Shown: one piece after another, positions 1 through 64,000 of the stretch
Layout of the letters: every line of letters begins with the position of its first letter
Position numbering within the stretch: the first letter of the stretch is position 1
NCBI GenBank assembly: GCA_020137815.1
Contig: CM035350.1
Location: 1,364,001 to 1,428,000, forward strand
Direction: 5' to 3'
Length of the DNA stretch: 64,000 nt
From: Hormiphora californensis
Taxonomy: Eukaryota; Animalia; Ctenophora
Notes under the pieces: generated by a model
What the model was told of the DNA's origin: nothing
The model's database searches: none
What the model saw: only the letters and a program-made list of their open reading frames with translations
Made by a program: the position numbers and the translations under genes

Positions 1-263
1 TTCAGGTCGAGAAGGCAACTTTCACACCTCTAGTCTTCTCAACAACTGGGGTTATGGGCCCCCAAGCGGAGGTGTTCTACAAGAAGGTTGCTAAACTTTT
101 ATCAGACAAAACGGGACATACTTACAACGATGCCATCCGGTACATTCGTCTCCGTCTGTCTTTCTCGCTGCTGAAGACCATTCTCATCGCCATCAGGGGG
201 TACAGGGGCAATAAATGGACACATTTTTGTAGCAAAACAAACGATTTTCACCTTATTATCTGA
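1..263 (+). mobile_element. 3' end of a CRE-clade (RLE-type) non-LTR retrotransposon ORF, cut by the window edge
   Basis: Frame 3 reads QVEKATFTPLVFSTTGVMG...IRLRLSFSLLKTILIAIRGYR. This is homologous to, but clearly diverged from, the RLE C-terminus at 23218-26442 (EVEQGSFTPLVFSTSGG...TRFSLLRSTLVALRG). Confidence 0.85.
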
Positions 264-1118
264 TTTATTTATACTTAACTTATTACACCCGTAAGAGTAA
301 ATTTTATTTTTATATCTATTCATGTAAATAATATTGTACTGACATATTTTCTATTTGAACCGGTACCCCGGCCTTCGCAAAATTTTGTTGAAAAGCGCTG
401 CCTTATCCCTATCGGGGGCCAGCAACGTTTGCCAATCAATTTTGTCGGTCTGAACTGCCGACGGGTTAGCTGTTAGGGCTTCTCTCTAGGAAAATTATGA
501 TTATCTATCAAATGATCTTATCAATCGTCTTATCAATCGTGCATTTAGGCTTTCGCACTCACTCACTTCACAGTGGTGCTTCGTCACATTTGCCGCCTGC
601 GTAGACCGCTAAACTTCAATGCTTTCTATGCGCTAAGTAGTTGTACTCCGTATAATGACAAACAATCAATTTTAGCGGTCAATCTATGTCGTAGACCGCG
701 TTGTAGTCCCCGTCAGCCGTCATAGACCGCGTCGCAGGCTACGCTATGCAGGCTGCCCGCTGCCATTATGACGGAGCACCATGACTGTCATCACAAGACA
801 CAAGTTGTTGTGATTCACAACAAACTTTCATAAAACTTTGATAAACTTTGATAAAACTTTCACAATATTATTTAAACAGTGAACTTATTTAAAACAGAGA
901 ACTTATTTAAAACATGCTTGTTTTAAACAACTAAATTACGTACCCTGGATTAAAAACCATATGGTAAAATGTGTCATTGTTACTGAGAAATAACAAATAT
1001 ATCCACTATGTATGACGTTACTTGTCACAATGTTTGAAATCTGAAACTCTAACAACCATACCCCTATTATATATTAGATGGAGATGTAGAGAAAGAAGGG
1101 GTACATGTAATGTAAGAT

Positions 1119-4100
1119 ATGGTAAGTTACTCTATTCTATTAGTTCCCTTAGTTTCCTGCCTTTTTGTTGCCTAGCTAGACTGTGTTTCGTGCGCCCCTT
1201 TTTGTTGTGAGGAAGTTTAGTTTTCTCCTTCCGACTGGACAAAATGAGTAGACGGGGTAGAAGAACGAATGCAACAATTTCTACAATTACTGCGTTCTTC
1301 TACAATAAAACCCCCGTCTACTCATTTTGTCCAGCCGGAAGGAGAAAACTAAACTTCTTGATATAATGCGGCTAATAAACAATCGACCGATCCTTATTCT
1401 CCTTTTTGTTGTTATTCAACGTACTATTTTCTCCCAGGTTACTAGTGGTACAATTGGCGGCGATAGCAACTTCGACGCCGAGGTTGACGCTTGCAAACTC
1501 CGAATAGCCCTTAGAGAGGCAATTGGTAGGTATGGGCGGGGCTCCACATTTTTCTCATTCTCTCTTTTTTTTCTTTCTCACTCTTCCATTTTCAATTTCT
1601 CTCGCTCTCTCCGTTGTATAACTAACACCTGCCAGTTTGAATGTTACACCATTGTTTCAGAGAAGGATGTGGGTGTAGAAAATGCGCTTGCACAACTTCT
1701 CGTGACAAGGACCAACTGTCAGAGACAGGAGATCGAGGCTAAATATAAGGAATTATTTAATCTTGTAAGTAGAACGTGCACGCTTCATAATATTCTACTC
1801 TGGTCGGTTGAGAGGTATTCGCTTGTTGTCCTGACCTGAACCATATTTGGCTGACAAGAAACGTCAAGTTGTAACCTGGCCGGTATTCCTGCACTGAATC
1901 CTAAACCATATAACATTCCCTCAGGGTTTATGTGAGCATGTTGAAGAGGTTGTTCAGAAGGGAAACTTCCTCGACTCAGTTAAGGCACTCTTGTTAAAAC
2001 CACGAGTATATGATGCTGACTGCCTTCATGAAGCCATCGTTGTAAGTGTGATACTTGGAATTTAAAATCGTACTGTTTAATAATTAGGGATCCCATAAAG
2101 TAATGTCCGTGAAAGTGAATTAATACCATTTTATGTCCGATTTCAGGATGGCAATGACAGTACAATTTGTGAAATTCTTGCCACACGAACCTGTCTCGAG
2201 ATGGAGGAAATACGAGCAATTTATGAAAAAGGTTTATAATGTAACACCATTTCTTCTGTTTCTCATTATCGATTTCTCCTTTCTCTCTCTCTCTCTCTCT
2301 CTCCACTTCTCTCGTGACACAATTCATTCTGCAGAATATGAGTCAACGATTGCGAGCGATCTGGATGACTACTTGGAGTCAACTGCCTCACAGAAAGATT
2401 TTTATCTGAAGATACTGGATGTAGGTTGCAAACAGCTCCTCATGCTGCTGCGTGTATGGATATTTGACATGCTGACCCCCCACTAACCATTGCTCCATCT
2501 GCATCTCTTTTTTTCTCTGTCTCTCCCTGTCTCTGTCTCTTTTTCTCTCTCTCTCTCTCGCTCTTTCTTTTTCTCCCTGAGTTAATCTTCACAACCTATT
2601 TCTACACTTGACCGTTGACGATTTTCTATTCCGAAGAACAAAAGAGAGACAACACATCAATCACCTTCTCTTGACCACTCTCTCACACCCTCATCCCCCT
2701 CCCTCCCTCTCTCTATCACCCTCCCTTTCTCTCTAACACCCTCCCTTTCTCTCTAACACCCTCTCCTTCTCTCTACCAGTCTCCACGGAACACAACAACG
2801 AATGTTGATGGGGAAGTGACAGCAAGTGCCCTGGACACGCTCATTAAGGTTTGATTGCCAATATATATTGTACCGCGAGAGAGAGAGAGAGTCTGACAGG
2901 ATGGATAGTAGAGGTGGAAGGAATAGATAGCACCATCACACAATCCCTGTCAATAATAACAGTGCTGTGTTTTACAGGCGGAGCAGTGTTTGTGGGATAT
3001 GACCAAGTGTCCTGATGTTCTGGATATATTGGCTGGCCATAACTTCACCCAACTTAGAGCGATACTGCGGGAGTTCCAACGGGTAGGTTTATACACACTG
3101 TTCCTTGCTCGAGCCTTTATAACTTTTTAATGGAAGGGTTAAACTCATCATGTTTCTACTTGTAAACTCTAGATGAGATTCATAGAGTAAATCTGTCAGT
3201 GAGTATGGGTTGTTGCTACTCAATGGGACCTATGACGTCATTGTGTTTCAGAGGAAAGAAGGGAACATGGAGATGCTGGAGAGCTCCCTAAAGAAGCACT
3301 GTAGTGACGATGTCCTATCTATGTGTATTGTTATGTGGGGTGAGTACTACTACGGAACTCTTTTGTTATCTCTCACCCAGCATCACGTGTGTGTGTGTGG
3401 GAAGGCTGGCACAAAGATATCTATTATTCATCGCCTTCACCATTATACCAAATCGTGTACCTATTATAATCCCTCCCTCTCTCCCAGTGAAAGCAATACG
3501 AAATGTGACACAGTTGTTTAGCGAGCTTCTCTATCTCTCTGTAACTTCACTGGCTGCAGATAGTGCACGGGTTATAAGGATTGTTGTAGGACGTTCAGAG
3601 GTGAATATAAGTGTGATAAAACACGACATTTTTTGTGCTGCAGCTGCAGGATCTGGATATGTTCTGTGTGTGTCAGTACCTTATGTATACGAGTTTGTGT
3701 GTATGTCAATGCGAGTGTGTACATGCTGCATCGTATGGTCGAAAGTTAATTAGTTTGAGTTATCGGACTGCGCGCCGACTCTCATATGATGAAAGTATAG
3801 GTTGTTAGCATGGGTAGCGCGCGTTCTGTGTGTGTCTGATACCTCTGCTACCATCTCTCCACCTCTCGTAGCTGTCATCTTACGACCTGTCACAAGACGT
3901 ACCCTTCTAGTTGTCATTGACAGGCAGAGTAGAGCGTCGTCTGACAGGGTGTCTTAACTTTTAATAACTTCCTCAAATAATGATAAGTATGAGTGATGAG
4001 TCCCCCAGACTCCCAATATTAGTGATGACCCTTCACCCTGATATACGATGACCCCTGACTCGATATTATCACCCCGATATGACCCCCACTGACCCGATAT

Positions 4101-4351
4101 TATCAATATCACCCCGATATGACCCACTGACCTCCTATTATCACCCCGATATGACCCCCTGACCCAGTATTATCAATATCACCCGATATGACCCCCACTG
4201 ACCTCCTATTATCACCCCGCAGATCGATCTGACTCAGATAAAGTCTCACTACATGATGCAGTACAACAAGCAGCTTCAGTTGGCAGTTCAACAGAAATGT
4301 GGCAATGATCTCTCTTATTCCAATATAATTGCGTTGATTATCAAAAACTAG
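1119..4351 (+). CDS. Divergent annexin (four annexin repeats), multi-exon
   Basis: ATG|gtaagt at 1119. GT-AG exons encode VTSGTIGGDSNFDAEVDACKLRIAL, LLVTRTNCQRQEIEAKYKELF, KPRVYDADCLHEAI, ICEILATRTCLEMEEIRAIYEK, ILAGHNFTQLRAILREF, RVIRIVVGRSE|IDLTQIKSHY. TAG at 4349-4351. Confidence 0.85.
1210..1359. mobile_element. Hairpin MITE in annexin intron 1
   Basis: About 48-bp inverted arms: aggaagtttagttttctccttccgactggacaaaatgagtagacgggg / ccccgtctactcattttgtccagccggaaggagaaaactaaacttctt. A related copy lies at about 5190-6130. Confidence 0.75.
4020..4220. repeat. Intronic minisatellite (tattatcaccccgatatgaccccc-like units)
   Basis: Several degenerate tandem units that end at the acceptor of the last annexin exon. 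Confidence 0.8.
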
Positions 4352-4583
4352 AAAAGAAAAAAATACAAACACTCTTACACACACACACACAAACTCACGA
4401 ACACAAACTCACATACAATTTCTTCTTATTAATGACGCTTGCACATGTAAATATATAAAATGTTTACCCCACCTTAAAAAGCTGTTTTGCTCTCATGTGT
4501 CTATTATTTATTTTCAATAACCAGTCCAGCTGGTATCACTGATACTATCAGAGGTTGGGGTGGTGATGATGGGATGTCGCTAA

Positions 4584-7047
4584 TTAAAAGCTGCCGGGTG
4601 CTCCCGGGCTTTCTGCATTCCTACAGGTGATGAGGACGAGACCAATGAGAGCGACAAGGGCTAGAGCCAAACCAACTCCAGCGAGGGCGTAAGGTCCTGA
4701 AAAGAGGGGTGCATTAGAAAACAGGTACTGAATGATTTATATTGAACCATCTCTCCCCTCTATCTCCCCCTCCACCCTTTATATTATTACCTGTAAGGCT
4801 AACTGGTGTTGGTTCAGGTGTTTTGGGGCACTTAGGAGCGGTGAGACCGGACTGATCAATCTGCAAGGGGACGTGTAAAGATCAACAGAGGGTAAGTTTG
4901 TTGTTGGTTGTTTTCTCTTTCGAGTAGTCTCTGTTATGTTGGTTTGTTTGTCTGTCGTCTACTCTTTTGCCAAATATTCAACTCGTCAGTTTGTCTGTCG
5001 CCTCTTACCTGTCCCTTGAAGCACATATCAGTATCATCGCTAGTCGTTGTCTCTTCACACAGATTTTCGAACTGCAGAAGAAGGGGGTATAGAAGCATAG
5101 GTCTATAATACCCAGAAATAGAATTAGCTGTCAGTAGAAACACGGAATAATGAATGGGCACACAGATAACTATGATATAGCTTGTGCTGATGAGGAAGTT
5201 TAGTCTACTGGGGGGGGGGGGACATGTTAATTGTTAATAAATCACCTCTTTTTTCGATTTTGTTAATTAACGTTAATTAACAAAATTAACAAAATTAACA
5301 AATGCTAAAAGACTGTTCTTATTGGTTAATAATACGACTTTAACTGGTTTAATTTTATAGTTTAATGAATTATCTAACACATATTATATACCCAAACAAG
5401 GCCTTTTCCGATAACCAAAGTCCGACATACAGGTTTTTTGGCTCAAAATCGATAAAATTCCAAAAGTTATAAATATTTCAATTTAGCGTATAAAATCTCA
5501 CTTTAACGTAATTTTCAAATTGGTAATCGATTCTTTGGACGTAATAAGATGATGTATGTACATCGTTTCTGTTGAAAAAAGAAATAAAATTTTCCCAAAA
5601 TCAATTTTTTGGTCAAGGATTGAAAATTTGCTTCGCTACAAATCCTTATGTTTTTTTAGAAAAATTGATTTTTGGGATATTTTTCGTTTTAAGGTAAATT
5701 CATGAGTCTTATTTAGTTTTTAGGGTGCGAAAATGTGGATTATTGTCATTTGACTTCAATTGCGGTTTAGTTTGGCTAGTATTTATTAACATTTACAAAA
5801 TGGAATAAATCACTGTAGAAAAGCCGTAATAGAGGTAGTAGGGGTATGTAAATCGTACAGAATGAACAACTTTGCTCGCAGAACAAGTGTTAAATACTAA
5901 AAATACGTGCTAAAGGGGATTTAGATGACATAAATGGCATTTGTTAACGTTTGTTAACCTTTTGTTAATTTGTTAATAAATCACCTAATTTCTCGATGTT
6001 AATATTAACAAAGTTAACAAAATTAACATGTCCCCCCCCCCCAGTCTACTCATTTCGTACAGCCGGAAGGAGAAAACAAAACTTACTCATTGATATGCGG
6101 CTAATAAACAATCAACCGATCCTTATTCTCTGTCAGCTTGGGCTGATAAAAAGTATAACAAACCTCATCCTCAAGATGCCAGTACTTTTTGAAGTTGATA
6201 CACCCATCAAATAGTTCCTTGCAGTACCCCTTACAGAATATATCTGATCGTGTAGACACGGAGGCATTTACACAATCCCCATCCTCGGGCAAACTGTAGT
6301 ACACACAAGCTGGATGGGAGAGAGGAAGTTTGTCATGACATGCTGAGTAGCACACATGCTGGGAAGAGAGGAAGTATGTGTGTCAGACAGTGAACATGAC
6401 ATGTTGAGTAGTAAGATTCAGGTATCGGGTTCGGGACACCCCCTCTCTCGCTCCGGGCATCACTGACTCTGACTCTAGCTCTCTCCCGGTGAGAATGAAC
6501 CCAATTTCACACACACGTACCAGCGGCTGCTAGGTTATCAAAGTTGCAAGTTGGCAGCCACAGCTCCTCATCCCCCATGTAGGCTTCTACAACACCAACT
6601 GCCTCCCAGCCATATCCGAGCATGTCAGACAAAAGGGCGCTAGCGTCCCTCAACTTGCAATCCTGGGGTAGTTGTGTTAGACGGTTATTGAAGGTATATC
6701 ATGCAATTCTAGTCATTCCATTTCATTCAGAAGAGAACTCTAACAATTACTTACGGATGTGCTCTTCAGGAGTTTTCCGATCTCGGCATCTTTATCACTG
6801 TCACAAACTAGGGAGCTATTCAGAAATGCATTGTATTTGGTTCCATTGGTCAGGCTACTGCACGTAGTATAACCTGAGGATATAAATTAATCACCATTTC
6901 AAACAACACCAGCTAAACTATTTCACAAACACAATAATCATGGAATGTTAGGAGGTTTAGAACTAACTCGGGCAGGTAGATGTGCAAGGTTTTATCATCA
7001 GCGAGAGTGGTACCAAAGAGACACGCAACCAACAGTACAAGAAACAT
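4584..7047 (-). CDS. Signal-peptide, Cys-rich (frizzled/folate-receptor-like CRD) single-pass membrane protein, about 7 exons
   Basis: Signal MFLVLLVACLFGTTLA. Exons encode YTTCSSL..., DCKLRDAS...PTCNFDNLAAA, CVYYSLPEDGDC...FCKGYCKELFDGC, FENLC...DMCF, KCPKTPEPTP, then TM YALAGVGLALALVALIGLVLITC and TAA. The model needs one extra base removed from a homopolymer near 6990. Confidence 0.65.
5208..6044. mobile_element. Non-autonomous DNA transposon nested in a MITE
   Basis: TIRs ctg(G)nacatgttaatt / aattaacatgt(C)ncag, flanking TCTA duplication (5204-5207, 6045-6048), and subterminal ttaacaa repeats. Confidence 0.8.
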
Positions 7048-7146
7048 TTTGAGCTATTAGTAGGAAGTAGAGTTAGCATATCATCATATTACACATATTT
7101 ACACAAGGATGGCCAACTCAAAAGTCGAAATGATGGAATTAAAATG

Positions 7147-9009
7147 TTAAAAATTCAATGATTCATCAATGGTAGAGCTTCCCAGACGGGGTTTTTTAAC
7201 AAAAGACACAGTTAGTTTGGAAGGTACTCTATCAATTTCCAGCAGACAGAGAGTGTTTGGTTTGTTTTGGTTGAAGTAGACCCCAGGAGCGTATAGGGTG
7301 ACTTGAGGGCCGGCTTCTGGCCAATACCGACCTAGATTGAACCCGTTCAGAATTACAAAGCCATGACCCCAGCCGCTGGGGTCAAAGAAAGTGTCCAGGA
7401 ATTTCGTAGGACCTTGAAACTGTCCACAAAACAAGGCCGGCAGTAGAGTTTGGAGCTGGTCTTCAGATTTATTTTGAGAAAATATCTCCTTACCATTTGG
7501 GTCAAGCACCCAAACATAGGCATATTGCACGGGCTGTCCATTTACCAGGATCTTCTGAGTGATTCCCTTGTAGTCAGATCCCATGTATCGGCCATGATTT
7601 ACCCTTCCCAGACTCTCCACCAGCACCCTAATCTCAGCGGCTGGCCGGCTGCCAAGATCGATCGTACCGTTAGCCTGGTTCCTTCTATCAATAGTGCCCA
7701 CAGGGTAGCCATCCAGGAAGATGGTTGCCCGGTCGTGTACGTTGTACAGGGAGATGTTGTGTAGAACCACCTCAGACATTTTAGGTAGTACATACCAAAT
7801 AAACCCACCAGACACGCCAAACAGTTCCATAGTCACTGGGAGGTTGATGGGGCCCTTTTTATCCCCCATCTCCCACAAACTACCAACCCTCTCCAGTCCA
7901 ACCCCTGATTTCCCCCACTTTACTGAGTGAGGGGGCACTGGTCCGGGCGGTAGGGTCCTGTACTTTTGGATGACCTTTCTAATGGCCCAATATTTAGGAG
8001 TTGTGTCCCCGGCCTCTGTAAGAACTGCGTCGTAGTCGTATGAAGTGACGTAACTAAAATAGTCGAAACTATCATGGTCCATGGCACCGTTAGTGTGGCC
8101 AAAGTTGGTACCTCCCTCAAACATATACAAGTTTACACTGGCATTGAGAGCTAACATTTCGTCAAGGCGGGAAGCAACTGCCGATGCACTGACATTGGCG
8201 TGTTTTTCATCTCCCCACTGATCAAACCAGCCAGTCCAGAATTCTGCATTGATGAGGGGTCCGTGGGGCTGGTACTTTCGTAGCATCTCGAATTGGTGGT
8301 GGGGAATCTTATCTGGACCAAAGTCTAGCGCCTTCAGCATCCCTGGCAAATTGCCACATTCCAGTCTAACCACGTTTTTGTTGTCCAGAGTGTAGTAAAT
8401 GACATCTGGTCCTAGGTACTTCTGGTTTTCGTCCAACAAGAACTGTAGGTATTTCTTGTCACAGTTTCCTATTCCGGATATTCCATATTCGTTCTCGATT
8501 TGAACGGCGATGATGGGGCCTCCATTACGATAGAGAAAGGGTTCCACCATGGGTAGAAGGACGCTAAACCATTTGGTGATGGCATCCACATAAGGCTTGT
8601 TGTAAACTCTGAACTCAATGTTGGGCTTGTTAAGAAGCCAATAGGGAAGCCCTCCAAACTCCCACTCTGCACAGATGTACGGACCGGGTCGTAGGACCAC
8701 GTTAAAACCCATCTGGTGAGCGAGGGTGAGGTAACTGACAAGGTCAGCCCCGCCCTCAAAGTTGTAGACGTCTTCCTGGGGCTGGTGAACGTTCCACGCC
8801 ACATACGTCTGGAGGGTGTCCAGACCAGCCAGTCTCATCTTGTTGAGTCTGTCAGCCCAATACTGAGGTGGAACTCTAAAGTAGTGCATTCCTCCCGAGA
8901 TGTATCTGTAGGGTTGACCGTCCTTCAGGAATCTATCATTCTCCCAGTCCACCGTTATGTTACCCCCACTCACAGAGCCCACCAGCATCGCCAACAGGAG
9001 TAAAATCAT
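7147..9009 (-). CDS. GLB1: Intronless GH35 beta-galactosidase (GLB1-like), secreted or lysosomal
   Basis: 620-aa ORF with signal peptide and the motifs YISGGMHYFRVP, LRPGPYICAEWEFGG, IIAVQIENEY (acid/base Glu), NAEFWTGW (nucleophile Glu), TSYDYDA and NLGRYW. Confidence 0.95.
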   Translation of the reverse strand: MILLLLAMLVGSVSGGNITVDWENDRFLKDGQPYRYISGGMHYFRVPPQYWADRLNKMRLAGLDTLQTYVAWNVHQPQEDVYNFEGGADLVSYLTLAHQMGFNVVLRPGPYICAEWEFGGLPYWLLNKPNIEFRVYNKPYVDAITKWFSVLLPMVEPFLYRNGGPIIAVQIENEYGISGIGNCDKKYLQFLLDENQKYLGPDVIYYTLDNKNVVRLECGNLPGMLKALDFGPDKIPHHQFEMLRKYQPHGPLINAEFWTGWFDQWGDEKHANVSASAVASRLDEMLALNASVNLYMFEGGTNFGHTNGAMDHDSFDYFSYVTSYDYDAVLTEAGDTTPKYWAIRKVIQKYRTLPPGPVPPHSVKWGKSGVGLERVGSLWEMGDKKGPINLPVTMELFGVSGGFIWYVLPKMSEVVLHNISLYNVHDRATIFLDGYPVGTIDRRNQANGTIDLGSRPAAEIRVLVESLGRVNHGRYMGSDYKGITQKILVNGQPVQYAYVWVLDPNGKEIFSQNKSEDQLQTLLPALFCGQFQGPTKFLDTFFDPSGWGHGFVILNGFNLGRYWPEAGPQVTLYAPGVYFNQNKPNTLCLLEIDRVPSKLTVSFVKKPRLGSSTIDESLNF

Positions 9010-9152
9010 TGCAACTTGTGTAACTACAGTAGGGTGTTAGATTTAACTGAGATTAAATAATGGCCAAACTTCATGCAGGGACAATTCACATGCTCGCCTA
9101 AAAGTTAAAATAGGGAACCTCGAATGACAAACGCCAAAAATGTAACCATTTT

Positions 9153-11025
9153 CTAAAAGTCAAAATTGTTCACTGTGTTTCCCTGGCCTAAATTGGACTT
9201 CCCTACAAAAGACACAGTTAGTTTAGAAGGTACTCTATCAATTTCCAGCAGACAGAGAGTGTTTGGATTGTTTTGGTATAAGTAGACTCCAGGAGCGTAT
9301 AGGGTGACTTGAGGGCCGGCTTCTGGCCAATACCGACCTAGATTAAACCCATTCAGAATAACGAAGCCATGACCCCAGCCGCTAGGGTCAAAGAAAGTGT
9401 CCATGGATTTCGTAGGACCTTTAAACTGTCCACAAAACAAGGCCGGTACTATTACAGGGGGCTGTTTTTCAAACTTATTTTGAGAAAACCTCTCCTTTCT
9501 AGTTGGGTCAAGCACCCATACCTGGGCATAGTGAATGCGCTGACCATTCACCAGGATCTTCTGAGTGATTCCCTTGTAGTCGGATCCCATGTATCGACCA
9601 TGATTTACCCTCCCCAGACTCTCCACCAGCACCCTAATCTCAGCAGCTGGCCCGCTGCCAAGATCGATCGTACCATTAGCCTGGTTCCTTCTATCAATAG
9701 TGCCCACAGGGTATCCATCCAGGAAGATGGTTGCCCGGTCGTGTACGTCATACAGGGAGATGTTGTGTATGGGCATCCCAGTCCATGGTATAACATACCA
9801 AATAAACCCACCAGACACCCCTAACGGTTCCATAGTCACTGGGAGGCTCATGTAGCCCTGTTATCCCCCATCTCCCACAAACTACCAACCCTCTCCAGTT
9901 TAACCCCTGATTTCCCCCACTTTACTGAGTGAGAGGGTACTGGTCCGGGCGGTAGGGTCCTGTACTTTTTGATGACCTTTCTAATGGCCCAATATTTAAG
10001 GAGTCGTGTCCCCGGCCTCTGTAAGAACTGCATCGTAGTCGTATGAAGTGACCCTAGTAGTTGTAAACATAGCCATCTTTACTCATGGCACCGTTAGTGT
10101 GACCAAAGTTGGTACCTCCCTCAAACATATACAAGTTTACACTGGCATTGAGAGCTAACATTTCGTCAAGGCGGGACGCCACGGCCGATGCACTGACATT
10201 GGCGTGTTTTTCATCTCCCCATTTGTCAAACCAGCCAGTCCAGAACTCGGCATTGATGAGGGGTCCGTGGGGCTGGTACTTTCGTAGCATCTGGAATTGG
10301 TAGTAGGGGAATCTTATCCGGACCAAAGTCTAGCGCCTTCAGCATCCCTGGCAAAGTTGCCACATTCCAGTCTAACCACGTTTTTATTGTCCAGGGTGTA
10401 GTAAATGACATCTGGTCCTAGGTATTTCTGGTTTTCGTCCAACAAGAACTGCAGGTATTTCTTGTCACAGACATCAGTCCCAAACCCGGCGTACTTCGTT
10501 CTCGATTTGAACGGCGATGATAGGGCCTCCATTACGATAGAGAAAGGGTTCCACCATGGGTAGAAGGACGCTAAACCATTTGGTGATGGCATCCACATAA
10601 GGCTTGTTGTAAACTCTGAACTCAATGTTGGGCTTGTTAAGAAGCCAATAGGGAAGCCCTCCAAACTCCCACTCTGCACAGATGTACGGACCCGGTCGTA
10701 GGACCACGTTAAAACCCATCTGGTGAGCGAGGGTGAGATAACTGACAAGGTCAGCCCCGCCCTCAAAGTTGTAGACGCCTTCCTGGGGCTGGTGAACGTT
10801 CCACGCCACATACGTCTGGAGAGTGTCCATACCAGCCAGTCTCATCTTGTTGAGTCTGTCAGCCCAATACTGGGGTGGAACTCTAAAGTAGTGCATTCCT
10901 CCCGAGATGTATCTGTAGGGTTGACCGTCCTTCAGGAATCTATCATTCTCCCAGTCCACCGTTATGTTACCCCCACTCACAAAGCCCGCCAGCAAGAGAA
11001 GAAAGGTAAGGCCTAGTCGTGACAT
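9153..11025 (-). pseudogene. Second tandem intronless GH35 beta-galactosidase, frameshifted (pseudogene or consensus errors)
   Basis: MSRLGLTFLLLLAGFVSGGNITVD start at 11025. Colinear with 7147-9009, but split by several 1-bp indels between about 9850 and 10500. Confidence 0.8.
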
Positions 11026-11182
11026 GGCTGCATGAAATAGACAAATGAGTAGAATAGGGAAGGGAACGTGTGGTGGTATCGCAGAAAAACAGGGCAATGT
11101 ACAAAGGGAAGATGAATGGAGGCAAATCAGAGAATACACTACGCTGAACAAACAGAAGCAAACAGAAGCTGCACTGCCAGAC

Positions 11183-11186
<4 letters not shown>

Positions 11187-11254
<68 letters not shown>
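11187..11254. repeat. (GA)n microsatellite
   Basis: Pure GA run. Confidence 0.95.
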
Positions 11255-11258
<4 letters not shown>

Positions 11259-11668
11259 AGCGATACAATTACATGGAGTTGTAGCGCTATCTGCACGAGT
11301 TGTAACTCAATTTACCCCTCCCCTCACCTGATACCTGTATTCTGATGGACCCTATTGGCTAGCAAGCATGTCTCGTGACCCTGCCATGCCTGCTTGGACC
11401 CTTATCAACAATGAACAACTTGGTCACCAAGGCATTTTATCGAAGCAGGTTTCAAATTACACACACCTCTCCCCTCCCCTCCATCAGTCCTGTAGCCAAA
11501 ACCGAATAACTTTTGTGAACAAATCGACAGGTTTCTAAGACATCTTTAAAAAACAAACAAACAAAATAAAACGCTCTTGGTTTATTAATTTGCAATGTGT
11601 GTGTCATGGTACATTATACAATCGTATACAAGTGTCTCTCTGTGTGTCTCTCTCGATCCATGGATCTC

Positions 11669-12311
11669 CTACTCTTCAGCAGGCACAGTCCACTTCCAGG
11701 TGGATCCCTTTTCAGGCTCTGTCTCCCCTGCACTTCCTGAGGGATGGATAGAATACATGAACCGGTCATAACATAATGTTTAATTTTAACTTCAATGGAT
11801 AATCCAGGAATTAAATTTCATAGCACGGTATAGTAACCATGGTAACAGATGTACGCACTAAACTTACTCTGCATGTACTCTTGGAAGGATAGAGGGTGTT
11901 CTCCCCGAGATCTTCGGAATGCCTGCCTTCGGAACTTGAACACCTGCCTAGGTTCCATCACCTCATTTTCATCATCCTCACTTGTTTCTGGGGAGGATAA
12001 GACGATATTATACACCTTGCATATAATACTGGGGGAGGGGATACATGACTATCGGCTGAAGGGTCAAGAGAAGGAGTTATGGTAGCTTTAGACATTTGGA
12101 AAATAGTTTGAAGCGATAGGGTTAGGTATGGAATTAGAAGGGCCAATGGAAAGTTAAACAAATCTTGCCAACTCGAATCTATGAAGCTACTGATCACATC
12201 ACATCACGGTTAGGATTTGGCATTGTATGAGTCCATGTCGTTCTTACCAATACTGCAGAGGACGGTAGAGATGATAAGCAACAGGACGGTGGCATGTCTG
12301 CAGGTAGTCAT
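11669..12311 (-). CDS. 83-aa secreted protein, peptide-precursor-like (3 exons)
   Basis: Exons 12311-12248, 11987-11868 and 11736-11669 join through phase-1 GT-AG introns: MTTCRHATVLLLIISTVLCSIETSEDDENEVMEPRQVFKFRRQAFRRSRGEHPLSFQEYMQRSAGETEPEKGSTWKWTVPAEE*. AATAAA at 11586-11581. Confidence 0.7.
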
Positions 12312-13139
12312 CTGTACTGAAACTAAAAACACACCAACACTACCCTTTCTTAAGTAGCTGTGAGGATCGAGCTAGACCTGACGTGTGATTGGGTAATAGC
12401 ACGTGATTGAGATATCGAGACAAAGGATGCAGCTCGAGGTGAGCGGTCAGTGCTAGATAGACAGAGCTACAAGATACTACGCAGATAGGTCATATCTCTG
12501 TGTGATTGCACAGTTGTTCACAAAGGATAAACCATTATTAGAAAATGACACCTCCCTACTGCAGTTCTCACCCCCGATATAGGTGATTGAAGATCATCTG
12601 CTGTAATTATAGTAAGGGAGAGAACGTACCTTTATCCCATTAGTCATTACCATACAAATATATGTGCTGTTGCGAAAGCCCCTTCTCATCTCATAGATCA
12701 TCTGTTTTAATCTCCCCCATCCATAAGATAGGAGATTAAAGCTGGAGAACACAGCTGTCATTTGCAATCAGTATATACGTACCAGTGATGAATCCTGGTA
12801 GCGACCAGTTAATCAAACCGTGTCTGCAATATTCATATCGAGATTATTGCTCACACCATTTGATAATCCCCCCCCAAGCAAGATTAAGAACTCTACTATT
12901 TTTAATCCAGCTCACATGCTCAACTGTTCCCCTACTCCTAATCGCGGAGCATAGCCACTAATAAAACTGTCGCTAGTGATGGACTTATTTCAAGGACACC
13001 GTGTTGTATGAAAACATTAAAATTCAGTCAAATAATTTCGGGGATACATTTGAAAACTAAAACTCTTTCCAGGTTTCGTTGTGGTGAATCTTTAGATAGT
13101 ATCGGACTACTAACTAGTTCGGTAAGTACCCATGTCTCA

Positions 13140-13560
13140 CATCTCAGCTCTGTCCCTGTCTCTGAGTCTGTCTTTGTCTCTGTCTTTGTCTCTGAGTCTG
13201 AGTCTGTCTTTGTTTCTGTCTCTGTCTGTGAGTCTGAGTGTATGTGAGTCTGTCTCTGTTTCTGTATCTGTCTCTGAGTCTGTCTCTGAGTCTGTCCCTG
13301 TATTTGTCTCTGTCTCTGAGTCTGTCTCTGTCTTTGTCTCGGCAGTCTCTCTGTCTCTGTCTCTGAGTCTGTCCCTGTCTTTGTCTCTGAGTCCGAGTCT
13401 GTCTTTGTTTCTGTCTCTGTATGTGAGTCTGTATGTGAGTCTGTCTCTGAGTCTGTCCCTATTTCTGCATCTGTCTCTGTGTCTGTCTCTGAATTTCTGT
13501 CGCTGTCGCTGTCTCTGTCTGTCAATGCAATTGCAAGTCTAGTGTCGCTGTCTCACTCTC
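13140..13560. repeat. Degenerate hexamer satellite (GTCTCT/GAGTCT)n
   Basis: About 420 bp of tandem tctgtc/tctgag units immediately upstream of the LINE. Confidence 0.9.
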
Positions 13561-14130
13561 AGTCTCACATACACTGACACTGCACAATCTAGTATCTGTC
13601 ATTGTCACTTGTCAGTGTTTCTGTCGGTCAGAGGCAGACATAAAGTTGCCTAGGCCTTAATTCAACAGGGTGTGAAAAAACGCCAAAGTGAGGGGCTTGA
13701 ATGTTGAGAGTCCCGAACGTAGCGCGCTGTGTTTAGATGTTTTCACTGCGTTAAACATATGCGCGGAAAGTACCCGCGCGCCTTACCTGAATTATAAAAT
13801 TTTGAGTTTTCAAATTTGCCAAATCTTTCAAAACTTCAAATTTTCAAAAAACGACTTTCTAAAAGTTCATTGTTTTGGTTTCTCTCTCGTCTCTTCTCGT
13901 TTTTCTGTCTTTTTGTTTGGGCACGCGTGGCTTAAACATAGTCACGTGCCCCGTTGCCTGAGGACCGAGGAGGATCCCTGGTGACCCTTGTCACCAGATG
14001 CTCATCACACTTTCCCGATGTTTCAAACTTTTCAACACTACTTTAAACAAATTAATTTGAGCCAATGGCTCCAATGACCACCCGATAAATCGCGGGAGAA
14101 GTAACGAACCCGTGTATCCGCCAAGACAAG

Positions 14131-15654
14131 ATGAAGAAAGACGAGAAGGAGGGAATCTTCCGAAAGAAGGAGGAACCAGTCCGCAAAGCCGTCATCTCTG
14201 AATTGGTAACAAAATCGCTCCCTGCGCACCCGCTCGCTAAAGAAGTTTTCGAGAGCTACCAACATTTCGTGGGCATTACCGAGAACCTCCTTCAATTCAA
14301 AAAGTTGGGGTTGAATGAAATTCTTTCTGCTGCGAACTTCTTGGGACTGATTGCTGACAGCGGTGAACCTGGGGGGAAGAAACGGCCGTACAAGAACCGC
14401 GAAACGCTGAGCCACAGGATCATCAAGAAAATTGAGAGCCTATTCCCGAGCGTGTGCGCCGAATGCAACTCGTCATATAAACCAATTATTGGCGATACAC
14501 CTGTCATTTCCTGTTGGACGTGCTACCGACCATCTCACGACTGTTCAGGCATGCTGGAGATTGCCGAAGATTTTGGAAAGCTGAAGAACAAATCCAATTT
14601 CAAATGGCTCTGCATGGACTGTAAAGAGATGACGAGCCTGTCCCTGAAGAAAATGCTCACACTTTTCGACATCGGCTCTTACAAAACTCTTGCGGAGACA
14701 GAAAACCCCCTGTCTGGCAATGATGATGCTTTCCATGACTCTGTGGAAGGTTTTGAGGAAAACAATGAAGGAGTAGACATCTCTGCAAAAGAGCTATCAA
14801 ATATGTCCCACTATCTGTCTCAAGTTGAGGAAAAGAAGGAGAAGGACACGCCTGACGACCCTGACAATGCCAAAGCGAAGATTCTCTGCAGGTACTTCCG
14901 GAGGGGGAATTGCCGGCACGGTACTGAAGGAACTACTCTTGTGGAAGGAAAAGTATGCCCCTTTTTACACTCCCCACCCACTGAGAAACAGGCTCAATCC
15001 CAAGGGAATGACACAAGAGGAAATGGTGCAACCCAAGCCCTAGGTGACGAGTGTGAGACATTTGTAAATTACGGCAGATGCAAGCACGGAATGAGTGGGA
15101 AAATAAAGAAAAACGGAAAAATCTGTGAAGGACGACACCCCAAGATATGCAAGAAACTGCGATCAGGTGGATTTGGAAAAAACGGGTGTACCAAGGGATC
15201 GAAGTGTGAGTACCTCCACCCTAAAGTATGTAGGGGATCTGCCTCAAAAGAAAAGGCATGTGCTGACCCTGTGTCCTGCAAGTTCTTCCATATTTCAGGA
15301 ACACGTATTTCCCACCCAAACGTACAGCAAACACAACCCAAACCGGCTGTAAAACCTGGAGCCGCCAATTATGCAGCGGTACTGGACCAAAAAGCAGAAC
15401 CAGTAACAACTGCAACTCCTGTGACAATGGATTTTCTCCAGGACCTGATCAGAGAGATGAAGGAGGGATTCTCTGCTCAGGCCCAACAAATCCAGTTTCT
15501 GACACGGTCCGTGCATTCTCGAGAAACAGGCTCTCCAATAAAGCCCCTGTTCGGAGATCTTCCAGCACCCAGCCAGGAACATCCAATCCTGGGATTCGGA
15601 GCTACCCATCCGACATATCAACCGTATCACCTCTCTCAAAGGTTTACCTACTAA
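14131..15654 (+). CDS. LINE ORF1: PHD finger plus four CCCH-like zinc fingers
   Basis: PHD: CAEC...CWTCYRPSHDC...WLCMDC. CCCH-like units: CRYFRRGNC...CPFLH, CETFVNYGRC...CEGRH, CKKL...GCTKGSKCEYLH, CRGS...ACADPVSCKFFH. Confidence 0.85.
   Translation: MKKDEKEGIFRKKEEPVRKAVISELVTKSLPAHPLAKEVFESYQHFVGITENLLQFKKLGLNEILSAANFLGLIADSGEPGGKKRPYKNRETLSHRIIKKIESLFPSVCAECNSSYKPIIGDTPVISCWTCYRPSHDCSGMLEIAEDFGKLKNKSNFKWLCMDCKEMTSLSLKKMLTLFDIGSYKTLAETENPLSGNDDAFHDSVEGFEENNEGVDISAKELSNMSHYLSQVEEKKEKDTPDDPDNAKAKILCRYFRRGNCRHGTEGTTLVEGKVCPFLHSPPTEKQAQSQGNDTRGNGATQALGDECETFVNYGRCKHGMSGKIKKNGKICEGRHPKICKKLRSGGFGKNGCTKGSKCEYLHPKVCRGSASKEKACADPVSCKFFHISGTRISHPNVQQTQPKPAVKPGAANYAAVLDQKAEPVTTATPVTMDFLQDLIREMKEGFSAQAQQIQFLTRSVHSRETGSPIKPLFGDLPAPSQEHPILGFGATHPTYQPYHLSQRFTY
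15429..15481 (+). promoter_or_regulatory. Candidate -1 programmed ribosomal frameshift signal
   Basis: G_GAT_TTT in ORF1 phase, 8-nt spacer, then hairpin cctgatcagaga (15444-15455) / tctctgctcagg (15470-15481) pairing 11 of 12. The -1 frame is open into the APE domain. Confidence 0.6.
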
Positions 15655-18651
15655 ACTGCAGGTCAATTTCACCTGCAGCTGGAGGGGAGACAAAGTGGAA
15701 ACTCCCCTACATCAAGGAGATGTATCTGTCTCCTGAAAAGCATGAACCCCCCGTCCTCGCAATGGGCATCACGGAGACATGGCTTAAGAGCTACATCTCA
15801 GACGCTCAAGTATCAGTCCCCGGATATGCTGTCCTAAGATCTGATAGGGATATAAAAATTGGCGGAGGATGTCTTCTGTACGTCAACGAGGAAATCCCTA
15901 TCACAAAACAACTATCGTGGAGCGACAATCAAACAAGCGTAGTGACTGCATTCTCAGAAGAGCATAACCTGCTACTGGGATGCGTCTACCGGCCCCCAGA
16001 CGCTCATGAATCTTCCTTTGGAGAAGCAATGAGAAAACTACAAGAGGAGATTGATAGCATCTGCAAGAATGGTGAAGAACCTGAAATAGTGTTACTTGGG
16101 GACTTCAACTTACCTCAGATGAACTGGGAAAGTCTTAACACTAAAGTCGGAGGAGTGAGAGGAAACGGACCATACCAGCAAACCGTGGAGCTGATCAATG
16201 AAAACTTTCTGGAACAAGTGGTGAAAACACCGACCAGAGGACCAAACATACTGGACATAGTGCTCACTAACACACCTGATTACTTTGTAAATGTGGAGAC
16301 TACAGAAATTAAGATCTCCGACCACCGGATGGTGGAGTGTACCCTCGCTCACAACCCCCTCGTGAGCCAAACCATAGAAAAGACAGAAGAGGACCCTTTT
16401 CGAAAGTTGAAGTTACATAACGTGGACTACAACCCTATGAAAACTAAACTATGTGAAATCGATTGGGACAAAGCCTCAGATTACTGCGACCAGGAGGAAG
16501 GGACAAATGAACAGTTCCTAGATCTTGTAATCAAAGTAGTCCTCGAAATTGCGGAGGAAACCCTCCCAGTTAAGAAGATACTGCAGAAGCCGAATAGAAA
16601 GATCAAAGAACCCATAAAAAGGAAAGCCAGGAAAATCAGGAAAAAGCTCAATCGGGACCCCGGCCCCGACCCCCAAGAGGAAAGAGAGCTTCACGAACAA
16701 CTGGCGGAACTAAACGACCAAGTGAAAGAGAGGATTATTGAAAGCCTAGACCAAGAGGAGGAGAGTGCTGTTGCTACAATCAAAGAAAATCCCAGGTACT
16801 TCTTCTCATATGCCAAAAAACTATCCAAAACAGCATCAAACATCGCTCCAATTAAAAGAGAAGACGGAACTCTTGCCACTGAGAGTGCAGAGAAAGCACA
16901 GTTACTACAGAAGCAGTATGTTCGTGTTTTTAGCGACCCTGGCAAAGTTGATGCAGAAAACGGCCTCTCCTGGACAATCGATGAACCCAAAAATATTCTG
17001 GAAGACTTCGATTTTACCCCCGAAGACATAGAGTTAGCGATGAAGGAGATAAACCCCTATGGAGCAGCCCCAGAAGGTGACATCCCTGCAAGAATTCTGT
17101 ATGAATGTCGAGCTCAGCTTGCCTACCCCCTATGGCTCCTATGGAGGCGATCGATGGATAAAGGGACAATTCCCTCCTTCCTGAAAAACCAACAAATCGT
17201 ACCAATATTCAAGAAGGGGGACAGGACCAAGGCAGCAAACTATCGGCCAGTCTCACTGACCTCTAACATAATCAAAACATTTGAAAGAGTCATGAGGAAC
17301 CAGATTGTTGTCTTCTTTGAGGAAAACAGTGTATTTCCAGAATCTCAACACGGATTCCGAAAAAATCGCAGTTGCCTGACTCAACTTATCGAGCACGTCG
17401 ACACCATACTCAAACAACTCCGAGATGGTAACGAAGTGGATGTTATATACATTGACTACGCCAAGGCGTTTGATAAGGTTGATACAAACATCCTCATAGC
17501 CAAACTCGAACGATATGGACTCCGGGGAAAAGTCCTGAACTGGATTCCGGTGCTTCTTAACTGACAGATACCAAACTGTCGTAGTGGATGGTGAACGGTC
17601 CTCATGGGAAAGGGTGCGAAGCGGAGTCCCTCAAGGAACCGTGCTTGGTCCACCACTCTTCATCGTCTATGTTGCAGACCTTGTCTCGGCAGTGCAGCAC
17701 TCCCTACCAAAAACCCTGGCAGATGACACTAAACTCATCAAAGCTATAGAAACTGAGGAATCTCAATCGCAACTCCAGAAAGATTTGAGTGAAATAGGAC
17801 GATGGTCACGAGCAAACAACATGAGCTTAAACGAGGAAAAATTCGAAGTTCTGCACTACACGCTCAATAAAACACTCTTGCTCAGACAGCTCCCATTTAC
17901 CTCGGAGCTTGACATCTACTACACCCCAGATGGGTCTGAGATCGAACCAAAACTCTGTGTACGGGATCTTGGGGTCCAATTGTCCAATGACCTGTCTTGG
18001 GATCAGCACATCGGAAACATGACTGCAGACGCCCGAAGGATAAGTGGATGGGTTCTACGTGCTTTCAAAACAAGACAGCCCAAGACAATGCTCATCCTCT
18101 ACAAAAGTCTCGTCAGAAGCAAGCTGGAATACTGCTGCCCACTCTGGGACTCGCCCAAAATCTCTGACATTATAAGTGTTGAAGCAGTGCAGAGAAAGTT
18201 CACCAAACGCATTCTTGGAATGAGCGACCTGAGCTACTGGGATCGCTTGAAAAAACTGAACTTACATTCCATGCAGCGACGTCGGGAACGCTACTCTATC
18301 ATCATGGTTTGGAAGATGGCGAACGGAAGTGCCCCTAACAACATTGGGCTGACATTCCACAATAATACAAGACTTGGAAGGAAAGCTGAGGTTCCAACAT
18401 CCCCCACCACCACACAAGTGTCTGTCGCTACGAAGTACCATAACTCCTTTGCCTGCAGAGCGGCTCGACTTTGGAATACTCTACCAAGCAACGTGAATAC
18501 GGCAGAAGACCTAGCCTCATTCAAAGTTCTCCTTGGTAAATGGCTGAAGAGATTCCCAGACCGTCCCCCGGTGACTGGATATTCTCGACAGAATAATAAC
18601 TCAATTCTTGACTGGGCACGAATAGCTTCCAGGGAGGGGGAGGCTCTATGA
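15633..18651 (+). CDS. LINE ORF2: APE endonuclease + reverse transcriptase; one 1-bp insertion near 17546
   Basis: APE motifs YLLNCRSI (upstream of the first ATG at 15720), ITETWL, VYRPP, GDFN, SDH. RT motifs NYRPVSLTS, QHGFR, DYAKAFD, GVPQGTVLGP, LADD, RDLGV. Confidence 0.9.
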
Positions 18652-18710
18652 GGAGCTGACACCTGTGCAGTATCTGCACAAAGAGGACTACAAGACTACA
18701 AGACTACAAG

Positions 18711-21700
18711 ATGTCAAGAGGATCACCATCACGATGTCAATCAACTCCAGTCACCTTACGACCTGATTCTCACCTACTCTCATTCTTTACGCCTCGTTCT
18801 GAATTCCCATCATTTGGTTCAAACGATTCCAACACTTTTGACTCTGAAATATCATTCAACAAACATTCAGAATGTCATGATGAGAGTAACGATTCGACTG
18901 ATGAGTGCATTAGAAATATCAGAAATGCTCTGTCAATTGATGCCGTGTGCTGTGAGTGCAGTGAGAAGATATACTTTGCCGAGTTCGTTAGTTGCACTGC
19001 ATGTAGCAATCTCATCCACCCACAGTGTGTCACACCAGCACAACCACCCACAAACGAGTTATCTCCAATCCCAGATTACTCACCAACCCTCTGTTTAGCT
19101 TGCTCGGATGTAAATCAGGGCCCACCACCGAGACCGCAGCTATCTCAGGTGAATTGTTGGGGAGATTTGAATGCAGAGGAGGTATTCGTGAAGCTACAGG
19201 CTCTTGCACCACTAATCAGCACCTGGGCTCCCAACTTGTTTGAGGTTCCATTTGGAGCAGTTGGCAGAGGTTTCATCGATGAACTCACTAGGCTGGCAAA
19301 CCTTTTCGCGACATCCACTGCTGCGGAGTCTTATGCATTATCAGCCCTAGTGCTAGCTCCTGCACTTCTCCTGCAGAAACCGAGCAAAAAGTCCAAGGTT
19401 GGTGGACATAAAAACCTGTTGGAGCGGAGACTTGAGCTATGGAAAAGTGGGAAATTTGATCAGTTATTCCGTGAGGCTGCTGCAATCCAGAAACCTCTGA
19501 ATTACCAATCCCCCAGTGAGGAGCGGTGTAACAAACGGTTCGTCGATCTAATGAGAAACGGACAGACCAGTGAAGCCACGGGATGGCTTGACTCTTCCAG
19601 ACACACATGTGGAGTCAAAAGCTGCACTGACGAGGTACTCCTCGACCTTGAAAAGAAGCATCCACCCGCTTCACCTATCAGCAGCAAATATGTACACAGT
19701 GACCCACCTGCCGACCACCAGCCAGTCACATTTCAGGGCATAACCGGTGAGAGCATTTACAAATGTGGTTTAAATATCAAAGGTTCAGGTGGTCCCAGTG
19801 GTTTTGACGCCTCCGGGGTGAGCAGAATCCTATGTGCAAAGAAATTCAAACAATCGTCTACGGCACTGTGTGATGCCTTGAGTTTGGTTGCCCAGAAACT
19901 TGCAACTACCGAAGTTCATGGTGACTTTCTTGCAATATTCTGCTCGTCTCGCCTGATTCCACTGGAGAAGACAGATGGAGGTACTCGGCCAATCGGTATT
20001 GGAGAAGTGTTCAGAAGAATAGTCGTCAAAGCTATTATCTTCTCCCAGCGTGTAGCGATTAAAGTTGCTGCAAACTGTGTACAGTTGGCTGCAGGGCAGT
20101 CTGGCGGCTGTGAGGCAGCCATTCATTCACTATCCGATCGGTTTGAGGAAGCTGATTGTGAGGGTGCTCTTCTGTTAGATGCAAGTAACGCCTTCAATCG
20201 CTTGAACAGAGGACTTGCGCTGCATAGTGTTGACAGACTTTGTCCCATACTTGCACAACTGTTCAACAATCTATACGGGGCACCATCACCATTGTACGTC
20301 GGAAACCAAGTGTTGATGAGCGAAGAGGGTGCCACGCAGGGCTGTCCATCTGCAATGGCAATGTACAGTATCGGCATTCTCCCCCTGATTAGTCTGGCTG
20401 ATCTCGAAGATGTACTGCAGGTATGGTACGCTGACGATGGAAATGCTGCAGGAACCATCTCGGGACTACATGAGTGGTACGAAATCATCACAACACACGG
20501 TCCAGCGTTCGGGTACCATATCAACCCCGATAAATGTGTCCTGATCGCAAAGGAGCACCACCTGGAGAAGGCACAGGAGTTATTTGGTGAGACCGGTGTA
20601 CAGATTACAACTGCTGGTGCCAGACACCTCGGTGCAGCAATCGGATCGACTGAATTCAAGACAACATTTGTTACGAACAAAGTTTCCGAATGGGTGAGCT
20701 GCCTTGAAAACCTGGTTACTGTTGCGAAAACTCACCCCCACCTTGCATATTCGAACTATGTCCGCAGTTTGAAAATGAAGTGGTCGTACCTGCAGCGAAC
20801 ACTACCTGATATAGGGCACTTGTTCCAACCTATGGAAGACATCCTGAGGCACAAGCTGATACCCCTATTTGTGGGAAAGCATATCTCGGACATTGAGAGG
20901 AGGATCCTAGCACTCCCCGTCAAGATGGGAGGTTTGGCATTGGAAAATCCGGTACAAACGGCTAATCAAGAATACAATAATTCCCGTTTTGCTACCGGAC
21001 CACTAGTGTCTCTTATCCTGGCGGAAGAGGACTGTCCAAATAACATCATGGATGCCGAGATGAAAAGCGGAAAGTTGAAGAAGAAGTGTGCCGACGCCAC
21101 TGATGAGAGGCATGCAACGGAACGTACAGATATCTTTGCAGTACTTGATATGAAGACACAGCGTGCGATGGAGCTGTGCTCCGAACCCGGTGCTTCTAGT
21201 TGGCTAACTGCTCGACCGCTGCAGAAACTGGGCCATGAGCTCAACCAGGTTGAGTTTGTCGATGCCATTCGGCTCAGATACGGCTTCCACTTCCCGGACC
21301 TGATAGGGAAATGCGGCTGTGGGGCACAAAACACCAGTGACCACGCCTTGATCTGCAAGGTTTGGAGGCTTTGATATGTGGAGACATGACCACCTTCGGG
21401 ATACCTTAGCCGATATCCTTCGGTATGCGGGATTTAAACCCGTTAACACTGAACAGCCAATGTTGCCCTGTGACGGATTCAACCTGCCAATCAGTGCAAA
21501 TATCAAAGCCGAAGCACGAATGGACATAGTCTGTCGTGGCTTATGGTCTGACATGCAGGCCAGTTTCATGGATGTACGGGTGTTCCATCCTAATGCCCCA
21601 TCCTACCTGAAGATGCCCATCACGAACCTGTATAAACAGCACCAAAATCAGAAGAAACTTGCCTATATGCGAAGGGTGCAAGAAGTGGAGCAGGGTTCCT

Positions 21701-21936
21701 TCACGCCCCTCGTATTCTCCACGTCGGGAGGTTTTGCCGGAGAAGTAGGGAAGGTTTTGGAGCGAGCGGCCAGGAAGATCTGTGACAGGCACAAGGAGAG
21801 TTACGCTGAAACCATGTCCTTCATCCGAGAAAAGACACGATTCAGTTTGTTAAGATCAACTCTTGTTGCGCTTCGGGGAACCAAGAGAAGGGTTGTCCCA
21901 GTCAGTGTGGAAGATGTAGACTTTCGAGACAAGTGA
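18711..21936 (+). mobile_element. CRE-clade retrotransposon ORF copy 1 (PHD-RT-CCHC-RLE), 1-bp insertion near 21361
   Basis: Same protein as 23218-26442, except an extra T in tgcaaggtttgg splits it into ORFs 18711-21374 and 21376-21936. Confidence 0.9.
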
Positions 21937-22089
21937 GCAGAGAGAGGGAGTATGAGAGTATGACGGTGTGTGGGTAATTTATTATAATTTATTGCTTTCT
22001 AAGAAGATTCAAGATCTGACTGTTGAGTGTGGGCACTTGGCTTGTGCCGTCAAAAGCCTTCAAACGCCTATCACACATAATAAATTTCA

Positions 22090-22535
22090 GTGGTCACTTT
22101 TAAGACATAACCTGAGTCCTGACTAACTCCTCAGAAAGGCACGAAACCTCAAAGACTCCAAACAGTTTTCGGCTGTTTATCTCTCTCCGGATCTTACGCC
22201 CTCTGAACTGAAAGAGCAAAAAGCTCTAAGGTCCACTTTGAAGCGGATACGATCAGAAGATCCTGACGGCTGCTACTTCATCCGTAATAATCTTATCCAA
22301 GTGGGATAGTTCCCCACTAACTCACCGTTATCAGAGAACCGTGCTAGGAGCAGGCAGTCTACTGCAGTCCCTTTCAAATTAAGGAAAACGAGTTGTCTGT
22401 ATACAAACTGTGTCAGTGCGGGATATAAACTGTTACTATTATTATTATTATTTTGATGTCGGTCCCAATGGAAACACTTAAGGCTCAGCAGACTCTCTGA
22501 CGGTTTGTAATCAATGTGTCTGGATACAGAATGCC
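22090..22535 (+). pseudogene. Decayed relic of another CR1-like LINE (ORF1 C-terminus and start of APE)
   Basis: 22127-22309 reads LLRKARNLKDSKQFSAVYLSPDLTPSELKEQKALRSTLK (L1/CR1-type ORF1 CTD). It continues as SCLYTNCVSAGYKL...METLK...INVSGYR, resembling CR1 APE CLYTNARS...ETWL...GY. Confidence 0.6.
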
Positions 22536-25500
22536 ACGCCCGAAGGATAAGTGGATGGGTTCTACGTGCTTTCAAAACAAGACAGCCCAAGACAATGCTC
22601 ATCCTCTACAAAAGTCTCGTCAGAAGCAAGCTGGAATACTGCTGCCCACTCTGGGACTCGCCCAAAATCTCTGACATTATAAGTGTTGAAGCAGTACAGA
22701 GAAAGTTCACCAAACGCATTCTTGGAATGAGCGACCTGAGCTACTGGGATCGATTGAAAAAACTGAACTTACATTCCATGCAGCGACGTCGGGAACGCTA
22801 CTCTATCATCATGGTTTGGAAGATGGCGAACGGAAGTGCCCCTAACAACATTGGGCTGACATTCCACAATAATACAAGACTTGGAAGGAAAGCTGAGGTT
22901 CCAACATCCCCCACCACCACACAAGTGTCTGTCGCTACGAAGTACCATAACTCCTTTGCCTGCAGAGCGGCTCGACTTTGGAATACTCTACCAAGCAACG
23001 TGAATACGGCAGAAGACCTAGCCTCATTCAAAGTTCTCCTTGGTAAATGGCTGAAGAGATTCCCAGACCGTCCCCCGGTGACTGGATATTCTCGACAGAA
23101 TAATAACTCAATTCTTGACTGGGCACGAATAGCTTCCAGGGAGGGGGAGGCTCTATGAGGAGCTGACACCTGTGCAGTATCTGCACAAAGAGGACTACAA
23201 GACTACAAGACTACAAGATGTCAAGAGGATCACCATCACGATGTCAATCAACTCCAGTCACCTTACGACCTGATTCTCACCTACTCTCATTCTTTACGCC
23301 TCGTTCTGAATTCCCATCATTTGGTTCAAACGATTCCAACACTTTTGACTCTGAAATATCATTCAACAAACATTCAGAATGTCATGATGAGAGTAACGAT
23401 TCGACTGATGAGTGCATTAGAAATATCAGAAATGCTCTGTCAATTGATGCCGTGTGCTGTGAGTGCAGTGAGAAGATATACTTTGCCGAGTTCGTTAGTT
23501 GCACTGCATGTAGCAATCTCATCCACCCACAGTGTGTCACACCAGCACAACCACCCACAAACGAGTTATCTCCAATCCCAGATTACTCACCAACCCTCTG
23601 TTTAGCTTGCTCGGATGTAAATCAGGGCCCACCACCGAGACCGCAGCTATCTCAGGTGAATTGTTGGGGAGATTTGAATGCAGAGGAGGTATTCGTGAAG
23701 CTACAGGCTCTTGCACCACTAATCAGCACCTGGGCTCCCAACTTGTTTGAGGTTCCATTTGGAGCAGTTGGCAGAGGTTTCATCGATGAACTCACTAGGC
23801 TGGCAAACCTTTTCGCGACATCCACTGCTGCGGAGTCTTATGCATTATCAGCCCTAGTGCTAGCTCCTGCACTTCTCCTGCAGAAACCGAGCAAAAAGTC
23901 CAAGGTTGGTGGACATAAAAACCTGTTGGAGCGGAGACTTGAGCTATGGAAAAGTGGGAAATTTGATCAGTTATTCCGTGAGGCTGCTGCAATCCAGAAA
24001 CCTCTGAATTACCAATCCCCCAGTGAGGAGCGGTGTAACAAACGGTTCGTCGATCTAATGAGAAACGGACAGACCAGTGAAGCCACGGGATGGCTTGACT
24101 CTTCCAGACACACATGTGGAGTCAAAAGCTGCACTGACGAGGTACTCCTCGACCTTGAAAAGAAGCATCCACCCGCTTCACCTATCAGCAGCAAATATGT
24201 ACACAGTGACCCACCTGCCGACCACCAGCCAGTCACATTTCAGGGCATAACCGGTGAGAGCATTTACAAATGTGGTTTAAATATCAAAGGTTCAGGTGGT
24301 CCCAGTGGTTTTGACGCCTCCGGGGTGAGCAGAATCCTATGTGCAAAGAAATTCAAACAATCGTCTACGGCACTGTGTGATGCCTTGAGTTTGGTTGCCC
24401 AGAAACTTGCAACTACCGAAGTTCATGGTGACTTTCTTGCAATATTCTGCTCGTCTCGCCTGATTCCACTGGAGAAGACAGATGGAGGTACTCGGCCAAT
24501 CGGTATTGGAGAAGTGTTCAGAAGAATAGTCGTCAAAGCTATTATCTTCTCCCAGCGTGTAGCGATTAAAGTTGCTGCAAACTGTGTACAGTTGGCTGCA
24601 GGGCAGTCTGGCGGCTGTGAGGCAGCCATTCATTCACTATCCGATCGGTTTGAGGAAGCTGATTGTGAGGGTGCTCTTCTGTTAGATGCAAGTAACGCCT
24701 TCAATCGCTTGAACAGAGGACTTGCGCTGCATAGTGTTGACAGACTTTGTCCCATACTTGCACAACTGTTCAACAATCTATACGGGGCACCATCACCATT
24801 GTACGTCGGAAACCAAGTGTTGATGAGCGAAGAGGGTGCCACGCAGGGCTGTCCATCTGCAATGGCAATGTACAGTATCGGCATTCTCCCCCTGATTAGT
24901 CTGGCTGATCTCGAAGATGTACTGCAGGTATGGTACGCTGACGATGGAAATGCTGCAGGAACCATCTCGGGACTACATGAGTGGTACGAAATCATCACAA
25001 CACACGGTCCAGCGTTCGGGTACCATATCAACCCCGATAAATGTGTCCTGATCGCAAAGGAGCACCACCTGGAGAAGGCACAGGAGTTATTTGGTGAGAC
25101 CGGTGTACAGATTACAACTGCTGGTGCCAGACACCTCGGTGCAGCAATCGGATCGACTGAATTCAAGACAACATTTGTTACGAACAAAGTTTCCGAATGG
25201 GTGAGCTGCCTTGAAAACCTGGTTACTGTTGCGAAAACTCACCCCCACCTTGCATATTCGAACTATGTCCGCAGTTTGAAAATGAAGTGGTCGTACCTGC
25301 AGCGAACACTACCTGATATAGGGCACTTGTTCCAACCTATGGAAGACATCCTGAGGCACAAGCTGATACCCCTATTTGTGGGAAAGCATATCTCGGACAT
25401 TGAGAGGAGGATCCTAGCACTCCCCGTCAAGATGGGAGGTTTGGCATTGGAAAATCCGGTACAAACGGCTAATCAAGAATACAATAATTCCCGTTTTGCT

Positions 25501-26982
25501 ACCGGACCACTAGTGTCTCTTATCCTGGCGGAAGAGGACTGTCCAAATAACATCATGGATGCCGAGATGAAAAGCGGAAAGTTGAAGAAGAAGTGTGCCG
25601 ACGCCACTGATGAGAGGCATGCAACGGAACGTACAGATATCTTTGCAGTACTTGATATGAAGACACAGCGTGCGATGGAGCTGTGCTCCGAACCCGGTGC
25701 TTCTAGTTGGCTAACTGCTCGACCGCTGCAGAAACTGGGCCATGAGCTCAACCAGGTTGAGTTTGTCGATGCCATTCGGCTCAGATACGGCTTCCACTTC
25801 CCGGACCTGATAGGGAAATGCGGCTGTGGGGCACAAAACACCAGTGACCACGCCTTGATCTGCAAGGTTGGAGGCTTTGATATGTGGAGACATGACCACC
25901 TTCGGGATACCTTAGCCGATATCCTTCGGTATGCGGGATTTAAACCCGTTAACACTGAACAGCCAATGTTGCCCTGTGACGGATTCAACCTGCCAATCAG
26001 TGCAAATATCAAAGCCGAAGCACGAATGGACATAGTCTGTCGTGGCTTATGGTCTGACATGCAGGCCAGTTTCATGGATGTACGGGTGTTCCATCCTAAT
26101 GCCCCATCCTACCTGAAGATGCCCATCACGAACCTGTATAAACAGCACCAAAATCAGAAGAAACTTGCCTATATGCGAAGGGTGCAAGAAGTGGAGCAGG
26201 GTTCCTTCACGCCCCTCGTATTCTCCACGTCGGGAGGTTTTGCCGGAGAAGTAGGGAAGGTTTTGGAGCGAGCGGCCAGGAAGATCTGTGACAGGCACAA
26301 GGAGAGTTACGCTGAAACCATGTCCTTCATCCGAGAAAAGACACGATTCAGTTTGTTAAGATCAACTCTTGTTGCGCTTCGGGGAACCAAGAGAAGGGTT
26401 GTCCCAGTCAGTGTGGAAGATGTAGACTTTCGAGACAAGTGAGCAGAGAGAGGGAGTATGAGAGTATGACGGTGTGTGGGTAATTTATTATAATTTATTG
26501 CTTTCTAAGAAGATTCAAGATCTGACTGTTGAGTGTGGGCACTTGGCTTGTGCCGTCAAAAGCCTTCAAACGCCTATCACACATAATAAATTTCAGTGGT
26601 CACTTTTAAGACATAACCTGAGTCCTGACTAACTCCTCAGAAAGGCACGAAACCTCAAAGACTCCAAACAGTTTTCGGCTGTTTATCTCTCTCCGGATCT
26701 TACGCCCTCTGAACTGAAAGAGCAAAAAGCTCTAAGGTCCACTTTGAAGCGGATACGATCAGAAGATCCTGACGGCTGCTACTTCATCCGTAATAATCTT
26801 ATCCAAGTGGGATAGTTCCCCACTAACTCACCGTTATCAGAGAACCGTGCTAGGAGCAGGCAGTCTACTGCAGTCCCTTTCAAATTAAGGAAAACGAGTT
26901 GTCTGTATACAAACTGTGTCAGTGCGGGATATAAACTGTTACTATTATTATTATTATTTTGATGTCGGTCCCAATGGAAACA
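22536..26982 (+). repeat. Near-identical second copy of 18029-22476 (LINE ORF2 3' end + tail + CRE ORF + downstream relic)
   Basis: 4447 bp versus 4448 bp. Differences I could see: two synonymous changes in the LINE part (GTG/GTA, CGC/CGA) and one indel. Confidence 0.95.
23218..26442 (+). CDS. Intact CRE-clade protein: PHD + RT + CCHC + restriction-like endonuclease (1074 aa)
   Basis: PHD CCEC...CTACSNLIHPQC...CLAC. RT GPSG, TRPIGIGEVFRR, LDASNAFN, EGATQGCP, WYADD, RHLGAAIG. CCHC CGC...HALIC plus RHD. RLE RMDI...FMDVRV...KKLAY...FTPLVFSTSGG. Confidence 0.95.
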   Translation: MSRGSPSRCQSTPVTLRPDSHLLSFFTPRSEFPSFGSNDSNTFDSEISFNKHSECHDESNDSTDECIRNIRNALSIDAVCCECSEKIYFAEFVSCTACSNLIHPQCVTPAQPPTNELSPIPDYSPTLCLACSDVNQGPPPRPQLSQVNCWGDLNAEEVFVKLQALAPLISTWAPNLFEVPFGAVGRGFIDELTRLANLFATSTAAESYALSALVLAPALLLQKPSKKSKVGGHKNLLERRLELWKSGKFDQLFREAAAIQKPLNYQSPSEERCNKRFVDLMRNGQTSEATGWLDSSRHTCGVKSCTDEVLLDLEKKHPPASPISSKYVHSDPPADHQPVTFQGITGESIYKCGLNIKGSGGPSGFDASGVSRILCAKKFKQSSTALCDALSLVAQKLATTEVHGDFLAIFCSSRLIPLEKTDGGTRPIGIGEVFRRIVVKAIIFSQRVAIKVAANCVQLAAGQSGGCEAAIHSLSDRFEEADCEGALLLDASNAFNRLNRGLALHSVDRLCPILAQLFNNLYGAPSPLYVGNQVLMSEEGATQGCPSAMAMYSIGILPLISLADLEDVLQVWYADDGNAAGTISGLHEWYEIITTHGPAFGYHINPDKCVLIAKEHHLEKAQELFGETGVQITTAGARHLGAAIGSTEFKTTFVTNKVSEWVSCLENLVTVAKTHPHLAYSNYVRSLKMKWSYLQRTLPDIGHLFQPMEDILRHKLIPLFVGKHISDIERRILALPVKMGGLALENPVQTANQEYNNSRFATGPLVSLILAEEDCPNNIMDAEMKSGKLKKKCADATDERHATERTDIFAVLDMKTQRAMELCSEPGASSWLTARPLQKLGHELNQVEFVDAIRLRYGFHFPDLIGKCGCGAQNTSDHALICKVGGFDMWRHDHLRDTLADILRYAGFKPVNTEQPMLPCDGFNLPISANIKAEARMDIVCRGLWSDMQASFMDVRVFHPNAPSYLKMPITNLYKQHQNQKKLAYMRRVQEVEQGSFTPLVFSTSGGFAGEVGKVLERAARKICDRHKESYAETMSFIREKTRFSLLRSTLVALRGTKRRVVPVSVEDVDFRDK

Positions 26983-27502
26983 GCTTTTAACTTTTAAGGC
27001 TACTCCTCTTCTCGTCAGCTAATTTAATGTATGATTTACATTTCCAGAAACACATAAACCCTTCAAATCTCTGTTATTACAGAAACACCCAACACATACT
27101 TAGTTTGTTGAGGGATGCTGGTGACAGTGCTCAACAGTGAACTGGAGCTTTAAAAAAATTTAAACGAGTAGTTTAAATTTGTGAATACATACCTAAATAG
27201 ACCAGAATTATACCGAAAACTGCAAGCCTACCGCCCATCTTTTGCAAGGTTGTTGAGTAACATCCAATTTACACCAACTAGCTGCATATTTTCTCACTGC
27301 TGATTACTACAACAAGTTTAGCTAGCTCTCATTGCAGGCTAAGTTTATTAGTGATGAAGTCAGTCCTGAAATTACACTGTGTATCTACTATACAGACGGT
27401 ATCTAATGACACCACTGTACTGATCTATAGTGATGAAGTTAGCACTTAGAAACAACACTGCACTGTATATCTAACACCACTGTACTGATCTAGTGATGAC
27501 CG

Positions 27503-37613
<10,111 letters not shown>

Positions 37614-37916
37614 TGTGTTGTTGTTGGCAAATTGAGAAATACATTGATTAACTAAATCAGCAAAAAACTATAATAACGGAATCGTGTTCAGAATTAATGT
37701 CAGAAAATTATTATTAGAGATTGAGAGAAGGAGGAGAGATTGTAGTAGAGGCCAGCCTACACCCTACACACTCTCTCCCAATTGTGTGTCTTTGTTTTTG
37801 TAGTGTTTTTAGTTTGTGTCTACATTATAATAGTTCACACAACAATTAAACTCAATTTCTTCCCTGCCTCCTCTCTTCAATATGTCGGAATGCTCTGTCA
37901 AATTCGTTGGGATCTT

Positions 37917-40396
37917 TCACAGCGTAATCTTGAAACTCCTAGAAAATAAGAATTGGTTAGTAAACCAAACCAAACCAAAAACAACAGGGGAAACAAGATG
38001 TGATATTTTTGTTTTCCCGTGAAGTTTGTAGGACCTATAAATAACTGCGCGCGTCTGTTTGGATCAGCTTGCTCGCGCCAACACCTCTACAGTTCTTCAT
38101 CCCGCGCCCTCCTGTTGATTCCCTTTTATAAAGTGAGGTGTGTCTGATCGATATCTGTATCATGTGATAACTGTGTAAGAAGTGATTACTGTGTGAAAAG
38201 TGACGTTATGTCCCACACAGTGTGACTATTACTCACTCTTCAAATCCGTTGAGTTTGCTCATGCCGTGTTTGAAATCTAGATACGAGATAGTACCATCGT
38301 CATCCATATCCATCTCTCTGATCACCTGGATAGGAAGCTGCAATTAGGGGAGGGTGGGGGGAGATAATGAGGGGTCTTTTGGTAGTAGTGGCTCCTCTTT
38401 TTTGTAGACAAACAGAGGAAAATGCCAGATTTGCTCTACAGTTTTTACAGCTTTGAATCAAGGTACAGAAAATCAGATACGAAGTATAAACGGGATAAAA
38501 AGATAATCAATAATCATCCAGACAACAATCAATGATTTACAATTTATTGAACATAACGGACATTTCCACAGTTAATCAGAACTTACATGCTGAACAGTTA
38601 GTTTAGTTAGCTCACTATGTTGCTCTAGCCTCCATTTGATGTAGGGCTGCTAATTGATATAATCAGAGCTGCTAATTGGTATGATCAGAGCTGCTAATTG
38701 GTATAATTGGCTAATTGGTATAATCAGAGAAAAGGTGATAGGTTTTTATCCAAGACATGGTGCATAGTGAGATGATCAGCAGGGGAGACACCTACACGCT
38801 GTACAATTTGCCTGCGCTCCTCCCCTGTTAGGGACGTGGTATTGGACCCCAGTACATCAACATCACCATCACCAGACTGCTGTTGTAGTTACCATGACAA
38901 CAAGGTGTTAGGAGAGGCCTAATATACAGACACTTATATATACAGACACTTATATATAGCAATTAGAACGATACTAAACATCATGTTCTCAACATACACA
39001 CAGATATTATTACACAAACACACATTACACCCACAAATAGTACACAGACACACTTTATTGTTACACACTCAATATATTCCAGCGACATGGAAATGTGTGG
39101 AATGATTACTGCACGCGTGGGTGGTTATGTGTAGTTTAAGAACTAAGTATTGTTTCCAATCTGAATCGTCCACTCCTATTATTATGTGGAACCCCCCAGG
39201 GGGTCCCCTGGTGTTAATATCATTACTTCACAAACCCTACCCCCAGATCTAATAAAAATGAACTTACATTATTGACAACTTTCTGTCTATCCTCAGTGTT
39301 CAGATTGCCACCTGTCACAGAGGGTTGGATGAGGAACAGGACAACTTTCTCTAAATCCTTCTCACATATCTCACCATCATCGTTGAAGTCTGAGGAATGG
39401 AATGAAATATTAGAGAGAGAGAGGTGTGATGAAGAAGTTACTGGGTGAGTAAGGGTGCATAAAGTTCTTTGGAGCATATTATATTGGTACAGACCGTCGC
39501 ACAGAAATGATCACAGAAATCAATGTAAAACTTATATTCAAGTTGGTGAAACTCTGCTGAATGTAGCCTCTAATTTCATTTGAATTACAGCTGTGCTTCT
39601 AAACACTCTCTTGCTCTATCTCTCTCTCCCCAGCTATCACAGTGTTATATCTGGCCAAACACTACCGGGCACACACAACACATTACATCACTTACTATCA
39701 TGCTTACACACACTGCTACTACTGACCATATATCCTGAAGGCGATATCTATCTTGGTATTAAGTGGGGCCTTGCTACTGAATTGAGACATCATATCAAGA
39801 AACTCCTCAAAATTCATCCTGCCATCACCAGTCTGAGAGAACACATCCAGTATCCTCTCATTGAATGGGTTAGCCTGGGGGTGTCAGGGGGTTAGCCTGG
39901 GGGTGTGAGGGGGCGTGAGCAACTCATTAACCGGGTTAGCCTGGGGGGTGTGTCATACTCATGGGGTTAGCCTGGGTCAGAGTGTGAGCGACTGGGGCTC
40001 GACCCTCGCTGTTCAAAACACACGAAACATACGATTAGGGGATGTAATGTTTGAACAATGGGAATGTAACTTCCAATTTGTAACATCTTCTCGAGAAACA
40101 TACCGCTAGCTCAGGTAGGCTAAGAATTTCTGGTTTCGTTAGCACTGGGTTCCTCTCAGCCTTCGCTTTCTCCGGGGAGAGGGCACAGAACCGCTTGTGG
40201 ACACTGAAAATACAGAGAATAGCAGCACTGTTTAACATGCAACATATTAGTGGAGAATGGAGATGTGTCTCAGTAGAAATGTGTTGGAGGAGTTTCCCCA
40301 AGAGACTTACTGTAAGACTTCTCTCTTGGTGAAATATGTCAAATCTTGGAATTCTGCTAGTTCTTCTTGGTTATATCTCGATGCATTTTGACCCAT
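37917..40396 (-). CDS. CIB (calcium- and integrin-binding) family EF-hand protein
   Basis: MGQNASRYNQEELAEFQDLTYFTKREVL, HKRF...LPEL, ANPFNERILDVFS..GDGRMNFEEFLDMMSQFS..AP...KIDIAFRIY|DFNDDGEICEKDL, EMDMDDDGTISYLDF, and C-terminus SFKITL*. Confidence 0.9.
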
Positions 40397-40580
40397 ATCT
40401 AATGAGGGGATTTGTTACAATTCAAGTTCAATTCAAGTACAATTACAAGGGGATTTGTTACACTTACAAACTTTAATATCACTAGCGCACCCATTGAGTG
40501 CGCCTCAAGTAAGGGCTTTTTGATAACCCACCCGGCTTCGCCGGGTGGTTCTTTTTGCCCCTTTCAACGTCTATAAAACG

Positions 40581-40594
40581 GTTGCCATGGCAAC
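40581..40594. promoter_or_regulatory. Perfect RFX X-box upstream of the CIB gene
   Basis: GTTGCCATGGCAAC palindrome, about 185 bp upstream of the ATG. Confidence 0.6.
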
Positions 40595-42618
40595 TGAATT
40601 GGTAACTATGGGGACTGGCATGTTAAAAGTCATTCGAAAAATATTAACAGACTTCCACTGGAAGTTCCAAAGTGTGAATGACAGCTTATACACCTTTGGT
40701 CATATGAAGTGTTTTATGAAGGAGCACTGTCGCTTAGATACCGCTGAACGAACGACCACCACTTCGACGTCGTTCATCTCCAAATTATAATAGAGATGGG
40801 TGGTTGAATAAAGGTCCTCCCGCTATAAAAGCAGGCAAGTCTGTTTTAGCGCTAGGGTGTATTACATTACCGAGGATCTATCATCTAAAGACCTCAAATC
40901 TAAACCTGTTTAACCACCAACTTCAACAAGAATTATTCCATTTGCCCACCCTTCATACGTATCATAATATTATCATATAGGATCACGATACCAAGGCTTG
41001 GTCATATTCATATTGTAATGTGAAATACATGATAGGTGTATAGATTTTGCCTCACTTCACCTCACACCCTGACCTAACTATTTAACATCCGACCAGTCCA
41101 ACCACCACGATCGCAAAATAACGATGTTAAGTCGGATTTTTGAAGTTGTCACCCCTTTTCACGCACAGCGTTTAAGTTTAAGTTTATGCACAATTTATCA
41201 CAAAGTCACACACATTAATATATAACTTCGTCCCGCTCTTACACCATACACCAATAAAAGTGATACAAGGCTGAGAGGTGAAAATATACAGTTCACATCA
41301 GCGGTTTCCTAAAGCGGTTTAAACAATACTTAGAGACAGTGAAACATATCCTAGTAGCATTGGATGCACAAAAACGAGGAACAATGGAAAATAGAAAACT
41401 GAAACAAGGTGATGAACAAACAAAACAAGCAGACAGACATAAAAACAGATTAAAAACAGATTAAACACAAAGTCACAGACGCAAAACACAACATCAACAG
41501 TCAATACAAAACGGTTAATGCAAAAACATGATAACAAACTTACAAGCACATTCACAGACAAACAAACAATCACAAACACATATACACAGATTCGGTAATA
41601 AATTATAAATTAGCTGTCCTTCAAACACACACTCACTGAAGAGTCCTTGACAAGTTTTTTATCGAGAAAAACGTATTGAGAAAAACGGTATGTATGGGTC
41701 TTCTTTCTTCATTCTTCGGCATAAAACTCAGCCAATCTGGAACCTCAGCTACTCAAACTCTGCTAAACAACTCAGAGGCCAGAAAAAATGTTAACAATTT
41801 ACACAAAATGCACACTTGAAAATATTAACTCATTGACTCAGTCATGGGTGGTCCCTCTACTAAGTCTCAGGTAGATGTAGGAAGGAATGGTGTAGAAAGT
41901 AGGAAGGGATGTAGGAAGGAATATAGGAAGGAATGGTGCAGAATAGAGACAGTAGGTCATAGGTGGGATGTAAGGGAGCTGGAGAGAGGGTCTGGAAGAA
42001 GAGACAGCACCCAGGACACGGGAAACCCAGGAACGAACCAGGTAAGGACAGGGAGGCAGACTATTTAGTTCCAGGAAGAAATGATGTAGGATTGAGAAAG
42101 CAGGTCATAGGTGGGATATAGGAGAGCTTGAGTGTGTTGGTCTGGAAGTAGGGCGTGGTGGCAATGGTAGCGAGAGACAGCAGACAGGTCACGAGAACCT
42201 AGGTACGAACCAGGTAAGGACAGGGAGGTAGACTATTTAGTTCCAGGAAGAATTGATGTAGGATTGAGAAAGCAGGTCATAGGTGGGATATAGGGGAGCT
42301 TGAGCGTGTTGGTCTGGAAGTAGGGCGTGGTGGCAGTGATAGCGAGAGACAGCAGACAGGACACGGGAACCCAGGAATGAACCAGGTAATGCCAAGGGAG
42401 GGATCTATTTCCCAAAAGTTGTGAAACAGGATCAGATTTAGAACCGCATGCAAGGAATAGTATAGGCAAGGAATAATGAAGCGTTTATGTGCGGAGCTGG
42501 AGCCTGGGGGAAAACAACGGATTTACTGTGAAGTTAACTGGACTGGGTGCCCAGGAAATTATGCGGGTAGATTTGTGCCGGGAAGATGGTGCGGTGCTGA
42601 TAGAATGCCGAGTGAGGT

Positions 42619-45563
42619 TTATTCAGGTCCATAAGCCAAAGTAAACATATGGGTTTTCAAGGCCTTTTTAAACATCGGCAAGGTTTCCGTGGTTCGAATT
42701 TCTTTAGGTAGGCGATTCCAGATCCTCGGAGCAGCTATACTAAAAGCTCTCTCAGTGGTTTTGTAGTTGTAGTTACTGTGTACCTCTTCCAGTCTTGTCG
42801 TGTCACAGTCGACTCTTAAACTCATCGGTTTTTGTTTCCGTCTTTGCAGCATTTCCGATATGTATCCAGGCGTCCCATTATTCAGGGATTTGTATACCAT
42901 CATACAGATCTTATATTCTATTCTGTGTCTAACAGGTAGGAAGTGGGATTTTTTCCGTAGATCTGTTACACCACGTCTGCTACGTTTACCATGGACAAAG
43001 CGAGTGGCAGAGTTCTGTAGCTTCTGAAGACGCTTCACATCCTTGTCTTTGAGACCTATCAGTAGAGCGCTACAATAATCAATTTTTGAGTGTATAAGTG
43101 AGTTCACAAGTTGGGTCTTTTGCTTTTTGTTCAGTTTGCCTGCAATTCTCCACATGTTGACGAGTTGGTAGTTGCACGACTGAACAACTCTGGAGACGTG
43201 CTGGGACATCGTGAGTTCGCTATCGATCATGACGCCGAGATTCTTAGCAACTGGTTTGACTTCCGTTTCTTCTTGTACAATGTTCAGTGTGGCATCACTG
43301 GTAGATTTATCCCATTTGTTTCGTAGGATAAGAACTTCTGTTTTATCCGGATTCAACTTCAACAGGTTCTGTGTCATCCAGAGACGAATGTGAGACACGC
43401 AGCTCTGAACTTTCTTTATCACATCATCGAAAGTTTCTGGGGTGAAAGCTATCGAAAGTTGAGAATCATCCGCATACATGTGCAGGCTGAGACCATATAG
43501 TTCCGCTATTTTCTGTAGATCTCTGGTGTAGAGTATGAACAAGAGGGGCCCCAGGATGGAACCCTGAGGAACACCAATGCTGATAGACTTTGCTTCTGAC
43601 TCGACCGAACCTATCTTTACTCTAGCTGTTCGATTAGTAAGATATGATTCGATCCAGCTCAATACCTTTCCAGTCACTCCATAATCATGTTTCAGGCGGT
43701 GTAGTAGCTTGGCATGAGATATGGTGTCAAAGGCCGCTGAAAGGTCCAGAAGAACTAGGATGACCTTGGTCTTTTTATCCAGCTGCACAAGTATGTCGTT
43801 TACTATCTTGATAGTGGCCGTTTCACAGCTATGTTTCGAGCGATAAGCAGATTGAACTTCACTGAACAGTCCATTACTCTCCACGTAGTCAGTAAGCTGG
43901 TCAGCGACGCATTTCTCCAGGACCTTCGAGATGAACGAAAGGTTTGAGATTGGTCGATAACTATTAAGTTCATCAGGGTCTAGGTCACTGTTTTTGTATG
44001 ATGGTCGAATAACAGCAGACTTTAAGCTATCAGGGACTTCTCCTTTTGTGAGACTGGTGTTCACAATCTTAGACACTATTGGAATGAGGGCTGGAAAAGC
44101 ATCGTTGACAAATGAAGTTGGCATAGGGTCCAGGGTACAGTGTTTCTTGTTCATAGCACGGACAGTAGCAGCCAGCATCGAATCGGAGACAGGTTGAAAT
44201 TTCGCAAACTTTGGCAACTCTGCATCTGTTTCTAGTCGCGGTGTCAGTTCAGGAAGATCGGCTGTGAAATCCGGATCAAGCTGAATTTTCTCATAGATTG
44301 CCTCGATCTTGGAAGTGAAAAAGTCGATCATCCGGTCTGGAAGCCCATCTGGATCGTCAGTGGAGGGGAGTTGGGTCGGCGTCTTTTCCTTTCCGAGCAG
44401 GTGGTTTAGGATTTGATACAACGCAGCATGATTTCCGTCTGCTGCCTCTAGACGCTGTTGGAAGAATTCTCTTCTGGTGCGATTGAATACAGTTTTAGTA
44501 AACCGGATCTCAGCTATGAACAACTTTTCAGCTATTAGAACTTTTTCGTGGCAGACTGGTTTGTTCTTTTGCTTCTGTTTAAGGGCTTTCTTGTACGCTG
44601 ACTTGTACTTCCGCTCTGCTTTTCGGCGTTTGTGTAGAGCATCATAGCACTCTTGACTAAACCAGGGGGGCTTAGAGGATTCCGAAACAACTTTATCCTC
44701 AATCGGTGCTAACTGGTCAAGTATGTCTTCAAGTATGGTGTTATACAGTTTGACACATTCATCGACTGATTCAGGAAGCGGAGATTGACACAGTTTTGAT
44801 TTCAGAATCATATCCCGCACCAATTCAGTAGAACTCGTTTCATCGAGCGGCCAGTGATCATTTTCTTATGTTTGATCCCGTTTGCTGAGCCACAATGCAT
44901 TTTGAAGTCAACTAAGAAGTGGTCGGGTACTTCAGGGGTAGGTGTGACATTCAAAGAATCAAGAAGTGGGACATCTTTTGTCAGTACGAGATCAAGGGTG
45001 CCCCCGTGGAGGTGAGTCGGTTCTCGAACATGCTGTATCCAACAATGATCCTCAAGTATTTGCAAGAAACTTTGGGCGAATGGACAGAGCAGTTTTTCCA
45101 CGTGAACATTAAAGTCACCAGTTATCAGATGATGTCCAGACTTCGATGAAAACACTGAAAGAAACTCCTCGAACTCCTCAAGGAAGATCGCCTGTTTGGA
45201 AGAATCAGGGGGACGGTAGATAACAGCAACTCTCGTCAGGTCTATTCCAGGTCCATCAAGTATTGCTTCCAGCAACTCAAAGCTCGAGAAGACTTTACGA
45301 GATTTACATCGTTTCACTTTTAGTTCTTTCCTGTAAACAATGGCAACTCCACCACCTCTGCTACCGCGAGGAACACTGAGCAGCTTGTAGGGGAATTCTT
45401 CTATCTCCTTTGATAGAGCAGATTCTTTTGGAGATAGCCAAGATTCGGTTACACACATCACATCTATTTCCTGATCCATAGTTAGTACCAAGACTTCCTC
45501 TGTTTTGTTGCGAATCGAGCAGCAGTTGATGTTTCCGAAACTAAGAGAGGGAACTTTAGACAT
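42619..45563 (-). CDS. L2 ORF2 APE-RT (1-bp frameshift near 44830)
   Basis: NCCSIRNK, VTESWL, IYRPP, GDFN, YRPISNLSFISKVLEK, LDLSAAFDT, GVPQGSILGP, YADD, KNLGV. Confidence 0.9.
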
Positions 45564-45565
45564 AT

Positions 45566-46210
45566 CTAGTTTTTTGCCTGTTCTTCAATGAGGGATAGGC
45601 GGAATGGGCACAGCCGTTCTCCACTGTGATGATCTCTGGCTCGTGTTTTAAAAGTTTGAGACTTGTTGCAATTGACACAGAACTTCTTATCTCGGTTAGT
45701 ACAGGTTTTTACATCGTGGTCTTCACCGCAGAGTTTACATACCAGAACAGTGCTAGTACAGTCCGCTGTTTTGTGTTTAAACCCATGACACTTGAAACAC
45801 TGGGGCACATGAAATCGCTCAACTACATTCAGTCGGGACCAGCCATAGTAAACCTTTCCTGTTTCGAGAAGGCGTTGTTGGAGGGGAACAGGGATTCTTA
45901 GGGCAACTGTACACTTATCTTTGTTCTGGAAGTGGCTCTTTATGTAAACCACTGTTACATCCGGTGACAGCAAACATGGGTTTTTCTGTTGCAGAGTTTT
46001 CAGTACTCGATCTTTGGCCTCTTCCGTTGACAAGTTTTCTATGTTTTCTGGAACATGAAGAATCGTGACCTTGGCAGTTCCAGAGACCACAGATATGGTG
46101 GCATCCTGGGGGATTGAATTGGTGACCAGATCCTTGATCGACTCAATATCAGTTGATTCAGGAAAACCCACCCTGATTTCAGCAGCATGATTTGTATCCA
46201 TGAAGAGCAT
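45566..46210 (-). CDS. L2 ORF1 (gag-like CCHC knuckles), partial
   Basis: CFKCHGFKHKTADC, CKLCGEDHDVKTC, CVNC...H...C. Ends QAKN*. Confidence 0.85.
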   Translation of the reverse strand: MLFMDTNHAAEIRVGFPESTDIESIKDLVTNSIPQDATISVVSGTAKVTILHVPENIENLSTEEAKDRVLKTLQQKNPCLLSPDVTVVYIKSHFQNKDKCTVALRIPVPLQQRLLETGKVYYGWSRLNVVERFHVPQCFKCHGFKHKTADCTSTVLVCKLCGEDHDVKTCTNRDKKFCVNCNKSQTFKTRARDHHSGERLCPFRLSLIEEQAKN

Positions 46211-46460
46211 AGGAGTCTTTGCTAGGCAAGTGTTTAGGTTGTATTTGTGTGTGACAGTTCCTACCTGCTCTCACTTTTCGGCAAAAAGCCGCATATGATC
46301 AGAAAGAACATAATTTTTTTGTTTGACGAAATTGGTTAAGAAACAAAGACGTGAGAGCCAAAACAAGTTTCCGGTGCGCAAATAAAAATGTGTGCGCCAC
46401 CCAGGGCGTGACAAGGCCAGCGTTAAAATCTGGGTGTTTCGTGAGTGCTGACAAACGGTT

Positions 46461-46520
46461 TTTTAGGGTTAGGGCTAAAGTGGGGTTAGGGTTAGGGCTG
46501 GGGTTTGGGTTGGGGTTAGG
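46461..46520 (+). repeat. Degenerate TTAGGG-like interstitial repeat
   Basis: ttagggttagggctaaagtggggttagggttagggctggggtttgggttggggttagg. Confidence 0.7.
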
Positions 46521-46701
46521 CCTTGACATTTCCTACCAGATAAACTTTGAATTAGCCAAAACGGTTGAGTGGTTTGGCGGTTAGAGTCATTTTAGTGAAT
46601 CAACTTTTTTGGCAGCGCGCACCTGTAAACAGGCCACCAAACACCCAGATCGTAACGGCGCCCGCGTGACAACTTCAAAAAATCCTACTTAACATGTCTG
46701 T

Positions 46702-47237
46702 TAAAGTCCATTTTTTTTCAACTGTTCACCCCCCAAAGTCGTGCGCGGAATTGTTTTGCGCGTTTATCACATGTTAACGTGTAGCGCGCGCAGCGTAAAT
46801 TAAAATATCGCACGCGCACGAGTTGAGGGGTGAACAGTTGAATAAAAATGGACTTTACCCGCGCCGCCAAATGCAAACGATTCATAGACATTCATAAACA
46901 TTCATAAATAAACTTATTTTCGCCCAACGTTACCCTTGACGACGCCAAACGGCAAACCCAAGGGCCAAGAAAAAACGTTCAAAAAGTTTAAAAAAGAAGT
47001 CACTTTTGACGGAAAATTTCCAAAATGAAATGCCAGCGCGCGGCTTAAAAAAGGTAAATTTGGCAGCGCTGTATTCGATATTATTCGCGCTTTCCATTCG
47101 GCGCGCAGTTTGGCGTCGTAAAGTCCGTTTCAAGCGACTTGACCCGTAATTCCTGGAATTTGGCGCATTGCGCGTTTACAAAGGGGAAATCCTGAATTTC
47201 CAGGAATCTCAGGTCAAGTCGTTTGAAACGCACTTTA
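46702..47237. mobile_element. Two short hairpin MITEs with taaagtcc-like termini (about 46702-46857 and 47118-47237)
   Basis: Inverted arms taaagtccattt..caactgttcacccc / ggggtgaacagttg..aaatggacttta, and taaagtccgtttcaagcgacttgacc / ggtcaagtcgtttgaaacgcacttta. Confidence 0.65.
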
Positions 47238-47621
47238 GTGATGTGATTTAATGCATATGCATTCGTTTCAAAAATTCAGAGACGAGTGCACTTTTTAAAA
47301 CTTGTCTTTGAAAAGCGTTGAAACTTGAAAAGCCAGCGGTGAGCGGCGTTTGCCAATGAAAAGCGCTGCCTTGTCCCTCTAACTGCCTCCATAACTTAAG
47401 GCTTACACCCGACGTCATGCCTTGAGAGTTGAATTTGTAGCCCATACAACTTATTTTTTGAGGAGACAACCGGTGACCCCCAATCCCCATCACCCTCTGT
47501 TCTACTTTCTAGGCCCCGTTTCTGGATGAAATGGTAGATGGGTCTGGTTTTATTATACCCCTTACTGTAACCATTACATGGCATCAACCATTTATTTTTC
47601 CCTGAAGCAAGGAAATGAAAG

Positions 47622-49211
47622 ATGGGTACATTTCAAAAAGTTATCAGGATTATCGGAGCAGTGGTTTGTGTCCTTGTTCTACTTCAGCTCCACATCTCCA
47701 TCAACCAACCCTCGAACCGGTTCTCCCTCATGCGGCTCCAAAAGATGATAATAATTCAGACAATCATGTCCTTTATCAGTTACTACGTTTATAGGACTTA
47801 TAAAACATCTCGATTATGGAGCAAGCTTGTGTTGACAGCTGCTGCTCTGGCACATATCTCCTTCTTTACTCAGTACCTATTTATCAGTGACAATCCAACT
47901 CCCCTTTCCATCATTCCCTTTCTGGGGTTCTCCCTCATGATCTTTCTCGGAATGGGGACACTTGCCGGCGATATCGGAACTTTTATCTTTATACCTTTTA
48001 CTATCAAGATCACGGTTGGGTACCAGCGGTTTAAACTACACTCAGTTCCCAGTGCAGCTCTAGTGCTGACATTGTGGAGTTTTATAAACACTATTCTCCC
48101 TCCCCAACACTCCACCATACATGTCCCTATAAAGGGCCTGGGGAGGGAGTTCGATAACTTTCACATTCTTCACCTCTCTGACATCCATGTTGGACCCACG
48201 ACGGGGAAGAAGTTTGTTGATTGGATGGTGGATCGGTCCAACTCGCACAACCCTGATGTAGTGTTTATAACTGGAGATCTGGTAGATAGTTCAGTGAAGA
48301 ATTTGAAGAGGGCTGTGTTCGGATTGAAACACCTCAAGTCTAAATATGGGACATATTACGTCACAGGTAAGGGTTTACTATTGGAGTAATAAAATCATTT
48401 CCTAAAGTTTCTACGGATTGTTTTTGGAAAATTCCTTCTCTTTCTGATTCTCTAATAGGTCCCGTTCTACGTAGGTAACCACGAGTACTACACGAATGAT
48501 GTAGATAACTGGCTACATTACCTCAGTGACTCCCTGGGTATCTACACGCTACACAATCAACACCATGTTATATCAGCCAGTAGTAACTCCTCCCAACAGA
48601 TCTGTATTGCAGGGATAGATGATTATATAGCTAAGAAAATAGGGTGAGTAGACAGTAGTAGAATCGGGTGAGAAGGGAGGGACACTGTATAATGGGGGCT
48701 GGGGGGAGTCGAGTGTAAACCCTTTCCTTATTTCCCTTGTTTACCTTTGTAAACCCCTTCCTTATTTGCCGTATTTGTAACCCCCTCCTTCCCCCCAGTT
48801 ACGAGGGCCACACTGCTGATCCAGTCGGAGCGACGGAGGGATGTCCTAATGAGACCCCTGTTGTCATGCTAGCACATCAGCCTGCTGGTGCAAAACTGAC
48901 CCTAAAAAGGGTTTCAAAAGTGGACCTCATCTTATCAGGTATATCACTAGAAATCCTTCTTCCTCCCCCAGTAGACCCTTTGCTTTGTAGCTCCACATTC
49001 ACATCTTGTCCCTGCAGGTCACACGCACGGAGGTCAGTTTTTCCCGGTCCATATTCCAGTATGGCTGGTGAACCCTTTCTTTGCTGGTCTCTATAATCCA
49101 AGGGAGGGAACTCACGTGTACGTATCACGTGGTTTGAGGTTCTATGGTGCCCCAATGAGGTTCCTGTCTTACCCCCAATATACATCTGTCTTCCTTCATC
49201 CTGCAGATTAG
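47622..49211 (+). CDS. TMPPE: Transmembrane protein with metallophosphoesterase domain
   Basis: N-terminal TM helices, then LSDIHVG, TGDLVD, G|NHEYY, LAHQP, SG|HTHGGQ. Four exons. Confidence 0.9.
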
Positions 49212-49503
49212 GTCTCTCAAAGAATGGGAACACTCCTCAGATTTATTGAAAAACTCGTCCCTTTAATATTCTTCAGTTTTATCAGACCGGACCCGATGCA
49301 TGTGAGGATGTTACTGTTTTTCTTCAAAAACTTCAATAACTGTTTATTTGCGTTATGTGTGTAGATGTGTACTTTTTTTTGTTAACTTGTTGTGTTTTGA
49401 TTGGTAAATTTAGTTTGCTAACCCTAATGTCATGATAATTTTCCCACTTCCAATGTATTGCACACAATCACTGTTATCCTCCCCCTTTGTGTAGCCTAGA
49501 AAG

Positions 49504-51206
49504 ATGGCGCAACCCACGGGGGTATTACTTTGTTTCCTGTTGACGGTTATCCTCCCCTCCTCCTTCTCCCTCTATTTCCACATGTGGGAGACTGACATGA
49601 AGTGTTTTGTGGAGGAGGTCCCCGATGAAACCATGATTAGTGGTAAGTAGGGAAGTACTGGGTGTCACTTAGTGGTAAGTAGGGAAGTACAGGGTGTCAC
49701 TTAGTGGTAAGTAGGGAAGTACTGGGTGTCACTTAGTGGTAAGTAGGGAAGTACTGGGTGTCGCACAGTGGTAAATAGTACATGGTGTATGTCACTTTAC
49801 TGCCAAGTGCCATGAGAATTGGGAATTGTGCAATTGGCCTCAGCCAGTATAAAAACTCAGTCTGCATGCTGTAGATAGCTGCACAATTGAACAACTGTTG
49901 AATACCACCTGGTGTAGAAACCTGATACCCAGGCTTTTGTTTCATTCTAGAGTGAGAGAATTTTCCCCGGGGAAGAGTCAGCCCATGCCTCATTGCATTA
50001 TTATCTTTATTAAAACTCTGTGTTCCTTTCCTCACCACCATTATGTTCGACTCCAGTGTACATCACCCCCAACTAAAGTCCCAACCCCACACCTACCTTC
50101 CAGGTAAATACAAGGTTGAGCTGTACGACGAGAAAACAGAACAGTTTGTCAGCAAGCAGGGTGTGGGTATGCATGTAGAGATTAAGGACCCGGACAAGAA
50201 ACAGATCCTGTCTAAATATTACCAGAACGAGGGACAGTTCACCTTCACCACTCACACACCCGGGGAGCACTATATCTGCCTCTCTCCTAATAGCACTCGG
50301 TGGTTCTCTGGTGGCAATAGGCTGGTGAGTAACGGGGGAGTTGTTGTTTCACCTAATGTTATCAGTCATCCAAATATTGTAATTACCTCTCTGCTTCAAC
50401 CCCCGCTCCCTCATCAGACCCACTTTATTGATCCCTTATTGGTTCCCCCTTATTGGATATTGGTTCTCCAGCCCCCTCATTACTACAAACCTGCTAACAT
50501 CAGCCCTCCTCCCCCTCCCTCTGAGTATTGACCCATCCCCCCATACAGCGAGTACATCTGAGTATTGACGTGGGCGAGCATGCAAATGACTACAAGCAGA
50601 TCCAAGCTAAAGAGAAACTGAGTGAGCTACAGCTGCGAGTAAGGCAGTTGTTAGAGCAGGTTGAGCAGATCACAAAGGAGCAGAACTATCAGAGGGTGAG
50701 TGTTTACCTTTCATCCGGGATGAGTCATCCCCGAACTGAAGGTTTTGAGAATTTCGGGTTTGAATTGAATCAGAGTTACTAACTGGGTTGTGAGGTTGTC
50801 ATGTCTGTAACGCGCGGTACTTCCCTTCTGTGACAATATGAGCTGTTTTGGCGCGTCATTCACACACTCGCGCGGAGGAACCGCAAGGAAAATCACCACG
50901 TCAGACACTGGCTCCATCTTGCACGTCCCTTCCGTACCGCTGATCCTTCACGCTCCAGTCATCACACTTGTTAATGGGCAGCATGTTCCTTCCTTCTCTA
51001 ATCATACAGTTATACAATATCGTCTTGTATTAATCCTGACCATCCCCCTCTTTCAGACACGCGAAGAAAGGTTTAGGTACACCTCAGAGACGACCAACAC
51101 CCGGGTCTTGTGGTGGGCTGTAGCTCAGACTAGTATCCTGCTGCTAGTGGGGGCGTGGCAGATGCGCCATCTCAAGGGCTTCTTTGAGGCAAAGAAACTG
51201 GTGTAG
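49504..51206 (+). CDS. TMED9: p24 alpha (TMED4/9) cargo receptor
   Basis: [60 protein letters not shown], and C-terminus [15 protein letters not shown]. Confidence 0.92.
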
Positions 51207-51367
51207 ACACTCAAAATATATATAGGGACATGATATGTGTGTGTAAAGTTTTGCTCCATTCTTCTATAATATTATAATATTTTATACTTGAGGCATACAA
51301 TATATCAATGCTGCGGTTGAACTGATAGTTTCTCTAACTGTATAACCTGGTTACCCCCCACTTTAGC

Positions 51368-54232
51368 ATGGCATGTTCTGGCCTCACTCCCGCTCAACGG
51401 TTGGTAACGCAGTTCCCCCTACATTGCGGGCACGCTAAAACGTGCCTTACTATCGCAATGCCCTATGTAGGGGTAACAGAATCGGTTTCATATTTTTCAA
51501 AAATTAATACCGCCTCAACCATAAATCAGATTTGGCTAAATTCTTTTTCTACAGCCATGAAATTGTCTCAAGAATTGTGTAGTATGTTAATTTTGATGTT
51601 ATTTCATCATTAACACTGTTTTTGAAGTTGAATTTCGATGAAGATCGCGTTTTTGAAACTTCATATTCGGTGAGATGGTGCTGTGGACTATACCTAGGAC
51701 AATTGTGATAAAATCAATTCAAATTAAGTTATAGTTTGGCCGTGAAAATTCGACAAAGTTGGTAAAAAACAGCAGATTCGGAGGCTAAAATCTTGGACTA
51801 GTGACATATCATGTCCTGGCGTGCCATCGCGCCCTACGTAAAGTATAGTAATTGTGGGGTGGGGTGCCATGCCTGGACGTGTCATCGATACTTTTTAAGG
51901 AATTTACTTAAAAACGGGTAGGCGGTTCTGTTACCCCTCGACAGAGGGGTAACTTCGTTACCAAGCTCAACGGTACCTCTTCGATCTCCGGGGGTTCCTC
52001 ATCCTACGGAATGTCATTAGTCCAACTGAGATAGAAGCAGCCCGGAGTGCTATAACTGCTAACATGCACCGTTTCCACGAGAGAGCGGGAGGGTTGCTGA
52101 ACAGCAAGTTGGATCAGTTCAAGGGAAACAGGGGGAGGTTGGATTGTGGGACCATGTTGACCTGGGATAAACCTCATTGTGAGATCTTCAGGAGGTTTCT
52201 AGCACATAACGCTGTTATACCCGCTATAAATGAGCTGTGTGGTAAGGGGTTCAGGTTGGACCACCTGCCCCTGGCTATAATTCAGTATAAAGGTGCTGAG
52301 GGGTTTGATCTGCATGGTGGAAATGTGGACTCTGAAGGGAACTGGCTGCAAGATCTCAGTTATGAGTGCAGGTATTAGGGGATGGAAGATGGGAAGCCCA
52401 TGCACTCGGAGTAGTGGTAAGGGGTTGTTGTTGTTTGTTTCCACTTCTTCTACTAGTAGGGACGAATCTTAATTTTTTGACACACTATTTGGTGAAAAGC
52501 AAATTCCGGTTGTAACCGACCTATTTTGACCCGCTGAACAAGATCCCGTTCATAGGTAAGGTCGCAAAATTGGAGAACATGCCCAAATCGGCCACGCCCT
52601 TTTACCTGTATTTTTAGCCTGTAGCCAAAAACATAAATCCTCTTAGAATAGGAGTAGAGACAAATCTGAGGGCACTAAAGTGATCAGCGCCCTCGCATTA
52701 GTGGGGGTAGGTGCCGGAATTAAGTCTCTATCTCATCTGGTTAATTAGATAATTGGATAATTAGGTTTGCGCATAACCGTTTTTTGGCTATATGGCTATA
52801 GCCACTTAGGAATGGTTTAGAGGCTTTTCACTGGCGCCATTTTGTAGGCAATAGCCAAGTTATGGGGGGTCGACGTCGGACTTTTAAGCTCTATCTCCGA
52901 CCGTTTAGCCGTTATTTGCCTTAAACGATGCTCAAAATCGGGCTTTTAACCGTTTTTCGCTCATTTTGAGCATCGTTTAAGCCAAATAACGGCTAAACGG
53001 TTGGAGATAGAGCTTAAAAGTCCGACGTCGACCCCCCATAACTTGGCTATTGCCTACAAAATGGCGCCAGTGAAAAGCCTCTAAACCATTCCTAAGTGGC
53101 TATAGCCATATAGCCAAAAAACGGTTATGCGCAAACCTAATTATCCAATTATCTAATTAACCAGATGAGATAGAGACTTAATTCCGGCACCTACCCCACT
53201 AATGCGAGGGCGCTGATCACTTTAGTGCCCTCAGATTTGTCTCTACTCCTATTCTAAGAGGATTTATGTTTTTGGCTACAGGCTAAAAATACAGGTAAAA
53301 GGGCGTGGCCGATTTGGGCATGTTCTCCAATTTTGCGACCTTACCTATGAACGGGATCTTGTTCAGCGGGTCAAAATAGGTCGGTTACAACCGGAATTTG
53401 CTTTTCACCAAATAGTGAGTCAGCCACTTCTTTTTATAAGAGATTCGTCCCTACTATACTGTTCTATAGTTTGATTACTCTATCTCTCTCCCTCAGATAC
53501 GGCAAGATATCGTGTAATCTGCTGAACGTGGCGATACCCCTTGACGCAACGGCCAAGGGAGATGGAGGGTTTGTTATTGTACCGGGATCCCACAAGGCCA
53601 ACTTTCCCATACCGGGTGACCTGGAAGAGTGTGACAATCTCAGTGAGAACGAGTACCTTCTGAACCCCCGTCTTGATCCAGGTACTTACTGGTAGTGATC
53701 CAGGTACTTACTGGTAGTGATCCAGGTACTTACTGGTAGTGATCCATGTACTTACTGGTAGTGATCCATGTACTTAGTGGTAGTGATCCATGTACTTAGT
53801 GGTGGTGTGTTTTAGAACCAATTTACTAATGGTTAACATTTTCCTTGGCCGACCCTATCTCAAAAAACAACTAATAGTATAGTACCTCACTGAAACTCCA
53901 TTCCCCTCTCTCTCCCAGGTGATGTGTTGCTGTTCACATGAAGCTGCCACCCATGGTGCCTTCCCCTGGCAGGGTACCCACAGAATGCCGCCGAACCCTC
54001 GTTCTACAGATACTGTCCCTCCCAACTTCGCCTATGGACGGGGTTACCTGGACAAGAATCCTGGATTAGCGGCCGAACTGGAGGAGAGAGGAGGCAGTGG
54101 TACTACAAGCCCCCTTTGTTAACCGGCTAGACAGGAAGCACCTCAATAATGACTGGGACTGTAGGGGTGACAAAGAGGAGTGAAGCAAAGATAGAGTTTG
54201 ATAGGGGTGTCTTTGATAACAAGTACTTCTAA
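51368..54232 (+). CDS. Phytanoyl-CoA dioxygenase (PhyH)-like 2OG-Fe(II) oxygenase; disrupted in this assembly
   Basis: LTPAQRYLFDLRGFLILRNV, GFRLDH, LHGG, GDGGFVIVPGSHKANF, GDVLLF.EAATHG. A transposon sits in the first codons and the last exon has several indels. Confidence 0.75.
51401..51964. mobile_element. DNA transposon with 9-bp TSD inserted in coding sequence
   Basis: GCTCAACGG|ttggtaacgcagttccccct ... aggggtaacttcgttaccaa|GCTCAACGG. Confidence 0.85.
52454..53456. mobile_element. About 1-kb near-perfect palindromic (foldback) element, Academ-like termini
   Basis: tac|TAGTAGGGACGAATCT ... AGATTCGTCCCTACTA|tac. Arms of about 490 bp surround a ~24-bp spacer near 52950. Confidence 0.85.
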
Positions 54233-54293
54233 ATCACTCCACCCGTGCCCCCCTAGCTAGGTTACCATGGCAACTGGCTGTTAGTCTGTTACC

Positions 54294-54863
54294 ATGGCTA
54301 CAAACTCTCTGGGGACCCTCACAGAGACTCAGTTCGTGGCCCAGTGTCAGTCCATAGTGGAGGTATCAACCAAGATAGGAGATAGTTGGGAGATGAGGCA
54401 GGGTGACTGGGGTGATGTGTATCTTGTAAAGAAGGTTACCAAGGCAACACCCCTCCCTGGTAACCAAGATTAGTGATGATAAAGATGGTGATGATGATAG
54501 TGTAGTGGTAACACCTTCCTCAATGGTAACCTGGGAATACCACGTTACCTACAGATCATCCTACTCTGTTCCTGTTCTATTCTTCAAGGCATGGCACCCT
54601 ACCTGGCCAGCTTCTAACTCTGGATGAGGTCTGGGAGTTGACCCCTCCCGCTCCCTGAGACAGCTCCCTATATCACCCAAATGGAACACCCTGTACTGGG
54701 TGAACCTTTCTATGAGGTCCATCCCTGTACCACCGAGCGGCTTATGTCTGCTAAACCTGATATAGATCTCACTGATCTCACTGATCGGTATCTTGTGTCA
54801 TGGATGTCTATTATGGGACAAACCTTTGGGCTAGATCTAGATATCAGATATGCTTTTATGTAA
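54294..54863 (+). CDS. ATG10: ATG10 ubiquitin-like conjugating enzyme (frameshifted in this assembly)
   Basis: WEYHVTYRSSYSVPVLFF, ITQMEHPVLGEPFYEVHPCTT (catalytic HPC), YLVSWMSIMG...GLDL. Confidence 0.85.
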
Positions 54864-55067
54864 AGAGTATTAAATAAAACACGTTTTGTTTTTATGTATT
54901 TATTGTTGTTGTTCGTGCCCTCTCTTTTACCATGTTTTGTAACGGATTGTTGTTCTCTGAACTCCCCCCCCCCCATCTGACAGAAACTATATTCCCCCCA
55001 CTTGACAAACACTATATATCCCCCTCCCTCTCTGACCCACATTCTGTTATTTATAGGTTGAACCATC

Positions 55068-55758
55068 ATGGCTAAAGCAGGGGAACAGTCTACACAAGGT
55101 AAGATGATGACTAATGTTCTTGTTGTTTGTAACCCTACGAAGATCTCTCTAGCTCACTCTAGTAACCATGGTTACACTACTAACATCCCCACTCTGGTTA
55201 CCATGGTAACACTTCTAACACCCCCACCCCCTTATAATAGAGGAGCTGATGGAACTATTTGAGGATATAACAGATGATAACTCAAATAACCAACGGAAAA
55301 GTTTCCTCGCTGTGCTCTATAACAATCCCCTCGTGCCGGCTGGTATGTTTTAAATCCCTTCAAAAGATCTGTTTAGTTTCTACTTGCCTTGCTCAACCCT
55401 GTCTTACTGCTCCCCGGGTTTATTTACATAACTCCAATTTCTCCACAGGCTTGGCGATAACTACTGGTTTCCTAATAAAGGCATGTAAAGCACTGAACGG
55501 GGACGCCTCTAAGTTTAATAAGGCACTGCAGGGGCGAATTCTGGCCCAATCTGTGACAGTGGGGTTGATTTGTTATGGGGCCATGTCTCTCAGAAATAAG
55601 AGCTACGAGAAACAGATACAACGTGATATGGTGACAGGTTAGTGCGCCCTTCCGTTCACTTGTTATCTGGCCTTTCTCCGGTTTTGAATTGTTTACTTGG
55701 GGCCCACTTATCAATACCTATCCCTTCAGAAATCATAATTGACCCAAAGACAAGATGA
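55068..55758 (+). CDS. HIG1-domain mitochondrial inner-membrane protein, copy 1
   Basis: NNPLVPAG|LAITTGFLIKAC...FNKALQGRILAQSVTV. Four exons. Confidence 0.75.
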
Positions 55759-55959
55759 AGGATGAAAGAAGAAGAGTGACTATTCACAGTATTATATTGA
55801 AGAACTATAAAGAGACAGAGAGCTGTTGTCCCATTGATATATTTGTACGTGATTTTGTCTAAATTATTACACCTTTTGTAAAGTTAATGTGCTCCATAAG
55901 TCCGCTTTACAATTTGTATAACATTCCCATATCTCTAGTAGTAGCAGAAGTATACAATC

Positions 55960-56984
55960 ATGTCGGAGACAGAAACCGCCAAGATCGAGCAAAACAAAGG
56001 TAAAAACTAATGGATTTATTTAAAGTTTGATATGTTTGACATCCCATAACTTTAGTTTAGTAAATGCTGTGTTAGATTGTTCTAAAGTATATCTTCCTTC
56101 TTGTAGAGGGTTTGGTGAGGCTGTTCGAAGACATAGGAGAGGAGAAGAGGGAGATATCTAGCAAACCTGGTATCTTTGTTAGCTTCGTCCGGAACCCCTT
56201 CATGATAGCAGGTACGATTTGTGAAGCTCACAATGCCCTCAAAGGATCCGCAAATTCCATCCCAAATTTCCATATAAGTAATACTTTAATATTACTTTAT
56301 CTAACTATAATCTAATGCAAATTTGCACGGAAATGTGACACCCTATCGTCAATATGACGACGTGATCCGTCAGTGTGACGACATGGTCCGTCAGTGTGAC
56401 GACGTGATTCGTAGGTATCACGTATCACACGTGTTGAGAACTGCTTGCGACTTGAGGGGTCACATCACATGTATAAAAGGGAGAGAAAGAGAGAAAAAGA
56501 GAGGGATCACATCACATAGCATATAGCAGACAGGCAGAGAAAAAACATAAAAACAGACCCCTCGATTTGCGATCGGTACGATCGCCCCAGTTTTGCTTGT
56601 TAAATTAACCGACACCTATCTCCCAGGAATTGGTTTGACGGGATACTTCATGACAAAGGGTGTAAGGGCGGTAAGCAGTGGGGAGTCTCTCAACCTGACT
56701 AAGGCTCTGCAGGGTCGAGTACTGGGACAGTTTGGAACACTGGGAGTTATTATCGGCACAGCTACCTGGTTCTTTTGGAAGGCTCCAGCACAGTTCACTG
56801 ACAAAGTGAATGAGGACCAGGCCATAATGGATCAAGGTAAATCTCTCTGAGTATTGATTACCCTGTTTTACCCCGGTAACAGTATGTTTTTCCAGTCTTT
56901 AGTCTGTCAGATATATTAATAGTATTCCTCTCAGCGGTAAAGAATTATCATGATGCCCAGAAGCGACGGAATGGGGAGTTATAG
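55960..56984 (+). CDS. HIG1-domain protein, copy 2
   Basis: RNPFMIAG|IGLTGYFM...LTKALQGRVLGQFGTL. Same exon structure as copy 1. Confidence 0.75.
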
Positions 56985-57271
56985 GAGAGACGATGATTAG
57001 TCCTGCAAAACTCCCGAGCTTAGCTCGTAAATTATTAGTAATAAATGATTTGGAGGGCCCTCCTCGAGGGCGTTGTGGACTGACGATCAAAATGAGGTAA
57101 ATTGACCACCAATAGACAATTATAAGAGGTCAGATCGTGATTTCCCTCCCATGTGTTATGATGTGACCCTACACATGGGAAAGAGAGAGTTTGTGTGAGA
57201 ACTGAGAGGATGTAAATATATATCGTGAGTTGTTGTCAGGCCATCGTCCGAGCTCAGCGACCTGAGTGAGG

Positions 57272-57776
57272 TAGTGGGAGACACTAGCGTGGTACGCGCA
57301 AAAAAATGCGCGCCACACCAATTTCGTTTTTCAAAAAACACGCAAGAAAAAACTTTTCAAGATCGACTTTTCACGTTTTGGCTCATAACTCCTGTTCCTG
57401 ATAAGATAAAGACTTCAAACCTTCACCATTCGATGGGGCTTGAAATTTCCTTTCCAACGGTATGCGAACGATTTCTGTAGCTCATCAGGAACCGGAGATA
57501 TGATCACTTATGATAATGCCGAAGGAATCTTACGCGGTTATTATCATAATTGATCATATCTCCGGTTCCTGATAAGCTACAGAAATCGTTTGCATACCGT
57601 TGGAAAGGAAATTTCAAGCCCCATCGAATGGCGAAGGTTTGAAGTCTTTATCTTATCAGGAACAGGAGTTATGAGCCAAAACGTGAAAAGTCGATCTTGA
57701 AAAGCTTTTTCTTGCGTGTTTTTTGAAAAACGAAATTGGTGTGGCGCACATTTTTTTGCGCAAGTGTCTCCCACTA
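57272..57776. mobile_element. Palindromic MITE, TAGT termini, 3-bp TSD
   Basis: agg|TAGTGGGAGACACT ... AGTGTCTCCCACTA|agg. Arms of about 240 bp. Confidence 0.85.
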
Positions 57777-58373
57777 AGGGGGCAGGACAAGATCGGGTAC
57801 CCGGCCTATTGTAAGTGTGAGTGGTATTTGAAGTGGCGAGTTGTAATGGACATTGCACAGGAACAGTGTGTGAAATCGAAAGAAGAAAGCTCCTTTTTGA
57901 TATAATTTATTATTATTTTTGATTTCCTAGTTTTTAGTGCCCACCGAGGCCGTCACCCCGTAAATCCCTGACCTAGTTTCCAGTTTTGGGCACAAGGTAC
58001 CCCGTCCTTCCCTCTCTCTCTCAACCGGTCATACGATTCCTAGTTACCTTGTGCCCAATTTGATTGAGAAATGAAAACACAGATCTCTATTCAAAAAAGA
58101 AGGGTGGATAACATCACACAGCATAATATTACCACTCAGTATATTTACAAAAGCTCACACGCAATAAAATGCAACAAATATCTTTCCTGACTCACTCACA
58201 CTTCACACACAGTTCACACTTTGTCACACACACGAATGACAAAAAGATATCGGGGGTACAAATTAAGGGATATATTAACGCATCATGTTCTCAATTTAGC
58301 GTGACTGGGAACATAAACATTGCAATAATGTCAAATAAGTAGAAAACAAACATATTACACACAGATATATACA

Positions 58374-61300
58374 TTATAAGTCCTCAAAGTCAAAAGACGG
58401 TGGTTGTTGGATTGTTGGTTTGTAGTCATCTCCTCCCCCTCCTCTCCTTTGAACCATCGGACTGAGAGGTGTAAACAAGGTGTTAGTTTCTATAAGCAAT
58501 GATTTCTAGTTTGAACAAATCCTACAACTTGCACTGGCATTGTCCTTACCCTATTCTCATTTAGGGAACAGTGCTCAGAGCATTTGCCTGACAGATCTTG
58601 CACCATTCTAATTACATTACCTGGTGGCTGGTGAGAGGATAGGAAGATTAAAGAAATCCTTTGTGATATCGTGGACGGTCTCTGTCCCAGAAGTAGTCCT
58701 GGAACCACCTGCAGACATGGCCCGGGGCGGGGGTCGATCCTGTTGCCGACTATGGGGTCGCACCACACATACCGAGGAGACAGGTCGTTCTTTCTTGGCT
58801 GGGGGTGTGGGTACTAATACCCCCTCCTCAACAACAGACCGGCTTACTCGGGCTACACGGGCTGTCGGCTCCGTAGACTGCAGACTCGTCTGAAAAAGTT
58901 GGGAGTTTTTAGAATTTCGCCTGTTATGAATAGTGAAATCGAAAGAGGGTCGGGCACACACTGGATAATTTGAAGTACCTCAGAGGATGATATAGGGTAT
59001 AGAAAATCCTCCCTATTGAAGATTGTCTCAGAAAGGGGCCGCGGGTTTTTACTGCAACCACTGTTATCCTGGATGTACGAACACGTACTGGGGGATGAGG
59101 GGATTGTGTTAGGATTGCCCTTTGGAGCTAGAGGGTGCGAGAAGTTACTTCCTCTTCAACAAAGAGTTTTAGATTTCCAGCAGCTAAAATTAAATGTTAT
59201 TGGTTCTCATATATTAGTGCGGCTAGTTACCTGAGCATCAGGGCAGCAGGGTCATCTACAGAACAGGCGGAGGGAGCCCTTTCTGACCCCCTAACAGTCA
59301 CTGCAGATCTGGGAGGCGGTGGCACAGGTCTACTATTTCCCCTTCCAACAGTATCCATACCGTCTGTACTCCAACTAGCCTTGACCGCAGAGGATGTTAT
59401 AACATGGGGTTGTTTTCCCTGCATCAGAGCACTTAGCATCTCTTTAGCAATGTAACCCTTAGCTTCTGAGAGCCTGGGAGATAGATGGGGATTGTTGGAA
59501 GAGCTGTGGAAACACAAATGGGGAGGGATATTATAATTATTATTATAATTCCGGGGTAGAAGTTCAGTTCCGAATTCATGTCAGGTCTCTAAAATGGATA
59601 TGCCCCTCTTTAAAATCTAACCGATTGTAGGATGATTTCAGGGTGAAGAGTTCGTCACATTTAGTAAGATATCTCTTCCTCAAGTCCTTGTTGTCCACTA
59701 ACAGACTGCTCAACTGGGCCGTGTATTTCTTGTCTACCTCGTGTACCTAGAAGACCGGATTCAGGATATCTGTGACAAAATGACAGGACAAATGACAAGA
59801 CAATTCAAATCACCCATTTAATACCTTGTCAAAGAAGCTGTCTTGAAGTTGTTTTAGGGCTGTTTTATGGGACGCCAGCTCGTTCATTAGCGCTCTGAGC
59901 TCCTCTTCAAGCTTCCTCTGGGCCCTTTTGTAGCAGTTCAACTGCACCTCTTGCTCCTGAGATAGAGGGAGGTTTGGTATCGAAGACACCTCACACTCCC
60001 GGGCGACCTTCGCGCGCGCTGGCAAGGGGTAACTTCGTAACCAAGGGGGAGGTAGAGTTAATCAACAAGACAAGCCCCCCCCCCCTCCTCCCCCACATAG
60101 TTTGGGCATAGTTTCACCCTGTACCTGTATAGTAAGGCGGTTATTGTCCACCTCCTCCAGATTGATCCCTTCAAAAGTCTGCAATATCTCGTCCAGTTCG
60201 TGTTGATGTTGCTGTTTAAGTAGCGCCATATCTGCCTCCATCTTCCCTCTCACCACCTCCAGTGCTGCCTCTTTCTCTCTCGTCATCTTCTCCTCTGGGG
60301 GAGTAGGATATTGAGAAAGGGTTGGTTAGAACTTCTAATAGAAGAAACGAGACTTGATAAAAGTCTGATAGAATGATGTTATTTGCAATGTACCTAGGTC
60401 TCTGATGAGTTTGGTTTTCTCAGTCTGGTGCTGTAACATCAAGTCATTTTGGAGGTCCTGTATCGCTTCCCCGTGTTGAATCTTGACCTTGTCCTGTAAA
60501 CTCTACAGTAAATTGCATGAACAAACCAGACAGATATGACTCACATCATGAGAATCTCATTGAGATACGACAAACTTTAATTGTTAATGGAAAGATACAT
60601 GACAAACATTAACAATAAACAGATACTGACCATCGTATCGACGTAATGCTGCCGATTAGAGTCGATCTCCCCTTTCAACTTTGCTGAAATGAACGAGATT
60701 TAAACTCACCCATCACCACGAGCCCTTGTCAGCGCGCGTCTACCACATGAACCAAGGGTGCTATCCCGCGCGGTCCTGCGCCGAGTGCTGACTGATTGCT
60801 TTCATTGTCTACCAGGCCTCGCGCGCTACATTTAGTCGATTCTCCTCACACGAGACTGAGATCGGGTGGTGGTTGTGAGTTTTAGTGAAGTGTGGTCTCT
60901 TTCTCAGCTCTCCCTCTCGTGTGCTGAGAGGATGCTAACAAGCATGGGGAGTGTAACGGGGGCCCCGTTCAGATTTATAATTCTGACATACACGGTGCGT
61001 TTGCATGTCGCCACCACAGCTGCTGCTCCTTCACTCTCTCTCTCACTCTGCTCCTTCACTCTCTCTCTCACTCTGCTCCTTCACTCTCTCTCACTCTGCT
61101 CCTTCACTCTCTCTCACTCTGCTCCTTCACTCTCTCTTACCTATCATGTATGCAGATTCGCAGCGCTGCATCTTCAGCTGGAAGAGAGGGATGTGAGATC
61201 GGTGGAACTGCTGTGAGACAGCACCGTATTGATAGAGAGAGAGAGAAATTAAACAATGTTCATCTCTCTACATGGCACTCCAAACAAGAATTCTTCTTGA

Positions 61301-61507
61301 GAATGCAAAAACAAAGCCAGACCTTGAGTAGCCGCACTGCAGAGCGGCCAATTTTAATTTTTACTGAAAGACACGTGACTTACAGCATCGTTCATTTTAT
61401 GTTTGAGGGTTGAGACTTCCTCATAATGGAGCTCCTTTATCTTCTTCAGCTCCTTCTTCTTTTCAGACAGTGTACTGGATAGATTCTTGTTGAACTCAAC
61501 TTGCAAC
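58374..61507 (-). CDS. Multi-exon coiled-coil protein of unknown function (5' part not resolved)
   Basis: GT-AG exons encode LQVEFNKNLSSTLSEKKKELKKIKELHYEEV, EEKMTREKEAALEVVRGKMEADMALLKQQHQHELDEIL, AQRKLEEELRALMNEL, VDNKDLRKRYLTKCDELF, then an S/P/R-rich tail ending SFDFEDL*. Confidence 0.6.
59974..60044. mobile_element. 71-bp MITE of the same family as 51401-51964
   Basis: gagggaggt|ttggtatcgaagacacct ... ggggtaacttcgtaaccaa|gggggaggt (8 of 9 TSD match). Confidence 0.7.
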
Positions 61508-62164
61508 TGGAAATGAGGAGGGGTGAGGGGGTTAGTGAGGTGATTTCAACAGGGATATATGGAATGTCAGGGGAGTTTGGACTTTTGCTGAAGTAACCAC
61601 TCCATATATGCTCATCCCCGGCCTCATAATTTATGGACCACTCTGTACAGTGCACATACCGATAATTTATCTATTTGTACCCTACCGGAAGCAACAAGCA
61701 CATATTTGACTTTCTTTGAACAATAGTATTGTGTCAGAGGCGGATTAGTGGTAGTTTTAAAGTGCACTCTGTACCGTGCATATCACTGCATATCACTACT
61801 TGCATCAAAAACTATGTTTTCTTTCTCTATCTCTCTCTCTCTCTCTCACACACAAGTCACAACAGTCCGTTTTCTTCATAAAGATCGGAAACGTGACAAG
61901 GAAAGACAGGACCCTCTCTCACCATATCCCGTTAGAACAAGACAAGAATACGCTTGACACTTGGACATCACATAACGTGACATGCAATGACAGCTGGTAC
62001 ACAATCTGTCAGTGTAATATTGTGTTTGTTCGTCTGATTTTACTGCACAACAAACCGGCTAGATAATCTCTCCTCACCTATCTCTCTCTCCTTGTCTAAT
62101 GTCTACCATCACACAGTACACTACTAATTCTTATACTATTCTCTTTCTCTCTCTCTCTCTCTCT

Positions 62165-62238
<74 letters not shown>

Positions 62239-62420
62239 TTTGCTTTGAATGTACAAAAGTAGCAATCACTCACATTCAAATTGATTGTTCGGTGCAGAAA
62301 TTCACCCCTCCAGCTTCTACTTCTAGCTAATTCTCCGTTCAAATCCAACTCTATAATCTTTGCTCACTACATCTACATCTCCTGACTATAGCACTGCTGC
62401 TCCTTATGTAGAAGCATATA

Positions 62421-63149
62421 CAGGGTGGTTCAGAAACATGGAGCCACTTTGAGATAACTAATGTGTCAATACAGTTCGCTCTCCGATGTACAGTGTAATT
62501 AGAAACGTATTTTCACAGTCTCTTGACTAGAAAAAGCGTCCCCTGAGGATTGAGATCGACAGAGAGTCACTCTTTCCTAAAAATTATCAGCCTGTCAATT
62601 GACAGGGTAACACGTTGAAATTCGGATCCGTACAATAGAGAGAGGATTGTATTTTTCCAATTTTTTCCCTGCCCGGATGAATGCCGAAGGCATTCATCCG
62701 GATGCCTTTTTACTTTGTAAAAAGGCATAGCAGGGTTGGAATTCGAAAACGACATTTTGGTATACTAACTAATCGGTAGAGGGACCATTTTGGTCACACT
62801 TTCGTTGCGAGGGGCAACCTCGCGGCGCGCGCGATCTGACACTTGCGGAGTAACATGCGCACGCACAAACAATTGAAATTTTATGAGGGGCGCGTGGCTA
62901 TAAACTGTAACGCGCGGCAAAATTTGTTTTATATCGGCCGCACGTTGTGATTGGGGAAAATGGAGAAATTGAAAAATCTGTTCTGCGTTTTATTCAAAAA
63001 TTCAAAAACACAAATCCCCATTTTGCGGACAGTTTTTTATTACTCGTTGAATGGCAAATCGAAGAGGGCAGGGAAACGTAGCATTATGGATACATAATGC
63101 AAATAATTCTTGTTATCTCCAAGTGGCTCCATGTTTCTGAACCACCCTG
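62421..63149. mobile_element. Tc1/mariner-type non-autonomous element
   Basis: ta|CAGGGTGGTTCAGAAACATGGAGCCACTT ... AAGTGGCTCCATGTTTCTGAACCACCCTG|ta. Confidence 0.9.
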
Positions 63150-63610
63150 TACATGTAATGACCACGCTAGGGAGAAGCACCCCTCAGGGCACTTGTCACA
63201 CGGCAATGAACCTATTATAGCTTTGTGCTGCTATACATTCCCAGCACACCGTTATTTTCGATTCATTATCCGCCCTCTCCATTCATCTTCGATTTCTAAA
63301 ATAATTTTTCTTACAGTTGTCTTATGTTTATTGAACATTTATTTTCTCTCCCTCCCAGTGTTCCAATTTACACACACAGAAAGTGATAATTAGCAAAATC
63401 AGAGGGTTAATTTTCTTTTCTGCCTCCTGGGAGCGGTGGCGTCAGTCTCTCCCCCTCTTCAAAATTTACAAGCCACGTGTGCCTCCCTACCGGCCACGTC
63501 CTGATGGAGCTTGGACAATTATTAATTCCTGATAATGCCAACTCAGACTTGGGCGTGTTTAGAGCGTGAGAAGAACACAGACAGCTATGTGCTTGTTGTG
63601 AGAGGGAGAG

Positions 63611-63712
<102 letters not shown>

Positions 63713-64000
63713 GGGTCAGGACTGTCTCGTATGTATGACAAGTAAAGCGTGACAGAATCGTGCAACTGTAGAGGTCTTCCCGCCAGATGCTCCTTCATGA
63801 CGTCGAAGCATCCCCCATGAATTATAAAAGATTCATGTTGAAATAAATTATTCAGGCTTGGTGTTAAATGGATGGGCCAGAAAGATTGTGACAAGTCAAC
63901 AGAGCGAGGGATAAAGTCGGATTTTTGAAGTTTTCAACCCCTTCTCGTGTACGGATTTTTTTTGTGTTCCAGAAAATCCGACTTCCCAATTCTTGAGGAA

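Follow-up and report, generated by a model that had tools for sequence, protein, structure and literature searches.

In our reading, a spliced-leader-headed, 4.7-kb LINE of the APE type interrupts a separate 3.4-kb element of the RLE type at its start codon, with a 5-base duplication around the LINE, and we are highly confident that it landed there once, most likely when a trans-spliced RNA was copied into the site by ordinary target-primed reverse transcription. The locus lies in a 64,000-nucleotide stretch of Hormiphora californensis DNA (the window), and its features are collected in Table 1. The original prediction had the tail of the LINE running straight into the ATG of the RLE ORF, an arrangement that is indeed present at 18686-18711 on the plus strand, where inspection of the sequence finds the tail ending at 18709, a single G and then the ATG at 18711. 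It proposed three explanations: a fused element with two RTs and two endonucleases, a CRE element that targets LINE tails, or a single LINE insertion primed by tail microhomology. Only the third holds, as the empty site and the GATGT duplication described below indicate. An Rfam search over 11000-30000 gave eight matches, every one below the gathering score and none within the element.

Table 1. Coordinates of the nested elements and of the adjoining tandem copy, in window positions
Feature	Position	Strand	Remarks
RLE/CRE-like element, left target-site duplication CTTTCTAA	13855..13862	+	8-base exact match to 21995-22002
RLE/CRE-like element, 5' UTR (not the LINE's)	13863..14017	+	Empty-site contigs, loose ends
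LINE, left target-site duplication GATGT	14017..14021	+	Holds the original RLE ATG at 14018
Spliced-leader exon, last 42 of 44 bases	14020..14061	+	First 2 bases common to the GATGT duplication
LINE 5' UTR, 69 bases	14062..14130	+	Sequence
LINE ORF1, 507 aa	14131..15654	+	PHD-type and CCCH-type cysteine motifs
LINE ORF2 (APE and RT)	15561..18651	+	Open frame starts within the end of ORF1; first ATG 15720
LINE 3' UTR and tail	18652..18709	+	(GACTACAA)x3 at 18686-18709; other copies stop here, flanks unrelated
LINE, right target-site duplication GATGT	18710..18714	+	Provides the ATG of the RLE ORF
RLE/CRE-like ORF, first copy (PHD-RT-CCHC-RLE)	18711..21936	+	Frameshift at 21361
RLE element, 3' UTR and AT-rich end	21937..21994	+	Duplication at 21995 sets its limit
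RLE element, right target-site duplication	21995..22002	+	Exact match to 13855-13862; contig joints
Third LINE-type repeat, fragment	22127..22455	+	ORF1 end, APE-like frame start, TAT repeats; flank, outside the RLE element
Spacer of tandem units, 59 bases	22477..22535		No match of at least 11 bases elsewhere in the window
Tandem duplicate of 18029-22476	22536..26982	+	LINE 3' end, tail, RLE element without 5' UTR, flank
RLE/CRE-like ORF of the duplicate, intact, 1074 aa	23218..26442	+	Relatives of 1060-1086 aa cover 99-100%

The empty site and the readings it bears on

Contigs of two public samples contain the site without the LINE, as a joint from 14016 to 18710 with five letters fitting both sides. 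The depth of this joint is 198.6 in X1 and 2303 in X5, which are different samples, and in X1 an unbroken 539-bp contig consists of 13887-14016 followed by 18710-19118 with no other letters. The empty site is listed as a joint in two of the four runs compared; contigs of X1 and X6 were each read against a joint absent from those runs' lists. The sequence of 13863-14017 is found as a loose end ahead of the RLE start in X2, X4 and X5. The RLE ORF had been described as having no 5' UTR of its own, and this is the 5' UTR in question, displaced by the LINE; its place ahead of the LINE marks the LINE as the guest. Other RLE copies with their own 5' UTR, named beforehand as grounds for dropping the composite, are present in contigs of X1, X2, X4 and X5. 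The LINE was also said to have no target-site duplication. It has one, GATGT, overlooked because the 5' end of the LINE had been placed at 13700 and not at 14022. Searches around 13700 and around the unit ends returned matches of chance length only, and TGTCGGTC (13622/22457) was dropped as a candidate duplication when contigs gave the actual joints.

Away from this locus the LINE and the RLE element move independently. Among the 24 of 67 loose ends listed, 11 are LINE tails at 23201-23218 that end in unrelated flanks, as the refuting condition set out with the original prediction asked of other LINE copies, and none of them is the RLE start. No piece with 31 letters on each of the two sides of the tail-RLE junction occurs among the 32 of 266 listed, and X6 has no cover at 23224-23235. 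The summed contig depth in X1, which is no copy number, rises from 95 to 2085 at 18394-18697, is 264 at 18698-19001 and reaches 5095 at 21738-22041; each element thus has its depth maximum at its own 3' end, the pattern expected of two families that are truncated separately at the 5' end. In X4, one contig connects the LINE tail at 18710 with RLE position 21811 (depth 312, the shorter side having 27 letters). This is a second contact between tail and RLE element, and we count it against the nested-insertion reading. The listed contigs, which drop rare variants, include no instance of the tail-RLE junction or of the tandem junction, so the locus as it stands in the window is known only from the window's own assembly.

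It is quite improbable that the composite, from the RLE 5' UTR through leader, LINE and RLE ORF to the RLE 3' end, is one RNA that moved or moves as a three-ORF, two-RT unit by way of the RLE 3' end. All of its parts share a strand, the RLE ORF still has its ATG, everything lies within the RLE duplication (13855-62 and 21995-22002) and a second copy adjoins. However, no contig among those listed for the four runs and two samples bridges the junction, the X1 empty-site contig is unbroken where a common junction would branch in, contig depth falls at the junction, and the second copy runs on past the RLE end into flank and lacks a duplication of its own. A search for fused, longer relatives of the RLE protein found none among 6903 candidates of 1881-5000 aa, a weak argument that is blind to separate ORFs. 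The idea of a fused element with two RTs and two endonucleases gives way before the empty-site contigs, the unrelated tail flanks and the lack of a bridging piece among those listed.

Very improbable, too, is an assembly chimera of two repeats. The absence of the junction from the listed contigs would suit it, and single-base insertions at 17545 and 21361, which other copies are without, together with the near-perfect tandem repeat, hint at assembly error; against this stand signs of a genuine insertion, namely the 5-base duplication, exact on both sides, with a full leader next to it on one side and a full tail on the other. There is next to no probability that the RLE/CRE-like element directs its insertions to the tails of this LINE family and uses a borrowed LINE promoter: target and tail are alike at seven of 12 bases, the X4 contig joins a tail to RLE position 21811 and transposon-targeting RLE elements are known (described in PMC4640811), but the RLE ends at 13863 and 21994 carry a duplication unrelated to the tail, the LINE tails listed run into unrelated flanks, and the empty-site contigs had already largely refuted it.

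Suspicion falls more on the tandem copy by itself than on the insertion. The junction was reported to recur at 23193-23220, and it does, within a duplicate (22536-26982) that is 99.93% identical to 18029-22476 (4448 columns, two mismatches and one gap) and is therefore not independent of the first. Both substitutions are synonymous and lie in the LINE part. The copy takes in 480 bases of flank past the end of the RLE element and has no target-site duplication of its own. That flank includes the fragment of a third LINE-type repeat, of which 22130-22306 resembles ORF1-like proteins of two other loci, L016 (E 3e-8) and L032 (E 3e-9); copies elsewhere diverge ahead of 22126-22130.

The nested insertion can be laid out in four steps. 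The RLE/CRE-like element would have inserted first, duplicating CTTTCT(AA); both copies, and an empty site of the RLE element, are observed. LINE RNA would then have been trans-spliced, making the leader its 5' end, as the sequence suggests. The LINE's APE would next have nicked the RLE element at GATGT, with the GACTACAA tail priming through about two matching bases, and copying would have reached within 2 bases of the leader's 5' end before joining on a 2-base overlap. Finally, 4.4 kb would have been duplicated in tandem, either in DNA or in the assembly. The duplication and overlaps are observed; the chemistry of target-primed reverse transcription is drawn by analogy with the established pathway, and tail microhomology is a feature of CR1/L2-type LINEs. 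The microhomology proposed with the single insertion is real and small, at two exact bases at the joint and seven of 12 alike. Like other nested non-LTR insertions made in this way, the LINE is a full-length copy with a short tandem-repeat tail, a short duplication and 2-base overlaps at both joints. Unlike them, it is flanked by a duplication that holds the ATG of the host element, so that the RLE ORF retains its start codon yet loses its 5' UTR and comes to lie directly against the tail, where it passes for a third ORF.

Two elements, each with its own RT

The LINE spans 4,688 bp (14022-18709) inside the RLE/CRE-like element. The predicted order of an ORF1 with PHD and CCCH motifs followed by an APE-RT ORF2 is borne out in its frames and, by regular expression, in a PHD-type cysteine pattern and three CCCH-type motifs of ORF1; Pfam gives ORF1 weak CCCH matches below the cut-off and no PHD match, and ORF2 is frameshifted near 17545 into pieces of 614 aa and 276 aa. 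Contigs of all four runs compared have one base fewer near 17545, and an ORF2 relative with 86% identity (P0121) is a single 972-aa ORF. Relatives of the LINE are hypothetical or unnamed proteins from Mnemiopsis and Bolinopsis. ORF1 together with an APE-RT ORF2 and a tandem-repeat tail are traits of CR1 group/Jockey superfamily LINEs; the PHD finger of that group is matched in ORF1 by the cysteine pattern alone, and not by Pfam. An ORF1 PHD finger is frequent among CR1 and L2 lineages (PMC4120745, where the term 'CCCH' occurs 0 times). A stem-loop had been placed ahead of the tail, but the LINE 3' end folds no better than shuffled sequence (z -1.11; 29 of 200 shuffles fold as well).

Without the LINE, the RLE/CRE-like element measures 3,439 bp, with its own ends at 13863 and 21994. 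A joint of 13854 with 21995 is present in contigs of X1 (depth 16.7) and X4 (124.2), the letters between not given. The duplication of the RLE element encloses the entire composite, a layout that would also suit arrival as one unit. The 1074-aa PHD-RT-CCHC-RLE ORF of the original prediction exists at 23218-26442, in the duplicate; in the copy after the first junction, one additional base at 21361 leaves an ORF of 887 aa. The start of the ORF is native, since relatives P0003-P0005 have a similar beginning and align with 99-100% of it. Pfam finds RVT_1, and the RLE domain is identified by motifs only, with C-X1-C-X7-H-X3-C-X8-RHD-X20-E-X21-RMD-X15-D at residues 868-954 and CCHC-RHD/N in 112 of 120 relatives. 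A profile of the protein has R2 RTs as its best solved relatives (E 1e-6); as a lone query the protein matched no solved structure, and viral contigs contained no relative. In a tree of 34 of 36 RT rows, built from unnamed relatives (P0179 and P0203 left out for want of a usable RT segment), the two RTs lie on opposite sides of a 100/100 branch. The CRE label is a putative one, taken over from the original prediction.

The single ORF, with RT, then CCHC knuckle, then RLE motif, follows the order described for the CRE clade, to which CRE1/2, SLACS, CZAR, MoTeR and FoTeR belong (PMC12857005, PMC4640811). The window element departs from the SLACS/CRE1/2 consensus printed in PMC12857005 in spacing and in one triplet (a spacer of 8 versus 9-10, RMD versus R/KPD, and a spacer of 15 versus 12-14), and the rest of that consensus fits. 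It also differs from the clade as described in these sources in its N-terminal PHD-type finger and in its target. Leader genes, telomeres and microsatellites are targets of the clade, and the one target seen here (CTTTCTAA) is not a leader gene or a telomere repeat. As in Dualen/RandI (PMC4640811), both APE and RLE occur in the stretch; Dualen is described there as one element, whereas here there are two, each with its own RT, ends and duplication. APE and RLE lie here in separate ORFs with two RTs, not in one ORF with one RT. Dualen carries a single RT.

A spliced leader at the head of the LINE

The head of the LINE is identical to 42 of the 44 bases of the ctenophore spliced leader printed in PMC8527503, and to the leader on an mRNA-type contig. 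The exon at 14020-14061 lacks the GT donor that follows it in a spliced-leader RNA gene: the window continues with CCAAT, versus GTAAG in a leader-RNA gene array. Among metagenome leader copies with at least 15 bases of other DNA upstream, seven of eight continue in sense into LINE-type ORFs and the eighth is that array. One further locus (L031), with a leader and an ORF1-like frame and no match to the LINE proteins of the window, was left out of the counts. Leader-headed LINEs occupy two distant lineages of the RT tree; the ORF1 of one of them (L020) is related to that of the window LINE (E 4e-18), and a third ORF1 type is also leader-headed, the leader being constant over 35-42 bases and the following bases different. 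Viral contigs gave no leader match.

Since the LINE begins with a spliced leader, it was likely copied from trans-spliced RNA, and the sequences suggest that this is likely true of leader-headed LINEs generally. The marks of a retrocopy are present: a leader at the exact 5' end, a target-site duplication around the copy and a 3' tail. In dinoflagellate leader-tagged retrogenes, a genomic 5' leader copy likewise marks reverse transcription of trans-spliced RNA (PMC12014239); compared with the retrogenes described there, the tagged sequence here is the LINE itself, the leader is near-complete and no stacked relics were found. Transposon RNAs undergo leader trans-splicing in Schistosoma and Hydra: in Schistosoma mansoni, leader exons are merged to transposable elements, six of which carry the leader in the genome (PMC5832876), and RNA data from Hydra include leader-bearing transposon transcripts (PMC12220107). 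The Schistosoma authors left assembly chimeras open, and their account, as available, gives no duplication. Unlike the cases reported in these two papers, the leader here forms the precise 5' end of a copy enclosed by a duplication, and it is found again in LINEs of other lineages.

Normally a LINE has its promoter inside it, which allows every copy to be expressed. A spliced leader that replaces the 5' end loses anything upstream, which raises the question of how such lineages persist. The window copy has no outron and so would need read-through for its re-expression, from the RLE 5' UTR or a same-strand host gene. Tentatively, ctenophore LINEs of several lineages may have dropped their own promoters and cycle through spliced-leader trans-splicing, each new copy being leader-headed, transcribed by read-through from its landing site, and cut out and re-capped at or beside the AG that ends the leader. 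Of the 718 genomic leader copies in one ctenophore, many might then be LINE heads and not leader-RNA genes, and the window copy, which lies 155 bases downstream of the RLE element's 5' end, would have borrowed that element's promoter, the reverse of a CRE element borrowing from the LINE.

It is rather doubtful that the leader is instead a permanent head of these families, acquired in a single ancient capture and transcribed with the element, perhaps from an internal promoter, without being re-added in each cycle. No stacked relic leaders were found near the leader in 10 LINE-type loci or in the window, and the leader has been suggested to act as a promoter in dinoflagellates (PMC12014239); but old independent captures would be expected to drift, and the leader is unchanged over 35-42 bases across two RT lineages and a third ORF1 type, and about 30% of Hydra transposon long reads bear a leader (PMC12220107).

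Two RTs in one mobile element, drawn from the two deepest lineages of non-LTR elements, would have been most surprising; what remains is an ordinary nested insertion, and the case illustrates how a third ORF can be simulated when a target duplication includes a start codon. Our literature search, with Repbase and most subscription papers outside it, found no account of leader-headed LINEs in ctenophores, and the accessible text of PMC8527503, which counts 718 and 491 genomic leader copies, names no retrotransposon origin for them. The leader-headed LINE is a point that is real but smaller than the dual-RT headline, and such LINEs offer an explanation for the hundreds of leader copies scattered through ctenophore genomes (PMC8527503).

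Arrangement of the LINE and the RLE element

The predicted order of parts, in which ORF1, APE-RT, three copies of GACTACAA, a single G and an ATG follow one another on the forward strand, largely holds in the window, where the locus is very probably a nested insertion: an APE-type LINE, the guest, within an RLE/CRE-like host (the RLE element), which without the guest measures 3,439 bases.

Features of the nest and its surroundings (window coordinates)
Feature	Position	Strand	Remarks
Two tandem beta-galactosidase (GH35) genes	7147-11025	-	apparently intronless, 92% identical, second in two pieces
Exon-like stretches with splice signals	13073-13121 and 27515-28163	+	either side of nest
8-base repeat CTTTCTAA	starts 13855 and 21995		flanks RLE element including guest
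LINE target duplication GATGT	14017-14021 and 18710-18714		contains RLE start codon
LINE guest	14022-18709	+	4,688 bases
LINE ORF1	14131-15654	+	507 aa
APE-RT frames of LINE	after ORF1, before tail	+	
LINE tail, GACTACAA x3	18686-18709	+	
ATG of RT-bearing (RLE) ORF	18711	+	single G between tail and ATG
Perfect inverted repeat pair, 352 bases	35615-36635		resembles DNA transposon ends
Second APE-RT LINE	42619-46210	-	three frames: 214, 251 and 730 aa

Contigs of the public sequencing runs X1, X4, X5 and X6 (two samples) were aligned to 13530-22620. A joint from 14016 to 18710 skips the LINE, five letters (GATGT) fitting either side. It is carried in X1 by one 539-bp contig (13887-14016 plus 18710-19118, no differences, depth 198.6) and in X5, from a different sample, at depth 2303; in X4 the same RLE continuation appears as a loose end behind 14021, and the joint is absent from those listed for X6. 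Its position on GATGT assigns the stretch upstream, taken previously for a LINE 5′ UTR, to the RLE element and makes the LINE a guest, with a target duplication that had been overlooked. The joint from 13854 to 21995 (depth 16.7 in X1 and 124.2 in X4, intervening letters not given) coincides with CTTTCTAA and is likely shows the RLE element's own empty site.

The original prediction described a dual-RT, dual-endonuclease composite, a single fused element being one of its three options, with the LINE tail running into an RLE ORF devoid of its own 5′ UTR. When contigs of X2, X4, X5 and X6 were aligned to 23140-23300, none of the 32 pieces listed of 266 had 31 letters on each side of this junction, although contigs lose rare variants and a single-locus junction could escape detection. 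The RLE element's 5′ UTR directly precedes the RLE start as a loose end in X2, X4 and X5, and at least 11 rows of loose ends behind the LINE tail (23201-23218), among the 24 of 67 rows listed, all lead into unrelated flanks. In X6, 23224-23235 is without cover. Summed contig depth, which is not copy number, is highest at the 3′ ends of the two elements and falls at the junction. The composite as a multi-copy family is thus not supported, given the empty-site contigs, the unrelated tail flanks and the lack of a bridging piece among those listed. Two observations count against nesting. An X4 contig (depth 312, short side 27 letters) joins the LINE tail at 18710 to RLE position 21811, and represents either another nesting event or this composite with a deletion. 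In addition, the RLE duplication surrounds the entire composite, which by itself cannot separate two steps from one.

The second junction is present in the window but is no independent locus, as it belongs to a tandem duplicate (22536-26982) that is 99.93% identical to 18029-22476. The two substitutions between the units are synonymous and lie within the 682-base LINE part. Because the second unit carries about 480 bases of flank beyond the RLE element's end, and the window sequence has no target duplication around this unit itself, fresh retrotransposition fits less well than an event at the DNA level or an error of assembly. TTAAGGCT stands at the start of the 59-base spacer that follows the first unit and is repeated at 26983-27001 after the second, a possible trace of microhomology-mediated repair.

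The nest may lie within an intron of a same-strand gene; 27975-28163 matches Pkinase weakly (E 7e-6).

Proteins of the two elements

LINE ORF2 carries a disrupting frameshift near 17545, and one extra base at 21361 interrupts the first RLE ORF, so that the predicted 1074-aa RLE ORF exists intact in the second copy but is broken at the first junction. Public contigs carry forms without the extra bases, which are therefore private to the window copy or assembly errors. Of 7991 candidates, 222 are related to the RLE ORF at E 1e-20 or better. Three of these, 1060-1086 aa long, span 99-100% of the ORF and have like starts; the ATG is thus native and not, as had been proposed, part of a degenerate fourth tail repeat. 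The C-terminus, C-X1-C-X7-H-X3-C-X8-RHD-X20-E-X21-RMD-X15-D, is near the SLACS/CRE consensus as presented in the consulted part of PMC12857005, with three departures, and R2 RTs are the best solved relatives retrieved by a profile of 121 sequences. A C-terminal fragment of another RLE/CRE-like element lies at 3-206 (68 aa aligned with the end of the 1074-aa ORF at 35% identity).

An 86% identical relative of LINE ORF2 is a single ORF; among solved structures, human L1 ORF2p is the best relative of that ORF. The LINE and RLE RTs are separated by a 100/100 branch in a tree of 34 rows. For both proteins, the named relatives come from Mnemiopsis and Bolinopsis, which makes a ctenophore host likely. 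From comparisons that included no named reference elements, the labels CR1-group for the LINE and CRE for the RLE element are each likely. In the same tree the RT of the minus-strand LINE groups with loci L007, L008, L015 and L034 (98/99), far from the guest. No leader was found upstream of this LINE, which is likely 5′-truncated since the ORF1 of its leader-headed relatives is about twice as long.

A spliced leader at the LINE 5′ end

The guest is headed by all but the first two of the 44 bases that make up the ctenophore spliced leader (14020-14061; leader sequence from the relevant part of PMC8527503), identical also to the leader of the mRNA-type contig L013. Here the leader is followed by CCAAT and lacks the GTAAG donor seen at L022:700-880, a tandem spliced-leader RNA gene array of 778-base period. 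Across the runs, summed depth over the leader is very high and the loose ends to its left and right are mixed (agreement 0.41-0.47), a pattern expected of many genomic copies in varied settings. An X1 contig (depth 43.5) joins the RLE 3′ UTR (21949) to the leader (14021), which may mark a further leader-headed insertion, in a different RLE copy.

A 29-base part of the leader, used as query against metagenome contigs, matched at 34 loci; these contigs may be DNA or RNA, and low-coverage assemblies favour repeats. At least 15 bases of other DNA precede the leader in 8 of the 34: the L022 gene array, five that lead into APE or APE-RT LINEs (L003, L007, L020, L021, L034) and two, L016 and L032, that lead into ORF1-like frames. 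The other 26 comprise two whole LINEs (L008, L015) and 24 loci without a match to the window's LINE proteins. L020 has the guest's ORF1 type. TTTTAG or TTTCAG stands directly behind the leader in L016, L020 and L032, and no second (relic) leader was found near the first in ten loci and the window. L016 and L032:471-1656 are leader-headed with no ORF2 seen, L032 ending in AAT repeats; they may be non-autonomous LINE derivatives with ORF1 alone, related to the window fragment 22127-22455.

Origin and possible re-expression of leader-headed copies

The simplest account is two ordinary insertions by target-primed reverse transcription, then the tandem duplication, the LINE RNA having likely been trans-spliced prior to copying. 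The guest copy stops two bases short of the leader's 5′ end, with a two-base target overlap at each joint. It is less likely that the leader was acquired by a template jump to free leader RNA, as the jump would need to land precisely at the leader exon's end.

Links of leaders with retrogenes and transposons are on record elsewhere, as far as the consulted portions of these papers go: dinoflagellates have well-described leader-tagged retrogenes (PMC12014239), a genomic leader exon occurs in six transposons of Schistosoma, with chimeric assembly left possible (PMC5832876), and about 30% of transposon long reads carry the leader in Hydra (PMC12220107). For one ctenophore genome, PMC8527503 gives 718 leader copies, the word 'retrotransposon' being absent from the main text seen; the portions of PMC7986045 and PMC4233971 consulted hold nothing further on LINEs, and our literature search found no paper that describes leader-headed LINEs from ctenophores. 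The leader-capped LINE is real, and such copies may be re-expressed by read-through followed by re-splicing at the AG of the leader, by splicing at a nearby acceptor (compare L016, L020 and L032), from a promoter inside the leader, or from source copies that retain an outron, the stretch upstream of the acceptor that leader trans-splicing removes.
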